Source: a virus. From it: 64,000 nt of DNA. Under the pieces are notes generated by a model, which was given only the letters and a program-made list of their open reading frames with translations, searched no databases and was not told the origin of the DNA. Within the stretch, counting starts at the first letter, position 1. The number at the start of each line of letters is the position of its first letter. Positions 1-64,000 of the stretch are shown here, one piece after another. Location of the stretch: IMG/VR virus record IMGVR_UViG_3300032287_003559, positions 96,001 through 160,000 of that record; one strand, written 5' to 3'. Position numbers and translations under genes: made by a program.

Positions 1-2
1 AA

Positions 3-764
3 TATGTATTTGATGCAGCTGCCCGTGTCGGTGGTATTCATGCTAACAATCAATATTCTGCAGAATTTGTTTATGAGAATATCCAAATCCAAACCAATCT
101 AATTCATTATGCTTGGAAATACGGAGTTAAAAAGTTTCTCTTTATTGGATCAGTTTGCATCTATCCTAAGTATGCTGAAGTTCCAGTAAAAGAAGAATCT
201 CTTATGACTGGTTATCTGGAACCAACAAATGATGCATATGCTGTTGCTAAAATTTCTGGTATCAAAATGCTTCAAGCATACCATAAACAATATGGATTTA
301 AAAGCGTATCTTTGATGCCTTCTAACATTTATGGTCCTGGTGATAATTTTCATCCAGAAAATGGACATGTTATTCCTTCAATGATTACCAAATTTAACAA
401 CTCCGATGGAAAGAAAGTTGTTTTTTGGGGAGATGGAACTCCTATGAGAGAATTTCTTTATTCTGATGACCTCGCAGATGCTTGCCTATTCGCGATGGAT
501 CACTTTGAAAACTCCGAATTGGTGAATGTTGGATCTGGATATAATGTCAGTATTAAAGAACTTGCACAAACAGTTGCTGGAGTTGTTGGATATAATGGAG
601 AAATTGGTTGGGACACTTCACGTCCAAATGGAACTCCAAATCGTCCATTAGATTATTCTAAGATGACTGAACTTGGTTGGAATCCAAAACATAGTTTGCG
701 TTCTGGTCTTGTAAAAACTTATAAATGGTTTAGTGAAGTAACCAATTATGATTCTTGCAAATAA
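3..764 (+). CDS. fcl: GDP-L-fucose synthase (5'-truncated by window edge)
   Basis: Frame is open from base 3: AAARVGGIHAN...GSVCIYPK...EPTNDAYAVAK (YxxxK)...NIYGPGDNF...WGDGTPMREFLY, typical of WcaG/Fcl. Confidence 0.93.
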   Translation, partial: YVFDAAARVGGIHANNQYSAEFVYENIQIQTNLIHYAWKYGVKKFLFIGSVCIYPKYAEVPVKEESLMTGYLEPTNDAYAVAKISGIKMLQAYHKQYGFKSVSLMPSNIYGPGDNFHPENGHVIPSMITKFNNSDGKKVVFWGDGTPMREFLYSDDLADACLFAMDHFENSELVNVGSGYNVSIKELAQTVAGVVGYNGEIGWDTSRPNGTPNRPLDYSKMTELGWNPKHSLRSGLVKTYKWFSEVTNYDSCK

Positions 765-1468
765 ATAACCCAAATAATTTTCATAACATGTATAATAGAC
801 TTTTAACCGAAGATGATGTTTCGGAATTTTTTGAAATAATAAAGAAGGAAAAGTATCCAGAAAAAGGATTTCAACATAAAGATTTGTGGAACATTCCTGG
901 TGGATTTGTTAAATGGATTTCAGTTTTAGAAGAGTTTAAGACTATTGGTAAAAATAATTTAAAAGTTATCGACCTAGGATCTTCTACAGGAGTTGTACCT
1001 CATATCATTGCAAGCTGGGGAAATGATGTAACTGGAATTGATATTGAATTGTCCGATCATTGGTGCCCTAAAAATTTAATTAGAATGGTTATCGGGGATG
1101 CTTTACTTGAAATGAAAGAAATTGAAGATGAAAGCATTGATGTGGTTACTGATCTATGTGCAGTTCATGAGTTTAATACAAGTGATAATGGTAAAGTTAA
1201 GAATGTTGGACTAAAAGAAGTCTCAGAACAAATTTACCGAATATTAAAACCAGGTGGAAAATTTCTTAGTTCAACTGATGTTTCTCTTGTTTATCCTGCA
1301 GCACAGCCTGGGGGATTTATTCCTCCAGAAGATATAATTAAAATCGTAGAATCTTCTGGGTTAAAACTAACTAGTCCATACAAAAAAGAATACGAGCAAT
1401 CTGAATATAATCCAATCTATCAACCCGCAGTTGGATTGCATATTGCTACTTTTTCTTTTGAAAAATAA
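755..1468 (+). CDS. class I SAM-dependent methyltransferase
   Basis: VIDLGSSTG motif I, VTGID, RILKPGG motif. Confidence 0.8.
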   Translation: MQINNPNNFHNMYNRLLTEDDVSEFFEIIKKEKYPEKGFQHKDLWNIPGGFVKWISVLEEFKTIGKNNLKVIDLGSSTGVVPHIIASWGNDVTGIDIELSDHWCPKNLIRMVIGDALLEMKEIEDESIDVVTDLCAVHEFNTSDNGKVKNVGLKEVSEQIYRILKPGGKFLSSTDVSLVYPAAQPGGFIPPEDIIKIVESSGLKLTSPYKKEYEQSEYNPIYQPAVGLHIATFSFEK

Positions 1469-1492
1469 GTTAAATTTAAAAATTATTAAAAC

Positions 1493-2428
1493 ATGTACAA
1501 AGGAAAAAAACTAATTGCTTGCTCTCCTGTAGGAAGAAAATCTTCCATGAAGTGCCTATTCAAGCATATTTTGAATAATCGACATATTCTAGATGAATTT
1601 CATTTATGGGTTAACACTGTAAATGAAGAAGATTTGGAATATATTAATAATTTTTCAAAACAATATCCAGACTTTGTTCATTTGAAATATGGATGTGATG
1701 AATTGGACCCAGAACAAATGGGCAAATCTCATAATGTAAAAAGATTTTATAATTACTGCGTAGAACCAGATACGTTTTATTTTAAAATAGATGACGATGT
1801 TATTTTTATTGAGGATGGAACTTTTGAAAAACTATCTCAATATAAATTAGATAATCCAAGCACTTTCCTTACATTTCCTACCATAATCAATAATCCATGG
1901 TGTACTCATTTTCTTAGAGTATCTGGAATCATTGATATTCAAGAATGTCCAGTATGCACTTATACATGGAACTCTGATTTTGAAAAATGCAAAGAATTGA
2001 TTAAATCATCTCCATCTGTAATGAGTGATAATCTATATGAACCTAAACTAGAAGATTTTATTCCTGAAGATAGAGTTATAAGTAGGTTATATTGTTTTGA
2101 TCCGCATATTGCATACAATCTTCTAAATGAGTTTCACAAAAAAATCGTAGAAAATAATCTGTCTGATTTAGATTTTGAAAATATTGTTTTGGAAAATTAC
2201 GAAACTGTATGCATAAATTTTGTAATGTGGGCTGGAGAAGATTTTGCAAAGTTTGATGGTGATGTTAAATCTGTTGGAGATGAACCTTGGTTAGCAACTT
2301 TCTATCCATGCAAATTTGATTTAAAAAATGCAATAGTTGGAAATACTAGAGTCGCTCACTATGCGTTTTGGCCACAAAGACCTCACTTAAATACTACTGA
2401 TATTTTAGAAAAGTATGAAACATTATGA
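1493..2428 (+). CDS. putative GT-A fold glycosyltransferase
   Basis: YFKIDDDVIF DxD-like motif; lies in the glycan island. Confidence 0.55.
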   Translation: MYKGKKLIACSPVGRKSSMKCLFKHILNNRHILDEFHLWVNTVNEEDLEYINNFSKQYPDFVHLKYGCDELDPEQMGKSHNVKRFYNYCVEPDTFYFKIDDDVIFIEDGTFEKLSQYKLDNPSTFLTFPTIINNPWCTHFLRVSGIIDIQECPVCTYTWNSDFEKCKELIKSSPSVMSDNLYEPKLEDFIPEDRVISRLYCFDPHIAYNLLNEFHKKIVENNLSDLDFENIVLENYETVCINFVMWAGEDFAKFDGDVKSVGDEPWLATFYPCKFDLKNAIVGNTRVAHYAFWPQRPHLNTTDILEKYETL

Positions 2429-3518
2429 TTATCTAATCATTGGATGTGGATTATTTGGAGCAACATTTGCAAGACTTGCTACTGATAATGGTAAGTCTTG
2501 CTTAATAATTGATAAAAGAAAACATATTGGTGGAAATTGTTATACTGAAAATGTAGAAGGTATTAATGTTCATACGTATGGAGCGCATATTTTTCATACA
2601 AGTAATAAAACTGTTTGGCAATTTGTGAATAGATTTTCTGAATTTAATAATTATATCAATTCACCAAAAGCTGTATCTAATAATGGGAAGTTATATTCTC
2701 TTCCCTTTAATATGAATACTTTTTATGAATTATGGGGAACTAGATCGCCTGATCATGCTAAATCGATTATCGAAAGTCAAAAATTTAAAGGTACTCCAAC
2801 TAATCTGGAAGAGCAGGCATTATCTTTAGTTGGAAAGGATGTTTATGAAACTTTAATTAAAGACTACACTGAGAAGCAATGGGGAAGACCTGCTAAGGAA
2901 CTTCCCACCTTTATTATTAAAAGACTTCCATTAAGATTTACTTTCGATAATAATTATTTCAATGATAAGTATCAAGGTATACCGATTGGCGGTTATACTA
3001 AGATGTTTGAAAAAATGATTGATGGTATTGAAGTTAAGTTGGAATCTGATTATTTTTCTGATAAAGATTATTTTGATTCATTAGCAAGCACTGTAGTTTA
3101 TACTGGTTGTATTGATGAATTCTTTGATTATGAGTATGGAGAACTTGAATATAGATCTTTAAAATTCGTTCAGGAAATCATGGATACTGACAATTATCAG
3201 GGAAATGCAGTTATTAATTACTGTGAAAAATATCCTAAACAAACTAGAACAATAGAACATAAACATTTTGAAAGATCTAACACCAATAAGACAGTAGTTA
3301 CCTTTGAGTATCCTGAAACATATTCAAAAGAAATGATTCCATATTATCCAGTCAACGATGAAACAAATCAAAAAGTTTACAAAAAATATCAAGAAAAATC
3401 AAAAATGTTGACTAATGTTATATTTGGCGGTAGACTAACCGAATATAAGTACATGGATATGCATGTTGTAATTGAATCTGCAATGAACAAATTTAAAACA
3501 CATAACGGAGTAGTATGA
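2415..3518 (+). CDS. glf: UDP-galactopyranose mutase
   Basis: GCGLFG FAD motif, HIGGNCY, YGAHIFHT, YTEKQWG, PYYPVND, GRLTEYKYMDM. Confidence 0.96.
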   Translation: MKHYDYLIIGCGLFGATFARLATDNGKSCLIIDKRKHIGGNCYTENVEGINVHTYGAHIFHTSNKTVWQFVNRFSEFNNYINSPKAVSNNGKLYSLPFNMNTFYELWGTRSPDHAKSIIESQKFKGTPTNLEEQALSLVGKDVYETLIKDYTEKQWGRPAKELPTFIIKRLPLRFTFDNNYFNDKYQGIPIGGYTKMFEKMIDGIEVKLESDYFSDKDYFDSLASTVVYTGCIDEFFDYEYGELEYRSLKFVQEIMDTDNYQGNAVINYCEKYPKQTRTIEHKHFERSNTNKTVVTFEYPETYSKEMIPYYPVNDETNQKVYKKYQEKSKMLTNVIFGGRLTEYKYMDMHVVIESAMNKFKTHNGVV

Positions 3519-4255
3519 GAATAGCTTTATGTTTATCTGGGCAACCAAGATTTGTCACTGAGTGTGCCCCATACATTTTACAAAATGTTTGTGATGGATA
3601 TGATGTTGATGTTTTTGCACATACTTGGTTTGATGAAGATCTTTTGAATAGACCATATAAAGTTGAAAATAATTGGCCATCGCAAAGAATATCTCCGGAC
3701 GCAGTTAAACAGATAGAGGAGATATATAAACCGATTTCACATAAAGTGGAATCTAGTATGAACTTTAAAGATCCAAATATTGATTATTCTATCTCTTGGC
3801 CAAGATATTGTGGATGGGGAGAACAAACTGAAGAATTTTATAGATTTGTGATTAGTAATCAAATTTCATATTTTTACAGTTTGAATCAGGTTAATATGCT
3901 AAAAAAACACTATGAGTATAAAAATGGATTTAAATATGATTGGGTAGTTAAGTGTAGAACGGATTCTATTGTACAAACCAAAATCGAATTTGAAAAATAT
4001 GATCCAAATGTAATTAACTATACTGGAATTAATAATCAACCAGATGGAATGATTTGTGATTGGTTTGATTTTGGTGGATCAAAAGTTATGGATGTATTCA
4101 TGAGTGCTTTTTCTGTATATGATTTTCCACTCAAAAAATGTATTGATGAGAACAATGGTGCATTTTGTCCAGAATTAATTCATCGAAAAATGATTGATTT
4201 TTTTGGTATAGATAAACAGGCACATCCAATCTACATTTCTTTACCTAGATTCTAA
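3515..4255 (+). CDS. putative glycosyltransferase (xIALCLSGQPR family)
   Basis: N-terminal IALCLSGQPR, DVFAHTW, YDWVVKCRTD; paralog of 9385..10107. Confidence 0.55.
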   Translation: MRIALCLSGQPRFVTECAPYILQNVCDGYDVDVFAHTWFDEDLLNRPYKVENNWPSQRISPDAVKQIEEIYKPISHKVESSMNFKDPNIDYSISWPRYCGWGEQTEEFYRFVISNQISYFYSLNQVNMLKKHYEYKNGFKYDWVVKCRTDSIVQTKIEFEKYDPNVINYTGINNQPDGMICDWFDFGGSKVMDVFMSAFSVYDFPLKKCIDENNGAFCPELIHRKMIDFFGIDKQAHPIYISLPRF

Positions 4256-4263
4256 TATTAAAT

Positions 4264-4977
4264 ATGAATATTCTTATACCAATGGCTGGTGAGGGAACAA
4301 GATTTCCTAGAGACACCTATAAAATCCCAAAGCCATTAATTGAAATAAATGGAGTTCCAATGATTCAAAGAGCAATAGAATCTTTGGGATTAACTGGAAC
4401 ATACCATTTTGTGATTAGAAAGGATAGTTATTATGATCAGGTATGTACGCTTTTACATTCAATCTTTCCGAATGTAAAAATTATCAGCGTAGAACAAACA
4501 ACAGAAGGTCCAGCATCAAGTTGTCTTTTGTTTAAAGATTTTATCAATAATGAAGAAGAGTTGGTCATTGCTAACTGTGATCAGATTATGTGGTGGGATG
4601 CAGATTTATTTCTTACCACTGCTAGGTATTATAAGTATGATGGTTTAGTAGTAACCTATAGTACAAATACCACAAAAAACAGTTACGCAAGAATTGATAA
4701 AAGTGGATTTGTGCAAGAAATTAAAGAAAAAGAAGTTATAAGTGATATTTCACTGAATGGAATTCATTATTGGAGAAAGGGTAAATACTTTGTGCAAAGC
4801 ACCGAAGATATGATACAATTTAATGATAGAGCACCTAATGGCGAATTTTATGTTGGACCTTCATATAATCATATGATTAAAAGAGGATTAAAAGTTGGAA
4901 TTCATCATATTCCTAACTGGCAGCATAATCCAGTAGGAGTTCCTGAAGATTTGGATTCATTTATGAAAAAACTATGA
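4264..4977 (+). CDS. sugar-phosphate nucleotidyltransferase
   Basis: ILIPMAGEGTRF...PKPLI, ANCDQ, EK, NGEFYV..YN motifs of the NTP_transferase family. Confidence 0.85.
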   Translation: MNILIPMAGEGTRFPRDTYKIPKPLIEINGVPMIQRAIESLGLTGTYHFVIRKDSYYDQVCTLLHSIFPNVKIISVEQTTEGPASSCLLFKDFINNEEELVIANCDQIMWWDADLFLTTARYYKYDGLVVTYSTNTTKNSYARIDKSGFVQEIKEKEVISDISLNGIHYWRKGKYFVQSTEDMIQFNDRAPNGEFYVGPSYNHMIKRGLKVGIHHIPNWQHNPVGVPEDLDSFMKKL

Positions 4978-5300
4978 ATATAACTAAAATTACAGATTAT
5001 GTGCGTGGATGGTTCATTGGTAACTTTGAACCATCAGTATTGAAAACTCCAGACTTTGAAGTGGGAGTATTGACTCACAAAAAAGATGAGTATTGGGCAC
5101 CCCATTATCATAAAGAAAGTGTAGAATATAATGTTCTTATTTCTGGAAAAATGATAGTTCAGGGAAAGGAGTTAAATAGTGGAGATGTATTTGTATTTGA
5201 GAAAGGGGAAATTGCTGACCCAGTTTTCCTTGAAGATTGTACATTAGTTGTAGTTAAATCCCCATCAATTCCTTCTGATAAATTTGAGGTTGAAAAATGA
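4974..5300 (+). CDS. small cupin-domain protein
   Basis: RGWFIGNFEPS...HYHKESVEYN (HxH-x4-E cupin motif)...GDVFVF. Confidence 0.75.
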   Translation: MNITKITDYVRGWFIGNFEPSVLKTPDFEVGVLTHKKDEYWAPHYHKESVEYNVLISGKMIVQGKELNSGDVFVFEKGEIADPVFLEDCTLVVVKSPSIPSDKFEVEK

Positions 5301-6535
5301 AATTTTTTAGAGAACTAACTGAATACGAAAAGGATCGTTGTGTTGTTGCAACGTATTACATTGAAACATATGAGGATCTTGGAACCCTAAGAGATGCTGC
5401 CTGGAACCTTGCAATCGGGCAGAGTGTGGGTAATCCAAAGGTTCGTAATCGCTGGGAAAGCGATGAGTTGTTTGAACTTGCATCTTGCGTCATTTATGCC
5501 GATGAAGACGAACTCTCCAAAGTTAATTCTGGAGTCGTTAAAATCGGTTTCCCTAAGGTCAATACTGATTGGGAAGGTGATGGTATCTCCCATCTTCTCT
5601 GCCAACTTATGGGTGGACAATTAGATATTGATGTCTTCAAAGTCTGCCGTCTTCAGAAACTGGAGTTTCCTGCCGATGTGGAAGCACAGTTCCTTGGACC
5701 CAAGAATGGTATTGACGGTATTCGTAAGTTTGTTAATCGTTACGACAAACCACTCTCTGGTGCTATTGTGAAGCCCAAGACTGGTATTTCACCACAGACT
5801 CTTGCAGAGATGGTGAAAGAACTTCTTGATGGTGGTGTAGATTTTATCAAAGAAGATGAGATTCTTTCTAATCCTTCATTCTGCCGTCTTGAAGATCGTG
5901 TAGAACTGATTTCTAATATCGTTAATAATTGTGGAAGGAATGTAATTTATACCTTCTGCATTAACGGTGATCATCATACCATTCTTGATCGTGCTAAATT
6001 TGTTGCTGATAACGGTGGAAACGGTATTCATATTAATTTTTGGAGTGGTCTTGGCGTCTATAATTCAGTTAGAAAGATGGATCTCCCACTCTTTATTCAT
6101 TACCAGAAGAGTGGTGACAAGATTCTTACGGATAAGAGACACGCATTCGGTATAGATTGGGATGTTCTTTGTGACCTTGCTGGTCTCTGTGGTGTAGATA
6201 CTATTCACGCAGGAATGTGGGGTGGTTATCTCAGCGATGATGAGAATGAACTTCGCAAAACTATGGAGACTCTTCACAAGCGTAATGTTCTCCCAGCATT
6301 AAGCTGTGGAATGCATCCAGGGATCGTTAACACCACTGCAGAGAAGTTTGGTACAGATTTCCTTGCTAACTGTGGCGGCGCCATTCACGGGCATCCTGGG
6401 GGCACTCTAGCGGGTGCTCTGGCGATGCGTCAGGCAATTGATAAGAATCCTGGTGCAGAGTTCCGTGCCGCAATTGATAAGTGGGGTTATGAAACTGGTG
6501 GCGGTTCTTTACCTGAGTGGGTATTAGATTTTTGA
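5297..6535 (+). CDS. RuBisCO-like protein (form IV RLP)
   Basis: GAIVKPKTG, GGVDFIKEDE, GVDTIHAG, PALSCGMHPG, GGAIHGHPGG..AGA.AMRQA; lacks carboxylation residues. Confidence 0.92.
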   Translation: MKFFRELTEYEKDRCVVATYYIETYEDLGTLRDAAWNLAIGQSVGNPKVRNRWESDELFELASCVIYADEDELSKVNSGVVKIGFPKVNTDWEGDGISHLLCQLMGGQLDIDVFKVCRLQKLEFPADVEAQFLGPKNGIDGIRKFVNRYDKPLSGAIVKPKTGISPQTLAEMVKELLDGGVDFIKEDEILSNPSFCRLEDRVELISNIVNNCGRNVIYTFCINGDHHTILDRAKFVADNGGNGIHINFWSGLGVYNSVRKMDLPLFIHYQKSGDKILTDKRHAFGIDWDVLCDLAGLCGVDTIHAGMWGGYLSDDENELRKTMETLHKRNVLPALSCGMHPGIVNTTAEKFGTDFLANCGGAIHGHPGGTLAGALAMRQAIDKNPGAEFRAAIDKWGYETGGGSLPEWVLDF

Positions 6536-6536
6536 T

Positions 6537-7016
6537 ATGAAAATTATATCTCATCGTGGGAACCTAACTGGACCAAATCCCCTTAAAGAAAATAGTCCTG
6601 ATTATATCGAAGAAGCGATTGCCGAAGGTTTTGATGTTGAGGTTGATCTAAGAGTCCAAGATGGTCAATGCTATCTTGGACATGATGATCCTCAATACTT
6701 TGTAACTATGGAATGGTTGAGAAAGTATAAAGATATTCTCTGGATTCATTGTAAAAATCTAGAAGCACTTGAAAAAATATCAAGTTCTGTGGTAGAATTT
6801 AACTACTTTTGGCATGATACAGATAGATATACTTTAACGAGTAAGGGGATTGGGTGGGTATTAGTAGGACAATATCCATATTCAAAATCCGTAGTTGTTC
6901 TGCCAGAAAAGATAGATTTATATACCTTTCCTCACGGGATTGAATATATAAAAAGCAGTTATGGAATCTGTACTGATATTCCATTTAAATATAAACAAAA
7001 AATAACGGAGAATTGA
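6537..7016 (+). CDS. short glycerophosphodiester phosphodiesterase (GDPD)-like protein
   Basis: ISHRGN, ENS, DVEVD, LGHD, WIHCKN, GICTD. Confidence 0.75.
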   Translation: MKIISHRGNLTGPNPLKENSPDYIEEAIAEGFDVEVDLRVQDGQCYLGHDDPQYFVTMEWLRKYKDILWIHCKNLEALEKISSSVVEFNYFWHDTDRYTLTSKGIGWVLVGQYPYSKSVVVLPEKIDLYTFPHGIEYIKSSYGICTDIPFKYKQKITEN

Positions 7017-7019
7017 CTA

Positions 7020-7661
7020 ATGAAATGGGAAACTGATCTGATTAAAGACATTAGAAGTAATACGCCATATGATGATACTGAGGCTGGTATAAATCATTTT
7101 CTTCATATTTGGCCTGGAATTGAGAATGATCCTGGTGTACTGAATCCATATGATGGAACTGAATGTAGTGAGTGTAATAAAGAAGCACTTCTTCAACAAT
7201 TCCTAAAAGTTCGTGATAACTGTAATGCGATTCTTGAAATTGGAATTGGTAGAAATGGAGAGAACTCCTTTGCTCACGTATTCTTTAAGAATAAAAAAGA
7301 AGAAACCAAATATATTGGTATTGATATAGAAGATCGTAGTTGGTTGGTAGATTATGGTGACAATATCTACACTATCCAAGGAAGTAGTTCCAATTATGAT
7401 GAGAATGTTGAGATTTTCAAAACCATGGGAGTAGAAAAATTTGACTTTATTTTCATTGATGGAGATCATAGCGTAAATCAAGTACTACGTGATTGGGAAT
7501 ACTCACGCCTCTTGAATGATGGTGGTATTGTTGGATTCCACGATACAAGTCATCACACTGGACCATATCTATTTGTAAGAAATCTGAACAGAGATATTTG
7601 GGATGTTATTGATAATTCTTGCCCACAAGATTACGGAATTGGATTTGCTACTAAAAAATAA
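7020..7661 (+). CDS. class I SAM-dependent methyltransferase (Methyltransf_24-like)
   Basis: ILEIGIG, IGID, DFIFIDGDHS, GGIVGFHD. Confidence 0.85.
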   Translation: MKWETDLIKDIRSNTPYDDTEAGINHFLHIWPGIENDPGVLNPYDGTECSECNKEALLQQFLKVRDNCNAILEIGIGRNGENSFAHVFFKNKKEETKYIGIDIEDRSWLVDYGDNIYTIQGSSSNYDENVEIFKTMGVEKFDFIFIDGDHSVNQVLRDWEYSRLLNDGGIVGFHDTSHHTGPYLFVRNLNRDIWDVIDNSCPQDYGIGFATKK

Positions 7662-7664
7662 ATT

Positions 7665-8666
7665 ATGAATGACCTTGAAGCACTAAAATCAAAATATAAG
7701 GTTGTTGTTTGGGGATTCAAACCAGTAAACGGAGTATTTCAAAATACTATCGGTTATGTCTGGAATAGTTTTTATAGAGCTTTTCAGACATTGGGGTTCG
7801 AAACCTACTGGTTCCCTAACCAAAAGGTAGAAGGATTTGACTTCTCTAATTGTATTTTCTTAGCAGAGGGATATGATGATTCAGAAATACCTCTAAACAA
7901 AACTTCAATTTATTATGTGCATTGTGCATACAATCCACAAAAGTATGTTAACAATGTTGGTAAATTTGTTGACTTGAGGTATAACCAACTAAAGATGAAT
8001 CATCCAAATTACATGTTTGAGTTGGATAAAAAAAATACCGAAAAATTGGGGAAAAGTTGTTATTATGAACCATCTACTAATCAAGTAGTTCATTTCAAAA
8101 ATGGTAAAGTAGATTATAATATCGATGATTTTGATAAAGTTTATGTTGCTTGGGCAACTAATTTGATGCCTGATGAAATGGATGAAAATGACATCTATTT
8201 GGAAAGAGAAGATAATGTTTACTTTCTTGGAACAGTTTATTATGATGCTCCATATTCAAACGTAAGTGAAATTAGTGAGTTTGCTCAAGAATGTCAAAAA
8301 AATAACATCGGATTCATTGTGAATGAATTTGAAAGAAATCAACTTTCCGAAGAGGATTATATCCAAATTTCAAAAAAATCTCTTTTTGGATTTGATATTA
8401 GAGGTAAATCTAATGTGGAAACTGGATATCTTCCTTGTCGGGTATTTAAAAATATAAGTTATGGTCTTCTAGGTACAACAAATTCTCCTGAAATTTATAA
8501 TGAGCTTGATGGTCACTGTGTCTATAACAGTTCCCCATCTAAACTTTTTTATAGTGCAATGAAAAGAAAAGACGATATTGAATTTATTAAAGAGTGTTTT
8601 AATTATGTAAAACATAATCACACATATATCAATCGAGTTAAGAGTATTTTAAGTATTTTAAAATGA
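7665..8666 (+). CDS. putative GT-B glycosyltransferase
   Basis: C-terminal GYLPCRVFKNISYG...HTYINRV resembles CgeB/Glyco_trans_1_2. Confidence 0.55.
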   Translation: MNDLEALKSKYKVVVWGFKPVNGVFQNTIGYVWNSFYRAFQTLGFETYWFPNQKVEGFDFSNCIFLAEGYDDSEIPLNKTSIYYVHCAYNPQKYVNNVGKFVDLRYNQLKMNHPNYMFELDKKNTEKLGKSCYYEPSTNQVVHFKNGKVDYNIDDFDKVYVAWATNLMPDEMDENDIYLEREDNVYFLGTVYYDAPYSNVSEISEFAQECQKNNIGFIVNEFERNQLSEEDYIQISKKSLFGFDIRGKSNVETGYLPCRVFKNISYGLLGTTNSPEIYNELDGHCVYNSSPSKLFYSAMKRKDDIEFIKECFNYVKHNHTYINRVKSILSILK

Positions 8667-9382
8667 AGTCATCAAATTTTTTAGTTCATCATCAAGCTCA
8701 TAAAAATAAAGTTGCAACAGAGCATGTTATTAGATCATTTAGAGAATATCACCCAGATGATCCATATGTAATTTGGTCTGATTGTGGTGAAGATTATATT
8801 GATATAGCAGAAAAATATAATACAGATTATTATTATTCCGACTTTAATGTAGGATATATCTATTATGATAAAGAATCTGCATATGAATTATATAATAGAA
8901 TAAGAAAATCATGCGAATTATATAAAGATAAAACGCATGTTCTTTGGATGGAAGACGATGTAATAATCAAAGGTGAAATTTATATTCCAGATGAAGTTGA
9001 GTATTATGGAATGCCAAATATTGGAAACACTTGGCCAGAACTTCATGAATATCTTTGTGAGAAATATAAAGTAAATCCCAACTTTAACTTTTGGTCAACT
9101 GCAGGTGGCGTGATCATGCCTACAGATACTTTTGTAAATAAATTTGATATTTTAGAAAAATTTATTGACGAAGATTATGATCATGTTTACAACAATATGT
9201 GCAAAAAAATTGGTGCTGGAGATATACTAAAAATGGTATCCCAAATAATCACTGGAAAAAATTATACCGTTAATCCGCAAATAACTGATGTTAATCATCC
9301 TACAGGTGTTAGCGATGATATAATTTCAATTGTTCATGGATTCAAGGGGCATTATGTAGAACTTCCTCCTAGAGATAATTGA
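8663..9382 (+). CDS. putative GT-A glycosyltransferase
   Basis: IWSDCG and LWMEDDV motifs; glycan island context. Confidence 0.5.
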   Translation: MKSSNFLVHHQAHKNKVATEHVIRSFREYHPDDPYVIWSDCGEDYIDIAEKYNTDYYYSDFNVGYIYYDKESAYELYNRIRKSCELYKDKTHVLWMEDDVIIKGEIYIPDEVEYYGMPNIGNTWPELHEYLCEKYKVNPNFNFWSTAGGVIMPTDTFVNKFDILEKFIDEDYDHVYNNMCKKIGAGDILKMVSQIITGKNYTVNPQITDVNHPTGVSDDIISIVHGFKGHYVELPPRDN

Positions 9383-9384
9383 TC

Positions 9385-10107
9385 ATGAAAGTAGCATTTT
9401 GTTTTGCTGGACAACCGAGAGATGTAAAAAATACTCTTAATAATATTAAAAAATCTTGGGGAACTCATCAGGAACTAGATTTCTTCTTTCATTCTTGGAT
9501 TCCTGATAGGGAAGGTCCATATAGAATAGACACTCCTTCTGATGTATATACGAAAGATATTAATGATTATATTTTATCTGAACTATCTCCAGTAAAATAT
9601 GAATTTGAAAATCAAATAATTTTTAAAAATTATTATAGAGACTCTATTCATTGGCCAATTCGTAGTTCTAATATTCCAAATCCTTCTCAAAATATCCAAT
9701 CATTTTTTTATTCAATTAAGAGAAGTAATGAACTAAAAAAACAGTATGAGGAAGAAAATAATTTTAAGTATGACTGCGTAATTCGTTGTAGATTTGACTA
9801 TTTGTTTACGAAGATCTATAATATTAGAGATTTTGATTTAAATTATTTGAATGTAAAAAATGATTGCAAGCATACTCCGTATGCAATCAACGATCACATT
9901 GCATTATCAAATAGTGAGAATATGGATTTGTATTCAACAGTATTTGATAATATTCAAGAACACTATAAAAACGGTATTGAATTTAATACAGAAGTTATTC
10001 TTGGATATAATGCTTTTATTAATGGATTAAAATATCACAAAACTTTAGGTGATAATAATGAATCCTATGTTTCAACACAAAAGGAAAGATCTGGAATTTA
10101 TATATGA
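9385..10107 (+). CDS. putative glycosyltransferase (paralog of 3515..4255)
   Basis: KVAFCFAGQPR, FFFHSW, YDCVIRCRFD, INDH. Confidence 0.55.
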   Translation: MKVAFCFAGQPRDVKNTLNNIKKSWGTHQELDFFFHSWIPDREGPYRIDTPSDVYTKDINDYILSELSPVKYEFENQIIFKNYYRDSIHWPIRSSNIPNPSQNIQSFFYSIKRSNELKKQYEEENNFKYDCVIRCRFDYLFTKIYNIRDFDLNYLNVKNDCKHTPYAINDHIALSNSENMDLYSTVFDNIQEHYKNGIEFNTEVILGYNAFINGLKYHKTLGDNNESYVSTQKERSGIYI

Positions 10108-11063
10108 ATATTGCATTTATAGGACCTGGTATTATGCCCATTCCCCCGAATGGATGGGGGGCAGTGGAAATGTTGATATGGGATTATGCAACAGTTCTAG
10201 GGAATTTGGGGCATACTGGTGTAATTATCAATACTCCAAATAGGTCTGAAATTATTCAAGAACTTAAAGAAGATGAATTTGATATTGTTCATCTTCATTA
10301 CGATGTTTTTCATGATATTATTCCTGAAATATTGGATACTATTAAAGGTAAATTGATTGTATCTAGTCATTATCCATATATCAATTATCCTGAGATGTGG
10401 GCGAATGATAATTATAGCCCTATAGTAAAAAGTTTTAGTAATAATAAAAATTTTAATATCTTTTCTTCTAGTCAAAAAGATATTAATACCTTTGTTAGTT
10501 ATGGTGCGGATCCTAATAACTGTTGGTTGAGTAGATTGGGTGTTCTTCCAGATTCGTATGCATTTGATGAAAATGCTACTTATGATAGAACACTTTCTTT
10601 TTCACAGATTTGTGATAGAAAGCGCCAATATCTTATCCAAGATTTTGATAATGTTGATTTTATTGGAAGACTGGAATATGGGAAGTTTAACAATAAGGCA
10701 AACTATAAGGGAGAAATGCCCAGAGTAAAATTAAATACGGAAATAACCAAGTATTCTAATTTTACTCTTTTAAGTTCCGTTGAAAATACAACTCCTTTGG
10801 TAGTTAAAGAAGCACTTATTTGTGGATTGGGTGTTGTAGTTTCTGAAGAAGTGTCTGTTGAACTAGACACAAGTTTAGATTTTATTGATGTTATTACAGA
10901 AGATAAGATCGAAGATCTTTCCTATGTTCAAAGTGTTCTGCAAAAAAATAAAGAATACTCTGTAAAAAACAGAAATAAAATTAGAGAGTATGGAATTCAA
11001 ACATTTGGTCTCTCAAATATTTTAGAATTTGAGTATGTTCCCAAAATGCAGTCATTGTTATGA
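10104..11063 (+). CDS. GT4-family glycosyltransferase
   Basis: IPPNGWGAVE, DIVHLHYD, E..PLVVKEALICG. Confidence 0.8.
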   Translation: MNIAFIGPGIMPIPPNGWGAVEMLIWDYATVLGNLGHTGVIINTPNRSEIIQELKEDEFDIVHLHYDVFHDIIPEILDTIKGKLIVSSHYPYINYPEMWANDNYSPIVKSFSNNKNFNIFSSSQKDINTFVSYGADPNNCWLSRLGVLPDSYAFDENATYDRTLSFSQICDRKRQYLIQDFDNVDFIGRLEYGKFNNKANYKGEMPRVKLNTEITKYSNFTLLSSVENTTPLVVKEALICGLGVVVSEEVSVELDTSLDFIDVITEDKIEDLSYVQSVLQKNKEYSVKNRNKIREYGIQTFGLSNILEFEYVPKMQSLL

Positions 11064-12013
11064 AAATAAGTATCATCGGTCCAGCTACACAAATTCCCCC
11101 TGTAGGATGGGGAGCAGTTGAAAGTTTAATTTGGGATTATAAGATATCTCTAGAAGAGATGGACCATAAAGTTCAAATTATAAACATTGAAAATCCTAAC
11201 GAAATTATTCAGCGGATTAATCAATTTAGACCAGATTTTGTTCATATCAATTATGATGATTGGATTGTTCTCTATCCATATATTCAATATCCTTGTGCAA
11301 TAACTTCTCACTTCGGATATATTGAAAGACCTGATATGATGGGAGGATACATAAACATTTTCAACTTATTCCAAAATTATAAACCAAATATTTTTTGCTT
11401 GTCCGAAAGCATTAAAAAAGTTTATAAAGTTTTTTCTGGTATCTCTGAAGATAAATTATTTGTTACTCCTAATGGCGTAAATCTTTCTATCTTTAAAAAA
11501 GAAAGAGAACCAAAGTATCCAGATAGAAGCATTTATCTTGCAAAAATAGATTATCGCAAACGCCAACACTTATTTCAATCTATTGAAAGTCTTTGGTATG
11601 CTGGTAATATTGCTGATAGTAGATTTGATATATCCAAAAATTATCTTGGAGAATGGAATAAAACACAACTCCATAATCAGTTGACCGATTATGGTAATCT
11701 GGTATTATTGAGTGATGGTGAAGCGCATTCATTAGTATTGATGGAAGCACTTGCATCTGGTCTTGGAATTGTAATTAGCGAATTTGCAACAGCAAATCTT
11801 GATCTTGATAAAAATTTTATCGATGTTATTCCAGAAAAAAGAATAAATGATCTTGAATATGTTGAAAGTATCATTGTAAAAAACAGGGAATATTCTATTA
11901 CTCATCGTGAAGAAATTATTGAATATTCTCAAAATTTTGGATGGTCAAATATAATAAAAAATTATTATCTACCTAGTGTTCAAAAATTAATTGCAAATTA
12001 TGATAGGATTTAA
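11060..12013 (+). CDS. GT4-family glycosyltransferase
   Basis: IPPVGWGAVE, TPNGV, EAHSLVLMEALASG (E-x7-E). Confidence 0.82.
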   Translation: MKISIIGPATQIPPVGWGAVESLIWDYKISLEEMDHKVQIINIENPNEIIQRINQFRPDFVHINYDDWIVLYPYIQYPCAITSHFGYIERPDMMGGYINIFNLFQNYKPNIFCLSESIKKVYKVFSGISEDKLFVTPNGVNLSIFKKEREPKYPDRSIYLAKIDYRKRQHLFQSIESLWYAGNIADSRFDISKNYLGEWNKTQLHNQLTDYGNLVLLSDGEAHSLVLMEALASGLGIVISEFATANLDLDKNFIDVIPEKRINDLEYVESIIVKNREYSITHREEIIEYSQNFGWSNIIKNYYLPSVQKLIANYDRI

Positions 12014-12794
12014 TGCTTTGGGGCAACTTGGTAGACTTGGAAATCAAATGTTCCAGTTTGCTTCGCTTAAGGGAATCGCAAGAAACCGTGGATATGAATA
12101 TTGCTTTCCTCCCACACAAAATAAAAATGAATGGACAGACCATCAATTGTTCAATCCTTTTAAACTTAGTAGAACTAGTCAACTAAATGTTCAGTTTATT
12201 GACGCAAATAGACCTACTATTGCGGAAAGTGGATTTTCATTTGATGAAAAGTTATTTAATGAATGTCCAGATTGGGTTTGTATTCAAGGATTTTTTCAGT
12301 CTGAAAAATATTTTAAACATATTGAAAATGAAATTAGATCTGATTTTGAATTCAAAGATGAAATTCTTAATCCTTGTAAAGAGATGATTTCTCAACTGGA
12401 TTCCTCCCCAATTGCACTTCACATCCGCAGAACAGATTATATTACCAATTCTAATCATACTGTATTGGATTTGGAATATTATCAAAAAGCATTAGATGAG
12501 TTCGATAAAGAAGTTACAGTTCTTGTGTTTTCTGATGATCCTGGTTGGTGTAATCAGCAAGATATTTTCTCATCAGATAGATTTCTTATTGCCGAAGGAA
12601 ATTCTAATTATGTTGATTTGTGTTTGATGTCTCTGTGTTCTGGTCACATTATTGCCAACTCTTCATTTTCTTGGTGGGGTGCTTGGCTAGCAAACAATAA
12701 TAAAGTTGTAGCACCTTCTGGATGGTTTTCTGGGTCTAATAATGAGCACCTAGATATTAAAGATTTGATTCCCGAAACTTGGATGGTGATTTAA
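12000..12794 (+). CDS. alpha-1,2-fucosyltransferase (GT11)
   Basis: GRLGNQMFQ, HIRRTDY, FSDD, IIANSSFSWWGAWL; ATG at 12000 preferred. Confidence 0.92.
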   Translation: MIGFNALGQLGRLGNQMFQFASLKGIARNRGYEYCFPPTQNKNEWTDHQLFNPFKLSRTSQLNVQFIDANRPTIAESGFSFDEKLFNECPDWVCIQGFFQSEKYFKHIENEIRSDFEFKDEILNPCKEMISQLDSSPIALHIRRTDYITNSNHTVLDLEYYQKALDEFDKEVTVLVFSDDPGWCNQQDIFSSDRFLIAEGNSNYVDLCLMSLCSGHIIANSSFSWWGAWLANNNKVVAPSGWFSGSNNEHLDIKDLIPETWMVI

Positions 12795-13510
12795 TGAAAA
12801 TTGCGATTTGTTTTATTGGTACTGGAAAGTATTTAAACTTTCTTCCAAAATATTATGAAAATATTCATGAATATTTTCTTCCCAATAGCGAAAAAACTTT
12901 TTTAGTTTTTACGGATGGTGAAGGAGATTTTCCTGAAGATGTTAAAGTATATAAACAAAAACATCTTGAATGGCCTTATATTACCTTAACAAGATTTGGA
13001 ATTATTCAAAAAGCAAAAGAAGAAATTGAAAAGAATGATTGGTTTGTTTTTATTGATGCAGACGCTTTGGTAGTCAATTCAATTACTGAAGAAGAGTTTT
13101 TTGATGATACTAAATCATTTTTTGGAGTCCATCATCCATGTCATTTTCTTCAGATGTCTCCGCATAATGAATATCCTGGAGCATTTGAAACAAATCCACA
13201 GTCTCTTTCTCATATCACTCAAACAGATGATTTGTCTACTTATTATCAAGGATGTTTATGGGGAGGAAAAGTTCCAGATGTTCTTAAGATGATTGAAGAA
13301 CTTGATTGTAGAGTAAACAAAGATCTTGAAAATGATGTGATTGCCGTATGGCATGATGAAAGTCATATCAATAAATTTTTTATTGAACAAAAGGAGTATG
13401 TGAATACTTTAGGTCCAGAGTATGCATACCCAGAAGTATTTTCTAGTTATTGCAAATTCGACCCAAAGATAGTACACTTAGCAAAAAATAACTCAAAATA
13501 TCATGTTTGA
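12794..13510 (+). CDS. GT6 (ABO/alpha-1,3-Gal(NAc)-transferase-like) glycosyltransferase
   Basis: IGTGKY, WPYITL.RF, FIDAD, HHP, YYQGCLWGG, AVWHDESHINK. Confidence 0.92.
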   Translation: MKIAICFIGTGKYLNFLPKYYENIHEYFLPNSEKTFLVFTDGEGDFPEDVKVYKQKHLEWPYITLTRFGIIQKAKEEIEKNDWFVFIDADALVVNSITEEEFFDDTKSFFGVHHPCHFLQMSPHNEYPGAFETNPQSLSHITQTDDLSTYYQGCLWGGKVPDVLKMIEELDCRVNKDLENDVIAVWHDESHINKFFIEQKEYVNTLGPEYAYPEVFSSYCKFDPKIVHLAKNNSKYHV

Positions 13511-14312
13511 ATTAAACGATAAAAATAAATCTACCTATAAACTCAAAGGTATTGGTCCGATCTATTATTTAAATCTTGATGGGCAACCAGAAAGAAGGAA
13601 ATATATGGAGGATCAATTTAAATATTGGGAGGTTGAAAATTATACTCGTATTTCTGCATATGATGGACGAGAAGATGATCTAAGTGATATCTTAGTTGGG
13701 CGGTATCCTGAAATGATGACCTCTGGAGAAATTGGATGTATTACTTCTCATCTAAAAGCAATTAAACATTGGTATGAAACATCCGATAGTCCATATGCAG
13801 TCATTATGGAAGATGATTGTAATTTGGATTTAGTCCGATATTGGAATTTTACCTGGGATGATTTTTATGCACATATCCCATATGATTGGGATATTGTACA
13901 AATTGCTATTATCTGTACTGGAGATCTTCATGTTAAACTTCATAAAAGATTTGTAAATGATTTCTCTACAGCTTGTTATCTGATTACTAGACATCATGCA
14001 GAAAAACTTATTAAGTTCCATACTAGAGGAGATAAGTATAAACTTGATAATGGAGTTAAACCACGTCCAGTTGCTGATGACTTGATTTATAATTCCGGAA
14101 ATACTTATTCAATTCCTCTTCTCCTCTATAGAACTGAACTTGGGTCTTCTATCCATCCAGAACACGTTGATGCATTTCATAAAGCTAATTTCAATGCACT
14201 ATCTCAATTCTGGGAACAAAACAGTTCTCAAATCGATATTAAAGATTATATGAACTATGATCCATATCTTGGTCGTATAGTTGAAAATTCTTCTGCCCAA
14301 CAAAATCCTTGA
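13503..14312 (+). CDS. GT25-family glycosyltransferase
   Basis: YYLNL...ERR, SAYDG, GEIGCITSH, IMEDD. Confidence 0.9.
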   Translation: MFELNDKNKSTYKLKGIGPIYYLNLDGQPERRKYMEDQFKYWEVENYTRISAYDGREDDLSDILVGRYPEMMTSGEIGCITSHLKAIKHWYETSDSPYAVIMEDDCNLDLVRYWNFTWDDFYAHIPYDWDIVQIAIICTGDLHVKLHKRFVNDFSTACYLITRHHAEKLIKFHTRGDKYKLDNGVKPRPVADDLIYNSGNTYSIPLLLYRTELGSSIHPEHVDAFHKANFNALSQFWEQNSSQIDIKDYMNYDPYLGRIVENSSAQQNP

Positions 14313-14337
14313 CGGATTTGAAAAATCATATTAGAAT
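14309..14337 (+). promoter_or_regulatory. sigma70-type early promoter for the porin
   Basis: TTGACG-17 bp-TAGAAT. Confidence 0.7.
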
Positions 14338-14436
14338 ACTTGCATCTTAAGGGTTGCTTAAGACATTCTAAATAACGAGGGTTTCTTTTTAGTTAGAAAT
14401 CTTCATATTGTCGTTTAGTACAAAATACAAATTTTT

Positions 14437-15909
14437 ATGAAACTCAAACAACTGATGCTTGCACCTGTTGCTCTTGGAATGATTGCTCCTGCTGCTGCGA
14501 ATGCGGCAGATCTGAATATGGCAGCAGTCAATCAATATTCTACGGAACAGGTCACAAGCGTCTCACAATTCTCTGATGTAAAGCCTACCGATTGGGCATA
14601 TCAGGCACTCAGCAACCTCGTAGAGCGTTATGGTTGCGTTGCTGGATATCCTAACGGCACCTTTGGTGGTGGTAAGGCAATGACCCGCTATGAGGCAGCA
14701 GCACTTCTGAATGCTTGCCTCGATCGTGTGACTGAAGTTACCGATGAACTCAAGCGTCTTCAGAATGAATTCTCACAAGAACTCGCTGTTCTTCGTGGTC
14801 GTGTTGATGCTGCTGAGGCACGTATCGGTCAACTGGAAGCAACTCAGTTCTCCACCACTACTAAACTGCGTGGTGAAGCAACCTTCGTTCTGGGTGGCGT
14901 TCCTGGTTATGATACCAAGACTGATGTAAGCACTCGTACTGCTTTCAACTATGATGTTCGTCTGAACTTTGATACTTCGTTTACTGGTAAGGATCTGCTC
15001 CGTACCCGTCTGCGTTCTTCTAACTTCAGTGCTGATCCTTTTGGTTCGTCTTCCTCCCTGTTCAAACTGGACAAGGCTGATAACACCCAATCGGAAACTG
15101 GCGATAACGTAGTGATTGATCGTCTCTACTATTCGTTCCCTGCTCTGAACAACCGTGCAACTCTGACCCTTGGTGCTAAGGTCCGTAACACCGAAATGGC
15201 TTGGTTGCCTACTGCATACAAGTCGGAAGTTCTTGACTTCTTTGCTGTTGCTGGTGCTCCTGGCGTTTATAACAAGGCAACTGGTGCTGGTTTCGGTGCT
15301 CTGTGGAGTCAAGGTAAGACTGGTTTCGTTGCTGGTGTAAACTATGTTGCTCAAAAGGGTGACGACAGCGAAACTGGTGTCTTTGATGAAACCAGCGGTC
15401 TGAACACTCTGGCACAAATCGGTTACCGTGGTAAGAACTGGGGTATCGGTGCTGGTTACCGTTATGGTACTGAAGGTACTCGTGTTCGCACCTACAACGG
15501 TCTGAATGGAGCTGGTGGTACTCTGGTTCCTGGTCAAACCTCTAATGGTTATGCCGTGAACGCATACTGGCAACCTACTAAGTCTGGTATCGTTCCTTCC
15601 ATCTCTGCTGGTTATGGTTGGAACACCGTGAGTGGTACTGCAAGTGCTGCTACCGATAGTCAGTCGTGGTTTGCTGGTCTCCAGTGGGCAGATGTACTTG
15701 CTAAGGGCAACTCTGCTGGTATTGCTATCGGTCAAGCACCTACGGGCGAAGACCTTGAGGCAGCAACGATGCTTGAAATCTTCTACAAGTATCAAGTTTC
15801 GGATAACATTAGTATCACTCCTGCGATCTTTTACGCAAGTGATAATCAACGCCTGATTGGTGATGCCTCTAAGTGGGGTGGCGTGATCCAGACCAAGTTT
15901 ACGTTCTGA
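14437..15909 (+). CDS. cyanobacterial Som-type outer-membrane porin (SLH + OprB-like barrel)
   Basis: Signal peptide; SLH motif FSDVKPTDWAYQAL..LVERYGCVAGYP; FSTTTKL.GE; C-terminal F. Confidence 0.93.
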   Translation: MKLKQLMLAPVALGMIAPAAANAADLNMAAVNQYSTEQVTSVSQFSDVKPTDWAYQALSNLVERYGCVAGYPNGTFGGGKAMTRYEAAALLNACLDRVTEVTDELKRLQNEFSQELAVLRGRVDAAEARIGQLEATQFSTTTKLRGEATFVLGGVPGYDTKTDVSTRTAFNYDVRLNFDTSFTGKDLLRTRLRSSNFSADPFGSSSSLFKLDKADNTQSETGDNVVIDRLYYSFPALNNRATLTLGAKVRNTEMAWLPTAYKSEVLDFFAVAGAPGVYNKATGAGFGALWSQGKTGFVAGVNYVAQKGDDSETGVFDETSGLNTLAQIGYRGKNWGIGAGYRYGTEGTRVRTYNGLNGAGGTLVPGQTSNGYAVNAYWQPTKSGIVPSISAGYGWNTVSGTASAATDSQSWFAGLQWADVLAKGNSAGIAIGQAPTGEDLEAATMLEIFYKYQVSDNISITPAIFYASDNQRLIGDASKWGGVIQTKFTF

Positions 15910-15912
15910 TAA

Positions 15913-17220
<1,308 letters not shown>

Positions 17221-17222
17221 AC

Positions 17223-17250
17223 CTTAACCAATTCTTAGTGGACTTTAATT
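17223..17250 (+). promoter_or_regulatory. putative Pho box (SphR/PhoB site) upstream of pstS
   Basis: CTTAACC, CTTAGTG and TTTAATT at 11- and 10-bp spacing resemble the cyanobacterial YTTAAYYW repeat. Confidence 0.6.
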
Positions 17251-17303
17251 TTTTTCTCTAGTAGAATTACTTACGAAGTCGTTACTTTTACTTCAAACTT
17301 TTT

Positions 17304-18269
17304 ATGAAACTCAAAAACTTTATTGCTATTGGTCTGGTTGCTGCTCCTGTTGGTGCTATTGCTGGACCTGCTTTGAATGGTGCAGGTGCCACCTTCCCTG
17401 CACCTCTTTATCAACGTTGGTTCCAAGATTATGCACGAACTTCTGGGAGTAGGGTTAATTATCAGTCCGTTGGTTCTGGCGCTGGTATTCGTCAATTTGT
17501 TGCAGGCACAGTTGACTTCGCAGCAAGCGACGAACCAATCAAACCCGCAGAAGCAGCAAAAGTGAAGCGTGGTGTCGTTCAGTTCCCTGCTGTGGGTGGA
17601 ACGATCGCTGTTGCTTATAATAAACCCGGTTGCACTCTGAAACTCACTCAGAAGCAGACTGTAGATATCTTTGCTGGACGCATTAAGGATTGGAACAAAC
17701 TACCTAACTGTGGTAATGGTCCCATTCGCGTTGTTCATCGTTCTGATGGTTCTGGAACCACCTTTGCTTTCACTAACTCTCTGGAAGCATTTGGTGGTTG
17801 GACTTATGGCGTTGCAAAGGCAGTCAACTGGCCTACTGGTGTTGGTGCAAAAGGTAATGAAGGTGTTTCTGGAACTATTCGTAACACTCCTGGTGCGATT
17901 GGTTATGTGAATACTGGATTTATAAAAGCAAACAAACTTCAAGCAGCAGCAATTCAAAATAAGGCAGGGCAGTTTGTTCTTCCTTCTGCTAAGTCTGGTG
18001 CTGCTGCTCTGAATAGTATTTCTCTGGATAGCAATCTTGCAGGAGAAAATCCTAATCCTGCAGGTGCTGGTGCATATCCTATCTCCACACTTACTTGGAT
18101 TCTTGCTTATAAGACTGGTAATGGTGCTGAGACAGATGACCTCCAGAAAACCTTTAACTATATTCTGAGCGGTAAGGCACAGATGATTGCTGATGATCTG
18201 GGTTATGTTCCTCTTGCAGGAAGCGTTCTAAACAAGTCTCGTATTGCTGTGAAGCGTATTGGTCAGTAA
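17304..18269 (+). CDS. pstS: phosphate ABC transporter substrate-binding protein
   Basis: GAGATFPAPLY, YQSVGSGAG, RSDGSGTT, GNEGV, YPI. Confidence 0.97.
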   Translation: MKLKNFIAIGLVAAPVGAIAGPALNGAGATFPAPLYQRWFQDYARTSGSRVNYQSVGSGAGIRQFVAGTVDFAASDEPIKPAEAAKVKRGVVQFPAVGGTIAVAYNKPGCTLKLTQKQTVDIFAGRIKDWNKLPNCGNGPIRVVHRSDGSGTTFAFTNSLEAFGGWTYGVAKAVNWPTGVGAKGNEGVSGTIRNTPGAIGYVNTGFIKANKLQAAAIQNKAGQFVLPSAKSGAAALNSISLDSNLAGENPNPAGAGAYPISTLTWILAYKTGNGAETDDLQKTFNYILSGKAQMIADDLGYVPLAGSVLNKSRIAVKRIGQ

Positions 18270-18279
18270 ATGTTAACAG

Positions 18280-18315
18280 GAGGGGCTTGACGGTCCCTCT
18301 TTTTTTCTATATAAT
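18280..18315 (+). terminator. terminator hairpin overlapping an early promoter
   Basis: GAGGGGC-TTGACG-GTCCCTC + T run; TTGACG-17-TATAAT. Confidence 0.75.
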
Positions 18316-18333
18316 ACTGTAACAATTCGTAAT
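18316..18333 (-). promoter_or_regulatory. putative HLR1 (RpaB) site over the hli transcription start
   Basis: Minus strand reads ATTACGAA-TT-GTTACAGT, versus the (G/T)TTACA(T/A)(T/A)-N2 direct-repeat consensus. Confidence 0.45.
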
Positions 18334-18342
18334 AAAACGAAA

Positions 18343-18552
18343 ATGACTGTAACAAAAAATGAATTTGGTCAAATGAATATGTGGGCAAAAGAACCCTCTA
18401 TGTATATGACAAAAGAAGATCTTGAGCGTTATGGAATTGAACCATATGCTGAAAAGGCAGAAAAAATGAATGGTCGTTGGGCAATGATGGGATTTGTTGC
18501 TGGTGTTATTTCTTATGCTATCACTGGTAACTTCTTCTTTGGTGTATTCTGA
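18343..18552 (+). CDS. hli: high-light-inducible protein
   Basis: AEKMNGRWAMMGF chlorophyll-binding motif. Confidence 0.93.
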   Translation: MTVTKNEFGQMNMWAKEPSMYMTKEDLERYGIEPYAEKAEKMNGRWAMMGFVAGVISYAITGNFFFGVF

Positions 18553-18638
18553 TGACTGAGTTTATTTTCACTTTCACTGGTATTGCATTTTTGGTTCTTC
18601 TGAGTTATTCTGTAGAGAAAGTTTGCGAAACATACTAA
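18552..18638 (+). CDS. 28-aa hydrophobic peptide
   Basis: MTEFIFTFTGIAFLVLLSYSVEKVCETY; TGATG and TAATG coupling at both ends. Confidence 0.55.
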   Translation: MTEFIFTFTGIAFLVLLSYSVEKVCETY

Positions 18639-18913
18639 TGAGTGCTGATATGCTCGGGCAATTTTCAATTGCTCTTGAAAAACTTGGATGGTCTAATGAT
18701 GATGTAATCTCAGTTGAAATTGGTGGTGTAGCAGTCACAGGAACTGCAACTCACTCAGATGCAAATCCAAAGTGGGCAAAGCCATACGGAACTGTAACTT
18801 ATCAGAATGATGCATTTATTGTCATCAAAAATAAAACCAGAAATCCTGTGGTTTCGTCCCAACCAAATCCTGAACTTAAACAACAACACCCTTATAAAGG
18901 AGAAAACAAATGA
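18638..18913 (+). CDS. hypothetical protein
   Basis: ORF coupled by TAATG and ATGA overlaps. Confidence 0.7.
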   Translation: MSADMLGQFSIALEKLGWSNDDVISVEIGGVAVTGTATHSDANPKWAKPYGTVTYQNDAFIVIKNKTRNPVVSSQPNPELKQQHPYKGENK

Positions 18914-19029
18914 ACAAAATTTTTACTGAGCGCGCAGAGCGTATTAATGGATGGGCTGCAATGATCGGATTTGTTGCTGCTGCTGGTTCTTATCTGGTTA
19001 CTGGGCAAATTATTCCCGGTGTATTTTGA
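18910..19029 (+). CDS. hli: high-light-inducible protein (39 aa, missing from ORF track)
   Basis: MNKIFTERAERINGWAAMIGFVAAAGSYLVTGQIIPGVF; AExxNG and TGQIIPG motifs; upstream AGGAG. Confidence 0.93.
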   Translation: MNKIFTERAERINGWAAMIGFVAAAGSYLVTGQIIPGVF

Positions 19030-19040
19030 TGGAGGTTCCT

Positions 19041-19568
19041 ATGCGTAAAGAAGGTTATCAAATTCCTCAAGTTGAGTTTGTGTTCCGTGAAGCAGGTGAG
19101 TTTGTAACACGTACTTCTACCGAACTTTTCAATAGCAAGCGTGTTGTAATCTTCTCTCTTCCTGGTGCGTTTACTCCTACATGTAGTGCCTATCAACTTC
19201 CTGGTTTTGAGGAAAAGTTTGAAGACTTTAAAGCACTTGGTATTGATGAGATTTATTGCATCTCTGTGAATGATGGTTTTGTAATGAATGCTTGGGCACA
19301 AGATCAAAATATTCAAAACGTAAAACTAATTCCCGATGGAAATGCATATTTCACCCGTTCGATGGGTATGCTCGTCAATAAGTCGAACCTTGGGTTCGGT
19401 GAGCGTAGTTGGCGTTACGCTGCTGTGGTAAAAGACGGTATTATTGAAAAACTGTTTGTTGAACCTGGAAAGCGTGATAATTCCCCAGAAGATCCTTATG
19501 GTGAAACAACTCCAGAAAATGTTTTGAATTATATTAGATCATCTGTATTAGAGATGGAACTTGTTTGA
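19041..19568 (+). CDS. type II peroxiredoxin (Prx5-like)
   Basis: FSLPGAFTPTCS, SVND.FVM.AW, PDGN..FT, RSWRYA; GGAGG before ATG 19041. Confidence 0.93.
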   Translation: MRKEGYQIPQVEFVFREAGEFVTRTSTELFNSKRVVIFSLPGAFTPTCSAYQLPGFEEKFEDFKALGIDEIYCISVNDGFVMNAWAQDQNIQNVKLIPDGNAYFTRSMGMLVNKSNLGFGERSWRYAAVVKDGIIEKLFVEPGKRDNSPEDPYGETTPENVLNYIRSSVLEMELV

Positions 19569-19572
19569 TTTT

Positions 19573-19596
19573 AAGGAGGGTTTAACCCTCCTTTTT
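19573..19596 (+). terminator. intrinsic terminator
   Basis: AAGGAGGGT-TTA-ACCCTCCTT + T run; followed by a CTAAATA late-promoter-like motif. Confidence 0.8.
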
Positions 19597-19627
19597 ACTA
19601 AATACATTTACTCTATGTTTGGGAAAG

Positions 19628-20323
19628 ATGAGAGTAGATCTTCATAACTTCTTTAAGCATTATGATGAAAATAATCCAAAACATGTTGCAGCAGTAGAGC
19701 AACTTGAAGTGGATCTTGCAAGTAAGAATCCAGATTTGATCGATGATGCCTCAAACTGGGTTCGCATCTATAGAACAGTTCCTGCAGTTCCGGGAATTCT
19801 TCCAGTTCCTTATTATCCACAGACAGATAACTACAGAGACGCACAAAGAACCTGTAACTCATCTTCTTGTGCGATGTGTCTAGAATACTTTAAACCAGGC
19901 ACGTTACAAGGGGCAAAGGGCGATGATGCCTATATTCAAAAGGTATTTGCTATTGGTGATACAACTGATCACTCCGTCCAGACGAAAGTTCTGGAAGGTT
20001 ATGGAGTTAAGTCACACTTCAGTTACAATCTTTCTTTCTCTGATCTTGATCGTGAGCTTGCCGCTGGGAGACCTGTCGTTATCGGGATTCTTCATAGGGG
20101 CACTTTATCTGCACCTACTGGTGGGCACATGGTTGTAGTCATCGGTAAAAAGGGTGAAGACTACGTAGTAAATGATCCGTATGGATCTTTGAATGATGGT
20201 TATACGGGAGCAGTAACCAACGGTAAAGGTGCTGTATATAAGAAATCAGATCTGATGTATCGTTGGTTAGATCATGGTAAGGATAGAACTGGTTGGGGTC
20301 GTATTTTTGATATAAAAAAGTAG
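19628..20323 (+). CDS. C39-like cysteine peptidase domain protein (endolysin N-terminal part)
   Basis: VPYYPQTDN...RTCNSSSCAM, GGHMVVVIG, VNDPYG (C-H-D triad). Confidence 0.85.
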   Translation: MRVDLHNFFKHYDENNPKHVAAVEQLEVDLASKNPDLIDDASNWVRIYRTVPAVPGILPVPYYPQTDNYRDAQRTCNSSSCAMCLEYFKPGTLQGAKGDDAYIQKVFAIGDTTDHSVQTKVLEGYGVKSHFSYNLSFSDLDRELAAGRPVVIGILHRGTLSAPTGGHMVVVIGKKGEDYVVNDPYGSLNDGYTGAVTNGKGAVYKKSDLMYRWLDHGKDRTGWGRIFDIKK

Positions 20324-20811
20324 AACCAACACCACCACCAAAAAATGACATCCCTTTGTGTGGTGTTGAATTAATTAAATCTTTTGAGGGATGTCGTTTA
20401 AATGCATATCCTGATCCATTAACCGGAGGTCTTCCAATCACAATCGGTTGGGGGAGTACAAAAGATTTTGATCGAACTCCTTTTAAGATGGGTAAAGTGA
20501 TTACTCAAAAGTATGCAGACACTCTACTTGAGTTTGAGTTAAGAAATAGATACCTTCCTTCCCTACAAAAAATACCATATTGGGACGAAATGAATGAAAA
20601 TCAAAGAGGGGCTTTGCTTTGCTTTGCTTACAATCTTGGTGCAGATTTTTATGGTAATTCTAACTTCAGTACTATTACAAGGATCTTAAAGAATAGGGAA
20701 TGGAATAAAGTTCCTGATGCACTATACCTTTACCGTAATCCAGGAACTAAAGTTGAAGCAGGATTAGTAAGAAGAAGAGTTGCTGAAGGAAATCTTTGGT
20801 CTAGACCATAA
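20320..20811 (+). CDS. GH24/T4-type lysozyme domain, probably reached by -1 frameshift from the peptidase
   Basis: IKSFEG.RL.AY.D....TIGWG, AL..FAYNLG, GLVRRR.AE; the -1 frame is open through AAAAAAG (20314-20320) and has only a TTG start. Confidence 0.88.
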   Translation, partial: VEPTPPPKNDIPLCGVELIKSFEGCRLNAYPDPLTGGLPITIGWGSTKDFDRTPFKMGKVITQKYADTLLEFELRNRYLPSLQKIPYWDEMNENQRGALLCFAYNLGADFYGNSNFSTITRILKNREWNKVPDALYLYRNPGTKVEAGLVRRRVAEGNLWSRP

Positions 20812-21142
20812 AAGGAACTGCTACACCTTCATTAATCATTCTTTCATTTACCGTGACTGGATCTCCTACAAAATAAAGAGTTCCAAGTATTCTTCCGTAC
20901 TTATCTTCTTTTGTAGTCTCAATAATCCATTCACCTTCTTTTGCGAGTTCTTTTTTTAACCATTCTTTTGCTGCAAGACCTCTTTCTTTTTCTTCTATGT
21001 CCAAAGTTCTTGTTTCTGCGGCATTAATACCTTTAAGGCGAACTCTTTGAGATAAGGTAATTCCAAATCCCAAATCAATATCAACGTCAACTGTATCACC
21101 ATCAATGATTCTTTTGATTTTCTTTATTTTGTATTGATACAT
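20801..21142 (-). CDS. thermonuclease (SNase)-family protein
   Basis: IIDGDTVD, RVRLKGINAAE, DKYGRILG. Confidence 0.88.
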   Translation of the reverse strand: MYQYKIKKIKRIIDGDTVDVDIDLGFGITLSQRVRLKGINAAETRTLDIEEKERGLAAKEWLKKELAKEGEWIIETTKEDKYGRILGTLYFVGDPVTVNERMINEGVAVPFMV

Positions 21143-21242
21143 TTTCTTGATTTGCAATGAGTAATATTTTATAAATGACCCAAGCGACTCCTATGAGTCC
21201 AATACCCAATAGTATATTTACACTCCAGACTACCTCTTTCAT
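21102..21242 (-). CDS. 46-aa single-TM hypothetical protein
   Basis: MKEVVWSVNILLGIGLIGVAWVIYKILL...; ATGA overlap with upstream ORF. Confidence 0.55.
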   Translation of the reverse strand: MKEVVWSVNILLGIGLIGVAWVIYKILLIANQENVSIQNKENQKNH

Positions 21243-21430
21243 TTTCCCTCTTGGCGATGTATCCAAGTTTTAAGTTCATGTAAATATTGTCTAAGCATGT
21301 CTGCTTTTTGCAGATGCCAAGTATCGCCACTCTTAAAGTACTCTTGAGTGTGATTGTCTATTGCTTTAAGGATATTGTGGATGGGAGCATTCCAAGGAGC
21401 TCTTTCATCCGTGTTCCATTCTCTGGGCAT
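21239..21430 (-). CDS. hypothetical protein
   Basis: 63-aa ORF in the minus-strand mini-operon. Confidence 0.65.
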   Translation of the reverse strand: MPREWNTDERAPWNAPIHNILKAIDNHTQEYFKSGDTWHLQKADMLRQYLHELKTWIHRQEGK

Positions 21431-21433
21431 ATA

Positions 21434-21535
21434 TCACTTTTTCTTACCTCCATTCTTTGCCTTTTTCGCAGTCGCATTACCTTGATTCTGCTTTGAAGGT
21501 CCTTTCTTGGACTTCTTGTTGGGCGACTTAGACAT
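21434..21535 (-). CDS. 33-aa Lys-rich basic peptide
   Basis: MSKSPNKKSKKGPSKQNQGNATAKKAKNGGKKK. Confidence 0.5.
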   Translation of the reverse strand: MSKSPNKKSKKGPSKQNQGNATAKKAKNGGKKK

Positions 21536-21603
21536 TTTAGTTTTTATATTTAAATATTTATGTTAGAATAAATATAGTAAAAGATAAGCAGATAGTATTA
21601 TAA

Positions 21604-23964
21604 GTGGCACTCAAAAAACCGTCAGACCTATTTAATAAAAAAGAATCTTCTGGAGTTTTCGATCGTTTAGAAGTATCTATGGATATTTCAGAAACTTATG
21701 ATCGTTTTCGTGATAACTTAGATAGAGTTAATGTTTTATCTGAAAAAGTAGAAGAACTATCCAACCAACTATCTCAAAAATTGGATAGAGATGATCTTGA
21801 GAATGCAATGCTATCTCAGTTGATGATTCTTGATGAAAATTTTAAATCTTTTCAGAATCAAATTAAGGGATTAAACAAAGAAGATTTAAAAGAGTTTAAA
21901 TCAACAGTTTTAAGTCTTACTGAAATTGTTGAAGAACTTTTTGAAAAAGAACTTCCAAGATACAAAAAACAAGTTACCAATACAGATATTCGTATTGGCG
22001 AAAAGTTTGATGATCTAAAAAAAGAAGTAAAAGAAAATATTATTAGCATTAAAGAAGATGTAGATTCTAAGGTAGAAAATATCGCTGAAGTAATTGATAA
22101 TAATTTAGAATATTTTAACCGACAACTTGAAGAAACATCTTTAGAAGTTAAGGAGAATATTAAAGAAACCAAGGATAGTTATCATAAACTCTATGATCTT
22201 CAGAATAAATTAGAAACATCTGTTGATTTATCTTTAGATGATTATCGTAAAGAACTTTCTGTTGCGAAGGCAGATATTCTAATTAATGATCAGCACATCA
22301 AAAATGTAGATCGATATATTCAAGAATATCATCAAGAACTTATTGAACTTAAAGAAGAAGTTTTTGATGAACTTGAAAAACTTCCAGTTGGAAATATTCA
22401 AGAAAATATTAAAAGACTTGAAAAGAAGATTGACTATATTAAAGAGACATATTCTAGAATTGAACCGGAAGTTATTGTAAAGGAAGTCATTAAGGAAGGA
22501 CTTCTTAATGAACCGCCAGAAACACAAAATACTGATTCATTAACGCCATTAAATAAAAACTTTGTTACCCTAGATCAGCTTCAGGAACACTATAGATTAT
22601 TCATTAATCGTATTCAACAGCAACTCTCTACATTAGGTGGAGGTGGTGAGACTCGTCTTGAATTTTTAGATGATGTTGATAGAAACTCTGTAAATCAAAA
22701 TGGTTATGTTCTTCAATATAATTCTGCTCAAGGAAAGTTCATTGGGACAAGTTATATTTCTGGAAGTGGAATAGGATCCTTTACTCAACTTCAAGTTGCT
22801 GGCGTATCTACCTTTACTGCTGGTCCAGTTTTAATTGGATCTGGTACTTCTACAGGAACGGCAACACAGAGACTTCAAGTTACTGGTGGTGGTTATGTTT
22901 CTGGTAATCTTGGTATTGGGACCACAAATCCAATACAAAAAGTCGAAGTTATTAGTACAGATACTGATATTGTTAGGATTAGAGGAGCAAGTTCTGGAGT
23001 TCGTTTTCAGTCCAATCCTAGTTCAATGGACATTATTTCTCATAATGGAAGTGATACTGGTACTAGGAATTTATTTATTAGACAATACTCTCAATCGGTT
23101 GGAATATTATTAGATACAAATAATAATGTTGGTATTGGGACTACAAATCCATTAGCACTTTTGCAAGTTGGTGCTGGAACATCTGCAGTTGTTGTAACTG
23201 GTATTGGATCTGTTGGTATTGGGACTACAACTCCCGGTGCAATGTTAAATGTGAATGCACCGAGTGCGTTTGTGGGGAACCTGCTGGATTTGCAGGTTAA
23301 TGGGACGAGACAGGTAAGTGCGAATAGCTCAGGCGTGATACGGTTAAAGCAATTACAGGCATCAAGTGCAGTAAGCAATGCTTGCAGCGCCGTAAACCTT
23401 GATTATTTTGGGACCGGAAACGCTGTTGGCGTTGCATTTGGCAGGGAAGACGGAACATACTACGCAGCCCTGGGCCAGTTTAGCTTTGGCGCGCCTACTT
23501 GGGCCTTTTCCAGCACCCTTCTGCTTTCGTGGACGAACGGCACGGCAACTGGGGGCACGGCCGATCTCACCATTACTCGCGACGCCGCCAACACCCTCGC
23601 CCAGCGCAACGGCACTAACGCACAAGTCTTCCGGGTCTATAACACATACACTTCAGCATCACAATACGAAAGAGCATATCTGGGTTGGAACAATAATATA
23701 TTCCAAATAGGTGTTGATACTGCTGGTATTTCTACAGCAAGACAAATGGAATTCCAGACTGATGGAATCACTAGAGTTGCTATTAGTACTATCGGTTCTG
23801 TTGGTATTGGGACTACAACACCAACATCAACACTTCAGGTAATCGGTGACGCTCGCATTGGAATCAATACCTCTCAAGGAATTATTTTAACTTCTCCAAA
23901 TGGAACAAGATATCGTTTAATAGTTGATAATAGTGGAGTTATAAGTACAGTTCTTGCGCCCTAA
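21604..23964 (+). CDS. fibre-like virion protein (N-terminal coiled coil + GIGTT repeats)
   Basis: Long heptad-rich region, LSTLGGGGETRL junction, repeated VGIGTT motifs; ATAAATA late promoter upstream. Confidence 0.7.
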   Translation: MALKKPSDLFNKKESSGVFDRLEVSMDISETYDRFRDNLDRVNVLSEKVEELSNQLSQKLDRDDLENAMLSQLMILDENFKSFQNQIKGLNKEDLKEFKSTVLSLTEIVEELFEKELPRYKKQVTNTDIRIGEKFDDLKKEVKENIISIKEDVDSKVENIAEVIDNNLEYFNRQLEETSLEVKENIKETKDSYHKLYDLQNKLETSVDLSLDDYRKELSVAKADILINDQHIKNVDRYIQEYHQELIELKEEVFDELEKLPVGNIQENIKRLEKKIDYIKETYSRIEPEVIVKEVIKEGLLNEPPETQNTDSLTPLNKNFVTLDQLQEHYRLFINRIQQQLSTLGGGGETRLEFLDDVDRNSVNQNGYVLQYNSAQGKFIGTSYISGSGIGSFTQLQVAGVSTFTAGPVLIGSGTSTGTATQRLQVTGGGYVSGNLGIGTTNPIQKVEVISTDTDIVRIRGASSGVRFQSNPSSMDIISHNGSDTGTRNLFIRQYSQSVGILLDTNNNVGIGTTNPLALLQVGAGTSAVVVTGIGSVGIGTTTPGAMLNVNAPSAFVGNLLDLQVNGTRQVSANSSGVIRLKQLQASSAVSNACSAVNLDYFGTGNAVGVAFGREDGTYYAALGQFSFGAPTWAFSSTLLLSWTNGTATGGTADLTITRDAANTLAQRNGTNAQVFRVYNTYTSASQYERAYLGWNNNIFQIGVDTAGISTARQMEFQTDGITRVAISTIGSVGIGTTTPTSTLQVIGDARIGINTSQGIILTSPNGTRYRLIVDNSGVISTVLAP
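23209..23819 (+). repeat. 23-nt exact direct repeats flanking a GC-rich segment
   Basis: TCTGTTGGTATTGGGACTACAAC at 23209-23231 and 23797-23819. Confidence 0.85.
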
Positions 23965-23969
23965 GGGGG

Positions 23970-24003
23970 TTGACAGATTCGTAAAGGACTGTTACAATAA
24001 ATA
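23970..24003 (+). promoter_or_regulatory. psbA early promoter plus late promoter
   Basis: TTGACA-17-TACAAT overlapping ATAAATA. Confidence 0.75.
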
Positions 24004-24044
24004 CATCAACAAGTTAAGAAATGTAACTGTTCTTAATGTTGTCC

Positions 24045-24145
24045 TCTTCCTAACCGAGACCTATGGGGAGGTTAAACACAGTCTCTCATATCCACACTGG
24101 AGGGTGGTGTGGAGCATACTGATACCTGTTCGTCCCCCCGAACTT
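24045..24145 (+). ncRNA. PhotoRC-II-like structured psbA leader RNA
   Basis: CCTAACCGAGACCTATGGGG...GTCTCTCATATCC...GAGGG...GGA arrangement (GAGAC/GTCTC pairing) in the psbA 5'UTR. Confidence 0.65.
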
Positions 24146-24164
24146 CTATCTAACACTCTTACAA

Positions 24165-25455
24165 ATGACTGCTTCAATTGCTCAACAACGACAACTTAAT
24201 ACTTGGGACCAGTTCTGTGACTGGGTTACTTCAACGAACAACCGACTTTATGTTGGTTGGTCGGGAACTATTATGATTCCGTGTCTTCTTGCTGCTACTG
24301 CATGTTTTATTCTTGCATTTATCGCAGCACCGCCGACAGACATTGATGGAATTAGGGAACCAGTTGCTGGTTCTCTTATGTGGGGAAACAATATTATCTC
24401 TGGTGCTGTTGTTCCTTCGTCCAATGCGATTGGACTACACTTTTATCCAATCTGGGAAGCACAATCTCTAGATGAATGGGCATATAATGGAGGTGAATAC
24501 CAACTCATTGTTTTCCACTTCCTTATTGGTATTTGGATGTATGCTATGCGAGAGTGGGAACTCTCTTATCGTCTTGGTATGCGTCCATGGATTTTTGTTG
24601 CCTATTCTGCTCCTGCTATTGCTGCAACTGCCGTATTTCTCCTTTATCCAATTGGACAAGGAAGTTTTAGTGATGGTATGCCTCTTGGTATTTCTGGAAC
24701 CTTTAACTTTATGCTTGTATTCCAAGCAGAGCACAACATCTTGATGCACCCATTTCATATGATGGGAGTTGCGGGTGTATTTGGTGGTGCCTTTGCTGGA
24801 GCAATGCACGGTTCTTTGGTTACTTCTTCACTTGTTCGTGAGACGACTGAAACTGAATCTCAAAACTATGGATATAAGTTTGGTCAGGAAGAGGAAACAT
24901 ATAATATTGTTGCTGCACACGGATATTTCGGTCGTTTGATTTTTCAATACGCATCATTTAATAACTCCCGTTCTCTGCACTTCTTTCTTGCTGCACTTCC
25001 AGTAATTGGTATTTGGTTTACTTCTCTTGGTATTGCTACTATGAGTTATAATCTTAACGGATTTAATTTTGTTCAAAGTATTACTGATCACCAGGGACGA
25101 GTAATTAAAACCTGGGCAGATGTGCTAAATGGGGCAAATCTTGGAATAGAAGTAATGCATGAGCGTAGATTTGGGTATTGCGTTCTTTAAATCGGATGAA
25201 TTGCTGGAAACCCCAAGTGGGCAATCAGCAGCCAAGTCCAAAGTACACTTTGGAAAGGTTCAGAGACTACCTGAGGAATAAAGTTTCCTTAATAACAGGC
25301 ACGAGCGTCCGACACCAGAAATGGTGATGATATAGTCCAATCCTGGTAGTAATACCAGAAAACCAAAGGAATAAAAGAATGCCCATAATTTTCCTTTGGA
25401 CCTTGCATCAGTTGAAGCAACTCCTGTTGCCTTGACTGCTCCAACCATCGGGTGA
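24165..25455 (+). CDS. psbA: photosystem II D1 (exons 24165-25166 and 25378-25455; 359 aa spliced), highly divergent
   Basis: D1 sequence to ...EVMHER, resuming [10 protein letters not shown]...APTIG after the intron. Confidence 0.97.
25167..25377 (+). mobile_element. group I intron (211 nt) after psbA codon 334
   Basis: Exon ends in U and intron ends in G. IGS GGGTATTGCGTTC pairs with exon-1 GAGCGT (P1) and exon-2 AATGCCC (P10). Core elements AATTGCTGGAAA, AATCAGCAG, GTTCAGAGACTA, GATATAGTCC. Confidence 0.95.
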
Positions 25456-25461
25456 TATAAT

Positions 25462-25491
25462 AAAGGGGAACTCTTCGGAGTTCCTTTTTTT
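25462..25491 (+). terminator. psbA terminator followed by late promoter TATAAATA (25491-25498)
   Basis: GGAACTC-TTCG-GAGTTCC + T run. Confidence 0.85.
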
Positions 25492-25521
25492 ATAAATAAT
25501 TATGCACGAAAGAAAACACGA

Positions 25522-25950
25522 ATGACTAAACTATACTCTGAACTTTATAGAACTTGTATGACCTGCGGTAAAGAAAAACTTGCTACGGATTTTTATGTGA
25601 GAAATAAAGTTTCTATGGTTCGCCATTCATCTTGTAAAGAGTGTGATAAAATAAGAGTTAAAAAAAGACATCAAGATAATCCTGAACGCACAAGAAATAA
25701 TGACCTAAAAAGGAATTATGGCATAACTCTCCAAGAACATCAGCAAATGTTTGAGGAACAAAAAGGAGTTTGTGCTATTTGTAAAGGTGAAGGTGATGGT
25801 AAGTGGAAAAAACTTTGTGTAGACCACGACCATAAAACTGGAAAGGTTCGTCAATTACTTTGTAGAAATTGTAATATGGTATTGGGTCAGGTTGGAGATA
25901 ATATAAATCTCTTAGAAGAAATGATTAAATACCTACAGAAACATCAATAA
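25522..25950 (+). CDS. free-standing endonuclease VII-type homing endonuclease (F-CphI-like)
   Basis: YGIT...Q.G.CAIC...VDHDHKTGKVR.LLC..CN..LG; lies directly after psbA. Confidence 0.88.
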   Translation: MTKLYSELYRTCMTCGKEKLATDFYVRNKVSMVRHSSCKECDKIRVKKRHQDNPERTRNNDLKRNYGITLQEHQQMFEEQKGVCAICKGEGDGKWKKLCVDHDHKTGKVRQLLCRNCNMVLGQVGDNINLLEEMIKYLQKHQ

Positions 25951-25951
25951 A

Positions 25952-26026
25952 ATGTTCTTCATCTTAACAGTTTTCATACTTTTCGGTGTCTTTATGTTTA
26001 TAATGTCTCTTACTCAAGATTTATAA
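25952..26026 (+). CDS. 24-aa hydrophobic peptide
   Basis: MFFILTVFILFGVFMFIMSLTQDL. Confidence 0.35.
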   Translation: MFFILTVFILFGVFMFIMSLTQDL

Positions 26027-26027
26027 T

Positions 26028-26147
26028 ATGTCTCATAATAATCAACACGAACCTATGGAACCCTGGGTCTTTTGGGCTGGTATGGGTATTATGATGTTTA
26101 CAGTTATTATTTTTGTTGTATTCACCCTTTCCATGATGTATTGGTGA
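26028..26147 (+). CDS. 39-aa single-TM peptide
   Basis: MSHNNQHEPMEPWVFWAGMGIMMFTVIIFVVFTLSMMYW. Confidence 0.5.
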   Translation: MSHNNQHEPMEPWVFWAGMGIMMFTVIIFVVFTLSMMYW

Positions 26148-26185
26148 TAATATGTTCGATTCATAACAAAATCTCACACTTAACC

Positions 26186-26223
26186 AAGAACTCATTATAA
26201 TTAGCAATGAGTTCTTTCTTTTT
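26186..26223 (+). terminator. hairpin/terminator upstream of talC
   Basis: AAGAACTCATT...AATGAGTTCTT + T-rich tail. Confidence 0.55.
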
Positions 26224-26225
26224 GT

Positions 26226-26891
26226 ATGAAGATCTTTCTAGATACAGCAGACGTTTCACTTATCAGTTCAGCATACGACACGGGATTACTTGATGGAGTC
26301 ACTACAAATCCCACTCTAATCCTCAAAAGTGGCAGACAACTTCAAGAAGTTATTAATGAGATTGCAAATATATTCCCAGAGTTAGAAAGCATTTCGGCAG
26401 AAGTCGTTGCAGATACTGCAGAGGAAATGCTTACAGAAGCAAAGTATTATTACACAATTTCTCCAAGCGTTACTATCAAAGTTCCTTGTACTGTAGAAGG
26501 ACTGAAGGCATGTAAGTTCCTATCAAAGCAAGGTATTAAAACAAACGTAACCTTGGTGTTCTCAGTCGCACAGGCAATTCTTGCATCAAAAGCAGGAGCA
26601 ACATTCATCTCACCATTCGTAGGTCGTTGGATGGATAACTCAATTGATGGTATTGAGTTGATTAAAAATATTCGTAAGGTATTTGACCGTTCAGGTACAA
26701 CCACACAGATTCTTGCAGCATCTCTTCGTGATGTAAGGCAGGTAGAACAATCTGCTCTTAATGGCGCAGATGTGGTTACAATTCCTCCAGTAGTATTCTG
26801 GGCAATGTATAAGAACATTATGACTGAAAAGGGACTGGAGTTATTCCAAAGGGATTGGGAGGAAGTTCTTAAGTCTAAAGGGGAAAAATGA
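26226..26891 (+). CDS. talC: phage-type transaldolase
   Basis: IFLDTAD, GVTTNPTL, TIKVP, NVTLVFS, SPFVGR, ILAASLR. Confidence 0.96.
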   Translation: MKIFLDTADVSLISSAYDTGLLDGVTTNPTLILKSGRQLQEVINEIANIFPELESISAEVVADTAEEMLTEAKYYYTISPSVTIKVPCTVEGLKACKFLSKQGIKTNVTLVFSVAQAILASKAGATFISPFVGRWMDNSIDGIELIKNIRKVFDRSGTTTQILAASLRDVRQVEQSALNGADVVTIPPVVFWAMYKNIMTEKGLELFQRDWEEVLKSKGEK

Positions 26892-27388
26892 AAAAGTTTA
26901 ACGATATAGTTTTATCGGTTACGATTGGAATCATAGATTTCCTGTATCGTAATCATCCAATACAAAGATTCTGGGTGCTTGAGACTATTGCACGAGCACC
27001 ATACTTTGCATTTTTAAGTGTTCTTCATTTGAAAGAATCATTAGGATTAAGGGGAGAAGACCACTTATACCTTATGAAAGAACACTTTGCTCAGACAGTA
27101 AATGAAACTGAACATCTGGAGTATATGGAAAGCATCGGTGGTGCTGATCGTTGGGTGGATCGTTTATTCGCTTGGCACTTGGTTCTGGTCTATTACTGGA
27201 TTATGGTTGGTTACTATTTTGTTGATGCTGTGGATGCTTACCATATAAATGCAGGTATTGAACTGCACGCAACTAAAACTTATCTAAATTACCTCTGGGA
27301 ACATCCAGACGATAAAAAGATTGCTAGTATTGCCGCTGATGAAATGAATCACTATATTGAACTCACACGGGCTATGGAATTAGTTTGA
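26888..27388 (+). CDS. ptox: plastoquinol terminal oxidase
   Basis: RFWVLETIARAPYF, NETEHL, E.HA..TY, DEMNH di-iron motifs. Confidence 0.93.
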   Translation: MKKFNDIVLSVTIGIIDFLYRNHPIQRFWVLETIARAPYFAFLSVLHLKESLGLRGEDHLYLMKEHFAQTVNETEHLEYMESIGGADRWVDRLFAWHLVLVYYWIMVGYYFVDAVDAYHINAGIELHATKTYLNYLWEHPDDKKIASIAADEMNHYIELTRAMELV

Positions 27389-28713
27389 TGAAAAATATAA
27401 TAATCTTTGGTGCAACAGGAGACCTATGCCGTAGGAAACTAATTCCTGCTCTTTATGAGCTGCATAAGAAGAATCTACTTTCAGAAGATTTTGTGATTAC
27501 TGGAGCATCCAGAACACAACACAGTAAGCAGAGTTGGTTACACACGCTTGGTTCTTATCCAGAAGATTTCATTAATCGCTTGGATTATGTTGTTTGTGAT
27601 TTGTCTGATGCAGAAAGTCTAAAGAAACTGAATATGGGAGAAGATGCAACATTCTTTCTCTCAGTTCCTCCAGAACGATATGGTGATGCAGTTCTCAGTT
27701 TGAAATCAACAGGTTTCATTGATGATCCGAAAACTAGTAGGATCATTATTGAAAAGCCTTTTGGATATAATCTACAATCTGCAGAAGAACTGCAAGTAAT
27801 TGTAGAAGAAAATCTTCGTGAAAATCAGGTTTATCGTATTGACCATTATCTTGGAAAGGATACAGTCAATAACATTCTTGCTACAAGGTTCAGTAATATT
27901 CTTCTTGAACCTCTGTGGAATCGTGATTATGTTGAGGAGGTTCAAATCTTTGCAACTGAAACGATTGGTTGTGAAGGACGAGCACAGTATTATGAAACTG
28001 CTGGTGCTGTAAGAGATATGTTACAGAACCATATGCTTCAATTGCTTGCCCTGATTGCGATGGAAGCACCTTGTAAGAATAATGCAAAGGAGATTCGTAG
28101 AGAGAAGGTCAAAGTTCTTTCTGCAGCACGTCTTGGAACTAAACTGGTCTGCGGTCAGTATTCTGGATATAAGAATGAAAGTGGTGTAGACTACAACTCC
28201 CAGACTCCTACATTCGTTGCTGGTGATATTTACATTGATAATTGGAGATGGCAGGGAGTTCCTTTCTACTTTATGACTGGTAAGAAACTACCAGTATCTT
28301 GCGTTGAGGTTGTAATCAAACTTAAAGCACCACCAGTTCGTTTATTTGGCGAACATCAATATAATGATCGTATTGTGATGAGGTTCCAACCAGATCCTCA
28401 TTTTGATATTCAGATCGATATTAAATCTCCTGGACTTGATGATAAGATTGAAACTGCTATCTTGAAACATAATTATCCTGAAGGTGCTATTGATGGATAT
28501 GTAAAACTTTTTTATGATGCGGTCAATCAAGACCAATCACATTTTGTTCATTCAGAAGAAGTGCTAGAATCCTGGAGAATTGTTGATGAACTTCTTTGTG
28601 TTGGGGATTCTTGTCCTATCAACACAAGACCTTATTCTTATTCTGGAACTTGGGGTCCAGAGAAACAAATACAAAAAATTACTAAGTGGGATTATCCACT
28701 AAAACTTGTTTAG
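27388..28713 (+). CDS. zwf: glucose-6-phosphate dehydrogenase
   Basis: GATGDL, EKPFG, RIDHYLGK, RDMLQNH. Confidence 0.97.
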   Translation: MKNIIIFGATGDLCRRKLIPALYELHKKNLLSEDFVITGASRTQHSKQSWLHTLGSYPEDFINRLDYVVCDLSDAESLKKLNMGEDATFFLSVPPERYGDAVLSLKSTGFIDDPKTSRIIIEKPFGYNLQSAEELQVIVEENLRENQVYRIDHYLGKDTVNNILATRFSNILLEPLWNRDYVEEVQIFATETIGCEGRAQYYETAGAVRDMLQNHMLQLLALIAMEAPCKNNAKEIRREKVKVLSAARLGTKLVCGQYSGYKNESGVDYNSQTPTFVAGDIYIDNWRWQGVPFYFMTGKKLPVSCVEVVIKLKAPPVRLFGEHQYNDRIVMRFQPDPHFDIQIDIKSPGLDDKIETAILKHNYPEGAIDGYVKLFYDAVNQDQSHFVHSEEVLESWRIVDELLCVGDSCPINTRPYSYSGTWGPEKQIQKITKWDYPLKLV

Positions 28714-28722
28714 GAGAAAGTT

Positions 28723-29766
28723 ATGAGAGTAGGATTAATTGGTTTAGGGCGGATGGGAGAAGGAATGTCCCGTCGTATGATGAAAGCAGGTATCGAAGTT
28801 TGGGGATATCGAAGGAATTATGAAAAAGCAAAAGAAGCATTTGAAAACGGATATGTTAACGGTGTTGCAGATTCTATTCAAAGCCTTGTTCAAATAGTTA
28901 AACATAAACAAAGTGGCGTGTCTGATGTATATGGGTCAGGTATCTTTATGATGGTTGTACCAGCAGAAACAGTAGAGGAAACAATCGATGAGTTACTACG
29001 ATTTTGTGGTGAAGGAGATATTATTATTGATCATGGCAATAGCAATTTTAAAGACAGTCGGAAGAGAGCAGAACGTTTGGCAAAGATGGGTATCCAATAT
29101 ATTGATTGCGGTACTAGCGGTGGTGTTTATGGTCTGGATCGTGGATACTGTCTTATGGTTGGCGGTGGAAATACTGCAGTCGCCACTTGTAAAAGCATTT
29201 TTGATGCCCTCTCCCCAGATATTCACTCTGCCCCAAGGACTAACCCCTGCGACAACGTAACCTCTGCAGAGCACGGTTGGTTGCATTGTGGTGGTCCAGG
29301 AGCAGGACATTTTGTGAAGATGGTGCATAATGGTATTGAGTATGGTATTATGCAGGCATATGCTGAAGGGTTCAACATTCTAAAGAGTGCAAACAATGGA
29401 GCACAATACGTCAAAGAAGGAGATGCAGAGGTCGCACCTATGGCAGATCCAGAAAGTTACTGCTATGATATTGATGTTGCTGAAGTGGCTGAGTTATGGC
29501 GTCGCGGTAGCGTTGTTAGTAGCTGGTTACTTGACCTTACTGCTGATGTGTTGCGCAGCAGCCCAGAGCTTAAACAATTCTCTGGTGGAGTATCCGACAG
29601 TGGTGAGGGTCGCTGGACTGTTACTGCCGCTGTGGATCTGGGGGTTCCCGCTCCTGTCATCACCACTGCTCTTTATGAAAGATTTAATTCACGCAATCTG
29701 GGCACTTTCGCTGCCAAGATTCTAAATGGTATGAGATATATGTTTGGGGGACACCACGTTAGATGA
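28723..29766 (+). CDS. gnd: 6-phosphogluconate dehydrogenase (short type)
   Basis: GLGRMG, DHGNS, GTSGG, GHFVKMVHNGIEYG, DSGEGRW, FGGH. Confidence 0.96.
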   Translation: MRVGLIGLGRMGEGMSRRMMKAGIEVWGYRRNYEKAKEAFENGYVNGVADSIQSLVQIVKHKQSGVSDVYGSGIFMMVVPAETVEETIDELLRFCGEGDIIIDHGNSNFKDSRKRAERLAKMGIQYIDCGTSGGVYGLDRGYCLMVGGGNTAVATCKSIFDALSPDIHSAPRTNPCDNVTSAEHGWLHCGGPGAGHFVKMVHNGIEYGIMQAYAEGFNILKSANNGAQYVKEGDAEVAPMADPESYCYDIDVAEVAELWRRGSVVSSWLLDLTADVLRSSPELKQFSGGVSDSGEGRWTVTAAVDLGVPAPVITTALYERFNSRNLGTFAAKILNGMRYMFGGHHVR

Positions 29767-29891
29767 TTAGTTCGGAGACATCTTATAAACTGGCTGAGAT
29801 CATTCGTGATACTTGGCCAGGTCTTTACAGGAACTCAAAAGTATCGTATAATAAAACACCTTCCATAAATAATTTTCAAAACTTAAATCAT

Positions 29892-30131
29892 ATGAAATTC
29901 ACAGTATATTCGAAAGATGGTTGCCCCTATTGCAGTAAAATCGAACAGGTGCTACAGTTATCCAATCTTGAGCATGTAGTGTATAAGCTTGGAACTGATT
30001 TTAATCGAGATCAATTTTATGCTGAATTTGGAGAAGGATCTACATTTCCACAAGTGATTTTAAATGATCAAGAACATATTGGTGGTTGTACTGATACTGT
30101 TCAATATTTAAAGGAGCAAAATCTGGTTTAA
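29892..30131 (+). CDS. nrdC: glutaredoxin (in-frame upstream extension possible from 29763)
   Basis: YSKDGCPYC, TFPQV, IGGCTD. Confidence 0.9.
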   Translation: MKFTVYSKDGCPYCSKIEQVLQLSNLEHVVYKLGTDFNRDQFYAEFGEGSTFPQVILNDQEHIGGCTDTVQYLKEQNLV

Positions 30132-30490
30132 TGGAAAACACTTTTCACGAAGTTTATTTTGATGTAGAAAAGGCAATTGATCTTGCCTTTAATGGACAAT
30201 TTGTTTTAAAATTTTATGATTATTTAAAAATTCGCAAAACACTTAGGCGTGAAGTAGAGGAATTTATTGAAAGTTCTACTGCATCTAATATAAGTAACGT
30301 TGTTATGGATTTGGATGAATATCTTGAAGGTGGATCAGATAATGCTCATAAACAACTTCGTGAAGGTTATGGTCATATTTCAAAACCTCAAGCAAGAAAA
30401 ATAAGAAACTATCTTTATAGTATTCTTGAAGATGCCTGGAGATACAGCGATGACAAAAGACCAGGAAGGAGAAAAAAGAAAACTAAATAA
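30131..30490 (+). CDS. conserved cyanophage hypothetical protein
   Basis: Coupled ORF; YLEGG...QLREGYGH..KP.ARKI. Confidence 0.75.
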   Translation: MENTFHEVYFDVEKAIDLAFNGQFVLKFYDYLKIRKTLRREVEEFIESSTASNISNVVMDLDEYLEGGSDNAHKQLREGYGHISKPQARKIRNYLYSILEDAWRYSDDKRPGRRKKKTK

Positions 30491-30656
30491 CTCAGAGCCT
30501 CAGATTAATCGAGGTGTTGAATTATTATTACGGAATAGGAGGAAGAGAGCATCAGAACCAAAAACTTTTCAAATGAAGTTTGGTAAAATGATCTCTCTAT
30601 TCCGTAGAGAGTTTCATTTCTTTATAGAATTTCATTTTGATATTAAGAAAAAATAA
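30426..30656 (+). CDS. hypothetical protein (start uncertain)
   Basis: ORF fills the gap; INRGVELLLR. Confidence 0.5.
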   Translation: MKMPGDTAMTKDQEGEKRKLNNSEPQINRGVELLLRNRRKRASEPKTFQMKFGKMISLFRREFHFFIEFHFDIKKK

Positions 30657-30674
30657 ACTCTCTGGAGAGAACAA

Positions 30675-30908
30675 ATGGGAACAGCATATGTAATAACATT
30701 CATAGTAATGTTCACTTTGCTTTTTTTTATGGTTGGAGGTATAATTGGCTGGTTAGTTTATAGACATCTGTTAGAAAATAAACCTCCTTATTTACATCCA
30801 GAGTTTTTTGATGAGAATGGTCAGATAATACCTGACGAAATAGTATCTGTAAGATTTGAAAATAGCGATTACGATTATGAGTACGACGAAGACGAGGAAG
30901 AAGACTGA
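30675..30908 (+). CDS. small membrane protein
   Basis: TM helix + HPEFFDENG; GGAGA RBS. Confidence 0.75.
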   Translation: MGTAYVITFIVMFTLLFFMVGGIIGWLVYRHLLENKPPYLHPEFFDENGQIIPDEIVSVRFENSDYDYEYDEDEEED

Positions 30909-31443
30909 AGATAATATCGAATCTCTTCCCACAAATCCTTTTGTGTTTGAAGTTTTAGAACTTGCTTCAAAACAAAGATCAAATGTTAAAAAGGTTGAAG
31001 TTCTTAAAGCATATGAACATGATTCTCTTAAAACAATTTTTGTTTGGAATTTTGATGAATCTGTAATCTCAATGCTTCCAGAGGGCGATGTTCCTTATGC
31101 TGATACAAATGAGCAAACAATTTATTCTGGAACTCTGTCTGAAAATTTAAAAAGAGAAACTGACGGTGGAGAGTCTGCAACAGGTCAAGATCTTGATGGG
31201 AGAGGTAAGACTTCCCTAAGAAAAGAGTATCAAAATCTCTATCATTATGTAAAGGGTGGAAATGACTCCCTTACAAATATTCGCAGGGAGATGATGTTTA
31301 TTAATCTTTTAAGAGGACTTCATTCTAAAGAAGCAGAGATTTTGATTCTAGTTAAGGATAAAAACCTTACGGATAAATATAAAATAACTCAAGAAATTGT
31401 TAAACAAGCCTACCCCGATATTACTTGGGGAGGTCGTTCGTGA
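30877..31443 (+). CDS. conserved T4-like hypothetical protein
   Basis: WNFD...LPEG.VPY, RRE.MFI.LL.GLH..EAE. Confidence 0.75.
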   Translation: MSTTKTRKKTEDNIESLPTNPFVFEVLELASKQRSNVKKVEVLKAYEHDSLKTIFVWNFDESVISMLPEGDVPYADTNEQTIYSGTLSENLKRETDGGESATGQDLDGRGKTSLRKEYQNLYHYVKGGNDSLTNIRREMMFINLLRGLHSKEAEILILVKDKNLTDKYKITQEIVKQAYPDITWGGRS

Positions 31444-31484
31444 ATTCTATGAGAAGTTTAATTGATAGAGTAAAGGGAGAAAAT

Positions 31485-31793
31485 ATGACTGAATCTGACA
31501 GAAAAGAAAAGCAAGTTCTCCCTCATGAATATGGATGTCAGATTCTCTTAGAAAAAACATCAATTGAAAAAGTAAAGGATCCTTCATTTCCAAACGATGC
31601 TTATTTAATCTGGTATATTGTTGATGGTAATCAACATATGGACCTAACACGTTGTAGTAGGAAAGTAAATTTATTTGATATGTATTATGATAAGTATGGT
31701 CCAGGTGCAGTTCAAAAAATTGATTTTGGTTATGGAAGAGTGAATCCCCGACTTTGGGGATATAAACAACCTGAGAAAAAGAAAAGAAAATGA
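31485..31793 (+). CDS. hypothetical protein
   Basis: GGGAGA RBS; FD.YYDKYG...G.GRVNPRLW. Confidence 0.7.
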   Translation: MTESDRKEKQVLPHEYGCQILLEKTSIEKVKDPSFPNDAYLIWYIVDGNQHMDLTRCSRKVNLFDMYYDKYGPGAVQKIDFGYGRVNPRLWGYKQPEKKKRK

Positions 31794-32002
31794 GTGCTGG
31801 ATTTGGTGGTCAAGGAAAAGAAAATAGAATCGGTAAAGATGCTAGCATTACTATTGACCTAGATAATATAGATATTGTTCTAAAACAATATAAAAAAATT
31901 AAAAAGTATCAAAAATCATCTCTGTACGCTATCAAAACAATGGACGGAACAGAAGATATTGTGAGTTCATTGATAAAGGAAGCGGAGGAAAATCCACTGT
32001 AA
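31790..32002 (+). CDS. hypothetical protein
   Basis: ATGA-coupled ORF. Confidence 0.65.
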   Translation: MSAGFGGQGKENRIGKDASITIDLDNIDIVLKQYKKIKKYQKSSLYAIKTMDGTEDIVSSLIKEAEENPL

Positions 32003-32329
32003 ATGGGGAAGCATTATCTACTCAATTTGTATGGATGCTCGTTTGTTCTTTTGGACGACGAGCGTTGTCTTATAGACTTACTAGAAAACGCAGCGATAGC
32101 GAGCGGAGCAACTGTAGTTCAAACAATTTCAAAAAAGTTTGATCCACAGGGAGTTACTGTTATTTGTTTATTATCGGAAAGTCATATAAGCATTCATACA
32201 TGGCCTGAGGAAGGTAAAGCAGCAGTGGATGTGTACACTTGTGGGGATTGTAATCCAAAGATTGGTTGTGATATAATCATTCAGCAACTCTATGCATCCA
32301 ACCATACATTGAGTTACATAGAACGGTAA
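32003..32329 (+). CDS. speD: S-adenosylmethionine decarboxylase proenzyme
   Basis: F.PQGVT, LLSESHISIHTWPE, DVYTCG. Confidence 0.95.
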   Translation: MGKHYLLNLYGCSFVLLDDERCLIDLLENAAIASGATVVQTISKKFDPQGVTVICLLSESHISIHTWPEEGKAAVDVYTCGDCNPKIGCDIIIQQLYASNHTLSYIER

Positions 32330-32339
32330 CAAAAGTTAC
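32326..32339. promoter_or_regulatory. NtcA binding site
   Basis: GTAACAAAAGTTAC = GTA-N8-TAC, with palindromic GTAAC/GTTAC arms. Confidence 0.75.
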
Positions 32340-32362
32340 ACAATAAAAATCTAATATATTAA

Positions 32363-32461
32363 TACGTTCATCGCTTATTGCGACGGAAGTAAGTTGACGC
32401 GGAACGGATCGTTCATTCGCTATTCGCAAATAGCGAACGCAAACGCCGACTGAAGGAACGC
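32363..32461 (+). ncRNA. double glutamine riboswitch-like RNA (glnA/Downstream-peptide family)
   Basis: Two CGTTCA-hairpin-CG...GGAACG units, E-loop AGTA/GAA, upstream of a YRG peptide. Confidence 0.85.
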
Positions 32462-32493
32462 TCTTTAACCTAAAAAACTAAGGAGAAAACCTA

Positions 32494-32655
32494 ATGTCAA
32501 AAGTAGTCTATCGTGGTGTCGAATATGATACCTCAGATCGTCCTAATCAAACATTTAAGCGTGAACCACGAGTAGAAATCTATCGTGGGTCTATGTTTTA
32601 TGTTGATGAGAATGGAAACAAACTCTCTATGCAAAAAGCAGGAGGGCAAAAATGA
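32494..32655 (+). CDS. DUF4278-like peptide (53 aa)
   Basis: MSKVVYRGVEYD...IYRG; AAGGAG RBS; downstream of the riboswitch. Confidence 0.85.
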   Translation: MSKVVYRGVEYDTSDRPNQTFKREPRVEIYRGSMFYVDENGNKLSMQKAGGQK

Positions 32656-32753
32656 ATACTTACTTCGTTCGTTACCTTAAAAGAAAGGCAAAGAAGGAGA
32701 AACTTCTCAAAGACGCACAACTGAATATGGCTAAGCAACCACAAGTTGCTTGA
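32652..32753 (+). CDS. 33-aa basic peptide
   Basis: MNTYFVRYLKRKAKKEKLLKDAQLNMAKQPQVA; GGAGG RBS and ATGA overlap. Confidence 0.6.
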   Translation: MNTYFVRYLKRKAKKEKLLKDAQLNMAKQPQVA

Positions 32754-32757
32754 TTCT

Positions 32758-32796
32758 AGAGAGGGACTTGACTCCCTCTCTTTTTTTATCTATAAT
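32758..32796 (+). terminator. terminator hairpin overlapping an early promoter
   Basis: AGAGAGGGA-CTTGAC-TCCCTCTCT + T run; TTGACT-17-TATAAT. Confidence 0.8.
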
Positions 32797-32819
32797 TATT
32801 TGTGTGAGGGTTTATAAAA

Positions 32820-33062
32820 ATGGATAAAGAAAAACTTAAATTCATAGTAAGAAATCTTGAGTCTCTTGTTGACTGTCTTAAGTCGGAAATTTACTCTGAT
32901 GTTGATGTGAATTCATACAAGCAAGAATTTCAATACGAAGAAATTGCCCCTTATATCGATGATTATGATGAAGTTTTTTATGATGAGGAAGATGATAATG
33001 AAAAATATGAATCAGTAAAAATTAATAAAAAAAATACAAATAATGATGGAGATGGACTGTGA
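32820..33062 (+). CDS. acidic hypothetical protein
   Basis: KLK.IVRNL.SLV..LKSEIYSD, then a D/E-rich tail. Confidence 0.7.
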   Translation: MDKEKLKFIVRNLESLVDCLKSEIYSDVDVNSYKQEFQYEEIAPYIDDYDEVFYDEEDDNEKYESVKINKKNTNNDGDGL

Positions 33063-33781
33063 AGGAACTCAACGAAGAATTCGAATTCATGAAACCAGAA
33101 GTAAAACTTGTTTCAGTAACACCAGATGCAGAAAAGCATATGGCATACTGTGCAAGAGTAAGTAACCCAAAGAATCAAGACAATGAAAGTTTTGATGGAT
33201 TGCTCAAGTATTGTATTAAACATCAGCACTGGAGCATCTTTGAGCAAGCAACGATGACTGTAGAGATTAATACTACAAGAGGTATCGCGGCTCAGATTTT
33301 ACGTCACCGTTCTTTTACATATCAAGAATTTTCACAACGATATGCAGATACTAATCTTCTGAATCAAACTATCCCTCTTCCAGAACTTCGTCGGCAGGAT
33401 GATAAGAATCGCCAGAATAGTATCGACGATATTCCTGACTATTTGAAACTCACTCTACTAGAAGACATCAGAATGCATTTTGAGCAGTCTCAGAGACTCT
33501 ACAACCGCCTTCTAGACAAGGGAGTAGCAAAGGAGTGTGCAAGGTTTGTACTGCCCTTAGCGACGCCCACACGCCTCTATATGACCGGTTCTGTAAGGTC
33601 ATGGATACACTACATTGATTTGCGTTCTGCACATGGTACACAGAAAGAACATATGGAGATTGCAGAAGCAGTTCGTTGTATTTTTACTTGTAAATTTCCA
33701 GCAGTGTCTGCTGCTCTTGGTTGGACTCGGGATAATTGTGATGATTGTGAAAGTATTCAACCCTCAATTCGTATAGACTAA
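33059..33781 (+). CDS. thyX: FAD-dependent thymidylate synthase
   Basis: HWSIFE, QILRHRSFTYQEFSQRY, ARFVLP, LRS..GTQKEH. Confidence 0.96.
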   Translation: MKELNEEFEFMKPEVKLVSVTPDAEKHMAYCARVSNPKNQDNESFDGLLKYCIKHQHWSIFEQATMTVEINTTRGIAAQILRHRSFTYQEFSQRYADTNLLNQTIPLPELRRQDDKNRQNSIDDIPDYLKLTLLEDIRMHFEQSQRLYNRLLDKGVAKECARFVLPLATPTRLYMTGSVRSWIHYIDLRSAHGTQKEHMEIAEAVRCIFTCKFPAVSAALGWTRDNCDDCESIQPSIRID

Positions 33782-33810
33782 ATATTCTCATATAAAATGG
33801 AGGAGTAAAC

Positions 33811-34053
33811 TTGGCGATTTATCCGATTATTCATAAAGAAACTGGTGAGAAAAAAGTTATTGAAATGAGTGTCCATGACATTCAACAATGGTATAAAGAC
33901 AATCCCGAATGGCAAAGGGATTGGTCTGAAGGGTGTGCATCTCCAGGAGAAGTTGGAGAATGGCAAAATAAACTCATCCAGAAAAACCCTGGATGGAATG
34001 ATGTTTTAGGTCGTGCGGCAAAGATGCCGGGTTCAAAAGTCAAAAAAATCTAA
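33811..34053 (+). CDS. conserved hypothetical protein
   Basis: GGAGG RBS + TTG start; YP..HKETGE, GWNDVL. Confidence 0.7.
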   Translation: MAIYPIIHKETGEKKVIEMSVHDIQQWYKDNPEWQRDWSEGCASPGEVGEWQNKLIQKNPGWNDVLGRAAKMPGSKVKKI

Positions 34054-34059
34054 CTTTAT

Positions 34060-34812
34060 ATGGCAAGAAGAAAAAGAGAAGACCAACCAATCGGAGTTGG
34101 AATGACTACAAAGCAAATGAAGCGTAAGAAGCCAATCAATCTTGATTTGATGAGAGAGATTGAACCTCTCACTGAAAATCAAAAACTTTTATATAAAGCA
34201 TATGAAAAAAATCAAAACATCGTTGCTTATGGATGTGCAGGAACAGGTAAAACATTTATTACATTGTACAATGCACTTCAAGATGTTTTAGATGAAAGAA
34301 GTCCTTATGAAAAAATTTACATCGTAAGGTCTCTTGTTGCTACTCGCGAGATTGGTTTTCTTCCAGGAGACCATGAAGATAAATCGTCACTTTATCAAAT
34401 TCCTTATAAGAATATGGTAAAGTATATGTTCCAAATGCCCGATGATGCATCTTTCGAAATGCTCTATGGAAACCTCAAAACTCAAGGAACTATTAGTTTT
34501 TGGTCTACTTCTTTTATTCGCGGAACTACTTTGGATAATTCAATTATCATAGTAGACGAATTTCAAAATCTGAACTATCATGAACTTGATAGTATCATCA
34601 CTCGTGTTGGTGAAAATAGTAAGATTATGTTCTGTGGTGATGCTACTCAAAGCGATCTTATTAAGACCAATGAAAAGAATGGAATTATTGACTTTATGAA
34701 AGTTCTTCGTATTATGCCTTCAATTGATATTGTTGAATTTGGAGTTGATGATATTGTTCGCTCAGGTCTAGTTAAGGAGTATATTTTGGCTAAAATGGAA
34801 GTCGGTGTATGA
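34060..34812 (+). CDS. phoH: PhoH-family ATPase
   Basis: GCAGTGKT, GFLPG, RGTTLD, VDEFQN, GDATQSD, DIVRS. Confidence 0.95.
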   Translation: MARRKREDQPIGVGMTTKQMKRKKPINLDLMREIEPLTENQKLLYKAYEKNQNIVAYGCAGTGKTFITLYNALQDVLDERSPYEKIYIVRSLVATREIGFLPGDHEDKSSLYQIPYKNMVKYMFQMPDDASFEMLYGNLKTQGTISFWSTSFIRGTTLDNSIIIVDEFQNLNYHELDSIITRVGENSKIMFCGDATQSDLIKTNEKNGIIDFMKVLRIMPSIDIVEFGVDDIVRSGLVKEYILAKMEVGV

Positions 34813-35489
34813 CATTTATTCATCATAATTACTTGGGTGATCTTGAATTAGAAAAGAAAGAAACAAACGGCACTCGCTTTTACCATCTTCCTGATGGGCA
34901 GTGGGTGCCTTCAATTACCTCAGTTACCTCATTTTACAATCGTCAAATTTTTGTTGATTGGAGAAAGCGTGTTGGTATTGAGGAAGCAAATCGTATTACA
35001 AAAAAAGCAACTTCAAGAGGAACAGATTTTCACCAAGTATGTCAGGATTATCTAGAAAATAAAGAACTTGACTGGAATAATTATCAACTCCTAACAAAAC
35101 ATATGTTTTATCATGCTAAATCAGAGCTTGATAAGATAAATAATATTCACGCGATTGAAAGAACTCTCTATTCAGAATATCTTGGACTTGCAGGAAGAGT
35201 TGATTGTATCGCAGAATATGATGGAGAACTAGCAGTTATTGACTTTAAAACCTCAGAAAAAATTAAACCAGAAGCGTGGATTGAAAATTATTTTGTTCAA
35301 GAAACATTCTATGCAGCTGCTTACTACGAACTAACAGGAAAGGTTGTAAAAAAACTTATTACATTGATGGTTACTCCTGGAGGAGAAGTCAAGGTATTTG
35401 ACAAAAGGAATAAAGGGGACTATATTAAGTTATTAGTTCGCTATATTAAAGAATTTGTACATCACAATACTAGGCCAGATGGAGAATGA
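34809..35489 (+). CDS. PD-(D/E)XK exonuclease
   Basis: PSITSV, RGT.FH, AGRVDC, VIDFKTS, Y..Q. Confidence 0.85.
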   Translation: MTFIHHNYLGDLELEKKETNGTRFYHLPDGQWVPSITSVTSFYNRQIFVDWRKRVGIEEANRITKKATSRGTDFHQVCQDYLENKELDWNNYQLLTKHMFYHAKSELDKINNIHAIERTLYSEYLGLAGRVDCIAEYDGELAVIDFKTSEKIKPEAWIENYFVQETFYAAAYYELTGKVVKKLITLMVTPGGEVKVFDKRNKGDYIKLLVRYIKEFVHHNTRPDGE

Positions 35490-35736
35490 ATTAGAAAAAG
35501 TATTAGAAAATAAGTTCTTCTGCCCATCACGTTTTGCACAAGAGATCGAAAATCTTGTGCAAATAAATGTTGATATGAATTATATTGATGCTATTATTTA
35601 CTTCTGTGAACAAAATAGTATTGACTTAGAATCGGTTCCAAAACTTATTTCAAAACCACTGAAAGAAAAAATTAAGTACGAAGCAATGGAACTGAACTTT
35701 TTGAAAAAAACATCGCGTGCAAAATTAATTTTTTAA
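35479..35736 (+). CDS. late-transcription co-activator gp33
   Basis: YIDAI..FCE.N.ID.E...KLIS.PLKEKI..EA..LNFL; T4 synteny. Confidence 0.85.
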   Translation: MENELEKVLENKFFCPSRFAQEIENLVQINVDMNYIDAIIYFCEQNSIDLESVPKLISKPLKEKIKYEAMELNFLKKTSRAKLIF

Positions 35737-36333
35737 ATGGCTCCCTTTGATGCTTATAAATGTTATCTGTCTTTGAAAAATCATTTTACCAAAGACAGTT
35801 ATGATTACTTTAAATATTGCGGAAAATCAAGAGCAACTGTTCAATCATTTTATAAAAGAAAAGATAGATTTTGGTTTGAAAAAGTATCAAGACAAAAATC
35901 AGATCAAGAAGTTATAGATTTTTTTGTTGCTAATTTTGTATCTTGTCCAGATCCAGAAACACTTTGGATTGGAGAAATGATCAAAGAGGGAGAGGAAAGA
36001 TACCAAAACTGGCAGAAGAAAATTCAATCACTTTCTTATGTCTTCAAGGAAGAAAGTCAATCTTTATTTGAAGAAAATAAATTTCAGGATGTTTTTAAAT
36101 GTTCTAAAGGACATCCAGTTCTTTTAAAGAAATTTTTAAGTGGTAAAGTTTCTTTGGAAACAATGGTTCTTCTTGATAGAGTATTTGCATATTCGAATAA
36201 CTTTGATAAAAAACTGCAAGATCCTGTGTGGAAAACCGTCAGTCGTAGAATTAAAAAATACAGCCCTTTCATAAATACTGACGTATTTCGTTATAAAAAA
36301 ATTTTGAAAGAAATTATTCTGGAGGATCAATGA
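35737..36333 (+). CDS. helicase loader gp59
   Basis: YL.LKNHF...YDYFKY.GK, F.KRKD, SLET. Confidence 0.88.
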   Translation: MAPFDAYKCYLSLKNHFTKDSYDYFKYCGKSRATVQSFYKRKDRFWFEKVSRQKSDQEVIDFFVANFVSCPDPETLWIGEMIKEGEERYQNWQKKIQSLSYVFKEESQSLFEENKFQDVFKCSKGHPVLLKKFLSGKVSLETMVLLDRVFAYSNNFDKKLQDPVWKTVSRRIKKYSPFINTDVFRYKKILKEIILEDQ

Positions 36334-36674
36334 GTTTTTTTAGTTCCGAAGTCGTTCGTGCAGAGATGACGGAAATTGCAGAACTTCAAGAACAAATTTA
36401 CGGAAACATTTTTAAGTTTCCAACAATGAGTAAAGAAGAAAAGCTTGAGCATGTTGAAGTTTTAGAAAAACTTTTGGATAAGCAAAAAATTCTCTACACA
36501 AGAATGAGTTTGTCTGATGATCCCGAAGCAATTGAAATGAAAGAACGTATCGTTCGGTCTGCAGTTATGATGGGAATGCCCCCAGGAACTGATATGAATA
36601 TCATTCTTAATAATATGTCTAAGATGCTTGATGTAATGAAAGAAAAAATTGACAAGACAGGTTCTGACCTGTAG
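36330..36674 (+). CDS. DUF1825-family protein
   Basis: FF.SE.V..E, KQ...Y.R.SLSDDP.A. Confidence 0.75.
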   Translation: MSFFSSEVVRAEMTEIAELQEQIYGNIFKFPTMSKEEKLEHVEVLEKLLDKQKILYTRMSLSDDPEAIEMKERIVRSAVMMGMPPGTDMNIILNNMSKMLDVMKEKIDKTGSDL

Positions 36675-36677
36675 AAT
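36649..36677 (+). promoter_or_regulatory. early promoter for gp32
   Basis: TTGACA-17-TAGAAT. Confidence 0.75.
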
Positions 36678-36722
36678 AACGAAGTACACAAAAGCCAAAT
36701 CCTATTAATACGGAGTAATCTA

Positions 36723-37670
36723 ATGTCTTTCGAAAATCTCAAGAAACAATCCAAACTGGGTTCTCTGACTTCTAAACTGGTAAAAGAAGTAGAGAAAATG
36801 AGCACTACTTCTGGAGGTGCTGATGAGCGTCTCTGGAAACCAGAGATGGATAAAACAGGTAACGGTTTCGCAGTAATTCGTTTTCTTCCTGCTCCTGAAG
36901 GAGAGGAACTTCCTTGGGCAAAGATGTATTCACATGCTTTCCAAGGACCTGGTGGATGGTATATTGAAAACTCTCTGACCACAATCGGTCAAAAAGATCC
37001 TCTTGGAGAATACAACCGAGAGCTGTGGAATACTGGTACTGAATCTAATAAAGAAATTGTACGTAAGCAAAAGCGTAAACTATCTTATTACAGCAACATC
37101 TATATTGTAAAGGATCCTGTAAATCCTCAGAATGAAGGTAAAGTCTTTCTGTTTAAGTATGGTAAGAAAATCTTCGATAAGATCATGGAAGCAATGCAAC
37201 CTGAGTTTGAGGATGAAACTCCTATCAATCCTTTTGATTTCTGGCAGGGTGCTAATTTCAAACTCAAGATCGTAAAGAAAGATGGATACTGGAATTACGA
37301 TAAGTCCGAATTTGGTTCCATTGAACCACTACTGGACGATGATGATGCGATGGAAGCAATCTGGAAGAAGCAGTATTCTCTGACTGCAATCACTGCTCCC
37401 GATCAGTTCAAGTCATATGAAGATCTTGAGCGTCGTATGAATATGGTTCTGGGCATCAAAAATTCTTCTCCTGCTCGCTCCCGTGCTGTGGTTGAACAGG
37501 AAGATGACCTAGAAGAGTTCTCTCAAACCCCTACTGTTCAAGATCGTGTAGTGGAAGAACTGGAACAATCTTATGCTCGTTCTAAGTCTCCTTCTCTTCC
37601 CAAAATTGCAACGGAAGATGAAGATGAAGATGATGCTCTTGCATATTTCTCACGTCTTGCTGAAGAATGA
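36723..37670 (+). CDS. ssDNA-binding protein gp32
   Basis: DERLWK, GNGFAVIRFLP, WYIENSLTT, GANFKLK, NYDKSEF, acidic tail. Confidence 0.95.
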   Translation: MSFENLKKQSKLGSLTSKLVKEVEKMSTTSGGADERLWKPEMDKTGNGFAVIRFLPAPEGEELPWAKMYSHAFQGPGGWYIENSLTTIGQKDPLGEYNRELWNTGTESNKEIVRKQKRKLSYYSNIYIVKDPVNPQNEGKVFLFKYGKKIFDKIMEAMQPEFEDETPINPFDFWQGANFKLKIVKKDGYWNYDKSEFGSIEPLLDDDDAMEAIWKKQYSLTAITAPDQFKSYEDLERRMNMVLGIKNSSPARSRAVVEQEDDLEEFSQTPTVQDRVVEELEQSYARSKSPSLPKIATEDEDEDDALAYFSRLAEE

Positions 37671-38342
37671 TTAGCTAGTTAATTTTATATTATCTCCTCT
37701 CTTAAGGGTCTCGCTAACATATTGCGAAGACCCTTTTTTATATTCCATAAGATCGCTCATGTTATCTAATATAATACTTAGATATTCTTTTTTAATTACA
37801 TAAATGTTTCTCTTATCATTTTCTATTTTATCTTCATATTCATAATTTGTTACTTCTAATGTTATATCTCCAGTATCAATCTGCTCATCAGTAAAGTAAT
37901 CATAATAACTTACAGAATATCCTGATGGAACTTCAAGACCTGCAGGTACAATTATAACTCCTTGACTATTTTTAACTTCTGTAGTTTCATAATGATGAAT
38001 TCCACTGTAAAGAGTTTCATAATCACCATACTTATTCATCAGATAACTATCAAAGGAATCTTGAGTTAATGGCCACTCTGTTTGAATATTGACTATATTG
38101 TTACAGATAAGAACTAACCAGTCTAATGTTGAATCACCATAAACATCAAAAGCGACATTATCTGGGCGATCATTTCCTCTAATTTTATATCTTTCAAAGA
38201 AAGTTAAATCTTGAAAAATATCTTCACGAAGTTTACCTCTTTTAAAGATATTTTTTACTTGAATATAATCCCCAATATTACTGTTTGGTAGTCTATTAAC
38301 ATAGTCAAAGTTTGGGACTTGGCGGAAGTATGGATTAGACAT
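37671..38342 (-). CDS. baseplate wedge subunit gp53
   Basis: YF...P...Y, RPD.VA..VYGD..LDW.VL..N, HHYET. Confidence 0.85.
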   Translation of the reverse strand: MSNPYFRQVPNFDYVNRLPNSNIGDYIQVKNIFKRGKLREDIFQDLTFFERYKIRGNDRPDNVAFDVYGDSTLDWLVLICNNIVNIQTEWPLTQDSFDSYLMNKYGDYETLYSGIHHYETTEVKNSQGVIIVPAGLEVPSGYSVSYYDYFTDEQIDTGDITLEVTNYEYEDKIENDKRNIYVIKKEYLSIILDNMSDLMEYKKGSSQYVSETLKRGDNIKLTS

Positions 38343-38343
38343 T

Positions 38344-39726
38344 TTAGTAACCTATGAAGTTATCTTGATCTTTATCTAGATCTGTGTAATCATCATTAAA
38401 GATTGGTTCTAGTTCTTGGAATTGTAATTGCAATTCATAAGAAGTCATAGATGGTTCTCCTGCGTAAGTCATATATTGACCATCTGGAGTGTAATTAACA
38501 TTGCATTGGGTTAATGCACACTCTTTAAATGTATTTAAGTATGGGTGCTTTTTTTTACCTGCGGTTAAATATTCTATACCAAAAGTATTTGGTGCTTTTA
38601 AAAGAAGAATAGATTGGCTCCTTTGAACAGACATTGCTTGTTTAAAATATCTAATAATTGTTCTAACAATTTTTGCTTCACTTGCACTTCTTGGAGATAA
38701 TCTAAATGAAAAACTAAAACTTCTTAATTGAGGTCCCGTGAATAATAACTCTGAATTTGGGTTTAATACCTGACCATATGCTCTTGAAAGCACATTTGTT
38801 CCCGTTACTGCTTGATTAGTTTTTACTGCTACAATAGAAGCAAGAGTTTTTTTATCAGTTGCATTTATAGCACCGATTGTATTTTGTGCTGAGGCAGTAC
38901 CTGCTTCTACACCACCAGAAACAAAACTAGTAATAAAGTCCGAAATTCCTTGAGTTGCAAGATCTAAATCATCTCTCTGCCAATCGGCACTGTTTGAGTC
39001 GCTAATTCCTCCAGGAATAGGTAAAAAAATAGTTCCTATTGGAGTCTTGTTCTTTAATCTTCTTCTATCGTAATTTTCCGTAAAACTCAATCCTCTTGCC
39101 TCATAATTAAAAATTGTAAATTTTATACAATCTTGGTGTTCAAGTTGAAGATTTTCTGGATATCTTATGTTTGTTGATGCTTCGTTATATTTTTTTCTTG
39201 CTATTGCTTCTTTTTTAGATTCTTCATCAAGTGCAGTAAGATCTTCTTTCTTTATGCCTGATGCGTTTGGAGATTCTTCTTGTTGTTGTGGAGTATTATT
39301 AAGTGCTGCTTCTGTCTGTACTGGAGTTGCTCCTTGCTTCGGTAATGCTGCTCTTACAGATCCAACCACTGCTTTATTTAAAGAACCTCCAGGTTTAATA
39401 GAGCTAATTTCCTCAGCAGTAAGATTGGTATTAGATGTTGTTATTGGTTGATTTTCATTTGTCCCTCTTCCTGAACCTGGAGTAAACCAAGTTTTTCCAC
39501 CATCTCTAGTAACAGCAGTATCTGGATAATCTGGAGTGCTTCCTCTCCCTTCAACTGCTTTTTGAATCCTAACTTCAGAACTTATTACCTTACCATCTTT
39601 TAGAGTTGCTACTGTTTCTGTTCTATACTTAATACCATTTAAAATAAATGGTTCGCTAATAGTATTTCTCTGCCCACTGGCTCCACCAGGATTTCCACCA
39701 GATTGGTATGTTTGTGAAGACGGCAC
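38344..39726 (-). CDS. baseplate tail-tube cap gp48-like
   Basis: I.LPIP, NPN.ELLF.GP.LR.F.F.F.L.PRS..EA, NYTPDG, F.E.EPI. Confidence 0.8.
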   Translation of the reverse strand: MPSSQTYQSGGNPGGASGQRNTISEPFILNGIKYRTETVATLKDGKVISSEVRIQKAVEGRGSTPDYPDTAVTRDGGKTWFTPGSGRGTNENQPITTSNTNLTAEEISSIKPGGSLNKAVVGSVRAALPKQGATPVQTEAALNNTPQQQEESPNASGIKKEDLTALDEESKKEAIARKKYNEASTNIRYPENLQLEHQDCIKFTIFNYEARGLSFTENYDRRRLKNKTPIGTIFLPIPGGISDSNSADWQRDDLDLATQGISDFITSFVSGGVEAGTASAQNTIGAINATDKKTLASIVAVKTNQAVTGTNVLSRAYGQVLNPNSELLFTGPQLRSFSFSFRLSPRSASEAKIVRTIIRYFKQAMSVQRSQSILLLKAPNTFGIEYLTAGKKKHPYLNTFKECALTQCNVNYTPDGQYMTYAGEPSMTSYELQLQFQELEPIFNDDYTDLDKDQDNFIGY

Positions 39727-39741
39727 TTTTACACGTAGTTT

Positions 39742-40134
39742 TTATTTATTTAGACGGAATTTTGCATATTGAAGAGATAGAAGTTCATCAAGTTCTTCAT
39801 ACTTAACTACATGCAGTTGTCCTGCTATCTCTTCCCAAGTATAATTTCTAGGTTGTCTCCAGTGAAAATTAATTGCTTTAAATCCCCATTTTTGTATTTC
39901 TGTACAAGCAATTAGTGGATGTTGATCATAATCAATTCCTGGAGTTTTGGGATTGTAGATAAAAGTATAAAACTTTCCCACCTCTGGTATCCAAGTCTTT
40001 TCAGTAAAAAATTGCATAATTAAAATCATTATATCTTCTGGATCTTTTATACCCAACCTTTCAACTTCCTGCTTGAGTTTTTTAACTCTTGCAGTTGAAC
40101 CAGAAGAAACATATTGTCCAAATCCTCCTGCCAT
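39742..40134 (-). CDS. gp2-like DNA end protector / hypothetical
   Basis: GKFYTF.Y.PKT, YDQHPLI, INFHW; adjacent to gp4. Confidence 0.6.
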   Translation of the reverse strand: MAGGFGQYVSSGSTARVKKLKQEVERLGIKDPEDIMILIMQFFTEKTWIPEVGKFYTFIYNPKTPGIDYDQHPLIACTEIQKWGFKAINFHWRQPRNYTWEEIAGQLHVVKYEELDELLSLQYAKFRLNK

Positions 40135-40577
40135 TATTTTATACCCAATTGATCTTCTGTGATAACTTTGAACTCTATAAGTCTATCCTTACAAAACTCA
40201 TCTGCTGCTTTCCACTTTGCTTGATTTATTGCATATGTTTTTGCTTCATAAAGATATGATTTAGTTATTCTTGATTTTTTTTGTGGAGGAATTGTTTGTT
40301 TTTTTGGCTTCACTTCAATAACATAAGTTTTTATTTCTCCAGTTTGTTCTTTGACTTTAACTATAAAATCTGGAAAATACCTATGTATCTTATTATCAAC
40401 TGGCGATCTATATGGAATTGAAAATTCCTCACTTCCCCACTCTAAAATATTTTCATTGTGATCGCACCAATAGCAAAATTTCCTTTCCCAGCTACTTCTG
40501 CAAATAATATTATTTGCATCACCTTTATATTTTTGGGGAAATGATGGTTTGTATTTGCTTTTAATACTTTCTGCCAT
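40134..40577 (-). CDS. head completion nuclease gp4
   Basis: P.KYKGD, RSSWE, WGSEE, HRYFPDF, IEVKP, NQAKW.AA. Confidence 0.92.
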   Translation of the reverse strand: MAESIKSKYKPSFPQKYKGDANNIICRSSWERKFCYWCDHNENILEWGSEEFSIPYRSPVDNKIHRYFPDFIVKVKEQTGEIKTYVIEVKPKKQTIPPQKKSRITKSYLYEAKTYAINQAKWKAADEFCKDRLIEFKVITEDQLGIK

Positions 40578-40618
40578 TATCTTTACTACATAATATATCA
40601 GTCAAAAAATATTTATAA

Positions 40619-41413
40619 ATGCCTACCAAAAGGACAGTAGATCAAATTAAAGCAAATTTACTTCGTCCAGCACTTACTTCTTATTTTGAAGTTGAGATTC
40701 CAAAAATATCATCTAGAACTGGTGAATTTGAATCATTCTTAAGTAATAATGGCGTTTTATTCAATCAAGAAAAACTTAATTTACTATGCTCCGAAACTTC
40801 TCTTCCAGGTTCTTCACTTGCCACCCATGAAATCAATAATGATTATATGGGAGTAACTGAAAGACATGCATATAGAAGAATATATGATGATCGTATTGAT
40901 TTTTCTTTTTATGTAGATGCTGAAAATTATTTACCCATCAGATATTTTGAGTCATGGATAAAGTGGATTGTGGATGAGAGTATTGCATCTGGAGATAAAG
41001 GTCCTGTAGGAGTACTGAATAAATCATATTTTTATAGAATGAAATATCCTGATGATTATGTTTGTGATAGTGGATTAAAAATTACAAAATTTGAAAGGGA
41101 TCATACTAATAGATCATTGGAGTATGAATTTGTAAGAGCATATCCAATATCTATTACATCAATGCCAGTTTCGTATGATACATCATCTCTTCTAAAATGC
41201 ACAGTTTCATTTACATATCTAAGATACGTTCTTAAACCTTCAAACGGAAATAGAGATAATGTATCCTCTATTCAGAGAGAAATAAAATCTGGAGATCCTT
41301 CATCGCCAGTAACACAAGCAGCAATAAATGGATCATATTATGGTCCTGCCTTTCAAACGAATGAAGAAGCAAATAGGCAGGCTGCAATTTTAAGAGGGGA
41401 GAATGTGCAATAA
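40619..41413 (+). CDS. tail tube initiator gp54/gp19-like protein
   Basis: LLC...SLPG, F.FYVD, F..W, AYP.SI, C.V.F.Y. Confidence 0.7.
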   Translation: MPTKRTVDQIKANLLRPALTSYFEVEIPKISSRTGEFESFLSNNGVLFNQEKLNLLCSETSLPGSSLATHEINNDYMGVTERHAYRRIYDDRIDFSFYVDAENYLPIRYFESWIKWIVDESIASGDKGPVGVLNKSYFYRMKYPDDYVCDSGLKITKFERDHTNRSLEYEFVRAYPISITSMPVSYDTSSLLKCTVSFTYLRYVLKPSNGNRDNVSSIQREIKSGDPSSPVTQAAINGSYYGPAFQTNEEANRQAAILRGENVQ

Positions 41414-41445
41414 ATAATCACACCTGAATTTTTCTATAGGTCATT

Positions 41446-42165
41446 ATGCCTTTACCTAAAATTGCTACTCCAATATATCAACTTGAATTGCCATCAACAG
41501 GAGAGTCAATTCAATATAGACCATTTTTAGTAAAAGAAGAAAAAGTATTAGTAATTGCTTTGGAAAGTGAAGATACTAAGCAAATTACTACTGCGATTAA
41601 AACAGTAATCAAAAATTGTATTCTTACCAAAGGGATCAAGGTAGAATCTCTTCCAACCTTTGATATTGAATATTTGTTTTTGAATATTCGTGGTAAGTCT
41701 GTTGGGGAAGAAATTGAAGTAAACGTTATTTGTCCTGATGACCAAGAGACAAATGTTTCTATAAAAATTGATTTAGATTCTATCAAAGTAGAAAAGAGTG
41801 AGAATCATACAAATAAAATTAAAGTAGATCCAAAAATTATGATGGAGATGAAATATCCATCATTGGATCAGTTTATTAAAACAAACTTTGATTTTAAAAA
41901 TGATAATGCAATGGATCAATCATTTGAATTGATTGCATCATGTATTGATAAAATTTATACTGAAGATGAGGTGTGGGTTGCAGCGGATGTGACTAAAAAA
42001 GAACTGATTGAATTTTTGGAACAAATGAATTCATCTCAGTTTAAGGAAATTGAGAAATTTTTTGAAACAATGCCAAGACTTTCGCATAAAATTTCAGTAA
42101 CAAATCCAAAAACAAAAGTTGAAAGTGAAGTTGTTCTGGAAGGGTTAGCATCTTTTTTCGCATAG
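41446..42165 (+). CDS. baseplate hub assembly protein gp26
   Basis: MPLPKI..P.Y.L.LPS, YRPFLVKEEK, FDIEYLFL.IR.KSVGE, EGLASFF. Confidence 0.9.
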   Translation: MPLPKIATPIYQLELPSTGESIQYRPFLVKEEKVLVIALESEDTKQITTAIKTVIKNCILTKGIKVESLPTFDIEYLFLNIRGKSVGEEIEVNVICPDDQETNVSIKIDLDSIKVEKSENHTNKIKVDPKIMMEMKYPSLDQFIKTNFDFKNDNAMDQSFELIASCIDKIYTEDEVWVAADVTKKELIEFLEQMNSSQFKEIEKFFETMPRLSHKISVTNPKTKVESEVVLEGLASFFA

Positions 42166-42176
42166 CCCTGGTCCAT

Positions 42177-42353
42177 ATGGACCTTGAGAATTACTTTAGA
42201 CTTAATTTTGCTTTGATTCAGTACCATAAATATTCACTATGGGAGATTGAAAACATGATTCCCTGGGAAAGGGATATTTACGTTGAGTTATTAAAGCAAC
42301 ATTTAGAAGAAGAAAAACTAAAACAACAATCAAATGGCGGTCAATCCTTCTAA
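42177..42353 (+). CDS. baseplate hub assembly chaperone gp51-like (58 aa, missing from ORF track)
   Basis: YFRLNFALIQYHKYSLWEIENMIPWERDIYV.LL; in the -1 frame relative to gp26. Confidence 0.85.
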   Translation: MDLENYFRLNFALIQYHKYSLWEIENMIPWERDIYVELLKQHLEEEKLKQQSNGGQSF

Positions 42354-44508
42354 AAATTTGAATGCCTTAGTTCCATATAAGGGAAAAGGAGGGACTGATC
42401 TTGTTAGTGAAAAAATAGATGAAAGAATATTAAGACTTCTTGGTCTAGAGGATGTATTTGATATCGATTATGATACTTATATTTCTCTTCTTAGAGAAAG
42501 AATGGCTTCTGCTAGAATGTCTAAACAATCCATTCCAACAGAAGAAGTTGAATTAATAACTGAAGAATGGAAAAGAATAAAGAAAAAAAATGGTAGGTTT
42601 AGAATAAAAAAAATTACTGCAGAGAGTTTTAAAAAAGGTAGTTCTGTAGGAATTCAGTTAGGAAAGCAAAAGTTTCTTAATGGTCTATCTATATCATCTA
42701 AGAAATTAGCATTACCTCCAGCAATTAATAAAATGTCTGGTGGGAATGATATTGAAGATATTAAAAATGCTCTCGCAGAAATTATTAGCAATTTAACCAT
42801 ACAGAATAAAGATCAGAAAAAAATATTAGAAAGACAAAGATTTGATAGTGAAAAAGAAAGAAGAGCATCTAGAGAGGCACTTTTAGAAAAAGGTTTTTCT
42901 AAAGCAATAAGTGCTGCTCAAAAGATGTTAGCACCTGTTAAATCTTTGCTTGATAAAATTATTGATGCGATTGTTGCTATTTTTATTGGAAGATCTATTG
43001 TAAAACTTATTGAATGGTTTTCTAATCCAGACAATAAAGAAAAAGTAAAGAGCATTTTCAAATTTCTTGGAGAACATTGGCCAAAACTTCTTGCTCTGTA
43101 TTTGAGATTTGGAACAGGTCTTGGAAGATTTATTGGTGGATTATCATCACTCCTAATTAAAGGTACGTTAAGACTTGTTCAGGTAGCAGCAAGACTAGCA
43201 GCAAGGGCAGGATTAAAAGGTGCTGGTAAAGTTGCTGGATTTTTAGGTGGTCGTGGTGGAAAATTTCTAGGTGCTGGACTAGAAGTTGCTGCCACCGTTG
43301 GATCAACAATGGCATTGAGTAAAGGTATAGAAAATTTTAGTGGATTTAAATTTGCTGGAGGAGGATTAGCAAACTTTAAAAAGTTTTTTGGATTTTCTGG
43401 TGGTGGGACTAGACCTGGATATATCAGTGGACAGAAAGGAATAGATAAAATTCCTGCTATGTTAAGTGATGGTGAATTTGTTATGTCTCGTGGTGCTGTT
43501 GAAAAGTATGGTACAGATACCTTAGAAGCAATGAACGCTGCTGGTGGTGGAACTAATAGACCACGAATGATTAGTGGGACAACTTATGCTGCTGGTGGAG
43601 GGCAAATTGGAACTCGTAGTGTTGCGCCTTCATTATCTGGGAATGAAAAAATTGCTTATAATCAATTGCAAATGAATTTCCCAACAGCAAAACCTTATCA
43701 TATTGCTGCTGCTCTTGGAAACTTTTCAGTTGAAGCTCCTGGATTAAAACCAAATACTGCTCAATACGGTGGAGGTCCTGGTAGAGGAGTGGCGCAATGG
43801 GAAACTCCTGGAAGATGGGATACTGCTGTAAAGAGATACGGTCCAGGAATTTTTAACAGCTTAAGTCAGCAAATGGATTATGTTAAGTATGAAATGGATA
43901 CTGGTAATCCAGATTCTCAAGGAAGACCTCAACTTCCATGGGGAAGAAATGCAAAGAGCTCTTGGTTAGGTTCTAAAAACTTAATTGAAGCAACCAAAAA
44001 TTTTATGATCGGATACGAGGCACCTGGTGTTCCACACGAATCTGAGAGAATAGCATCTGCTAAAAGAATATTAAATTCAGGATCTCCAGCATCTTCAAAT
44101 ATTGCAGCGAATCCAAAGGTTCAACCGACACAGAAACCAAATATATTCCAGAGATTGGGATCTGGAGTTGCATCTATATTTGGTCTTAATCAACCAGCAA
44201 AAGCAGAACCAATTATTAAATCAAAACCAAAACCAAGATTTGCGGGAGGACTTGCACCAGATTCTTCACAAAGAAAATCATCATCAATTCCAACATTGAC
44301 TTTTTCTGCATCAAAGTCTAGGGCATCTCAAAGAAATATTTCTGCTCCAATGAATTTAATGCCTGAAATTGTATATGAAGTTGTTGCACCTAGCACAACA
44401 AAACCATCTGGAGGTGGAACTGGTGGTTCTCCTCAAATACCTTCATTTAGTAATGTTCATGCATCTAATAATGCAGGTAGAAATGCAAAGTTACTTGGAG
44501 TAAGATAA
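42334..44508 (+). CDS. tail/tape-measure-like protein with a phage tail lysozyme domain
   Basis: Helical N-terminus, DKIPAMLSDGEFV, A.LGN...E, GPGRGVAQW, YEAPG. Confidence 0.7.
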   Translation: MAVNPSKNLNALVPYKGKGGTDLVSEKIDERILRLLGLEDVFDIDYDTYISLLRERMASARMSKQSIPTEEVELITEEWKRIKKKNGRFRIKKITAESFKKGSSVGIQLGKQKFLNGLSISSKKLALPPAINKMSGGNDIEDIKNALAEIISNLTIQNKDQKKILERQRFDSEKERRASREALLEKGFSKAISAAQKMLAPVKSLLDKIIDAIVAIFIGRSIVKLIEWFSNPDNKEKVKSIFKFLGEHWPKLLALYLRFGTGLGRFIGGLSSLLIKGTLRLVQVAARLAARAGLKGAGKVAGFLGGRGGKFLGAGLEVAATVGSTMALSKGIENFSGFKFAGGGLANFKKFFGFSGGGTRPGYISGQKGIDKIPAMLSDGEFVMSRGAVEKYGTDTLEAMNAAGGGTNRPRMISGTTYAAGGGQIGTRSVAPSLSGNEKIAYNQLQMNFPTAKPYHIAAALGNFSVEAPGLKPNTAQYGGGPGRGVAQWETPGRWDTAVKRYGPGIFNSLSQQMDYVKYEMDTGNPDSQGRPQLPWGRNAKSSWLGSKNLIEATKNFMIGYEAPGVPHESERIASAKRILNSGSPASSNIAANPKVQPTQKPNIFQRLGSGVASIFGLNQPAKAEPIIKSKPKPRFAGGLAPDSSQRKSSSIPTLTFSASKSRASQRNISAPMNLMPEIVYEVVAPSTTKPSGGGTGGSPQIPSFSNVHASNNAGRNAKLLGVR

Positions 44509-44512
44509 GTAG

Positions 44513-47341
44513 ATGGAACCAAAAGCATTAGCACCTGCAAAAATAAATCCAACAAAACTTTTAGGTGGTTCTATTTTTTCTACTAAAAAAATTAATACAT
44601 CTAATCTTATAGATGATACTGTTACAATTCGAAGAAGTGATTTATCAATCATTAAAGGTCAAGTTATAGAAGTAAAAAACTTGATTAAAAGTTCTACTTT
44701 ATTAAAACAAGCAGAATTGGAAAGGAAAAGAAAGGAAAAAGAAAAAGATAAATTTACAAAAAAAGAAACAGGACTTGAAGCAAAGAAAGAAGAACCTGGT
44801 GCAAATAAAGTTAAAGTTCCTGGACTTCCTAAATTAGGATTTTTAGATAGAATTAAAAATATTATCTTTACTGTTTTGCTTGGAAGATTTATTGTTAAGA
44901 TGCTTCCAAATCTTCCAAAACTGGTTGGAATTGTAAAAGCAGTTAGTACTGGAGTAGAATTTGCTGCTGATTTTGCTGTAGGTTTGATTAATGCCTTAGG
45001 TACTTTTATTCAAAAAGCAGATGAGGCATCTATACAAACTCGTAAGTTTCTTAAAACTGTAGGTGGTGATAATACTGTTAAACTTTTTGATGGATTTACT
45101 AGTGCAATAGACAAAGTTATTGAAGCAAGTATTATTGCTGCTCTTGCTGTTGCTGATTTGGGTGGTGATGGTAAAGAAGTATCAATTAAAAGAGGATTTG
45201 ATCGATATGGGAGAAAGGTTGGAACAGAAGTGCAAGAAAGATATCTGCAAAGATATGGTGAAAAACAATTTGTAGGGAGATTCGGGCAAAAGGCACTCCA
45301 AAGAGTTGCTACAAGAGGAGCAGGACAAACAATAGAAAAAGGATTATTAAAAACTCTTGTTAAGAGAATACCAATAGTTGGAGGATTGCTTGACTTTGCA
45401 CTTAATTATTTTGTTTTTAAAGAACCTCTTGGAGAATCTGCATTTAGAGCAGCTGGTTCAACATTAGTCAGTGTTCTTGGAGGAGCGATAGGAAGTATTT
45501 TTCCTGGTCCAGGAACTATTGTTGGTGCAGCACTTGGAGGAGTTGCGGGTGATGCACTTGCATCCACATTATATGATATGATTTTTAAAAATAAAGTACC
45601 GACCCAAAAGAAAGTTCAAGGTCGTGCTCAAGGTGGTCCTGTAACTAGAGGTGGAAAACTTGTTGGAGGTCCTGCAAAAAGAGGAGTTTCTAAAACCAAA
45701 AAGAGAGGAGTAACTGCTCAACCAACAAAATTAAAACCGGGTGTTGATATTGGTGGTCAAAAAAATATTGAAAAAGTCTTTCCATCACCAACTGGTAAAG
45801 ATAAAGATAAACAAGTAAACCCTCTTGAATATATTAAAAAGAGTTATGATAGAGTTAGTAAGGCACCATTCTTTGGTCCTTTATTATCATTAACTACTAA
45901 GGCATTATCAGGTCAAAAACCATCACAGTTAGATTATTTTATTGCTGCTCAGGGAATTAATAACTGGATGAATATAACATTTAGTTCTGGTGTCTTAAGA
46001 ACTGGAGGCGCATTTGCTGGGGGAGGGGAGGCAAATGCTGAAATGTTCTTAAAAGGTGAAGATCTTACTCAAGTAATTGCAAAATCTTTAGAGGATAATG
46101 CATCGCAACAACTTGAAGGAAGTATTCAAGATTTGATGAAGCAGATGATGTTGAAACCGAGTGAGGAATCAAAGAAAGAACCTAGCACAGGACAACCTAG
46201 TGTTGGTGGAGAATATTCTCCAGAGGGAATTCAGGGTGAGATATATCAATATCTTCTTTCCAAAGGTCTGGATGATAATAAGGCACTTGGTATTATGGCG
46301 AACATATTTCGTGAAAGTGGATTTAGACCCGGAGTTTCTGAATCTGGTGGTCCTGGAGTTGGTTTATTCCAATATTCAAGTGCGGGAAGAAAGGATGCAT
46401 TCTTAAAAGCAGTACCAGACTACGCTACGAATTGGAAAGGGCAAATTGATTTTGCATTAAAAGACGATGTAGCTCCACAATATTTACAAAAACAGTTTTC
46501 TTCTCCACAAGAAGCTGCAGACTGGTGGATGAGAGAATGGGAAAGACCTGCGGAATATATTCAAAATACAGAAGGACCAAGAATACACAGAGAATATCTT
46601 GCAAGTCTTGAAAAATATAGAACTAAAAAAGGATATGAACTCCCTACCGGAGTTGCAAAAGGTTTTGATGGATATATTACTGGAGATCCGTCAAGTCCTA
46701 ACTATGATCCATCTCATGGTGGTGGTAATTATCATGATCATTTATCATTTAAAGATAGAGCAACTGCCGAAAGAGCATATAAATTTTTTACATCTAAGGG
46801 ATTTAAAGTTACTGAATTTAAAGGATATGGTGCTGGGGTTACTGGACCACACAGCGGAGCTGGTTCTTTACATCATTCTGGACTTGCATTTGATATTCCT
46901 GGATATCAGTGGGGAGGTGTTGGTGCTATAGGACAAAAAGAATACAGTGGTTCAGCAAAAGTTAGAGAAGCACTATCACAATTTAGATCAGGAAAATCTT
47001 TATTTGGTGGTGGTCTAACTGGAAAGGGTGGACTTACCATGACACATCCTGGAGAATATATTATTGATAAAGATTCTGTAGATGCTTTTGGAATTGATTT
47101 CTTTGATATCATTAATCAAACTGAAAGTGTTGCACAAAGAAAAAATTCAGCAAAACAACTGATGAGTATTCTTCAGTTCTATGCTGGTTATGAGGCAGGT
47201 GGAAGACAAAAAATTAAAGTGAAAGTTCCTGCTCCACAAGTATCATATGTTACTGTACCCGTTCCTATTGGTGGAGGAATGGTGATGACTGGTAGTTCTT
47301 CTGTAGACTCTGATTATGATTCGACATATGCTGGACATTAA
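44513..47341 (+). CDS. tail/tape-measure-like protein with tail lysozyme and probable M15-like peptidase domains
   Basis: GIMANIFRES, GVGLFQY, WERP; H-x6-H..GLAFD motif. Confidence 0.7.
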   Translation: MEPKALAPAKINPTKLLGGSIFSTKKINTSNLIDDTVTIRRSDLSIIKGQVIEVKNLIKSSTLLKQAELERKRKEKEKDKFTKKETGLEAKKEEPGANKVKVPGLPKLGFLDRIKNIIFTVLLGRFIVKMLPNLPKLVGIVKAVSTGVEFAADFAVGLINALGTFIQKADEASIQTRKFLKTVGGDNTVKLFDGFTSAIDKVIEASIIAALAVADLGGDGKEVSIKRGFDRYGRKVGTEVQERYLQRYGEKQFVGRFGQKALQRVATRGAGQTIEKGLLKTLVKRIPIVGGLLDFALNYFVFKEPLGESAFRAAGSTLVSVLGGAIGSIFPGPGTIVGAALGGVAGDALASTLYDMIFKNKVPTQKKVQGRAQGGPVTRGGKLVGGPAKRGVSKTKKRGVTAQPTKLKPGVDIGGQKNIEKVFPSPTGKDKDKQVNPLEYIKKSYDRVSKAPFFGPLLSLTTKALSGQKPSQLDYFIAAQGINNWMNITFSSGVLRTGGAFAGGGEANAEMFLKGEDLTQVIAKSLEDNASQQLEGSIQDLMKQMMLKPSEESKKEPSTGQPSVGGEYSPEGIQGEIYQYLLSKGLDDNKALGIMANIFRESGFRPGVSESGGPGVGLFQYSSAGRKDAFLKAVPDYATNWKGQIDFALKDDVAPQYLQKQFSSPQEAADWWMREWERPAEYIQNTEGPRIHREYLASLEKYRTKKGYELPTGVAKGFDGYITGDPSSPNYDPSHGGGNYHDHLSFKDRATAERAYKFFTSKGFKVTEFKGYGAGVTGPHSGAGSLHHSGLAFDIPGYQWGGVGAIGQKEYSGSAKVREALSQFRSGKSLFGGGLTGKGGLTMTHPGEYIIDKDSVDAFGIDFFDIINQTESVAQRKNSAKQLMSILQFYAGYEAGGRQKIKVKVPAPQVSYVTVPVPIGGGMVMTGSSSVDSDYDSTYAGH

Positions 47342-47363
47342 ATAGTGTAGGAAGTAAAGTCTT

Positions 47364-48713
47364 ATGAATAATCAAGTATTAACTACAAGAGATATTAGAA
47401 GTATTGATGTTCCCACTATCAATATTCTTTCAAACGATCAGAAAACAAATTCTGATATTAAAAATGTTTGGACAGATCTCTATTATTATGAAAGCGTTTT
47501 GCAAGAAACCATTAGAGCATCTGTGATGTATGTTGATGCAGGTACTTCTATCGAAAAGGAAGGCAAACAAAAAACAATTCTTGAAGGATTGCCTATTGTT
47601 GGTCAGGAAAAAGTTTCATTAAAAATGAAAGATGCGAATAATATTGAATTGAACTTAAACTTATACGTCAATAAAATAACACCAGTAAAACAAGATACTA
47701 CAAAATCTTTTGTCGGTCTTGATTTGGTTTCTAAAGAAGGAATTTTAAATCATCAAATAAGACTCAACAGTAGATTTGATGGAAAGATATCGGATCATAT
47801 TAGAAGAGTATTGACCGATTCAAAGTATTTGAATACTGATAAAAATATTGATATTGAAGAGACTGATAATAATTATAATTTTATTGGTAACAATAAGAAA
47901 CCTTTTTATACTGCTATTTGGTTATCAAAAAAAGCAGTTCCCAAAGGAGTTCAACCTGGAAATACTGCAGGTTACTTTTTTTATGAGACTTCTGATGGGT
48001 TTAAATTTAAATCTGTGGATAATCTTTTATCTGAGGTAGACTTAAATACGGGTAAAAAAAAGAATTATAAAAGTTTGATTTATACACAAACTCCTGATGG
48101 AGCAGGAAAAAATATTCCACTAGGATATTCTGCAAAAATACTGGAGCATAATGTAGATGATGTAAGTGGAAACATGCAATCAAAACTTGAGATCGGATCT
48201 TATTCAACAAAGACAATACTTTTCGATCCATTTAATTGTTATTATGAAGTTGTGTTACCAAAAACAGAACTTACTGAAAAGAAACTTAAATTAGCCGCAA
48301 AAGAACTTCCAAAGTTTAATCTAGAATTTAAAAATAGTTTTACAAGAACTCAATACATGCTGATTGATACTGGAACACTTCCTACAGGTGATACAAAACA
48401 ACAGATAGAAAAATCAAAGGAAAAAAACTTTGACCCAAAAAATATTTTGAATCAATCTACAATGAGATATAATCAGTTGTTTAGTACAAGAACGACTATT
48501 ACAATCGTTGCAGACTTTAGTTTACATGCAGGTGATTTAGTTTTTATTGATGCTGGTGTACCTGGACAAGAATTAGGAACTCTTCATAGTGGACTTTATC
48601 TTATTGCCGATTTGTGTCATTATATTAATAAAAAAGAAGGTGGGTGGACAAAATTAACTTTAGTTAGAGATTCTATAGGTAAAAAAGGATCTCCAACATA
48701 TAATGCAATTTAA
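47364..48713 (+). CDS. baseplate hub protein (gp27-like)
   Basis: YYESV, LPI.GQE.V, FFYET..GF.FKS.D, SGLYLI..LCH, L.RDS. Confidence 0.6.
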   Translation: MNNQVLTTRDIRSIDVPTINILSNDQKTNSDIKNVWTDLYYYESVLQETIRASVMYVDAGTSIEKEGKQKTILEGLPIVGQEKVSLKMKDANNIELNLNLYVNKITPVKQDTTKSFVGLDLVSKEGILNHQIRLNSRFDGKISDHIRRVLTDSKYLNTDKNIDIEETDNNYNFIGNNKKPFYTAIWLSKKAVPKGVQPGNTAGYFFYETSDGFKFKSVDNLLSEVDLNTGKKKNYKSLIYTQTPDGAGKNIPLGYSAKILEHNVDDVSGNMQSKLEIGSYSTKTILFDPFNCYYEVVLPKTELTEKKLKLAAKELPKFNLEFKNSFTRTQYMLIDTGTLPTGDTKQQIEKSKEKNFDPKNILNQSTMRYNQLFSTRTTITIVADFSLHAGDLVFIDAGVPGQELGTLHSGLYLIADLCHYINKKEGGWTKLTLVRDSIGKKGSPTYNAI

Positions 48714-48746
48714 TCTGTTAAATAGTAATACTATACAGGCACTAAA

Positions 48747-48959
48747 ATGGATAGTGTAGAAAAGCATATAGAACACGACAAAAGCATACTTGATGATCCA
48801 CTAATCTCTCCACAATCTCGTCGTCATACTGAACAAGAATTAGTAGCGTTGGAGAATTGGGTCAAGAATCATCCAGAGGATCATCGCGATCCATCACCGC
48901 TAGAACTATACTGTGATAGTAATCCAGAAGCACCCGAATGTAGAATATATGAGGATTGA
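48747..48959 (+). CDS. cp12: CP12 Calvin-cycle inhibitor
   Basis: C-terminal PLELYCDSNPEAPECRIYED. Confidence 0.9.
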   Translation: MDSVEKHIEHDKSILDDPLISPQSRRHTEQELVALENWVKNHPEDHRDPSPLELYCDSNPEAPECRIYED

Positions 48960-50716
48960 TGACTGAAGGAACTTTATTTAACTCAGGTTTTCTTGGAGCA
49001 CATTTTAATTGGTGGATCGGTCAGATCGCTAGTGATTCAACTTGGCGAGATAATATTTTGCCAGGAAAATTTGAAAGTAAAGATCAAATTCCAGGATGGG
49101 GATATAGGTACAAAGTTAGAATCATAGGTCTCCATGATCTTGGAGAGACTGAGATTAGTTCTGATCAACTGCCTTGGGCACAAATAATGTATCCTGTTAC
49201 TGCAGGTGGTGGTCAAGCAAACGCAAGTGCTACTGCAAACCTAAGGCAGGGAATGTTTGTCTTTGGATTCTTTTTGGACGGGCAGGATCAACAAGTTCCT
49301 GTTATTATGGGAGTTATTGGAAACAATTCACAAACAGATCTTGCAACAAAGATTGGCGATAATCGTGTAACAAATACTCAACCTGGAAGTCTAGCAACAA
49401 GTGGTTATGCAACTCCTGCAGATGGAAATAAAGACACAAACATAAAAGTTCCTGATGAAGGACTTAGAATTAATAAACCAACATCAAAAAATCAATCTGA
49501 AGAGTGCGCTCCAATACCACCAGGAACAACTCTTGACAAATATGGTCTTCCTTATGGAAAAGCTAATTCGTTTCAATTAAAAGATATACAAAGTGCTTCT
49601 GCTGAAGCAATAGCAAGAAATTTAACAGGAACTGCTTTTGATGACTTTGTTAAAAATGCAGTCCAAAATGGTATTAAAGCAAGATGCGAAGCAGCAAATT
49701 CTCCGATTTCTCCTTCTCAACCTGGAGCAACAAAAGAAAATGATGCTGTACATGAGCAAACAAAAGCAGACGTTGTTAGGAATGATTACTACAGCAGAAA
49801 AACTGTTTTAATGTCTCCATGCGATGCTGTTAAATCTGCTCTTAAAGCAATTCAAACTGAATTGGAAAATCTAACAAAAGATATTGATAAAGTTCTTAAT
49901 GCTGCCCAATCATACGTGGATGCAGTTTCAAATTTACTTGGAAGTATTCAAGATTTGATTGCAGATTTTGCATGTAAAATTGCAAAATATATGAAAATAG
50001 TTTTCAACAAAATTATGGAATATATCTTAAAGCAAATCAATAAAGGACTAGCACCAACAATAGAACAACTTCCACCAAATCAAAGACATAGATATTTTGA
50101 TATCAAGACATCTATTACAGAATTAATTACTTGTTTATACAATAAGATATCAAATAATTTGTGTGGTCTGATACAAGATATTTTAAATAAACAAATTACA
50201 AAAGAACTCCCTGAAGAAGTCGTAAAGGAAAAGAAAATAAGAATTCCTACTACTCCAATTTGTTCTGTTGAAATACTAACTGGAAATGTAATCGCATTAA
50301 ATATGAACGATATGAATACTGGAATTAATGGAATTTTAGATAATGTAAATAATTTTTTAAATGATATTCAATCAGAATTGGGGATGGTTACTGATATAAT
50401 AGAAGGAACGAAAAGTTTAGTTGATGGAATTAGTGGAAGTATTACGTCTGCTCTTAGTTTTGAAAATATAAAACTTAATGTTTTTGGATGTGACTTAAAA
50501 CCAAACTGTGCCGCGTCAGATTATTATACGATTCAAAACGGAAGTGGTGCTGCGGAAGATCCACAACAACCAAGAGTTGCAGAAGTTGATAAAGCATCTC
50601 AAAAGAACATAACTGCAACTCAAATAACTGAAAAACCATATGCCCAACCTGGACAGAATCAGCCAGATATTCTTACTACCGTAAATCAAACTACAGATTT
50701 TATAAGATCAATATAA
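48959..50716 (+). CDS. gp5-like baseplate hub protein (N-terminal OB fold)
   Basis: WWIGQI, RYKVRIIG.H, LPWA, VFGFFLDG...Q.P.IMG. Confidence 0.8.
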   Translation: MTEGTLFNSGFLGAHFNWWIGQIASDSTWRDNILPGKFESKDQIPGWGYRYKVRIIGLHDLGETEISSDQLPWAQIMYPVTAGGGQANASATANLRQGMFVFGFFLDGQDQQVPVIMGVIGNNSQTDLATKIGDNRVTNTQPGSLATSGYATPADGNKDTNIKVPDEGLRINKPTSKNQSEECAPIPPGTTLDKYGLPYGKANSFQLKDIQSASAEAIARNLTGTAFDDFVKNAVQNGIKARCEAANSPISPSQPGATKENDAVHEQTKADVVRNDYYSRKTVLMSPCDAVKSALKAIQTELENLTKDIDKVLNAAQSYVDAVSNLLGSIQDLIADFACKIAKYMKIVFNKIMEYILKQINKGLAPTIEQLPPNQRHRYFDIKTSITELITCLYNKISNNLCGLIQDILNKQITKELPEEVVKEKKIRIPTTPICSVEILTGNVIALNMNDMNTGINGILDNVNNFLNDIQSELGMVTDIIEGTKSLVDGISGSITSALSFENIKLNVFGCDLKPNCAASDYYTIQNGSGAAEDPQQPRVAEVDKASQKNITATQITEKPYAQPGQNQPDILTTVNQTTDFIRSI

Positions 50717-50747
50717 GAACAATAAATATCAGTAGTCAAAAAGAGAT

Positions 50748-53700
50748 ATGTCTTTTAATTTATTTGCTTCACCATCTAAAGACGATATCAGTGTTGGATA
50801 CATTGATCCAACACTTGGATATGTTGATGGAGTTTCTATATGCGAAGCAAATAATTACGCAAAAGATAATCCAGGAACAACATTCATTTTTGTAGATGGA
50901 GATAATAATATTCAGTATTTGAATATTAATGAAGTAAATCGTCTTACAACAAACAATCTTGTTTCTACAGCAACTACTTGTGCAGGGATTCAAGCATATA
51001 AGGAGTGTGGTCCACCGAGGATTCAATTTTTTGGAGGGGGTGGAATAGGAGCAGTTGGAAACCCTGTAATTGGTAAAGACGGTGCTTTACTTGCAGTTGA
51101 TCTTGTATATGGAGGTAATGGATATCAGTATCCTCCAATAGTAGCAGCTAAAGATGACTGTCAGTTTGGTAATGGTGCAGTTCTCACTGCAATTCTTGGC
51201 GAAACTGCTGACGAAATAGAAGTTTATGAGGGTGAAGATGATTTTGAAGAATATGAGTTATGTGAAGATACTGATGTTGGATATGGAACTGTCTATGGAA
51301 GAGATGGGGAAGAGATAGGACCTTGGGAACCAAAAACATATACTAAAATTGGCGAAGATCCTATTAAAAGAGAAATAGAAATATATCAAAGAGCATTAGA
51401 AAATCCTTTCTGGACTACAAGAAAAACTCAACCTGATAGAATCATCGCTCTCGGAGAAGAGTATTCTAATTCATATAACGCAACTCATCCCGAATGGGGT
51501 GAGTTTATGAATCAATATGCTATTTCTCCAGTGAAACCATCAGATTTAGTAGGATCTGACGAAGCTGGTAAGGTTTTTACTCTTGAATGGGAACAAAATT
51601 TTCCAATCAGCGGAGAATATATTTTTAGAGGTGTCTGCGATAACTCAGCTCAAGTTTATATTGATAATAGTTTAATCGGAGATTTGCTTTCATTTAAACA
51701 AAATCCTTCTCCTTTACAGAAAACAATTAGAGAAGGAAATCATATTATTCGTATTGATCTATTCAATGCTCCGATTGAAGAGAACGTATCAAAAACTACA
51801 ACTACTTCAACAGCAACAAATCTAAATGCAAAGTTCGTTCAAAAAGGATCTAATTTTTATCTTCAGGTTGATGGATCTGGAACAGGTGAAATATCATTTG
51901 TAATGGATGTAAATGATGCCTCTTACATTGCAGGGCTTGCTGCTAAAGAAGTTAGAATACCTTCAGATAATGGAAAGGTTGCATTTAAAAGGACAACATT
52001 TCAATATAGTAATATAACAAATCTTATTCCTGAGGCACTCACTGAAGAAACTATAAAGAAATCAGGAACATTTAGTGGTGGTAAAACCTATGGTCCTATC
52101 GAAATTATAGGAGCAGCACCTGGGGCAAGAGGACCTATACCTATAAAAAACAGTTCTAATAAGTTAGCACTCAGAGATGCTGATGGTGATGATGCAAATA
52201 TTAAAATTACCATCACTAAAGTATCATCAACCAGCTCTACATCTACAACCACCACAGAAAAAATAATTTCTTCAAAGTCTTGGAATCAAAATCCAGTAGG
52301 TGTTTCTATGTTGATTGAGGCACCTACACCAATTATTCCTCAAGAGCAACCACCAATACAAACTGGAAGGTGTCCGCCCAATCCTATTTGGTCTACAAGA
52401 TTTCCAGGATCAGTTCAAAAATGGTATCCAGTTAGATTTACTAAAAATAATGCTTGGAGTACCTTTATGAATAGGTACGCAATTTCACCAGTTCCACCTC
52501 TTAATACTCCGGGAAGTGATACTTCCGGATCTACATTCTCAAATTCTTGGGATGTTGATTTACCTTATGCTGGATATTATGGTGTTAAAGGAACTAGAGA
52601 TAATAGAGGCAGAATATTAATCGATGGAAAAGAAATATCGACGTTAGATGGATTCAATACAAATAATCCAAAATTAACAAAAGTATATCTAACGAAAGGT
52701 AAACATACGATTACAGTAGAAGTTTATAACATTCCTATTGAAACAAATTCTTCAGTAGATACTAAAATTTTTAGTACTCAAGATTGGAGAGTTCCTGCTC
52801 CTTTATCTTCAGGATCTTTATCAGCAAAATTTATTCAAGAAGGAACAAACTTTTATTTGAAGGTTGATGGATCTGGAACTGGTAAAATATCATTTGTAAT
52901 GGATGTAAATGATGCTTCTTATATTGCAGGGCTTGCTGCTAAAGAAGTTCAGATTCCTTCCGATTCGGGTAAAGTAAAGTTGCAGAGAACAATATTTCAA
53001 TATAGCGATATAACAAATCTTATTCCTGATGCACTCACTAAAGAAACCATAAAGGGATCTGGAACTTTTACAGGTGGAAAAAAATACGGACCTATTCAAA
53101 TTATAGGAGCAGCACCTGGGGCAAGAGGACCTATACCTATAAAAAATGGTTCTAATAAACTTGCACTTAGAGATGCTGACGGTGATGATGAGAATATTAA
53201 GATTACTATTAGCAATGTTTCAGCAAGTTCTGTTAACAACGCTGTTACAAATACTTCACAGAGTCCAACAAAGAATGGAGTTAATTATGATGGACCTGAA
53301 TTATTTGGATATGTTGATAGCAGGTGGAGTAAATTTATGAATGATTATTCAGTTTCTCCAAAGGTATTTACTTCTATCAACTCACCTGATGAAAGAGTAG
53401 TTGGAAAATATATATTAACTTGGAAAAATATAAATTTCCCACAAGATGGAATTTATAAATTTAATTTTCAATCAGACAATATTGCAACACTAAAAGTTGG
53501 TGGAAAAGAAATTTATAAAACATCTGATTTTAATGGCGATAAAGTTCAATATACATTTAATGCATCTGCAGGAACATATGATATTGTAATTGAGTTGGAA
53601 AATATAAGATCTTCAACAAATAAGGGAAAAGATACTACATTCTCTATTAATCCTATGGGAGTAGCCCTTTATATAAGTAAAGATGTTACTTTCTCTGATT

Positions 53701-54413
53701 CAAATAAAACGCCTTGGACTGATAATCCAATGGCAATATCTGCTATTTTAATCCCACCTCCATGTGCTAAAAAAATTGGAGGAAAGGGAGTTGTTAATAG
53801 GGTTATTGTAGAGGACCCAGGAAATGGATATCTGCCTGTCGAAAAACCTGGTACTGGATATCCAGTTACTCTTGTTTTAGATCAAGTAATTGTAGAAAGT
53901 CCTGGAATTAATTATCGTTGTGGGGAGGATCAAATTCAAATCACTCCCAATAATGGAGCTGCCTTAGATTACACATGTGATTCTTTTGGAAGAATCACTG
54001 AAGTTAAAGTATTAAATTCTGGAGTTGGATTTAATGCTTATCCACAAATAAGTATGCCTTCCGAAACAGGAGTAAATGCATCATTCCGTCCAGTATTTCG
54101 TATCGTTAGAGATCCTCTTCTTCCACCAGAAAAAATAATTCAGGTTACTGATCTCGTTGGTCTTAAGCAAACTGGATATGTGGATGGAAGATCATATTAT
54201 GGTGCTGTTTATTATGATCAAGGTATAAGATATGCTGGATACTATAAGACTATAGGAACTCAGATTAGAGTTTATGATACTCTACAGGAGAGCATTACTG
54301 CGAAAGTTACTACAACCCCAAGTGCTATTCAGAGATCTGGTACTGATATTACAAGTAATGATCCTACACTTAACATTCCAGGAACTCCCCAATCAGCAAC
54401 AGAGCAACCTTAA
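50748..54413 (+). CDS. large virion protein with PA14-like domains
   Basis: G.Y.F....DN.A.V.ID, G.H.I..E, GNGY repeats; internal duplication. Confidence 0.7.
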   Translation: MSFNLFASPSKDDISVGYIDPTLGYVDGVSICEANNYAKDNPGTTFIFVDGDNNIQYLNINEVNRLTTNNLVSTATTCAGIQAYKECGPPRIQFFGGGGIGAVGNPVIGKDGALLAVDLVYGGNGYQYPPIVAAKDDCQFGNGAVLTAILGETADEIEVYEGEDDFEEYELCEDTDVGYGTVYGRDGEEIGPWEPKTYTKIGEDPIKREIEIYQRALENPFWTTRKTQPDRIIALGEEYSNSYNATHPEWGEFMNQYAISPVKPSDLVGSDEAGKVFTLEWEQNFPISGEYIFRGVCDNSAQVYIDNSLIGDLLSFKQNPSPLQKTIREGNHIIRIDLFNAPIEENVSKTTTTSTATNLNAKFVQKGSNFYLQVDGSGTGEISFVMDVNDASYIAGLAAKEVRIPSDNGKVAFKRTTFQYSNITNLIPEALTEETIKKSGTFSGGKTYGPIEIIGAAPGARGPIPIKNSSNKLALRDADGDDANIKITITKVSSTSSTSTTTTEKIISSKSWNQNPVGVSMLIEAPTPIIPQEQPPIQTGRCPPNPIWSTRFPGSVQKWYPVRFTKNNAWSTFMNRYAISPVPPLNTPGSDTSGSTFSNSWDVDLPYAGYYGVKGTRDNRGRILIDGKEISTLDGFNTNNPKLTKVYLTKGKHTITVEVYNIPIETNSSVDTKIFSTQDWRVPAPLSSGSLSAKFIQEGTNFYLKVDGSGTGKISFVMDVNDASYIAGLAAKEVQIPSDSGKVKLQRTIFQYSDITNLIPDALTKETIKGSGTFTGGKKYGPIQIIGAAPGARGPIPIKNGSNKLALRDADGDDENIKITISNVSASSVNNAVTNTSQSPTKNGVNYDGPELFGYVDSRWSKFMNDYSVSPKVFTSINSPDERVVGKYILTWKNINFPQDGIYKFNFQSDNIATLKVGGKEIYKTSDFNGDKVQYTFNASAGTYDIVIELENIRSSTNKGKDTTFSINPMGVALYISKDVTFSDSNKTPWTDNPMAISAILIPPPCAKKIGGKGVVNRVIVEDPGNGYLPVEKPGTGYPVTLVLDQVIVESPGINYRCGEDQIQITPNNGAALDYTCDSFGRITEVKVLNSGVGFNAYPQISMPSETGVNASFRPVFRIVRDPLLPPEKIIQVTDLVGLKQTGYVDGRSYYGAVYYDQGIRYAGYYKTIGTQIRVYDTLQESITAKVTTTPSAIQRSGTDITSNDPTLNIPGTPQSATEQP
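51822..53212 (+). repeat. internal ~390-bp duplication (about 51822-52215 and 52818-53212)
   Basis: AKF.Q.G.NFYL.VDGSGTG.ISFVMDVNDASYIAGLAAKEV...ALRDADGDD twice; an identical ~44-nt stretch near 52107 and 53103. Confidence 0.9.
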
Positions 54414-54449
54414 AATTCTATTAAATAGTACTATATTGAATTTTCAATA

Positions 54450-55094
54450 ATGGCTACAGCCCAAAACAGTAACAATACAAAATTAACAGTTCCTTTAGGT
54501 AAAGAAGGAACATCTATTAATCAAACTGCAAAACAAAATTATACTGCTATTCGCTATGGAAATGATCATGGTTCAATTAGTTTTGGGCATATTCATAAAC
54601 AAGCTGACGTAGTTGCTGATGTGATGCTTCAGGCATCTGACGGTAGACATTCTATTATTCTTGATAAAGATGGACCAAGAAAAGGATGTACTCAAATTAC
54701 TTCTCCTGGACGCATATCAATCGAATCTGGGATTGATAAGAAGGAAGCAGAAGATACTCTATTCATTCATTCGTATAATGGTAACATAGATATTATTGCA
54801 TCAAATGGAAAAATAAGACTTCAAGGAACTGATATTGAATTAAATGCTGTTGGTGAAGGTGGATCAAAAGGAAATATTAGAATAAATGCATCTCAAAATA
54901 TTGCATTGGATGCTACAGAGATTACCATCAATGCTAAATCTTATTATAAACTAGCAACTCCAGGTACTGCAGAAATTGCTGCAAATGCTGGAATGTCTTT
55001 ATATGCTTCACTCATTCGTGGAGTAAGTGATGCTGTTTGTAATAAAGATTCAAAAGTTGGTGGAAGATCAATTCAAAAGAAAAATACAAAATAA
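54450..55094 (+). CDS. virion protein, probable gp5 C-terminal beta-helix-like part
   Basis: Repeated I.I.A..G.I.L beta strands; late promoter upstream. Confidence 0.55.
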   Translation: MATAQNSNNTKLTVPLGKEGTSINQTAKQNYTAIRYGNDHGSISFGHIHKQADVVADVMLQASDGRHSIILDKDGPRKGCTQITSPGRISIESGIDKKEAEDTLFIHSYNGNIDIIASNGKIRLQGTDIELNAVGEGGSKGNIRINASQNIALDATEITINAKSYYKLATPGTAEIAANAGMSLYASLIRGVSDAVCNKDSKVGGRSIQKKNTK

Positions 55095-55105
55095 GGAGAA
55101 AAATC

Positions 55106-55768
55106 ATGGCGTTTTTAATGGATGATAATGCAGTAGGTGGACAGATGATGGTTGGTGCTGGAACACCAAAAGCACTTGGTATTGGACCAGCAAAAATTAA
55201 TGGGTCTGCATATGTTGAGGGTCCATTACAAACTGGTGCTGCAGGTGAACATAACACTTGTAAAGCAACTTTAATGGTTGGACAATTAAGGAATAAAGAT
55301 GCAAAGACAATTCCATTATATTCTTTGTGGGTAAGACTTTATTCAAGGTTTCAAAGTTTTGTAAGAGTTGATTTACTTCTTAAGTCAACTTATATTGAAG
55401 CAAAAGTTATAAGAACTAAAATTCTTCAGGCATCTATTAAAAATTTTGTAATTGATCACCCAACTAAAGAGGGTAAAAAATTAGTCCATACTTGTCTCGA
55501 AGGTCCAGAAAACGGAGTTTATGTTCGCGGAAGATTGTTAAATAGGACTGAAATTGAACTACCTGAGTATTGGACTGGACTAGTTGATGAAACAACCATC
55601 ACAGTATCAATTACTCCTATAGGAGCTCATCAAGACATTATTGTTAAAAGGATAGGAGATAATAAAGTTTATCTTCAAGCAAAACCTGGAGTTCCTATTA
55701 ACTGTTTTTATCATATTTTTGGAACGAGAAAAGATGTACCTAGATTAATTACGGAGATTGAGGAATAA
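55106..55768 (+). CDS. virion protein with HxCLEGPE domain
   Basis: KNFVIDHP...LVHTCLEGPENGVY.RG...LPEYW..LVD. Confidence 0.6.
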   Translation: MAFLMDDNAVGGQMMVGAGTPKALGIGPAKINGSAYVEGPLQTGAAGEHNTCKATLMVGQLRNKDAKTIPLYSLWVRLYSRFQSFVRVDLLLKSTYIEAKVIRTKILQASIKNFVIDHPTKEGKKLVHTCLEGPENGVYVRGRLLNRTEIELPEYWTGLVDETTITVSITPIGAHQDIIVKRIGDNKVYLQAKPGVPINCFYHIFGTRKDVPRLITEIEE

Positions 55769-56487
55769 TGGCTTATACATTTGAAAAGTACGGAACTTTT
55801 GCTGGTCCAGGAGTCAGTATTGAATATAGAGATAATGATGATTTCTCGGTAGAACCATTTGAGGGTTACTTTAATTTAAGTGATGTATCAATGGTTCTCG
55901 TAAATACTTCGGAATCTCCCTCAGATTATGTTTACATGCACTTAAATGGAACCAGCACATCAACCGTTACTTTGGAGAGAAACTCTGGGACTATACCAAA
56001 TTTTATTGTAAATGCTGATAATTCCACTTTTAGTGGTGAAGTAAAATCGAATGGTGGAGTGCATAAACTTTCCAACAAGAAAAACTTTGATATCCCACAT
56101 CCAAATAAACCTGGATGGAGACTTCGCCATACCTGTCTAGAAGGTCCTGAGAATGCTGTATATTTTAGAGGAAAGTTAAAAGATACTAATATAATAGAAT
56201 TTCCAGAATATTGGAAAGGATTTGTTGACCCAGAAAGTATTACAGTTACTCTAACTCAAATAGGAACATCTCAGGATTTAATTATTGAAAAAATTGAGTT
56301 AGAGACTGGTATTAGTATAAAATCCGGAAATGCTTCAAGTATTAATTGTTATTATCTAGTACACGGAACTCGTTCGGATGGGGAAAACTTAATTGTTGAG
56401 TATGAGGGTAATTCTCCAGCAGATTATCCTGGAGATAATAGTGAATATTCTGTTGCTGGATATCATTATGATACCAAAGGGAGATAA
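55768..56487 (+). CDS. virion protein with HxCLEGPE domain (paralog)
   Basis: KNFDIPHP...LRHTCLEGPENAVY.RG...PEYW..FVD. Confidence 0.6.
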   Translation: MAYTFEKYGTFAGPGVSIEYRDNDDFSVEPFEGYFNLSDVSMVLVNTSESPSDYVYMHLNGTSTSTVTLERNSGTIPNFIVNADNSTFSGEVKSNGGVHKLSNKKNFDIPHPNKPGWRLRHTCLEGPENAVYFRGKLKDTNIIEFPEYWKGFVDPESITVTLTQIGTSQDLIIEKIELETGISIKSGNASSINCYYLVHGTRSDGENLIVEYEGNSPADYPGDNSEYSVAGYHYDTKGR

Positions 56488-56490
56488 TAA

Positions 56491-56850
56491 ATGCCGATAA
56501 ACATATTATATAAGACTGGTTCGCCTGGAATCGTTACCGTAGGAACTTATACTACAAATACTGATCCAACATATGATACTTATTATTCTACACAGAATAT
56601 TGATGTAGGAATTACTACCGCAACATCTGTAAATGTTTCTGGAATGATAACTTCCAGCTCTTTGAACGTTTCTGGAATGATAACTTCAAGTTCTTTGGTT
56701 GTTTCTGGAATAACAACTGTTGGACTCGGAACAACTTCATCTCCTCTAAATTCTCAACTATCATTTGAACTTACTAGTAATACTAATTTGAGAATTAAAG
56801 TTCGTGGAAGTGATGGAATTTTGAGATCTGCAAACATTACCCTCGCATGA
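56491..56850 (+). CDS. small fibre-like protein with 11-aa tandem repeats
   Basis: NVSGMITSSSL x2.5 (33-nt repeat at about 56632-56716); C-terminal KVRGSDG..RS. Confidence 0.6.
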   Translation: MPINILYKTGSPGIVTVGTYTTNTDPTYDTYYSTQNIDVGITTATSVNVSGMITSSSLNVSGMITSSSLVVSGITTVGLGTTSSPLNSQLSFELTSNTNLRIKVRGSDGILRSANITLA

Positions 56851-56853
56851 CCC

Positions 56854-56882
56854 TTGACTTTGGGGGATGGACCTGCTATGAT
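56854..56882 (+). promoter_or_regulatory. early promoter
   Basis: TTGACT-17-TATGAT. Confidence 0.65.
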
Positions 56883-56907
56883 ACCTAGGTAATCAAGAAA
56901 CGAACCA

Positions 56908-57090
56908 ATGCAAGACGAGTACCTGACACGATGCGTGGTCGATCCCCTGAAGCGTACTGTTTATCTGTATTCTAATGAAGGTGGAGAAAAGCAAGTGTCC
57001 TGTGATACTGTTGAAGAGTTTATGAACGTGCTAGACTTTGTTCGTGCTACAGTGGATGAAGAGACTCTCTCATACGCAAATCCACTTTGA
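56908..57090 (+). CDS. conserved hypothetical protein
   Basis: 60-aa ORF after the promoter. Confidence 0.7.
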   Translation: MQDEYLTRCVVDPLKRTVYLYSNEGGEKQVSCDTVEEFMNVLDFVRATVDEETLSYANPL

Positions 57091-57153
57091 GTTCCATTTT
57101 TGGTCGAAAAAAATCCCGGCAAATTTTCTCACACGATACTTTTTTGAAAAAGT

Positions 57154-57360
57154 ATGAATTTACACAAAATCTCATATAAAAACCTCAAAGAGGAACCAGT
57201 CAAAACAACACCAGAAAATGTAAAAGAGGCAAATGAATCCCTCTTTACTGCAAAATGGAATCTTCCTCAAGCAGCAAAACACTGCGGAATGTCACAAAAA
57301 GAAATGAAGTTGACATTCTGGGAGTATCTCAAGTATAATCCTATCACCTATAAAGGGTGA
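57154..57360 (+). CDS. hypothetical protein (possible HTH)
   Basis: WNLPQAAKHCGMSQKEMK. Confidence 0.6.
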   Translation: MNLHKISYKNLKEEPVKTTPENVKEANESLFTAKWNLPQAAKHCGMSQKEMKLTFWEYLKYNPITYKG

Positions 57361-57368
57361 TTTTTCTT

Positions 57369-57443
57369 GGGCGGGTAGTCCAACTGGCAGGAGACACCAA
57401 ACTTAAAATTTGTACAGTGCGGGTTCGAATCCCGCTCCGCCTA
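57369..57443 (+). tRNA. trnL: tRNA-Leu(UAA), short variable loop
   Basis: Cloverleaf: GGGCGGG/TCCGCCT acceptor, CAAA-CTTAAAA-TTTG anticodon arm, GGTTCGAATCC T-arm. Confidence 0.88.
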
Positions 57444-57468
57444 TTAGGAGACATTATTATAAATAACT

Positions 57469-57948
57469 ATGGTTATGTCTTCTAAAATGATACGAAACGC
57501 ATATAAATCTACCGATGCTGAATTTATTCAAGCAGTAAAATCTTCTAATTCTATTAGAGAAGCACTGATGAAATTAAATTTAAAAGCAGCAGGAGGAAAT
57601 TATGAATGCTTTCATAAAAGAGTTAAAGAGTTAAATCTTTCGATAAAACACTTTACAGATCCTAAAGCGTGGAACAAAGGTAAAAAATTTGGTCCAAAAA
57701 GATCATTAGAAGAATATTTAAGTGGAGTTCCAATTCAATCTCATAAACTTAAGTTAAGACTTATCGCTGAAGGAATAAAGGAACATAAATGCGAAGATTG
57801 TGGTATAATTGAATGGAGAGGAAATCCAACTCCAATCGAATTAGATCATATAAATGGTAATCATCACGATAATCGTTTAGAAAATCTCCGTTTGTTATGT
57901 CCCAACTGCCACGCACAGACACCAACCTATCGTGGTAGAAATAAATAA
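57469..57948 (+). CDS. HNH homing endonuclease
   Basis: CEDCG...ELDHINGNHHDNRLENLRLLCPNCH; TATAAATA late promoter at 57458. Confidence 0.92.
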   Translation: MVMSSKMIRNAYKSTDAEFIQAVKSSNSIREALMKLNLKAAGGNYECFHKRVKELNLSIKHFTDPKAWNKGKKFGPKRSLEEYLSGVPIQSHKLKLRLIAEGIKEHKCEDCGIIEWRGNPTPIELDHINGNHHDNRLENLRLLCPNCHAQTPTYRGRNK

Positions 57949-57967
57949 TCAAAAGTAGGAACATCCT

Positions 57968-58237
57968 ATGAAGTACCGTATTGATGCAAGATATTGCTGG
58001 TACAATAGAGGAACTCAATTAGTTCTGATGTACTTTATAAATCAGGTTCCTTTTACTTTTGATGATCTTCCAGATAGTTATTTGTACGATTTGGAACTCA
58101 TAGAATTAGCAGACAAAGAAAGACGCTTCGAACCAGAGGACTTATATAGATCATCATTCTATTTGATTGATGAAGAGTGTCATCCAATGTTATTTGAAGT
58201 TGAACTGGAAAACCCAGAAATGATGCCTGCTGATTAA
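57968..58237 (+). CDS. conserved hypothetical protein
   Basis: MYFI..VPFTFD, YL..EE.HP. Confidence 0.7.
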   Translation: MKYRIDARYCWYNRGTQLVLMYFINQVPFTFDDLPDSYLYDLELIELADKERRFEPEDLYRSSFYLIDEECHPMLFEVELENPEMMPAD

Positions 58238-58238
58238 T

Positions 58239-58310
58239 GCCCTTGTAGCTCAGTGGTAGAGCAACGGTTTTGTAAACCGTTGGTCGCTGGTTCAAATCCG
58301 GTCGGGGGCT
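58239..58310 (+). tRNA. trnT: tRNA-Thr(UGU)
   Basis: GCCCTTG acceptor, AGCTCAGTGGTAGAGC D-arm, ACGGT-TTTGTAA-ACCGT anticodon arm, GGTTCAAATCC. Confidence 0.93.
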
Positions 58311-58332
58311 TTAGTTCTTATAAAACTATAAA

Positions 58333-58506
58333 ATGAAAATCAATCTTTGGTACTGTGAATCTATGCAACAATGGCGTTGGACTTTATCTGACGACTCACG
58401 ACCGATTGTGAAACAAGAATCAGGGCAGCAACCATTTCTTCGTGATGCTATGAATGATGTAGCAAATACGGTGGAATATATGTTAAAATGCAAACAAAGT
58501 GAGTAA
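58333..58506 (+). CDS. 57-aa hypothetical protein
   Basis: MKINLWYCESMQQWRWTL...; below the ORF-track cutoff. Confidence 0.6.
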   Translation: MKINLWYCESMQQWRWTLSDDSRPIVKQESGQQPFLRDAMNDVANTVEYMLKCKQSE

Positions 58507-58597
58507 TTGGAGGCAGCAACTAGTGTCTTGGCGGATTTAGTTGTGTAAGACCTCCTTTTATAGTATAATAAATATTATTAGTCAACGCCAAGACACG

Positions 58598-59269
58598 ATG
58601 AACGAATATTATACATACGCATATCTGCGTGAAAACGGAACTCCCTATTACATTGGTAAAGGTAAAGGAAGAAGAGTCTATAGAAAAGATAGAAGAATAA
58701 AACCACCAATAGATAAATCAAGGATTATTTTTCTCAAACAAAATCTCACTGAAGAGAAAGCATTTAAGCACGAAATTTATATGATTTCTGTGTTTGGAAG
58801 AAAAGATTTAGCAACCGGAATACTTCAAAATAGAACAAACGGTGGAGAAGGAACTTCTGGTTCTCCGAGAGTTATTAGTGATGAGCACAAAGAGAAATTG
58901 AGAAAAATTGCAAAAGGAAGAAAAGTTGGAGAAGAAACTAGAAGAAAATTAAGAGAAATTCATAAAAATAAAAAATTTTCCGAAGAATCTAGGAAAAAAA
59001 TGAGTGATAGTAAAGTCGGTAGTAAATTATCAGAAGAACATAAAAATAATATATCAAAATCTCAAAAAAATAGAAATAATGAACTTTACAGAAAATATGT
59101 TTATACTTTTACTTCTCCTTCTGGCGAAACTATAATTACCACAGAAATATCAGATTTTTGTTTTAAACATAATTTAACATACTCTAAAGTTAATTATGTT
59201 GCTAGAGGGATTTATAGTCAACATAAAGGATGGAAAGTAACCAGAAAATTAAAAGATGTCAGCAAATAA
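58598..59269 (+). CDS. GIY-YIG-like homing endonuclease with NUMOD3 repeats
   Basis: YYTYAYLRE.GTPYYIGKG, N.T.GGEG, repeated SEE(H/T)(K/R).K.S. Confidence 0.85.
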   Translation: MNEYYTYAYLRENGTPYYIGKGKGRRVYRKDRRIKPPIDKSRIIFLKQNLTEEKAFKHEIYMISVFGRKDLATGILQNRTNGGEGTSGSPRVISDEHKEKLRKIAKGRKVGEETRRKLREIHKNKKFSEESRKKMSDSKVGSKLSEEHKNNISKSQKNRNNELYRKYVYTFTSPSGETIITTEISDFCFKHNLTYSKVNYVARGIYSQHKGWKVTRKLKDVSK

Positions 59270-59287
59270 GCACAAATACTCATTTTT

Positions 59288-59908
59288 ATGAAAAGTCAGT
59301 ACTACATAGAACGGGTGACAAAAAAAGAACTTGAATCACTCTTTTTAACTCATCATTACCTTAAGGATGAAAGTAAAACTTTTAAGTCTTGGTATAATTA
59401 TGGACTTTTCAAACATACTGACTGGGAATGCCCTCTTAATATTGGCGGCTGTCTTGGTGGGATTGTTTTCACTAGTCTCCCAGTTCCAGAAATTGCCGTA
59501 GGTGCGTTTGGTTTAGAAAGAAATCAGCAGGAAGGAATATATGAGTTATCAAGACTTTGTATTCATCCTGATATTCAAAAAGAAGAATACAATATTACTT
59601 CTTGGTTCGTTAGTCGTTGCATAAGGAGATTTAGGAAAGATGCCACAGTTCGTGCTATTCTTAGTTACGCTGACTCTAATCACCACTCTGGAATTATATA
59701 CAGAGCTTGTAATTTTCAATACTACGGTTTAACAGATTCTAAGAAAGATTTCTATTATGCCGATGGTACAAAACACTCTAGAGGGTCTGTAAAGGGTGTT
59801 GACGGTGAATGGAGATCTCGTAGCAGAAAACATAGATACTTAATGATTTTTGATAAAGAACTTCAAAAAAAGTTGACTTGGAAGGAAGAGAAGTGGTATA
59901 ATAATTAG
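59288..59908 (+). CDS. Mom-like (GNAT) adenine-modification enzyme
   Basis: HHYL, YELSRL, ILSYAD...H.GIIYRACNF.YYG, KHRY. Confidence 0.7.
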   Translation: MKSQYYIERVTKKELESLFLTHHYLKDESKTFKSWYNYGLFKHTDWECPLNIGGCLGGIVFTSLPVPEIAVGAFGLERNQQEGIYELSRLCIHPDIQKEEYNITSWFVSRCIRRFRKDATVRAILSYADSNHHSGIIYRACNFQYYGLTDSKKDFYYADGTKHSRGSVKGVDGEWRSRSRKHRYLMIFDKELQKKLTWKEEKWYNN

Positions 59909-59959
59909 GTGTGAAGGAAGTACGCTGAAGAGACTGAGATTAATCTCAGTCTCTTTTTT
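59909..59959 (+). ncRNA. candidate ~50-nt sRNA ending in a strong terminator
   Basis: TTGACT(59873)-18-TATAAT(59897) upstream; 12-bp stem AAGAGACTGAGA/TCTCAGTCTCTT + T run. Confidence 0.4.
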
Positions 59960-60003
59960 CTTGTAATAAATAACTTATAACGGAAACTATAAGTGCTAAT
60001 AAG

Positions 60004-63000
60004 ATGGGTCTCTCACGTCTAGATAATTTTTTAAAGTCAGTTCGCGGAACGATTCTCTACGTTGATCCAAATAGTCTTGATGCTACAGACAGTATCGAAA
60101 ATCAAGGAAATTCTCTAACTCGTCCGTTTAAGACGATTCAAAGAGCATTAATCGAGGCAGCAAGATTTTCATATCAAAGAGGATTGAATAACGATAGATT
60201 TGGTAAAACAACCATCCTTCTTTATCCTGGAGACCATGTTGTTGATAATCGTCCTGGATGGATTCCAGACGGATCAAATAATTTTAGATTGAGAAATGGT
60301 TCAACTTCTAATGATTTTCCGCCATTTGATCTAATAACAAATTTTGATGTTACTACACAAGACAATCAACTTTATAAGCTTAATAGCATTTATGGCGGTG
60401 TAATAGTTCCCCGTGGTACTTCTATTGTTGGATTGGATTTAAGAAAGACAAAGATTCGTCCAAAATACGTACCAGACCCAACAAATAATAGTATCGAAAG
60501 ATCGACCATTTTTAGAATTACTGGTGGATGTTATTTCTGGCAGTTTTCTATGTTCGATGCTGATCCAAATGGACAGTGTTATATTGATTACACGAGTAAC
60601 TTATTTGTTCCCAATTTTTCTCACCATAAGCTTACATGTTTTGAATATGCTGACGGCGTAAACAATGTAAGTATTAATGATGACTTTATTTCAGGATATA
60701 CATCAGATCGTACTGATCTTGATATGTATTATGAAAAGGTTGGTCTTGCCTATGGGCAATCTTCTGGTCGAGCAATTGAACCAGATTATCCATCAACTGG
60801 ACTTGATATTCAACCTAAGATTGATGAATATAGAATTGTTGGTCCAACAGGAGGTTCTGTAGGAATCACAAGCATTAAGGCAGGTAATGGTGTAACTCCT
60901 ACGACAATAGTCACAGTAACAACATCTTCTTCGGTTGATGGTTTAGATGTAGATACTTCATTCCGTATTCAAGGAATTTCTGTAACTGGATATAATGGGC
61001 AATTTACAGTTTCTGAAAAATTAAGTGATACGCAATTTACATATCAAGTTCAGAATGCACCAGCATCTGCATTACCAAGTGTAGCAGGAGCAACGTTATC
61101 TCTAAGTTCAGATACAGTTGCTTCAGCATCTCCATACATTTTCAATATTTCTTTACGTTCTGTTTATGGAATGTGTGGTGTTCTTGCTGATGGTGATAAA
61201 GCTTCTGGATTTAAATCAGTTGTTATTGCGCAATTCACTGGAATTGGATTGCAAAAAGATGATAATGCTTTTGTAGTTTATAACTCAAGCACTGGACAGT
61301 ATGATGATACTACAGTTGCTGGAAATGAGACAATCAGTAATAACTCAAGAGCAATCTTTAAACCTTCATATCGAAATTTCCATATTAAAGCAATTAATGA
61401 TGCATTTATTCAGAATGTTTCTATCTTCGCAATTGGATATGCAGAACATTTTGCGGTAGAAAGTGGTGGAGACTTTTCCGTAACTAACTCAAACTCAAAC
61501 TTTGGCGCAAAGGCACTTGTTGCAACAGGTTTCAGAAGAAATGCTTTCCCACAAGACGATCAAGGATATATTACTCACATTATTCCGCCAAAAGAAGTTT
61601 CAATAACAGAAACCGCGATTGAATTTAATTCGATTGATGTAAGCAGAACTGTTGGCGTTGCATCAACTGGAAATCTTTATCTTTATAACCAAACAAACTT
61701 TGATGTTCCACCTGAAAATGTTTTAGAAGGATATCGAATTGGTGCGAGAGAAAATGACCAGTTAAAAGTTTTAATTTCAACTGCTGGAATTGTAACTGAA
61801 TTCACTTCTCGTATCGTAATGCCTGGTTCTCAATCCAGTTCTGAGAAAAGATTTTATGTAAACAGAAATGCTGTTGGTATTAATAGTATTAGTAATAATA
61901 CCTTCACATTAACACAAAATCATACTCTATTCAATGGAGAATCAATTCGTATTATAAGTGATACCGGACAAATTCCCGATGGATTATCTCCAAATACTGT
62001 TTACTATGCAATTACAAGTGATAATACTTCAAGTGGACTAACAACTACTTCTCAAATTAAAGTTGCAAAAACAAAAAATGATGCAGTAAATGCTACTGCG
62101 ATTTCAGTTAACAACAAAGGTGGTCTTTTAAGTATTGTAAGTAGAGTTTCTGATAAAGATTCTGGTGATATTGGACACCCAATTCAATATGATTCCACTA
62201 ATTCTCAATGGTATATTAAGGTAGCAGCTGCAGCAACTGAAAACTCAATATATTCTCGTGTTGTAAGTCTAGGAACAGCATTGCTCGGAGCAGCAACACC
62301 AAGAACCTATATTACACGTAAACAAGATAATAGAAGTTCAACAGACACTATCTACCGTGTTAGATATGTAATTCCACAATCCACAGGTTCGGTTGCCGCA
62401 AGACCTCCGAGTGATGGATTTATTCTTCAAGAATCTAATACATCAATTGGATCAACAAACGGAGAAATTCAAACATACTTCGGCAGTGGATCTATTACAA
62501 ATGTAAATCAACAAAGAAACTTTAGATTTATTGCTGGAGCAAACTGGTCTGGTTCTGTTGCAAATATAACCACAGAACTTCCACACAATTTATCTGTTGG
62601 TTCTATTGTTGAACTTGTAAATGTTAAAAGTTCAACAAACCCAACAGCAGCAAGCAATTCTGGATTCAACGGAACTTATGTTGTTAGCGGAATTAGTAGT
62701 TCAAAGAATTTCTCTGTAGGACTTACTACAAATCCAGGAACATTTTCTAACGATACTTCTTCAAGGACAACTGCTCTTCCATATTTTAAGAGAAAGAATT
62801 ATAAAAATACATACTATGTTTATAGAAATCAAGAAGCACAAAAGTATATTAGTGGGCAGCAAGACGGTATCTATTACCTAACTCTTGTTAATTCATCAAA
62901 TTCACCAATAGTTACACCATTTACTCAAGAAAAATATGCACAACCAGTAAAAGAACTTTATCCACAAATTAATCGCGACAATCCAGTTTCTGATCCAGAC

Positions 63001-64000
63001 GAAACAACTTGTTTTGCATCATCATCGACAATCGGAGAAGTTGTTGTTGATGATGTCCGTAAGAGTGTCACGAAAGAAACTCTTTCTAAAGTTCTAAAAG
63101 ATATTGATGTTGGAGTTGGAATTACAAATATTGTTACAGGAACTGCAACAACTCATACAATCTACACTGCGATTGATCATGGTCTTAATAGAATTACCAC
63201 AGTCAGTATCGGAAATAGTGGTGCTGGATATGGTTCTGGTTCTGGAGGTACTCTTTATAATGCCAGACTTGTAGGATTTGCAGGTTCTACAACAGGATTT
63301 AACGCAACCGCAAAATTAACCTTAAATGCATCAGGAAATATTACTGATGTTAAGATTATGGACGGTGGTAGTGCATATGGTATTGGTAATACTCTTGCTG
63401 TTGTTGGGGTTGCAACCACAACTGGTTATTCGCAAGCATATGTAACGGTTACTCAAGTTTATAATAATGTTGGAGATACAGTCAGAGTTTCTGGAGTATC
63501 TTCAATTGCATATCAACCATTTAATGATCTTTACAGAATTACAAACGTTGCTGTAGGTGCCGCAAATAGTTTCACAGTATCCTCAGCATCTTCAATTTCA
63601 GTTGGTTCTGCAACAGGAATTGGCGCAACGATTACATCAAATGCATTTGTTTATCTTACAGGAGAAGCAATTCGTATTAGTGCATTAACTTATGATAGAA
63701 ACGCTGGAATTGCAACTGTTACTACAGTAAACAGACATGGATTAAAGGTTGATAATAAAGTTCGCTTTACTGGCGCAAATGAAAGTGTTTATAATGGCGA
63801 TTTTGTTGTTAAACAAAACATTAGCTTGAATTCATTCTCTGTTACTGTTGGTGTCGGCACAACTGCACCTGCAGCAACAGGAACACTATATGCATATAGA
63901 GGTGGTGTAACATCCAATAGTGGAGTGATTACCAGAGAAGATGAAAATCTGAATGGTAGAATGATCACAAATTATGCAGGAATTACTACTACACTATCCG
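60004..64000 (+). CDS. very large virion structural/fibre protein (runs off window end)
   Basis: MGLSRLDNFLKS..G.ILYVDP...DATDSIENQGNSLTRPFKTIQRALIEAARFSY; frame appears open to the end; ATAAATA at 59966. Confidence 0.85.
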   Translation, partial: MGLSRLDNFLKSVRGTILYVDPNSLDATDSIENQGNSLTRPFKTIQRALIEAARFSYQRGLNNDRFGKTTILLYPGDHVVDNRPGWIPDGSNNFRLRNGSTSNDFPPFDLITNFDVTTQDNQLYKLNSIYGGVIVPRGTSIVGLDLRKTKIRPKYVPDPTNNSIERSTIFRITGGCYFWQFSMFDADPNGQCYIDYTSNLFVPNFSHHKLTCFEYADGVNNVSINDDFISGYTSDRTDLDMYYEKVGLAYGQSSGRAIEPDYPSTGLDIQPKIDEYRIVGPTGGSVGITSIKAGNGVTPTTIVTVTTSSSVDGLDVDTSFRIQGISVTGYNGQFTVSEKLSDTQFTYQVQNAPASALPSVAGATLSLSSDTVASASPYIFNISLRSVYGMCGVLADGDKASGFKSVVIAQFTGIGLQKDDNAFVVYNSSTGQYDDTTVAGNETISNNSRAIFKPSYRNFHIKAINDAFIQNVSIFAIGYAEHFAVESGGDFSVTNSNSNFGAKALVATGFRRNAFPQDDQGYITHIIPPKEVSITETAIEFNSIDVSRTVGVASTGNLYLYNQTNFDVPPENVLEGYRIGARENDQLKVLISTAGIVTEFTSRIVMPGSQSSSEKRFYVNRNAVGINSISNNTFTLTQNHTLFNGESIRIISDTGQIPDGLSPNTVYYAITSDNTSSGLTTTSQIKVAKTKNDAVNATAISVNNKGGLLSIVSRVSDKDSGDIGHPIQYDSTNSQWYIKVAAAATENSIYSRVVSLGTALLGAATPRTYITRKQDNRSSTDTIYRVRYVIPQSTGSVAARPPSDGFILQESNTSIGSTNGEIQTYFGSGSITNVNQQRNFRFIAGANWSGSVANITTELPHNLSVGSIVELVNVKSSTNPTAASNSGFNGTYVVSGISSSKNFSVGLTTNPGTFSNDTSSRTTALPYFKRKNYKNTYYVYRNQEAQKYISGQQDGIYYLTLVNSSNSPIVTPFTQEKYAQPVKELYPQINRDNPVSDPDETTCFASSSTIGEVVVDDVRKSVTKETLSKVLKDIDVGVGITNIVTGTATTHTIYTAIDHGLNRITTVSIGNSGAGYGSGSGGTLYNARLVGFAGSTTGFNATAKLTLNASGNITDVKIMDGGSAYGIGNTLAVVGVATTTGYSQAYVTVTQVYNNVGDTVRVSGVSSIAYQPFNDLYRITNVAVGAANSFTVSSASSISVGSATGIGATITSNAFVYLTGEAIRISALTYDRNAGIATVTTVNRHGLKVDNKVRFTGANESVYNGDFVVKQNISLNSFSVTVGVGTTAPAATGTLYAYRGGVTSNSGVITREDENLNGRMITNYAGITTTLS

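What the first reader, a model, noticed from the sequence alone, without database searches (positions are those of the whole stretch)
4264..7016. Nucleotidyltransferase-cupin-RuBisCO-like protein-GDPD module: candidate undescribed sugar-donor pathway in a virus
Seen: four translationally coupled genes (two ATGA overlaps, one 1-nt gap) sit inside a glycosyltransferase island. Known: characterised form IV RLPs act in methionine salvage or in apiose/hamamelose-type sugar catabolism through enolisation of keto-sugar phosphates; none of those partner genes is here. Inference: the RLP (isomerase/epimerase-type step), cupin, phosphodiesterase-like enzyme and NTP-transferase build an unusual activated sugar, perhaps a ketose or branched sugar drawn from host pentose phosphates, for the neighbouring orphan GTs. 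A biosynthetic RLP in a phage would be a new role for the RuBisCO superfamily.
Basis: partly seen in the sequence, partly recalled or inferred. Interest (0 to 1): 0.92.

Follow-up and report, generated by a model that had tools for sequence, protein, structure and literature searches.

The report
Cyanophage RuBisCO-like sugar-activation gene cassette
A T4-like cyanophage carries a RuBisCO relative that cannot fix CO2 and is locked into a conserved cassette with a sugar-activating enzyme, a small isomerase-like cupin and a miniature phosphodiesterase; the same cassette sits in surface-sugar gene clusters of many phages, SAR11, Legionella and tiny archaea, so this RuBisCO branch probably has an untested sugar-building role.

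Summary
Four co-oriented genes lie at 4264-7016, with two ATGA overlaps and a one-base gap. They encode a sugar-phosphate nucleotidyltransferase (NT), a 108-aa cupin, a 412-aa RuBisCO-like protein (RLP) and a 159-aa miniature GDPD-type phosphodiesterase. The cassette sits in a glycosyltransferase/methyltransferase island of a psbA-carrying T4-like cyanophage.

The RLP keeps the enolisation core (K175, K177, K201, D203, E204) but has lost N123, H294 and K334. It scores far below every curated RuBisCO, MtnW and OiaX cut-off. In a tree it falls in a well-supported clade whose members are almost always next to the same NT. That clade includes 229 viral contigs, SAR11, DPANN archaea, Verrucomicrobia, Legionella and Francisellaceae. 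Natural RLP-NT and RLP-NT-cupin fusion proteins exist, and all four genes are under strong purifying selection.

My best reading (about 0.65) is an undescribed pathway that makes an activated sugar or sugar-phosphate donor for glycans, with the RLP as an enolising isomerase or epimerase. The substrate, product and acceptor remain inferred.

Phage RLPs were reported before without a function (Jaffe 2019). This scan had also flagged the same cassette on other DNA, in at least 24 genomes.

The parts
4264..4977 (+). Sugar-phosphate nucleotidyltransferase (NT), 237 aa
   Evidence: PF00483 at 37.2 bits, above the 21.2 cut-off. A family profile hits PDB 4EVW, an uncharacterised NDP-sugar pyrophosphorylase, at 2e-36. 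Next come mannose-1-P, GlcNAc-1-P, glucose-1-P and heptose-1-P transferases (1e-11 to 1e-7), well ahead of LicC (2e-4) and IspD (9e-6). It lies within 5 kb of the RLP in 33 of 38 lineages.
4974..5300 (+). Small monocupin, 108 aa, isomerase-like
   Evidence: Pfam cupin hits are below cut-off. The AF2 model has pLDDT 97. Best structural matches are the small Thermococcus phosphomannose isomerases 7zvy and 7zvm (Z 13.1 and 12.9, rmsd 2.0-2.1, 93-100 aligned residues), but many other cupins score within about 1 Z. Conserved residues include H44, H46 (nearly invariant), E51 and a C-terminal KxPS..DK.
5297..6535 (+). RuBisCO-like protein (RLP), 412 aa, non-carboxylating, NT-linked clade
   Evidence: PF00016 at E 8e-44. 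All NCBIfam equivalogs are far below cut-off. The clade signature across 37 sequences is: K175, K177, K201, D203, E204, S379 and G381 invariant; H294 to Q and K334 to Y in 37/37; D202 to E and G380 to C in 36/37. N123 is G in the window protein. The clade has SH-aLRT support of 99.
6537..7016 (+). Miniature GDPD-type phosphodiesterase, 159 aa
   Evidence: Motifs HRG, EN, ExD and GHD, plus an invariant HxK. AF2 pLDDT is 95.6. GDPD/PLD enzymes fill ranks 1-22 of the fold search. DPANN and some Verrucomicrobia loci instead carry a full-length PF03009 GDPD (E 4e-16).
7020..7661 (+). Methyltransf_24 (CmcI-like) methyltransferase, a frequent companion of the cassette
   Evidence: PF13578 at E 3e-8. 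In many related loci a homologue is inserted between the RLP and the mini-GDPD or flanks the cassette.
3515..4255 (+). DUF7796 protein, paralogue 1; candidate transferase of unknown fold
   Evidence: PF25072 at 32.2 bits. This family adjoins the cassette in 9 viral RLP lineages. No PDB or other Pfam relative was found. One atlas neighbour cluster is auto-named 'capsular polysaccharide biosynthesis protein'.
9379..10107 (+). DUF7796 protein, paralogue 2
   Evidence: PF25072 at 26.1 bits, just under the cut-off. It is 28% identical to paralogue 1.
2415..3518 (+). UDP-galactopyranose mutase (context: glycan island)
   Evidence: TIGR00031 at 415 bits, above the 303.75 cut-off.
11060..14312 (+). 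GT4-like, GT11, GT6 and GT25 glycosyltransferases (context: glycan island)
   Evidence: PF13439, PF01531, PF03414 and PF01755.

Best explanation
The four genes form a biosynthetic module that makes an activated, unusual sugar or sugar-phosphate unit for a glycan. The methyltransferase at 7020-7661 is probably part of the same module. The proposed mechanism is as follows. The RLP works as a Mg2+ and carbamate-dependent enolising enzyme, that is an isomerase, epimerase or tautomerase, on a mono-phosphorylated keto-sugar. The cupin performs a metal-dependent aldose-ketose type isomerisation. The NT couples the resulting sugar phosphate to an NTP to give the donor. The mini-GDPD makes or trims a phosphodiester or cyclic-phosphate intermediate. 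What is shown: the gene anatomy, the family and fold of each protein, the loss of carboxylase residues with the enolisation core retained, conservation of the cassette across viruses, bacteria and archaea in glycan loci, natural fusions, and purifying selection. What is inferred: that the product is a glycan donor, the chemistry of each step and the order of steps, and the acceptor (host surface, virion or other).
For: Anatomy and coupling.

RLP active site: K175, K177, K201, D203 and E204 are kept; N123, H294 and K334 are lost. The signature Q294/Y334/E202/C380 is near-invariant in 37 clade members.

Not a characterised family: rubisco_III 203.5 bits against a cut-off of 497; MtnW 168 against 409 and 128 against 514; OiaX 155 against 700. 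In the tree, a clade with SH-aLRT 99 holds all the NT-linked RLPs tested and excludes the form I, form II, MtnW and OiaX references. It also excludes L125, the one RLP-bearing locus placed outside the clade, which has no NT beside it.

Co-occurrence: 229 viral contigs carry RLP relatives. Among 38 RLP lineages, the NT is present in 33, the mini-GDPD in 18 with a full-length GDPD in 8 more, and the cupin in 17. Gene order is shuffled between lineages.

Cellular loci: SAR11, Woese-, Pace- and Micrarchaeota, Verrucomicrobia, Elusimicrobia, Azospirillum, Turneriella, Balneola, Sphingobacteriales, Legionella (3 species), Tatlockia and Francisellaceae. Neighbours include GT9, GT2, SDR, DegT, methyltransferases, KdsB-like and LicD proteins.

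Fusions: P0393 (813 aa) and P0394 (817 aa) are RLP-NT-cupin; P0244 (667 aa) is RLP-NT.

Selection: dN/dS is 0.04-0.29 for all four genes against seven viral orthologues.

Other points: the NT profile is closest to sugar-1-P nucleotidyltransferases. The cupin is closest to small phosphomannose isomerases. The NT-plus-cupin pairing parallels bifunctional PMI-GMP enzymes such as AlgA and ManC; that parallel rests on my own knowledge of the family. The island context is established.
Against: There is no biochemical evidence for any member. The substrate and product are unknown.

No phosphomutase or anomeric kinase that would supply a sugar-1-phosphate is conserved with the cassette.

The role of a phosphodiesterase in making a nucleotide-sugar is unclear.

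In Legionella the pair sits beside LicD, a phospho-alcohol transferase family, which fits a CDP-type phospho-donor rather than a glycosyl donor.

The cupin match is generic, because many cupins score within 1 Z.

Each fusion protein rests on a single metagenomic contig. One apparent mini-GDPD-RLP fusion (P0284) lies on a contig where the RLP is split, so it may be a frameshift artefact.

dS is near saturation, so the dN/dS values are approximate.
Confidence: 0.65

Rival explanations
1. The module makes a CDP-type phospho-donor, such as a CDP-ketose, CDP-polyol or CDP-phosphoalcohol in the manner of CDP-ribitol, CDP-xylulose or CDP-choline. The phospho-unit would then be transferred as a phosphodiester decoration by LicD-like or unknown transferases (DUF7796 in phages). 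The GDPD-like enzyme would handle the corresponding phosphodiester.
For: LicD (PF04991, E 1e-42) is divergently adjacent to RLP+NT in L. nautarum, and a homologous block is kept in four Legionellaceae loci. GDPD enzymes act on glycerophosphodiester-type bonds, and a GDPD or mini-GDPD accompanies the RLP in 26 of 38 lineages. No mutase or anomeric kinase is conserved with the cassette. Ketose-5-P and fructose-6-P cytidylyltransferases are known in capsule pathways (my own knowledge of S. pneumoniae AbpA and C. jejuni HS:5).
Against: The NT profile matches sugar-1-P nucleotidyltransferases over its full length, far better than LicC, IspD or inositol-1-P cytidylyltransferase. No LicD was found in the phage record (a low-sensitivity search). 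LicD adjacency was seen only in the Legionellaceae.
Confidence: 0.2
2. The module is catabolic or a salvage route. One version is a methionine-salvage or 5-deoxyribose-like route (RLP enolase, cupin dioxygenase, phosphoesterase). Another is breakdown of host NDP-sugars or nucleotides to feed phage metabolism, with the NT running in reverse.
For: All characterised RLPs are catabolic or salvage enzymes (Tabita 2007 and Carter 2018, as cited in PMC6389311). The set RLP + cupin + phosphoesterase formally mirrors MtnW + MtnD + MtnX. RuBisCO-family enzymes normally follow an aldose-1-P to ketose-1-P isomerase.
Against: MtnW and OiaX scores are far below cut-off and the RLP branches separately. No IF-2B/MtnA, class II aldolase/MtnB, ARD or four-carbon acid-sugar kinase was detected in the phage record (low sensitivity). 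The cellular context is consistently glycan biosynthesis. Methyltransferases are embedded in the cassette. In the fold searches the phosphomannose isomerases lead and no acireductone dioxygenase appears among the listed matches, but many cupins tie within about 1 Z, so this does not exclude one.
Confidence: 0.08
3. The chemistry is as in the best explanation, but the phage uses the donor on its own virion proteins or DNA rather than on the host cell surface.
For: The module sits in a phage next to structural genes (tail fibre and baseplate genes at 21-50 kb). T4-like phages are known to glycosylate DNA (my own knowledge). The phage-specific DUF7796 paralogues have no cellular counterpart in the loci examined.
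Against: The same cassette lies in cellular LPS- or capsule-like loci. The island holds GT11, GT6, GT25 and Glf, which are typical of oligosaccharide synthesis. No DNA-modification genes were seen beside it.
Confidence: 0.1
4. The protein is a genuine, divergent CO2-fixing RuBisCO that supports host carbon fixation, as psbA supports photosynthesis.
For: It is a cyanophage with psbA. The best NCBIfam hit by score is type III RuBisCO.
Against: N123, H294 and K334, which are essential for carboxylation, are replaced; H294 and K334 are replaced invariantly across the clade. The rubisco_III score is 203 bits against a cut-off of 497. The clade also occurs in heterotrophs such as SAR11, Legionella and DPANN archaea.
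Confidence: 0.01

Closest known systems
'Form IV-like' RuBisCO-related proteins of phages and Beckwithbacteria (Jaffe, Castelle, Dupont and Banfield 2019, PMC6389311)
   Same: These are RLPs on IMG/VR phage contigs, some from myoviruses. They are divergent from other RLPs and lack key catalytic residues, and their function was left open. The RLP here is on an IMG/VR myovirus-type record with 229 viral relatives.
   Different: That paper's sequences were not on hand, so identity of the clades is likely but unverified. The text I read makes no link to a nucleotidyltransferase, cupin or GDPD cassette, or to glycan loci.
MtnW / YkrW 2,3-diketo-5-methylthiopentyl-1-phosphate enolase (form IV RLP, methionine salvage)
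   Same: It shares the fold and the K201-carbamate/Mg2+ enolisation core (K175, K201, D203, E204) acting on a 1-phospho-ketose. Both are non-carboxylating.
   Different: Scores are 168 and 128 bits against cut-offs of 409 and 514, and it forms a separate clade. The active sites differ: MtnW has V at 177, P at 295, L at 327 and S at 334, whereas this clade has K, K/R, H and Y. MtnA, MtnB, MtnX and MtnD partners were not detected.
OiaX and the RLPs linked to four-carbon acid-sugar kinases (apiose and acid-sugar catabolism)
   Same: These are RLPs acting on phosphorylated keto-sugar acids, and they show that the fold serves sugar chemistry outside CO2 fixation.
   Different: The OiaX score is 155 bits against a cut-off of 700. 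They form a separate clade containing the named references. They are always next to four-carbon acid-sugar kinases, which are absent here. They are catabolic, not biosynthetic.
Bifunctional type II phosphomannose isomerase / GDP-mannose pyrophosphorylase (AlgA, ManC, XanB)
   Same: It combines an NTP_transferase domain and a cupin isomerase in one pathway, and in one chain. Here NT and cupin are translationally coupled, and they are fused in that order in P0393 and P0394. The cupin's best structural matches are small phosphomannose isomerases.
   Different: There is no PF01050 hit, and similarity to the GMP enzymes is only remote (E about 1e-9). The extra RLP and GDPD partners have no counterpart in the GDP-mannose pathway.
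Glycerophosphodiester phosphodiesterases (GDPD, PF03009: GlpQ, UgpQ)
   Same: The catalytic His/Arg/Glu/Asp/His motifs and the barrel core are shared. Full-length PF03009 members replace the mini form in DPANN loci.
   Different: It is only 159 aa against about 240, and it gets no Pfam hit even at E 10. The ExK metal motif reads HxK. The substrate is unknown.

Membership tests
RuBisCO large-subunit superfamily (PF00016 / PF02788) | Significant match to the catalytic TIM-barrel domain and the N-terminal domain | tested here: met
   PF00016 at E 8.4e-44 and 150 bits, above the 30.1 cut-off. PF02788 is weak (17.7 bits, below 20.7). PDB RuBisCO and RLP chains match at E 1e-40.
Bona fide RuBisCO (forms I-III) | Carboxylation residues N123, H294 and K334 together with K175, K201, D203 and E204 | tested here: not met
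   N123 is G, H294 is Q and K334 is Y. The Q and Y replacements are invariant in 37 clade members.
Bona fide RuBisCO (forms I-III) | Score above the curated NCBIfam cut-offs | tested here: not met
   rubisco_III 203.5 against 497.45; PRK04208 195.8 against 438; PRK13475 107 against 489.
MtnW DK-MTP-1-P enolase | Equivalog score, and clade membership with the named MtnW | tested here: not met
   168.2 against 409 and 128.2 against 513.6. The B. velezensis MtnW reference lies in a different starred clade.
MtnW DK-MTP-1-P enolase | Methionine-salvage partners (MtnA, MtnB, MtnX, MtnD) in the genome or neighbourhood | tested here: inconclusive
   No IF-2B, Aldolase_II or ARD match in the 175-kb record. 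However, the same search type missed the divergent NT for PF00483, and the record is about 82% complete. None was seen in the 120 related loci.
OiaX 3-oxo-isoapionate-4-phosphate decarboxylase and acid-sugar RLPs | Equivalog score, clade membership, and an adjacent four-carbon acid-sugar kinase | tested here: not met
   155.1 against 700. It branches apart from the A. tumefaciens OiaX and four kinase-linked RLP references. No DUF1537 kinase was found.
Phage 'form IV-like' RLP clade of Jaffe et al. 2019 | Groups with that paper's phage and Beckwithbacteria sequences in a tree | not testable with these tools
The description (IMG/VR, Myoviridae, divergent, residues missing) fits.
Sugar-phosphate nucleotidyltransferase (PF00483) | Pfam gathering score and the N-terminal G-x-G-x-R signature | tested here: met
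   37.2 bits against 21.2. The MAGEGTRF motif is present, and G9, G11 and R13 are conserved in the family alignment.
GDPD (PF03009) | Pfam HMM match | tested here: not met
   No hit even at E 10 for the window protein or three homologues.
GDPD (PF03009) | Catalytic motifs (HR, EN, ExD, HD) and the GDPD barrel fold | tested here: met
   The motifs are invariant in 40 homologues. GDPD/PLD chains fill ranks 1-22 (Z 8.7-11.6, 142-152 of 159 residues aligned, rmsd 3.2-4.2).
Cupin superfamily | Double-stranded beta-helix fold with the HxH...E motif | tested here: met
   The AF2 model has pLDDT 97. There are 227 PDB matches at E <= 1e-3, with a best Z of 13.1. H44, H46 and E51 are conserved. Pfam scores are below the gathering cut-offs.
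Type II PMI-GMP (AlgA/ManC) | MannoseP_isomer (PF01050) domain fused to a GMP-type NT | tested here: not met
   PF01050 is not among the hits. Only the architecture is analogous.

The most novel reading that the evidence does not exclude
This RLP clade is the core of a previously unknown, mutase-free route to a nucleotide-activated rare sugar. A 1-phospho-ketose would be epimerised or isomerised by the RLP through its enediolate. The cupin would convert it to an aldose-1-phosphate, which is the reverse of the MtnA / ribose-1,5-bisphosphate-isomerase type step that always precedes RuBisCO-family enzymes. The NT would capture that product, with the mini-GDPD supplying or editing a cyclic or diester phosphate. 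This would be the first anabolic role of the RuBisCO fold outside CO2 fixation. Phages would spread it among SAR11, cyanobacterial, Legionella and DPANN surface-glycan loci.
Probability: 0.15. Interest if true: 0.92.

Novelty: new variant of a known kind. Interest (0 to 1): 0.8.

Why it matters
Every RuBisCO-like protein with a known function works in salvage or catabolism. A clade that is hard-wired, and sometimes fused, to a nucleotidyltransferase in glycan loci would give the RuBisCO fold a biosynthetic role and would define a new sugar-donor pathway. The clade is abundant in the ocean and in fresh water: 229 viral contigs, SAR11, and hundreds of metagenomic clusters. It also occurs in culturable Legionella and Azospirillum, so the hypothesis can be tested directly by enzymology and by glycan analysis of knock-outs. 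For phage biology, it adds to the evidence that cyanophages carry large glycan-remodelling islands whose products and targets are unknown.

Tried and rejected
- tblastn of the RLP against 50,697 cultured or deposited phage records gave no match, so no isolated phage in that set carries it.
- Literature searches for RLP with cytidylyltransferase, polysaccharide biosynthesis, IV-GOS or Pelagibacter, and for recent RLP papers, found no functional study of this clade.
- Complex prediction on RLP + NT + cupin, with the cupin as partner, gave no answer (score 0.00). It is not used as evidence either way.
- The DUF7796 family had no PDB sequence relative with a 30-member profile and no other Pfam family. 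Its role as a transferase is a guess.
- The promoter and terminator scan of 1-15000 gave counts equal to shuffled sequence and was uninformative.
- Pfam on the recurrent neighbour families f17, f97, f61, f60, f40, f90 and f88 found nothing.
- P0284, a mini-GDPD-RLP fusion, was discounted because its contig L134 has the RLP split into two ORFs.
- P0283 and P0289 (IF-2B-RuBisCO) and P0316 (TIR-RuBisCO) are fusions of other RuBisCO clades, not of this one.
- The reading of the NT as a LicC-type enzyme was considered and ranked lower after the PDB profile search.
- The genome search on the phage's own record missed the NT for PF00483, so its negative results are weak.


Full report
**What is there.** The window is bases 96001-160000 of a 175-kb IMG/VR virus record. 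It is a T4-like myovirus. Its baseplate hub/tail lysozyme is 46-48% identical to those of Synechococcus phages S-SM2 and Bellamy. It carries psbA, a PstS phosphate-binding protein and an OprB/SLH porin. I therefore read it as a cyanomyovirus. Four + strand ORFs occupy 4264-4977, 4974-5300, 5297-6535 and 6537-7016. The two ATGA overlaps and the one-base gap were read directly. Around them lie an SDR epimerase, two methyltransferases, UDP-galactopyranose mutase, two DUF7796 paralogues, and GT4-like, GT11, GT6 and GT25 glycosyltransferases. The 'glycosyltransferase island' is real.

**The four proteins.**
- Gene 1 is an NTP_transferase (PF00483, 37.2 bits). A profile of 24 family members matches PDB 4EVW, an uncharacterised NDP-sugar pyrophosphorylase, at 2e-36. 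It then matches mannose-1-P, GlcNAc-1-P, glucose-1-P and heptose-1-P nucleotidyltransferases. These are well ahead of LicC, IspD and inositol-1-P cytidylyltransferases.
- Gene 2 is a 108-aa monocupin. Its AF2 model has pLDDT 97. The best structural matches are the ~110-aa Thermococcus phosphomannose isomerases (Z 13.1 and 12.9), although many other cupins score within about 1 Z.
- Gene 3 is a RuBisCO-like protein (PF00016, E 8e-44).
- Gene 4 has no Pfam or NCBIfam hit. It does carry the GDPD catalytic motifs (HRG, EN, ExD, GHD). Its AF2 model has pLDDT 95.6. In an unbiased search of 48,161 PDB chains, GDPD/PLD enzymes fill ranks 1-22 (Z 8.7-11.6) before a drop to 7.3. In DPANN and one Verrucomicrobia locus, a full-length PF03009 GDPD stands in the same neighbourhood instead.

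**The RLP is not a carboxylase and not a known RLP.** Alignment to form III structures and to named references shows that K175, K177, K201, D203, E204, H327, S379, G381 and G403 are kept. In contrast, N123 is G, H294 is Q, R295 is K, H298 is D and K334 is Y. Across 37 members of its clade, Q294 and Y334 are invariant, and E202 and C380 are present in 36 of 37. This is a fixed, remodelled active site, not decay. The retained residues are those that RuBisCO and MtnW use for Mg2+/carbamate-assisted enolisation of a 1-phospho-2-ketose. The lost residues are needed for CO2 addition, hydration and cleavage. This assignment of roles follows established RuBisCO mechanism and is my own knowledge. Every curated NCBIfam model scores far below its cut-off: type III 203 against 497, MtnW 168 against 409, OiaX 155 against 700.

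I built a maximum-likelihood tree of 137 sequences. It included 1.84-billion-protein library representatives and named references taken from plasmid records: form I from C. necator, form II from C. sphaeroides, MtnW from B. velezensis, OiaX from A. tumefaciens, and four RLPs linked to acid-sugar kinases. The window RLP falls in a 39-40-member clade with SH-aLRT support of 99, apart from all references. I had no named IV-Photo, IV-DeepYkr or form III reference, so the clade's exact position in the superfamily is not settled.

**The cassette is conserved well beyond this phage.**
- 229 viral contigs encode relatives with 57-97% identity.
- A scan of one genome per prokaryotic species found 40 loci. 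They are in Pelagibacteraceae, Woese-, Pace- and Micrarchaeota, Verrucomicrobia, Elusimicrobia, Azospirillum oleiclasticum, Turneriella, Balneola, Sphingobacteriales, Legionella nautarum, L. maceachernii and L. drozanskii, Tatlockia and Francisellaceae.
- I clustered 1,780 neighbouring ORFs. Of 38 RLP lineages defined at 75% identity, the NT lies within 5 kb in 33, the mini-GDPD in 18 (a full-length GDPD in 8 more), the cupin in 17, an SDR in 13 and DUF7796 in 9.
- Gene order differs between lineages: NT-cupin-RLP-GDPD, GDPD-NT-RLP, RLP-NT-cupin and RLP-cupin-NT. Methyltransferases are often inserted. Shuffled order argues for selection on clustering rather than inherited synteny.
- The one RLP-bearing locus outside the clade (a Desulfobacterales locus) has no NT.
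- Natural fusion proteins exist. P0393 (813 aa) and P0394 (817 aa) are RLP-NT-cupin, and P0244 (667 aa) is RLP-NT. Each is known from a single contig.
- All four window genes show dN/dS of 0.04-0.29 against seven viral orthologues. dS is near saturation, so the values are approximate.

**Context in cells.**
- In a complete Pelagibacter genome the trio GDPD-like/NT/RLP sits between a 2-hydroxyacid dehydrogenase and a KdsB-like cytidylyltransferase. Nearby are a heptosyltransferase, a HAD-NT fusion and a GmhA-like SIS protein, which makes an LPS-core-like locus.
- In L. nautarum, RLP+NT is divergently adjacent to LicD, and a homologous block is kept in four Legionellaceae loci.
- Other loci add GT2, DegT aminotransferase, C- and O-methyltransferases and FkbM.
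- None of the recurrent neighbours is a sugar kinase or a phosphomutase.
- The phage record gave no match to IF-2B/MtnA, class II aldolase/MtnB, ARD, four-carbon acid-sugar kinase or PGM/PMM. That search type also missed the divergent NT, so these negatives are weak.

**How it most likely works.**
- Shown: a non-carboxylating RLP with an intact enolisation core is genetically, and sometimes physically, coupled to a nucleotidyltransferase, a small cupin and a GDPD-type phosphodiesterase in glycan loci.
- Inferred, at about 0.65: the module makes an activated, unusual sugar unit. The RLP isomerises or epimerises a mono-phosphorylated keto-sugar through an enediolate. The replacement of H298 by Asp and R295 by Lys at the distal phosphate site argues against a bisphosphate substrate. 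The cupin carries out an aldose-ketose step; its pairing with the NT mirrors bifunctional PMI-GMP enzymes. The NT forms the NDP-linked donor. The mini-GDPD processes a diester or cyclic phosphate. A Methyltransf_24 enzyme often methylates somewhere along the route.
- Main rival, at about 0.2: a CDP-type phospho-donor transferred as a phosphodiester. LicD in Legionella, the GDPD chemistry and the lack of a mutase favour it. The NT's sugar-1-P-like profile argues against it.
- Other readings: salvage or catabolic roles (about 0.08) and true CO2 fixation (about 0.01) fit poorly.
- Open question: whether the phage uses the product on the host envelope, its virion or its DNA.

**Comparison with what is known, and novelty.** Jaffe et al. 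2019 reported about 80 RLP-related sequences on IMG/VR phage contigs (some Myoviridae) and on Beckwithbacteria, with function 'unclear'. This RLP very probably belongs to that group. The parts of that paper I read, and the other papers I searched, do not link it to a nucleotidyltransferase cassette or to glycan synthesis. Earlier notes of this scan had already flagged the same cassette on other DNA, with 36 notes in at least 24 genomes. My results agree with them. They add the clade-wide Q294/Y334/E202/C380 signature, the triple-fusion proteins, the replacement of the mini-GDPD by full-length GDPD in DPANN loci, the purifying-selection estimates and the psbA-based host assignment. I class the finding as a new variant of a known kind: a new functional class of RLP in an undescribed pathway. 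Interest is 0.8.

Noticed in passing
P0316 (library representative, 583 aa): A TIR domain (PF13676, E 3e-13) is fused N-terminally to a full RuBisCO-like protein from a different clade. It could link a RuBisCO-fold enzyme to NAD-derived signalling or defence.
   Followed up: no
P0283 (726 aa) and P0289 (742 aa): These are IF-2B-family (ribose-1,5-bisphosphate / MTR-1-P isomerase) domains fused to a RuBisCO large subunit. They are single-chain versions of two consecutive steps of the archaeal AMP pathway.
   Followed up: no
L135:7001-9175 (P0395, 724 aa): An RLP of this clade (51% identity) carries an unexplained C-terminal extension of about 330 aa. It lies on a 59-kb contig with ankyrin-repeat and AAA genes and almost no Pfam hits, possibly a giant virus.
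   Followed up: partly
window 14437-18269: This block has raised G+C (0.42-0.44 against about 0.30-0.35 in the flanking island). It encodes an OprB-type porin with an SLH domain, S-adenosylhomocysteine hydrolase and a PstS phosphate-binding protein. These are host-like auxiliary genes directly after the glycan island, and AdoHcy hydrolase would relieve product inhibition of the island's many methyltransferases.
   Followed up: partly
window 24165-25190: A psbA (Photo_RC, E 2e-87) gene marks the phage as a cyanophage.
   Followed up: yes
L117, L118, L121 (Legionella) about 3.5-7.8 kb: A block conserved across Legionellaceae lies next to RLP+NT. It comprises LicD plus four proteins with no Pfam family (about 148, 337, 113 and 325 aa). 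These are candidates for the missing steps or the transferase of the pathway in culturable hosts.
   Followed up: partly
L093, L095, L104, L108 and similar loci: Many DPANN and SAR11 loci hold two NT paralogues, one next to the RLP and one next to the GDPD or mini-GDPD. This hints at two nucleotide-activation steps.
   Followed up: no
L134:1195-2774: In this metagenomic contig the mini-GDPD reads through into the RLP N-terminal domain, and the RLP barrel is a separate ORF. It is either a frameshifted assembly or a rearranged gene.
   Followed up: partly
window 57368-57444 and 58239-58310: The phage encodes tRNA-Leu(TAA) and tRNA-Thr(TGT).
   Followed up: no
whole record (tool behaviour): the genome search on the phage's own record found no PF00483 match, although hmmscan scores the NT at 37 bits. 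Its negative results for divergent phage genes should therefore be read cautiously.
   Followed up: yes

Follow-up and report, generated by a model that had tools for sequence, protein, structure and literature searches.

A RuBisCO-like protein with a remodelled active site, linked to a nucleotidyltransferase in a surface-glycan island of a T4-like cyanophage

Gene Organization of the RLP Locus

The DNA analysed here (hereafter the window) is a stretch of 64,000 nucleotides from the IMG/VR virus record IMGVR_UViG_3300032287_003559 (positions 96,001 to 160,000). The source contig has T4-like gene content and carries psbA, and the source phage is a T4-like cyanophage. The gene for a RuBisCO-like protein (RLP) lies among the following genes.

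3515..4255, + strand: DUF7796 protein (Pfam DUF7796, 7e-8), a candidate transferase of the island and paralogue of 9379-10107
4264..4977, + strand: nucleotidyltransferase (NTase), 237 aa (Pfam NTP_transferase, 3.1e-9), near-universal partner of the RLP
4974..5300, + strand: small cupin, 108 aa, with weak Cupin_7 and Cupin_2 matches (phrog_24762)
5297..6535, + strand: RLP, 412 aa, with full N- and C-terminal domains
6537..7016, + strand: miniature GDPD-like phosphodiesterase (mini-GDPD), 159 aa
7020..7661, + strand: SAM methyltransferase (Methyltransf_24/CmcI-like), often found with the cassette as an accessory
9379..10107, + strand: second DUF7796 paralogue

The stop codon of the NTase overlaps the start codon of the cupin by 4 nt (ATGA), as does that of the cupin with the start of the RLP, and the mini-GDPD begins after a 1-nt spacer downstream of the RLP stop. 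The RLP is translationally coupled to the NTase, the cupin, and the mini-phosphodiesterase. The RLP sits in a surface-glycan gene island, which also contains fcl-like, Glf, GT4, GT11, GT6, and GT25 genes.

Identity and Fold of the RLP

The RLP matched Pfam RuBisCO_large (PF00016) at 8.4e-44 and also PF02788. The AF2 model (pLDDT 94.4) showed the RuBisCO large-subunit fold, i.e., an N-terminal α/β domain followed by a C-terminal (β/α)8 barrel, and Foldseek returned TMq values of 0.82–0.86 across Rubisco and RLP structures. The closest solved sequences and folds were form III RuBisCOs (Thermococcus kodakarensis 3a12/1geh, Pyrococcus horikoshii 2cwx, and 8dht), with 27–28% identity, 210 bits with the profile, and a TMq of 0.85 to 3a12. 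Every NCBIfam Rubisco or RLP equivalog, however, scored the RLP far under its cutoff; for the carboxylase models, the scores were 203 vs. 497 bits (type III), 196 vs. 438 (PRK04208), and 107 vs. 489 (form II).

Relatives of the RLP in IMG/VR numbered 229, and tblastn against 50,697 GenBank phage records gave zero matches; among phages, only uncultured contigs have yielded the family so far. Cellular relatives were found in SAR11, DPANN, Verrucomicrobia, Elusimicrobia, Azospirillum, Legionella, and Francisellaceae, and members of the family are numerous in data from SAR11 and marine phages.

Active-Site Residues of the RLP

Residue positions were set by HMMER pairwise alignment of the RLP to the form III structures 8dht, 2cwx, and 3a13, and a second alignment compared a 58-sequence family profile with the same chains. 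Form III positions were converted to spinach numbering via the conserved motifs AAESSTGTW, GNxFG, KPK, KDDE, IHxHRAMHA, HxGTxxGKL, SGGxH, and GGGxxGHP. The RLP translation contains LAIGQSVGNP, QLMGGQLD, IVKPKTG, FIKEDEI, IHYQKSGD, IHAGMWGGYL, LSCGMHPG, and NCGGAIHGHP, and the functional positions map as follows.

5417..5446, + strand: N-domain loop GQSVGNPKVR, with G41 at E60, N46-P47 at T65-W66, and the invariant R50
5615..5617, + strand: G107 at the N123 position
5765..5779, + strand: IVKPK, with K159/K161 equivalent to K175/K177 (kept) and I157 at T173
5849..5860, + strand: KEDE, with K185 at the carbamylation site K201 and D187/E188 at the Mg ligands D203/E204 (invariant)
6098..6118, + strand: HYQKSGD, with Q270 at H294, K271 at R295, and D274 at H298 (remodelled P2/hydration site)
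6206..6232, + strand: H304, equivalent to H327 (kept), and loop 6 GGYL, where Y311 replaces K334
6302..6310, + strand: SCG, with S336 equivalent to S379, the invariant C337 replacing G380, and G338 equivalent to G381
6374..6382, + strand: GGA, with G360/G361 equivalent to G403/G404, the P1 phosphate amides (kept)

A sequence-only reading of this DNA, aligned by eye, had listed K175, K177, K201, D203, E204, H327, S379, G403, and G404 as retained, E60 and N123 as apparently lost, and H294, R295, and K334 as changed. Both alignments agreed with it at every one of these positions (the last five being G41, G107, Q270, K271, and Y311 in the RLP), at which the retained residues are identical to those of form III; H294 and K334, whose retention it had named as contrary evidence, were replaced, not kept. 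The remodelling goes beyond that list, as T65, W66, T173, H298, G380, and G405 were also changed (to N46, P47, I157, D274, C337, and A362, respectively) and G381 was also kept. In comparison with form III, E60, T65, W66, N123, H294, R295, H298, K334, and G380 are thus all replaced.

In a set of 60 relatives, which was filtered to <88% identity, ranged down to about 35%, and covered phages, SAR11, DPANN archaea, Legionella, and others, 58 had the same residues in these columns; hence, the pattern is not due to chance. Q270, Y311, S336, C337, G41, N46, P47, and G107 were invariant in alignment A1. In Rubisco, K334, E60, N123, and H294 polarise CO2 and perform hydration and cleavage; the RLP and 58 of the 60 relatives carry Y311, G41, G107, and Q270 instead. 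The combination G60/N65/P66/G123/Q294/K295/D298/Y334/C380 provides a sequence rule separating the family from true RuBisCO.

The carbamylatable lysine and the Mg ligands, together with the lysine at K175, were aligned and invariant (K185, D187, E188, and K159), and the P1 phosphate site was kept (G338, G360, and G361) while the carboxylation residues were replaced, as in form IV RLPs generally. This residue pattern supports the assignment of the RLP as a form IV-type RuBisCO-like protein and argues against a carboxylase. Since the Mg triad and K175/K177 are invariant and the residues for CO2 polarisation, hydration, and cleavage are replaced family-wide, Mg-dependent enolisation without carboxylation, as already predicted by the sequence-only reading, is a natural and reasonable inference. 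Its suggestion of an altered P2 site also held, as the P2-phosphate ligands are changed (R295K and H298D) and the P1 glycine amides kept. However, H298 lies where RuBisCO binds phosphate and has become a negatively charged Asp, and the P1 site also differs at T65/W66; how the phosphate would be oriented is uncertain owing to these substitutions.

Conserved Coupling to a Nucleotidyltransferase

Of 83 viral and SAR11 loci, about 80 have the NTase immediately next to the RLP. The same adjacency holds for most of the 40 genome loci compared, which belong to SAR11, DPANN, Verrucomicrobia, Elusimicrobia, Azospirillum, Legionella, and Francisellaceae and include RLPs with as little as 35% identity. 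The cupin was present in 67 and the mini-GDPD in 71 of the 83 loci. This conserved NTase coupling, absent from the sequence-only reading, is the main clue to the function of the RLP. Two fusion proteins show the physical linkage of RLP and NTase: P0125 (RLP-NTase) and P0126, a single chain of 817 aa (RLP-NTase-cupin) in which the RLS signature is kept and the C-terminal domain is the cupin (44% identity, E 4e-31). The conserved neighbourhoods and the fusions place these genes in one pathway but say nothing about which step comes first.

The AF2 model of the mini-GDPD had a pLDDT of 95, and its top Foldseek matches were all GDPDs, albeit weak ones (E about 1e-2, TMq 0.5–0.64); H6, R7, N19, E35, D37, H49, and D50 are invariant. 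When the PDB was searched by sequence, neither the cupin nor the mini-GDPD nor the DUF7796 protein had a usable match, and the sole match of the NTase was an uncharacterised Vibrio pyrophosphorylase (4evw). A search of 401 alphaproteobacterial genomes with the cupin returned three strong matches, all beside an NTase, two of them in genomes without RLP and none beside a different RLP clade. In RLP-free genomes (G060 and G293), the cupin and NTase accompany a HAD enzyme; the RLP is therefore dispensable for some version of the pathway, and the RLP could lead to a donor other than the one made there.

Surface-Glycan Context and Related Phage Islands

Among 150 ORFs from 19 cellular RLP neighbourhoods, the families found were NTP_transferase (13), GDP-Man dehydratase/epimerase (8), GT2 (6), GDPD (5), LicD (3), and IspD (3), along with methyltransferases. 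In Legionella nautarum, LicD adjoins the RLP-NTase pair.

The NTase and mini-GDPD partners of the RLP also occur in cultured Synechococcus phages. B3 and S-CAM9 have homologous islands in which the transferases and mini-GDPD are kept at 55–67% identity and a HAD_2 domain fused to the NTase stands at the place of the cupin and RLP of the window. Between the window phage and B3, no island protein has diverged more than the NTase (40% vs. 55–67%). In S-SKS1, the NTase is fused to a full DHBP synthase (RibB), and DUF7796 homologues flank the NTase in S-CAM9, B3, and S-SKS1. These replacements in homologous islands suggest that HAD, RibB, and RLP plus cupin can stand in for one another in feeding a single NTase family. 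The phage was found to have neither a kinase nor an isomerase nor any other gene that would obviously supply a substrate.

Composition, Selection, and Origin of the RLP Gene

The RLP gene had a GC content of 0.430 and a GC3 of 0.337, compared with 0.27–0.34 and 0.17–0.23 in 17 other ORFs of the island, and it favoured CGT (11 of 18 Arg codons) and GGT (27 of 44 Gly codons). The offset from the AT-rich neighbours noticed in the sequence-only reading is thus real (GC3 0.34 vs. about 0.20), but high expression or a separate origin, by which that reading explained it, was not supported. The GC content of the RLP exceeded that of the flanking DNA in 75 of 77 viral loci and 28 of 35 cellular ones, so that the offset is family-wide, and much of it lies at codon positions 1 and 2 (GC1 0.57, GC2 0.38) and hence reflects amino-acid content. 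The virion genes of the same phage had the lowest GC3 (0.12–0.17); a high GC3 is therefore not a mark of high expression in this phage. The RLP dS against sister phages was about 1.0–1.3 (saturated), the same as for the neighbouring genes, and on this ground, together with the family-wide offset, a recent separate acquisition was rejected. The dN (0.03–0.10) and dN/dS (about 0.03–0.07) of the RLP were the lowest in the island, showing purifying selection.

The RLP tree nested the window RLP among viral sequences, and the branches of SAR11 and other cellular organisms fell outside this viral clade. The root is one distant sequence, and the direction of transfer is therefore not fixed by the tree. 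An origin from the cyanobacterial host was not supported, as none of the 40 genome loci was cyanobacterial and the window sequence fell in the viral clade.

Proposed Function of the RLP

The most likely role of the RLP is to provide an unusual sugar phosphate from which a nucleotide-activated glycan unit is made. That it is an active, non-carboxylating enzyme of the RuBisCO superfamily feeding the NTase toward such a unit is moderately likely from the residue pattern and gene context. On residue homology, the RLP would bind a mono-phosphorylated keto-sugar with its phosphate in the retained P1 pocket, and the carbamylated Lys185-Mg2+ centre (D187/E188) with K159/K161 would abstract a proton to give an enediolate. 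The enediolate would be resolved by isomerisation, epimerisation, or elimination instead of CO2 addition, with Y311 on loop 6, C337, Q270/K271/D274, and N46/P47/R50 standing in for the carboxylation machinery. The coupled NTase would handle the product or the substrate of the RLP, with participation of the cupin and mini-GDPD, and the cassette output would be an unusual nucleotide-activated sugar or sugar-phosphate unit, which transferases of the phage island may attach to a surface glycan. Several observations weigh against this proposal, namely, the changes at H298 and T65/W66, the pairing of cupin and NTase with a HAD enzyme in RLP-free genomes, the divergence of the NTase from that of B3, and the lack of a substrate-supplying gene in the phage. 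RuBP was considered as substrate and judged unlikely in view of the altered P2 site; moreover, RuBP synthesis would not be expected in most of the organisms that carry the family (SAR11, Legionella).

A specific version of this pathway can be put forward tentatively, though it is rather unlikely to be correct. The RLP would enolise a ketopentose (or related) phosphate and, being without CO2-trapping residues, eliminate or rearrange it to a deoxy-keto sugar phosphate, from which the NTase would form a CDP- or NDP-linked keto-sugar phosphate. LicD- or DUF7796-type transferases would then install a phosphodiester decoration on LPS or capsule, and the mini-GDPD would trim or mature it. The first chemistry in this version is that of DHBP synthase, the enzyme fused to the homologous NTase in S-SKS1.

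The RLP could possibly act after the NTase instead; as an epimerase or keto-isomerase, it would enolise a nucleotide-linked keto-sugar (NDP- or CDP-ketose). Three bulky capping residues contributed by the partner subunit have become Gly, Gly, and Pro (E60, N123, and W66), which would make room for a nucleotide, and the same loop has gained the invariant R50. The RLP precedes the NTase in the fusions, the gene order varies among loci, and the cupin is tied to the NTase more tightly than the RLP is; the cupin fold is common among NDP-sugar epimerases and keto-isomerases. However, we know of no member of the RuBisCO superfamily that uses a nucleotide-linked substrate, and an NDP-sugar 4,6-dehydratase, which would generate the keto group, is missing from the conserved cassette. 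This order of steps is therefore considered unlikely.

Comparison With Characterized RLPs

Phage and Beckwithbacteria "Form IV-like" RLPs were described by Jaffe, Castelle, Dupont, and Banfield (2019, Mol Biol Evol; PMC6389311), including a non-redundant set of about 80 sequences that are related to RLPs and lie on phage contigs of IMG/VR, some of them Myoviridae. The phage RLPs retain part of the key residues and differ from known form IV; the authors called their function unclear and placed their acquisition by phages near DeepYkr (PMC6389311). Similarly, the window gene lies on an IMG/VR myovirus-type contig and falls below the cutoff of all named RLP models; compared by description, its clade is presumably the same. 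In contrast to that account, the nearest solved relatives of the window RLP are form III and MtnW, and the NTase/cupin/GDPD coupling, the fusions, the glycan context, and the invariant signature found here are absent from PMC6389311.

MtnW/YkrW of Bacillus and Geobacillus (2oej, 2oem, and 2zvi), the 2,3-diketo-5-methylthiopentyl-1-phosphate enolase, is like the predicted enzyme a non-carboxylating RLP with a KCX-Mg centre and a single-phosphate substrate. It was the best RLP match of the window family profile (189 bits; TMq 0.78–0.82) and the next best in the PDB sequence search after form III Rubisco. DeepYkr of R. rubrum and R. palustris is a 5-methylthioribulose-1-P 1,3-isomerase acting with an adjacent cupin methylsulfurylase, and RLP-cupin adjacency is a hallmark of this MTA-isoprenoid shunt (PMC5893883). 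The window RLP likewise adjoins a small cupin, a likeness of position, and the phage carries AhcY (15967-17220). A role in salvage of sulfur or SAM by-products, resembling either system, is nevertheless quite improbable. Of the MtnW equivalogs, PRK09549 scored 168 bits (cutoff 409) and TIGR03332 128 bits (cutoff 514). Imker et al. are said to have identified in 2007 a Lys at the N123 position as the general base of MtnW, where the window family has the invariant G107. The RLP has no methionine-salvage neighbours (mtnA, mtnK, mtnX, and mtnD); no MtnA/IF-2B, MtnK/PfkB-type, or MtnP/MtnN (PNP_UDP_1) family gene was found in the phage, nor were these families enriched among the top 25 families of the 19 cellular neighbourhoods. 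No DeepYkr structure appeared among the best 60 PDB matches. In contrast to the DeepYkr arrangement, the cupin here travels with the NTase, also accompanying it and a HAD enzyme where the RLP is absent, and every context is a glycan cluster, not one of sulfur salvage. The enolisation-based isomerisation of DeepYkr does lead to a ketose 5-phosphate (DXP precursor), a plausible type of cytidylyltransferase substrate.

OiaX/OiaT (3-oxo-isoapionate-4-phosphate decarboxylase/transcarboxylase of apiose catabolism) are RLPs whose substrate is a small phosphorylated keto-acid sugar. The window RLP was matched by the NCBIfam OiaX model at 2.4e-45, but with 155 bits vs. a cutoff of 700, and the catabolic context of OiaX is absent around it. 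GOS reported novel RuBisCO-homologue groups, and where PMC10173188 cites Tabita et al. (2007), IV-GOS is an ocean-metagenome RLP clade without assigned function, to which the window family is alike by description, being abundant in SAR11 and marine phage data.

The loss of many canonical catalytic residues and the existence of RLP-NTase fusions would also fit an RLP that has lost catalysis and serves the NTase as a scaffold or regulatory subunit. This is very improbable, as bacteria, archaea, and phages share without variation the carbamate Lys, the two Mg ligands, K175, K177, and the P1 glycines. Moreover, the site has gained polar residues that are likewise invariant, and the dN/dS is the lowest of the island. 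A true CO2-fixing form III-like RuBisCO, serving photosynthesis or nucleotide salvage as an auxiliary gene, could be argued from the form III matches in sequence and structure, the cyanobacterial host, the psbA of the phage, and the placement of viral rbcL under photosynthesis in viromics papers (PMC13390420), but is almost certainly wrong given the invariant replacement of K334, E60, N123, and H294, the type III equivalog score, the absence of AMP phosphorylase and R15P isomerase (IF-2B) genes, and the homologues in glycan loci of SAR11, Legionella, and DPANN.

Implications for the RuBisCO Superfamily and Viral rbcL Annotation

The RLP probably helps to build an unusual activated sugar rather than to boost photosynthesis. 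To our knowledge, the RLP functions assigned so far are all catabolic or salvage functions, namely, methionine salvage, the MTA-isoprenoid shunt, and apiose/acid-sugar catabolism. A RuBisCO-fold enzyme in nucleotide-sugar synthesis would be a new functional class in this much-studied superfamily. The specific pathway put forward above, if true, would be the first anabolic, glycan-building role of the fold and would define a new class of nucleotide-activated donor in cyanophages, SAR11, Legionella, and DPANN archaea. The family is widespread, occurring on hundreds of phage contigs and in SAR11 (the most abundant marine bacterium), Legionella, and DPANN archaea, and is located in hypervariable surface-glycan loci that decide phage-host recognition. 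Viral "rbcL" is counted in viromics as an auxiliary gene of photosynthesis or carbon fixation (e.g., PMC13390420); for the RLP family described here, that reading is very probably wrong.

Phage and Glycan Island

The window covers bases 96001–160000 of a 175-kb IMG/VR virus record and includes tRNAs and a psbA gene that has a PhotoRC-II leader and a group I intron; its matches to GenBank phage DNA are weak and all to Synechococcus myoviruses. Together, these features identify the phage, by sequence, as a T4-like cyanophage. Within 24031–25359, the PhotoRC-II RNA motif lies directly 5' of psbA, and the intron (Rfam, 95 bits) is located at the 3' part of the psbA region. The first 14.3 kb constitute a glycan island of genes tightly packed on one strand:

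fcl-like epimerase and methyltransferase
UDP-galactopyranose mutase
DUF7796, two paralogues
4264–4977, +, nucleotidyltransferase (NTase)
4974–5300, +, cupin
5297–6535, +, RuBisCO-like protein (RLP)
6537–7016, +, 159-aa protein (mini-GDPD)
second methyltransferase
GT4, GT11, GT6, and GT25

Outside the island, 14437–15909 encodes an OprB-family carbohydrate porin with an N-terminal SLH domain; its GC (0.49) and GC3 (0.39) are the highest in that part of the genome, and it looks host-derived.

Fold and Active-Site Residues of the RLP

The 412-aa RLP matched Pfam RuBisCO_large (8.4e-44), and every score against the named NCBIfam Rubisco and RLP equivalogs was far under the cutoff. The AlphaFold model, built with 58 relatives as input (pLDDT 94.4), resembled form III Rubisco (TMq 0.85) and the MtnW and Chlorobium RLPs (TMq 0.78–0.82). 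Residues were mapped by HMMER pairwise alignments to 8dht, 2cwx, and 3a13 and by the family profile against the same chains; form III positions were converted to spinach RbcL numbering on the basis of textbook conserved motifs, and the codon coordinates of the RLP residues were verified. Both kinds of alignment placed the motifs exactly where a sequence-only reading had put them, and its claim that H294 and K334 are lost was borne out, with Q and Y at these positions of the RLP. Residues K175, K177, K201, D203, E204, H327, S379, G381, G403, and G404 were kept, and E60→G, N123→G, H294→Q, R295→K, and K334→Y were replaced. Five further replacements, absent from that reading, were T65→N, W66→P, T173→I, H298→D, and G380→C.

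Conservation, Selection, and Base Composition

The set of relatives came from 229 IMG/VR contigs (80 retrieved) and 40 GTDB genome loci, the latter from Woese-, Pace-, Nano-, and Micrarchaeota and from bacteria (SAR11, Crocinitomicaceae, Verrucomicrobia, Elusimicrobia, Azospirillum, Turneriella, three Legionella species, Francisellaceae, and Sphingobacteriales). Following redundancy filtering (<88% identity), 58 of 60 sequences agreed at every signature position, at identities down to ∼35%, the exceptions being one broken ORF and one distant Desulfobacterales protein. Invariant residues of the family alignment include, in RLP numbering, G41, Q42, N46, P47, R50, G107, K159, K161, K185, D187, E188, Q270, Y311, S336, C337, and G338. 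Against sister phages, the RLP showed a dN of 0.03–0.10, the lowest in the island, and a dS of about 1.0–1.3. The site has not decayed; it is an alternative active site that is conserved and under selection. The most distant match (31% identity), on a Desulfobacterales MAG contig, has E60, T65, and K334 at signature positions and is probably a true form III-type Rubisco outside the RLP family.

The codon and GC offset of the RLP gene, attributed in the earlier reading to high expression or a separate origin, is real (GC 0.430 and GC3 0.337 vs 0.27–0.34 and 0.17–0.23 in island neighbors), but the attribution was not supported. The RLP exceeded its flanks in GC in 75/77 viral and 28/35 cellular loci, GC1 and GC2 were elevated besides GC3, its dS equaled that of neighboring genes, and the virion genes had the lowest GC3 in this phage. 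The offset belongs to the gene family as such, arising from amino-acid content and constraint, and is not evidence for recent separate import or high expression.

Coupling to the NTase

The NTase adjoins the RLP in 80/83 viral loci and most cellular loci; the cupin occurs in 67/83 and the 159-aa protein in 71/83. In the window, ATGA overlaps link the NTase to the cupin and the cupin to the RLP, and 1 nt separates the RLP stop from the gene that follows. The GDPD catalytic motifs HRG, EN, ExD, and HD are present in the 159-aa protein and are all invariant, and its model (pLDDT 95) gave GDPDs as top, weak Foldseek matches. Natural fusions were found among longer RLP relatives: P0126 (817 aa) joins an RLP with the signature kept to an NTase (30% identity to that of the window, E 4e-25) and a cupin (44%, E 4e-31), and P0125 is an RLP-NTase fusion. 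The metagenomic P0127 (724 aa) has a family RLP (51% identity, Y334-type loop 6) followed by 330 C-terminal residues that show neither a Pfam match nor NTase similarity and may be another partner enzyme or transferase.

Among 150 neighboring ORFs in 19 cellular loci, the Pfam tally was led by NTP_transferase, GDP-mannose dehydratase/epimerase, GT2, GDPD, LicD, IspD, and methyltransferases; in Legionella nautarum, a LicD phosphotransferase adjoins the RLP-NTase pair. The whole cassette (methyltransferase and, with identity to the window, NTase 76%, cupin 71%, RLP 85%, and mini-GDPD 56%) is present on WTHI01000081.1 (4.6 kb), binned in a Methanobacteriota MAG. As it is sister to the seven-sequence cyanophage clade of the window in the tree, it is probably a mis-binned phage contig. 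In ten IMG/VR contigs (L050–L057, L061, and L071), the genes run as in SAR11 (mini-GDPD, NTase, RLP) and there is no cupin; L050, L051, and L054, those in the tree, cluster with Pelagibacteraceae genome loci. The ten contigs may derive from pelagiphages or be pieces of SAR11 genomic islands.

Islands With HAD or RibB

Cultured Synechococcus phages B3 and S-CAM9 share the island (GT11, GT6, DUF7796 copies, mini-GDPD, GT4, GT25; in B3 also homologues of window ORFs 1493–2428 and 7665–8666) at 55–67% identity where the match is strong, with neither RLP nor cupin in it. In both, a HAD_2 domain is fused at the N-terminus of the NTase homologue; in S-SKS1, the homologue is joined to a complete 3,4-dihydroxy-2-butanone-4-phosphate (DHBP) synthase (RibB) domain (Pfam E 5e-65). 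The coordinates of these fusions are:

L086:5341–6714, phage B3, HAD_2-NTase fusion in place of window NTase, cupin, and RLP
L084:5341–6726, phage S-CAM9, HAD_2-NTase fusion in the same place
L085:6001–7428 (NC_020851.1 38066–39493), Synechococcus phage S-SKS1, NTase-RibB fusion

The fusion suggests that S-SKS1, a cultured cyanophage, has a nucleotide-activated four-carbon keto-phosphate as donor; the adjacent gene, annotated as phosphoheptose isomerase, is instead HAD/NT5C-like. Cupin, NTase, and HAD_2 also occur in two alphaproteobacterial genomes that lack an RLP altogether. In one of them, G293, where no RLP was detectable, a 357-aa ORF (L145:6481–7551) matching the cupin at its C-terminal end (39% identity) directly abuts the NTase gene, next to a HAD_2 gene and a WavE LPS gene. 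Since HAD, RibB, or RLP alternate beside one NTase family, they look like alternative feeders for it, with or without the cupin. RibB and RuBisCO share their first step, the Mg-dependent conversion of a ketopentose phosphate to an enediol, which is the basis of a speculative reading of the RLP in terms of an enolised ketopentose phosphate.

Proposed Mechanism and Implications

The fold, residues, selection, coupling, fusions, and glycan context are shown by the data; beyond them, we infer a mechanism in which the KCX185-Mg centre with K159/K161 would enolise a mono-phosphorylated keto-sugar, its phosphate gripped by the retained P1 amides G338, G360, and G361. Because K334, E60, N123, and H294 are all replaced, the enediolate would be neither carboxylated, hydrated, nor cleaved; it would instead be reprotonated or isomerised, or undergo elimination, and the candidate acid/base groups for this are Y311 and C337, both new and invariant. 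The product would pass to the NTase and become an activated unit for the island transferases. Of four rival explanations, only action of the RLP after the NTase, on a nucleotide-linked sugar, is still a serious alternative. No IF-2B/MtnA, PfkB-kinase, or PNP-type gene is encoded by the phage, which counts against MtnW-/DeepYkr-type sulfur salvage; the precursor must accordingly be supplied by the host. The replacements at K334, E60, N123, and H294 speak against a true carboxylase, and the selected site against a dead scaffold.

Some 80 "Form IV-like" RLPs of phages in IMG/VR, part of them on myoviruses, were described as having divergent key residues and an unclear function (Jaffe et al., 2019; PMC6389311). 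The window RLP almost certainly belongs to this clade, and phage RLPs as such were hence already known. Our literature search found no paper tying an RLP to a nucleotidyltransferase or glycan synthesis, and viromics papers still class viral rbcL with photosynthesis (PMC13390420). The present analysis puts numbers on the invariant signature, discards the separate-origin idea by dN/dS and GC tests, and adds the HAD/RibB/RLP replacement pattern across otherwise homologous cyanophage islands. The observation itself is confirmed, and the earlier interpretation stands in part: the gene represents a distinct, conserved RLP variant, and its role is most likely anabolic.

Follow-up and report, generated by a model that had tools for sequence, protein, structure and literature searches.

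How is a phage lysozyme made when its reading frame has no ATG and opens, in the -1 frame, on the last codons of a peptidase gene? The question arises in a stretch of 64,000 nucleotides (hereafter the window, to which all coordinates refer) taken from the IMG/VR virus record IMGVR_UViG_3300032287_003559, which is 175 kb long and 82% complete. A preliminary description of this DNA had proposed that ribosomes shift into the -1 frame at the end of the peptidase gene. The same reading is reached here from a comparison of related loci: judged from the sequences, the locus is very probably a -1 programmed ribosomal frameshift cassette that yields a peptidase and a peptidase-lysozyme fusion.

The phage is a freshwater T4-like cyanomyovirus of the Kyanoviridae. 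Its nearest cultured relatives are the Synechococcus phages S-SRM01 and S-PM2, at about 70% nucleotide identity (69% for S-PM2). The region 5' of the peptidase gene (15967-19568) encodes AhcY (SAH hydrolase), PstS, a high-light-inducible protein and a peroxiredoxin, and the peroxiredoxin-peptidase gene order is common to the window and phages DSL-LC02 and DSL-LC03. On the other side, a staphylococcal-nuclease-like gene on the minus strand (20801-21157) overlaps the final 11 nt of the lysozyme, and is followed by another minus-strand ORF (21102-21266) of 54 aa with one hydrophobic stretch.

Two reading frames and the junction between them

The 0-frame ORF (19628-20323, plus strand) encodes 231 aa from the ATG at 19628 and ends in K-K-stop; the mechanical start of the ORF is a TTG at 19619, ahead of this ATG. 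Its identification as a C39 peptidase is borne out by the profile, the fold and the residues. The protein scores 53.6 bits against Pfam Peptidase_C39_2 (PF13529; cut-off 24), and its Gln/Cys/His/Asp set is conserved, residues Q65, C76, C81, H167 and D183 being invariant in 26 homologs. A sequence search against PDB chains gave no match. The AlphaFold model (pLDDT 85) is that of a papain-like cysteine peptidase, and its best Foldseek match is 3erv, a C39-like peptidase from B. anthracis (E 7e-6). Other close folds are the peptidase domains of PCAT1 and ComA and the phytochelatin-synthase-like enzyme Alr0975, with a pseudomurein endoisopeptidase lower in the ranking.

The peptidase ends with the 0-frame codons GAT ATA AAA AAG TAG. 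These contain the slippery heptamer A_AAA_AAG (20314-20320) in the X_XXY_YYZ phase, directly followed by the 0-frame stop TAG (20321-20323), an arrangement known as a "shifty stop". Six nucleotides past the heptamer begins a perfect 9-bp stem, S1, which encloses a 24-nt loop; its 5' arm (20327-20335) lies within linker codons and its 3' arm (20360-20368) within the G-V-E codons of the lysozyme N-terminus. The heptamer, its phase and the stem are thus confirmed to the base as the preliminary description had given them.

Beginning at 20320, the -1 frame runs for 163 codons and a stop (20809-20811), ending at 20811 on the plus strand. It reads V-E-P-T-P-P-P-K-N-D-I-P-L-C-G-V-E-L-I-K, which confirms the earlier reading of a Pro-rich linker that leads straight into a GH24 lysozyme. 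The domain scores 81.4 bits against Pfam Phage_lysozyme (PF00959; cut-off 22.3). Alignment to solved GH24 lysozymes starts at "CGVELIK" and matches the Glu, Asp and Thr of the FEG, YxD and TIG motifs; in the solved lysozyme 9kbq, the same motifs line up with FEG, YPD and TIGWG of the window. The sizes of the two predicted products, 231 aa and 394 aa (231 + 163), follow from the coordinates, and the pair is supported by the comparison described below.

The lysozyme had also been described as having neither an ATG nor a ribosome binding site of its own. It does lack an ATG, but an in-frame TTG (20356-20358) had been overlooked, the sole alternative start ahead of the catalytic Glu. This TTG stands at the end of the 5' arm of a second predicted helix (S2, below) and adjoins the 3' arm of S1, with no purine-rich Shine-Dalgarno (SD) sequence upstream. 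Such sequences are absent from many cyanobacterial and cyanophage genes, and the missing binding site is therefore weak evidence. The locus might then consist of two separate genes, the lysozyme being initiated at TTG 20356 (GTG or TTG in relatives), perhaps after termination of the peptidase, with the heptamer as mere K-K codons and the stem in some other role, e.g., mRNA stability. Initiation at the TTG, which lies 7 codons before the Glu of FEG, could give a complete 151-aa lysozyme; this is also where the alignment to solved GH24 lysozymes begins, which would make the product a whole domain.

A one-base difference at the A run would also change the reading of the junction. Homopolymers are error-prone, and A7 in place of A6 would give a plain fusion; the locus could thus be a sequencing error or a recently broken fusion, i.e., a pseudogene. 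The A6 run is no assembly slip. Contigs from three other studies (X2 record 7, X3 record 16 and X4 record 24), compared as assembled contigs rather than raw reads, span it without an indel, and the same run occurs in 111 loci drawn from many metagenomes as well as in Sanger-sequenced S-PM2. Furthermore, the lysozyme frame remains unbroken, catalytic motifs included, across 60-80% identity. Artefact or decay is accordingly an exceedingly improbable account of the locus.

The junction in related phages

Two scans of IMG/VR, with the peptidases of the window and of S-PM2 as queries, together with four GenBank loci gave a set of 165 related loci. These fall into several arrangements: i) a heptamer class, in which an in-phase heptamer is followed after 0-1 codon by a 0-frame stop and the lysozyme is encoded in the -1 frame (111 of the 165 loci, with 79 distinct junctions); ii) an ATGA class, in which the lysozyme starts from an ATG of its own, overlapping the stop as ATGA, and there is no heptamer (21 loci); iii) loci with no lysozyme within 400 nt (about 25); and iv) a few in-frame fusions. 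S-PM2 belongs to the heptamer class. The slippery site is thus kept in phase by these homologs. In 70 of the 79 distinct junctions the 0-frame stop follows the heptamer immediately; in the other 9 a single codon intervenes. In a peptidase tree (FastTree, weakly supported), the frameshift state is spread throughout and the other states arise many times.

These counts bear on separate initiation. No ATG is present in 105 of the 111 heptamer-class loci, and some GTG or TTG is present in about half of the distinct junctions; in 42 of 79, S-PM2 included, the interval from the heptamer to the catalytic Glu is free of ATG, GTG and TTG alike. Split arrangements with their own starts do exist in relatives, but the lineages that truly use one have an ATG or GTG in an ATGA or GTGA overlap and have lost both heptamer and stem. 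In the window, moreover, TTG 20356 lies within predicted helices and has no SD sequence. Two independently started genes are therefore very improbable here.

Stand-alone lysozymes of the ATGA class (L051, L055, L067, L071 and others; also L166 and L167, from DSL-LC02 and DSL-LC03) carry an extra N-terminal segment of ~60 aa that is absent from the frameshift class.

Several loci combine or exchange these states. The heptamer and an ATGA start occur together in S-SRM01 and in L119; in L153 the heptamer is gone and the lysozyme starts at a GTGA overlap. In other loci A7 replaces A6, giving in-frame fusions that retain the stem (L143/L185; L165 and L181-L184, four IMG/VR contigs), and the nearest relatives of these alleles carry A6. 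Four separate metagenome assemblies contain the A7 form, which makes it probable that the allele is real. With an A7-type fusion as the query, a protein collection gave 3170 matches at E<=1e-10; the majority of those listed are 390-410 aa long and contain both Pfam domains, and several have the junction ...FDVKKVE..., identical to the predicted transframe sequence. Stand-alone peptidases and stand-alone lysozymes both occur in relatives as well, which indicates that each piece is viable alone.

The A7 alleles and the homopolymeric nature of the shift site are also consistent with transcriptional slippage. RNA polymerase would add one A to the A6 run, some mRNAs would then carry A7, and the fusion would be in frame, as it is when A7 is in the DNA. 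Productive slippage by bacterial RNA polymerases is not known to occur on runs this short, needing about 9 or more. A polymerase needs neither the codon phase nor a stem 5-7 nt downstream, yet both are conserved, as are the G at position 7 of the heptamer and the adjacent stop. Slippage during transcription is accordingly very improbable, and a slip of the ribosome remains the preferred reading.

A different type of fusion was seen in Synechococcus phage ACG-2014f (L004, 2024-2070) and in L172 and L175. In these the peptidase and lysozyme are fused in frame and A_AAA_AAG is in phase; the -1 frame runs into a stop one codon on (K-K-V-stop), with a G+C-rich 6-bp stem beginning 5 nt downstream. 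A slip there would give the peptidase alone, i.e., the same two products in the topology of dnaX. The heptamer in this type of fusion, known from only three distinct sequences, could be due to chance, and it is absent from other marine in-frame fusions.

Modules appear to have been shuffled at the junction (window versus L005-L013, L018, L030 and L033). The peptidases closest to that of the window (92%) are joined to lysozymes that are only 62-64% identical, and the lysozymes closest to that of the window (81-82%) are paired with peptidases of 83-88%. The stem family of the window matches the relatives of its lysozyme, not those of its peptidase. The invariant heptamer region may serve as a recombination joint.

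In the GenBank records the peptidase and the lysozyme are annotated as genes apart or as truncated ones, and no CDS joins them. In S-PM2 the "putative lysin" p157 (L002, 2454-2672) is a 72-aa fragment from an internal ATG and lacks the catalytic Glu; the open -1 frame extends back to the peptidase heptamer.

RNA structure downstream of the heptamer

Stems are present in 78 of the 79 distinct heptamer-class junctions. Their length is 6-14 bp, with a median of 10, and they begin 2-9 nt past the heptamer. Among them are 56 distinct 5' arms, and at least four stem families occupy the same place with unrelated sequences. The 3' arm is always placed where the lysozyme domain opens, within its first codons, and its partner in the linker, the 5' arm, has changed to match. 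The best stem score past the heptamer averages 10.2 in 37 distinct relatives as compared with 5.2 (sd 1.2) in shuffles, with p<=0.05 in 35 of the 37. The 21 loci of the ATGA class served as a negative control; their stem score is 4.9 and the heptamer is absent. Where the lysozyme has its own start, heptamer and stem are thus both gone.

Covariation of the stem was examined within families. Since a MAFFT alignment of all 37 junctions set the stem families one codon out of register, three families were folded separately. RNAalifold found compensatory pairs at 3 of 11, 2 of 9 and 2 of 11 positions. This within-family covariation is modest, and the 3' arms are in conserved codons; the strongest signal is the one between families, whose stems are unrelated and which are not phylogenetically independent samples. 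Compensatory change in the stem is found at both levels.

In a run labelled RNA-Seq that is probably DNA and contains only relatives (X20), a contig diverges from the window at 20324, right past the heptamer and stop. It has another stem, C/G-rich and of 8 bp, like that of L048, which makes one more independent stem solution.

A second helix, S2, can be drawn in the window. Its 5' arm (20343-20356, plus strand) lies inside the S1 loop and its 3' arm (20386-20399, plus strand) in the codons E-G-C-R-L of the lysozyme. The helix has 14 bp, including 2 G-U pairs, and none of 300 shuffles gave one as good. Combined with S1, this helix would produce an H-type pseudoknot. The same pairing occurs in L027 to L031. 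More generally, a second helix is found in 24 of the 45 distinct junctions with loops of at least 14 nt as compared with 1 of the 36 short-loop junctions, and the loop motif co-occurs with its downstream partner in 20 of 22 versus 8 of 59 cases, counts that are not corrected for relatedness. The arms of S2 lie in conserved peptide motifs (I/V-P and F-E-G-C), and part of its conservation may therefore be due to coding. RNAfold of 20314-20405 picks S2 over S1; the program cannot draw pseudoknots, and the result is neutral on one.

From the pairing, the stimulator in the window is likely an H-type pseudoknot made of S1 and S2. The heptamer and stem of the signal that had been described as of the dnaX/IS type, with a 3' hairpin, therefore stand, and the stimulator in the window is probably a pseudoknot rather than a plain hairpin. 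S2 is limited to some lineages; S-PM2 and the short-loop families have a plain hairpin.

Predicted products and known systems

A ribosome translating the peptidase would reach A_AAA_AAG with two Lys tRNAs in its P and A sites, a stop as the next codon and an RNA structure at the mRNA entrance: S1, in this sub-lineage probably extended by S2. A fraction of the ribosomes would slip back by one base, the two Lys tRNAs re-pairing in the -1 frame, read K-K-V-E-P-T-P-P-P-K... and continue through the GH24 lysozyme domain. Those that do not slip would make the 231-aa peptidase and those that do the 394-aa peptidase-linker-lysozyme; free lysozyme would not be produced. We infer the slip itself and its efficiency, the cutting of peptidoglycan by the peptidase and the action of the products in lysis; the fixed ratio and the endolysin role given in the preliminary description have the same standing.

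The locus contains the sole GH24 match in the 175-kb record, 82% complete, and searches for Amidase_2, SLT and M23 domains in that record gave no matches; no holin was identified. As the only match of these four kinds, the locus is the best endolysin candidate in the record. It may alternatively encode a virion-associated lysin.

The Pfam domain of the peptidase begins at about residue 58. The preceding helical segment, residues 1-52 (codons at 19628-19783, plus strand), forms the interface of a modelled homodimer, which scores 0.67 as compared with 0.01 for the best of three controls. The model runs share at least 66% of contacts, with a partner pLDDT of at least 84. Among proteins solved as same-chain pairs, 20 of 30 reached the mark used for this score, as compared with 1 of 23 among those solved as single chains; these benchmark counts are only rough because the author's own alignment was used. 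The model supports, short of showing, binding of two peptidases through residues 1-52. The predicted peptidase and the predicted fusion both carry this segment and could therefore pair with each other; the modelled interface suggests that a peptidase/fusion pair may form in this way.

A wider proposal, speculative and rather unlikely as it stands, is that of a recoding-controlled heteromeric lysin. Slip efficiency, which would differ between hairpin and pseudoknot variants, would determine how much peptidase homodimer forms relative to peptidase/fusion heterodimer through the shared modelled dimerisation module, and A6/A7 changes and ATGA re-splitting would switch lineages between fixed-ratio, all-fusion and two-gene designs.

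The phage genes known for -1 frameshifting are mainly those of tail-assembly chaperones and of capsid and tail proteins. A full-text literature search, thin on subscription journals, found no description of frameshifting in a cyanophage lysin or in an endolysin of this kind, in agreement with the preliminary description, which knew of no such recoding-controlled lysis enzyme; proteomic detection of S-PM2 p156/p157 was not found in the same literature. As read from the sequences, the mechanism would be canonical and the novelty would lie in its occurrence in a lysis enzyme, which would be added to the short list of -1-frameshifting phage genes. Annotation would be corrected throughout one clade of T4-like cyanophages, including the 72-aa "putative lysin" of S-PM2; otherwise, gene callers and metagenome pipelines would keep reporting start-less or truncated lysozymes in the abundant Synechococcus phages of fresh and coastal waters. 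The hairpin, pseudoknot, A7-fusion and ATGA-split alleles would constitute a natural series in which to ask why a ratio of one- to two-domain lysin is kept.

One of the closest precedents for the signal is E. coli dnaX. Its A_AAA_AAG, with a stem-loop ~6 nt downstream, gives the two products tau and gamma in a ratio set by the efficiency of the slip. The window cassette has the same heptamer and the same spacing of the downstream stem, and would likewise give two products from one locus. In dnaX, however, the slip ends translation early and the shorter product is the frameshifted one, whereas the slip in the window would add a second enzyme domain. The 0-frame stop abuts the slip site in the window, unlike in dnaX. 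dnaX also has an upstream SD-like stimulator, which is not universal; in the window there is a TGGGG ~15 nt upstream of the heptamer, but its sequence is dictated by the conserved codons for G-W-G-R.

Another close precedent is the IS3 family (IS911, IS150), in which OrfA and OrfAB are made by means of A_AAA_AAG or a similar site near the end of the upstream ORF and a downstream stem-loop or pseudoknot. There, as predicted for the window, a protein of two domains arises when the slip joins the two ORFs, and the upstream product is made alongside it. The IS3 product is a transposase, whereas that of the window would be a phage cell-wall hydrolase, and the -1 ORF of the window overlaps the upstream one by only a few nucleotides.

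Among lysins, the endolysins CTP1L, CD27L and Lys170 use an internal translation start to make a full-length and a shorter chain, which co-assemble. They resemble the window in that one lysin locus gives a longer and a shorter chain; for the window, co-assembly is a result of modelling only. In those endolysins, initiation is internal and in frame and yields the C-terminal binding domain as the short chain, whereas the window would use recoding and its short chain would be the N-terminal catalytic peptidase. Finally, the in-frame fusions of marine cyanomyoviruses (Synechococcus phage ACG-2014f, about 398-407 aa) have the same two domains in the same order, joined by a short linker; unlike the window cassette, they are encoded by a single ORF that needs no recoding, in most cases without the heptamer.

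Follow-up and report, generated by a model that had tools for sequence, protein, structure and literature searches.

The D1 protein of photosystem II (PSII) is among the most conserved of all proteins, and what is known about the second shell of residues around its cofactors comes mostly from single mutations made in the laboratory. Its standard form constitutes group G4 in the classification of Cardona et al. Among the D1 genes carried by cyanophages, the closest described counterpart of the locus analysed here is psbA of the phage S-PM2, which, like the genes of S-RSM88 and S-SRM01, combines a group I intron with a free-standing endonuclease, the homing endonuclease F-CphI (PMC6083498). Intragenic recombination in phage psbA is known (PMC1484495), and the nearest related work, a 2026 preprint on D1 and D2 substitutions in Prochlorococcus phages, concerns other sites and other lineages (10.64898/2026.07.15.738324). 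For the D1 signature and the clade described below, a literature search returned only general works.

Here we describe a psbA gene contained in a window of 64,000 nucleotides from an IMG/VR virus contig, which has a length of 175 kb and is estimated to be 82% complete. The surrounding genes include those of a T4-like cyanomyovirus, namely the single-stranded DNA-binding protein gp32, which is 73% identical to its counterpart in S-SM2, the hub protein gp5, gp48 and tail proteins, and metabolic genes of cyanophages encoding PstS, talC, PTOX, zwf, gnd and glutaredoxin. Located among phage structural and replication genes, psbA is a cyanophage auxiliary metabolic gene. A first-pass annotation, prepared by a model from the sequence, had remarked that no psbD lies beside the gene, and this holds for the 175-kb record as a whole, where at its estimated completeness of 82% no second match to PF00124 was found, unlike in S-PM2, which carries psbD about 1.2 kb downstream of psbA. 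A search across the same record for phage-encoded PsbV, PsbI and PsbO equally found none, and the variant D1 must thus fit the subunits of its host.

The gene occupies positions 24165–25455 of the window on the plus strand, on which all features listed below are located. This span had been put forward in the first-pass annotation as a D1 gene, which is correct with respect to its identity as psbA but not with respect to its continuity, as it consists of two exons and a group I intron and its spliced product is a pre-D1 of 359 residues. Exon 1 (24165..25166) comprises 334 codons for D1 residues 1–334 with T as last nucleotide, belongs to the family PF00124 (Photo_RC, 288.5 bits) and aligns to D1 chains of known structure without gaps over positions 1–334 (phmmer E 4e-193). 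The uninterrupted reading frame starting at 24165 ends at 25190 and, past the residues ...EVMHER, continues into an unrelated sequence. The break is covered by a match to the group I intron family of Rfam (RF00028, 95 bits, E 3e-23), and the intron itself, which does not contain an ORF, spans the 211 nucleotides at 25167..25377, is placed between codons 334 and 335 and ends with G. Exon 2 (25378..25455) encodes residues 335–359 and the stop codon, and its translation shows ten residues, including H337, D342 and A344, followed by a C-terminal extension of 15 amino acids. The boundaries of the intron were read off the nucleotide sequence and the translation of exon 2. As is typical for phage psbA, the gene is preceded by a leader containing a PhotoRC-II RNA motif (24031..24127, RF01717, 72 bits compared to a gathering score of 39). 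Further upstream, a sigma-70-like promoter candidate (23970..23998, TTGACA-17-TACAAT, TG-extended) shows 11 out of 12 matches; it is a consensus match, and such sites occur here as often as expected from shuffled sequences. Downstream of exon 2, an intrinsic terminator was read from the sequence at 25467..25491, with a hairpin GGAACTC-TTCG-GAGTTCC followed by seven T, which in the motif scan also matched on the opposite strand. The adjacent gene at 25522..25950 encodes a free-standing Endo VII-type homing endonuclease (PF02945, 94 bits), whose 142 residues all align to F-CphI of S-PM2 with 82% amino acid identity.

In its organization, the locus closely resembles that of S-PM2, with which it shares a 334-codon exon 1, an ORF-less intron in an identical position and, following it, a short exon 2, a terminator and the Endo VII-type endonuclease, with 83% nucleotide identity between the modules extending from the intron to the endonuclease. 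The window thus contains the arrangement of an intron and a collaborative homing endonuclease known from S-PM2 and F-CphI, with splicing and cleavage being predicted. Conversely, exon 1 of the two phages is only about 75% identical on the nucleotide level and 84% on the level of the protein.

The canonical numbering was transferred from D1 of Synechocystis (8am5_A), to which the 334 residues of exon 1 align without gaps. All of the catalytic and ligand residues that had been reported as retained, and E130, are present once both exons are considered. These include D61, H252, the ligands of the Mn4CaO5 cluster (D170, E189, H332, E333, H337, D342 and A344), YZ (Y161) with H190, the P680 ligand H198, the iron ligands H215 and H272 and the QB residues H215, S264, F255 and F265. 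Further canonical residues are found at Y126, N298, Y246, M214 and L218. Exon 2 encodes the CtpA processing site A344/S345, and its intact state predicts that pre-D1 would be cleaved by CtpA after A344. In these respects, the protein resembles G4 D1s of picocyanobacteria and of phages such as S-T4, S-CREM1 and Syn9, which carry E130, all ligands and a C-terminal extension in a protein of 359–360 residues.

The substitutions listed in the first-pass annotation could be verified without exception (F33S, V58T, L106A, P111E, WMYAM at 124–128, C144F, AFAG at 209–212, W278L, A294S/F295Y, N303V and R323G), and we found L36I, Y73W, A100Q, V151A/A152I, L200M and S291A in addition to those. Altogether, 49 positions deviate from the consensus in a comparison with about 226–240 D1s. 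This set combined the best 80 cyanobacterial loci among 185,579 species genomes with 80 loci from IMG/VR, the D1s of 12 cultured phages and proteins from metagenomes. The claim that the changed sites are near-invariant does not apply to all of them, since positions 124, 125, 127, 144 and 209 vary in ordinary D1s, with F144 found in 38 of 230 and A209 in 35 of 230 sequences.

A stricter count was based on those 249 positions whose conservation among 79 standard D1s of cyanobacteria reaches 98% or more. At these positions, the protein encoded in the window shows 15 changes (F33S, V58T, L106A, P111E, G128M, L200M, L210F, F211A, S212G, W278L, S291A, A294S, F295Y, N303V and R323G), compared to a median of 4 and a 90th percentile of 14 in all of the approximately 250 D1s examined. 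The comparison is conservative because the set consists of the best matches to the query. Plant D1s contain the canonical residue at each of the 15 sites. Synechococcus-phage D1s show 2–5 changes, with D1 of S-PM2 showing three and sharing no signature residue of the window protein, whereas rogue-type paralogs reach 53–59. A comparable divergence is found in the D1s of the Prochlorococcus phages P-SSP7, P-SSM2, P-HM2 and P-RSM4, which carry 12–14 changes. These are located elsewhere (124S/A, 152S, 200A, 278F and 291C) and mirror a known host genus. Of the 29 signature residues of the clade to which the window D1 belongs, none is present in P-HM2 and no more than two, at variable sites, are present in the other Prochlorococcus phages. 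Unlike for these proteins, no host counterpart was found for the clade containing the window D1.

To place the protein within its family, phylogenetic trees were calculated with FastTree and with IQ-TREE (-fast, SH-aLRT, 76 sequences) and rooted with D2. The closest relatives are all of metagenomic origin and show 96% (P0013/L163), 95% (L002) and 94.6% (P0014/L164) identity. The four closest sequences are joined in a tight clade (FastTree 0.94, SH-aLRT 93.7), which is part of a group of about 14 sequences, again all metagenomic (FastTree 0.94, SH-aLRT 82–95), with the next relatives (P0019, P0020, P0017, P0021, P0022 and P0023) being 86–90% identical. In a search of 5.8 billion proteins, all relatives with at least 86% identity were located on short or phage-sized contigs not exceeding 150 kb. 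The group of about 14 is nested with a support of 1.0 within the G4 D1s of picocyanobacteria and cyanophages, which also include all cultured phage D1s, the best of which are 84–85% identical to the window D1. Conversely, the D1′-like and rogue paralogs, which come from the genomes of five cyanobacteria and whose group labels were inferred from the patterns of their ligands and of positions 80/158/286 and not from curated references, are found outside of this group. The clade is thus part of the standard G4 D1s and set apart from the paralogs of groups G0–G3. Measured from the base of the picocyanobacteria and cyanophage group, the branch leading to the window D1 amounts to 0.245 substitutions per site, which is two to three times longer than found for the G4 D1s of picocyanobacteria and Synechococcus phages (0.08–0.16 in the latter), to which the protein is at most 85% identical, while the branches of Prochlorococcus phages extend to 0.30–0.34. 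The suggestion of a distinct viral D1 class consequently stands to the extent that a separate viral clade known from metagenomes was recovered, but not as a group outside of ordinary D1s, since this clade nests in G4 and its branch does not exceed those of Prochlorococcus-phage D1s. The phylogeny that had been proposed as a check places the protein with ordinary cyanophage D1s, yet none of the 12 cultured phage D1s examined shares its signature. Where their gene context was readable, clade members reside on phage-like contigs, and several of these contigs share synteny with one another or with the window. Genes for a Redoxin, a C39 peptidase and a lysozyme are found 5′ of psbA in both the window and L162/L163. 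On the 3′ side, L162/L163 and L243 carry genes for Metallophos and HNH proteins, and L169/L170 carry an HNH gene.

The divergent D1 paralogs of cyanobacteria too depart from canonical D1, and W124 and L278 of the window D1 are also present in the rogue-type paralogs that we sampled. Assignments of the protein to these forms were considered, and none was retained. A microaerobic D1′ (G2), which is characterized by A80/L158/A286, was rejected since the window D1 contains G80, F158 and T286. A rogue or sentinel D1 or ChlF (G1/G0) is incompatible with the presence of all Mn ligands and the distant position of these paralogs on the tree, the rogue-type proteins being only 64–66% identical to the window D1, and a far-red-like D1 was dismissed based on its tree position, its residue pattern and the comparison of the signature with paralogs. 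The first-pass annotation had been correct in excluding rogue, far-red and microaerobic forms, as judged from the intact ligands, the residues at 80, 158 and 286, and the location of the paralogs outside of G4. In fact, D1′ and rogue paralogs share between zero and five of the 29 signature residues. Each of the paralogs examined, whether or not it has lost Mn ligands, has retained F33, V58, L106, G128, L210, F295 and N303, and all but two have retained P111 and R323.

The distribution of the signature is equally restricted among standard D1s. It is absent in the 12 cultured phage D1s and in 30 D1s of picocyanobacteria, which are all canonical at the signature positions. The latter were obtained by searching 301 genomes of the picocyanobacterial order, in which the best matches reach 84–85% and no D1 exceeds 85% identity. 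The best 80 loci of 185,579 species genomes did not contain any D1 above 85% identity either. In a search with residues 100–215, matches of at least 91% were confined to metagenomic clusters, which comprise between 1 and 73 members and are located on contigs of up to 150 kb, whereas clusters of common phage D1s contain thousands of members. Within the clade, A100Q, F124W, M127A, C144F, S209A, S291A and A294S are common to all members examined, and G128M and F295Y are present in most. P111E, L36I, C125M and W278L are common to an inner group. N303V is confined to the tight clade, which shares the AFAG block at 209–212 with L168 and R323G with L167. The signature has thus accumulated stepwise along the clade.

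Nucleotide identity calculated in a sliding window over positions 24031–25950 displays a three-part mosaic. The leader and the first codons (24031–24210) are closest to L167 with 82–100% identity, the core of the gene (24271–25050) is closest to the tight clade with mostly 90–98% and the segment containing the intron, exon 2, the spacer and the endonuclease (25171–25950) is closest to S-PM2 with 68–97%. The intron itself is 82–95% identical to its S-PM2 counterpart over most of its length. This pattern suggests recent recombination and the import of an intron-endonuclease module. Within the tight clade, L163 (P0013) contains a different group I intron (L163:8999-9229, 78.8 bits) located about two codons further downstream, following the residues ...HERNA, while L002 and L164 do not contain an intron, which implies that introns were gained or lost independently among members of this D1 clade. 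Both the mosaic and the variable introns are consistent with the known mobility of introns with their endonucleases and with intragenic recombination. The PhotoRC-II motif is also found 5′ of psbA in L002 and L163. In the spacer and the start of the endonuclease gene (25471–25530), the sequence is 97% identical to S-PM2, whose corresponding region is annotated with the antisense RNA CfrI (Cyanophage Functional RNA 1), which overlaps with the 3′ end of psbA and the 5′ end of F-CphI, and a CfrI-like antisense RNA may thus be conserved at this position.

The 49 differences from the consensus are unevenly distributed over the protein. Not a single one is found in the lumenal cd loop (166–194) around D170, E189 and H190, or in the stromal de loop (222–266), which constitutes the region of the QB head group and bicarbonate. 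Thirty are located in the five transmembrane helices A–E and the remainder is divided between the N-terminal tail, the lumenal ab loop and the lumenal segment at the C-terminus, while a clustering of the 15 conserved-site changes in the primary sequence is marginal (P = 0.05). Several of the changes fall next to residues with known roles. Y126 and E130, which form hydrogen bonds with PheoD1, are flanked by W124, M125, A127 and M128 in the window D1. By homology with bacterial reaction centres, position 210 presumably lies over the pheophytin of the inactive branch. The block at 209–212 surrounds F211, which in canonical D1 makes an attractive contact with the isoprenoid tail of QB (PMC4030317), and positions 278 and 291–295 are part of helix E. 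In the C-terminal lumenal segment, N303V and R323G are found beside residues 304, 319, 322 and 323, and R323, N322, D319 and H304 were assigned to the hydrogen-bond network of YZ in the mutagenesis study of Zhu et al., 2022, as cited in PMC9732884. Since these placements near cofactors were obtained from established knowledge of PSII together with two papers and not from measured distances, we regard them as leads.

In light of these results, we consider it probable that this psbA is a functional gene of a T4-like, uncultured cyanomyovirus and encodes a G4 D1 of the E130 type from a distinct virus-borne sublineage with surfaces adjusted to a virus-specific optimum. By analogy to S-PM2 and other cyanophages, the gene would be transcribed with its PhotoRC-II leader, the group I intron would excise itself and the 359-residue pre-D1 would enter the repair cycle of PSII in the host, where it would replace the host D1 following its processing by CtpA and thereby sustain electron flow during replication of the phage. 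About 15–29 lineage-specific substitutions were gathered stepwise outside of both catalytic loops and have since been maintained by strong purifying selection. The resulting protein would be a fully competent water-oxidising D1, in which surfaces facing cofactors and subunits have shifted, with candidate effects on QB exchange and acceptor-side energetics, the egress of protons on the donor side, packing against host subunits and turnover. That the substitutions in fact retune the surroundings of pigments or quinones or alter turnover, as suggested in the first-pass annotation, is a reading drawn from the location of the residues, and we consider a changed behaviour of PSII somewhat less likely than not, though likelier than silent drift. 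A stronger version, in which the clade provides a functional D1 isoform specific to the virus that is phylogenetically G4 but confers to infected cells a PSII unlike that of any host, appears unlikely on present grounds, though it makes distinct assignments. L210F/F211A/S212G would have remodelled the channel of the QB tail and the face towards PheoD2, the residues flanking Y126 and E130 would have re-tuned the pocket of PheoD1, and N303V and R323G would have altered the exit region for protons near YZ. If true, potential outcomes include a shift of quinone exchange towards the PTOX encoded nearby, a lower dependence on one extrinsic subunit or an escape from the turnover of host D1.

As alternative to an adjusted D1, the substitutions might be functionally silent and reflect near-neutral, mutually compensating hydrophobic drift in a small and fast-evolving phage lineage with unchanged PSII, which we regard as rather unlikely but worth weighing in detail. 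Many replacements are chemically conservative (L/F, A/S, F/Y, V/T and the swap of LF to FA) and could have originated from such drift within helices, pairs such as L210F/F211A, A294S/F295Y and V151A/A152I appear compensatory, the total divergence is about that of Prochlorococcus-phage D1s and the catalytic loops are untouched. However, seven of the changed sites are constant in plants and in all of the D1′ and rogue paralogs examined, and P111E, G128M, W278L, N303V and R323G are not conservative. Moreover, the new residues have remained frozen at a dS of about 0.5–0.7. Pairwise values obtained by the method of Nei and Gojobori show a dN/dS of 0.04–0.08 at dS of 0.46–0.73 in the tight clade and of 0.05–0.15 in the wider clade, with synonymous sites being saturated outside of it, and the same ratio amounts to 0.04 between the psbA genes of S-PM2 and S-T4. 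All four members of the tight clade agree in the signature residues, except for L200 in one of them. The low dN/dS and the fixed signature together indicate that the gene is constrained and not decaying, and the signal of decay that the first-pass annotation had named as a refutation was not found.

A decayed or re-purposed gene with a role akin to a rogue D1 or ChlF but not in water oxidation is therefore highly improbable. The unusually high count of changes at sites with little variation elsewhere, the interruption by an intron and the absence of psbD from the record would be in line with such a fate, but it is hard to reconcile with the integrity of all Mn4CaO5, YZ, P680, Fe and QB residues and of the processing site, with the strong constraint on the gene and with the large distance to rogue paralogs, and the intron scores well as a group I ribozyme and is a homologue of the one in psbA of S-PM2. 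The signature could also have been derived from a host, if psbA was copied from an unsampled picocyanobacterial lineage containing such a D1. Cyanophage D1s are generally found within the diversity of host proteins and have been exchanged with hosts (PMC1484495; 10.64898/2026.07.15.738324), and the scan of species-level genomes covered the best 80 loci. Still, we judge this origin as improbable, in view of the identity ceiling of 85% in both the 301 picocyanobacterial genomes and these 80 loci, and of the location of all relatives of at least 86% identity on short or phage-sized contigs with, where readable, phage neighbours. In the preferred reading of a constrained, virus-borne G4 protein, the clade represents a naturally selected multi-site variant of D1 altered at sites that are otherwise fixed in both cyanobacteria and plants. 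If the behaviour of PSII was changed, viruses would have evolved a reaction-centre isoform of their own beyond the copying of host genes, and the clade would provide a ready-made set of substitutions for the region of the QB tail and pheophytin and for the network of YZ. If the changes were silent, it would illustrate a joint tolerance for change at D1 sites considered as invariant.

Several additional observations were made in the course of the analysis. The order Redoxin, C39-like peptidase, lysozyme and psbA at 18951–23964 of the window equals that at L162:5047-7149, on a 150-kb contig that contains P0013, with an extra gene for a fibre-like protein of 786 residues (21604–23964) inserted directly before psbA relative to L162. 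A weak hli-like match (Chloroa_b-bind, 20.5 bits, below the cut-off) is found at 18451–18528 between the genes for PstS and a peroxiredoxin, about 5.6 kb upstream of psbA. Among the loci used for comparison, the annotated D1 of the Synechococcus phage DSL-LC02 (L211, OR032571.1) is devoid of residues 178–220, a gap of 43 amino acids including E189, H190, H198 and H215, with no extra DNA at this place, which reflects either a true deletion resulting in a non-catalytic D1 or an error in the assembly. Finally, the psbA match in Symploca sp. SIO2E6 (L102, JAAHGR010000006.1) extends over 1455 instead of 1002 nucleotides, which suggests an insertion that is possibly an intron.
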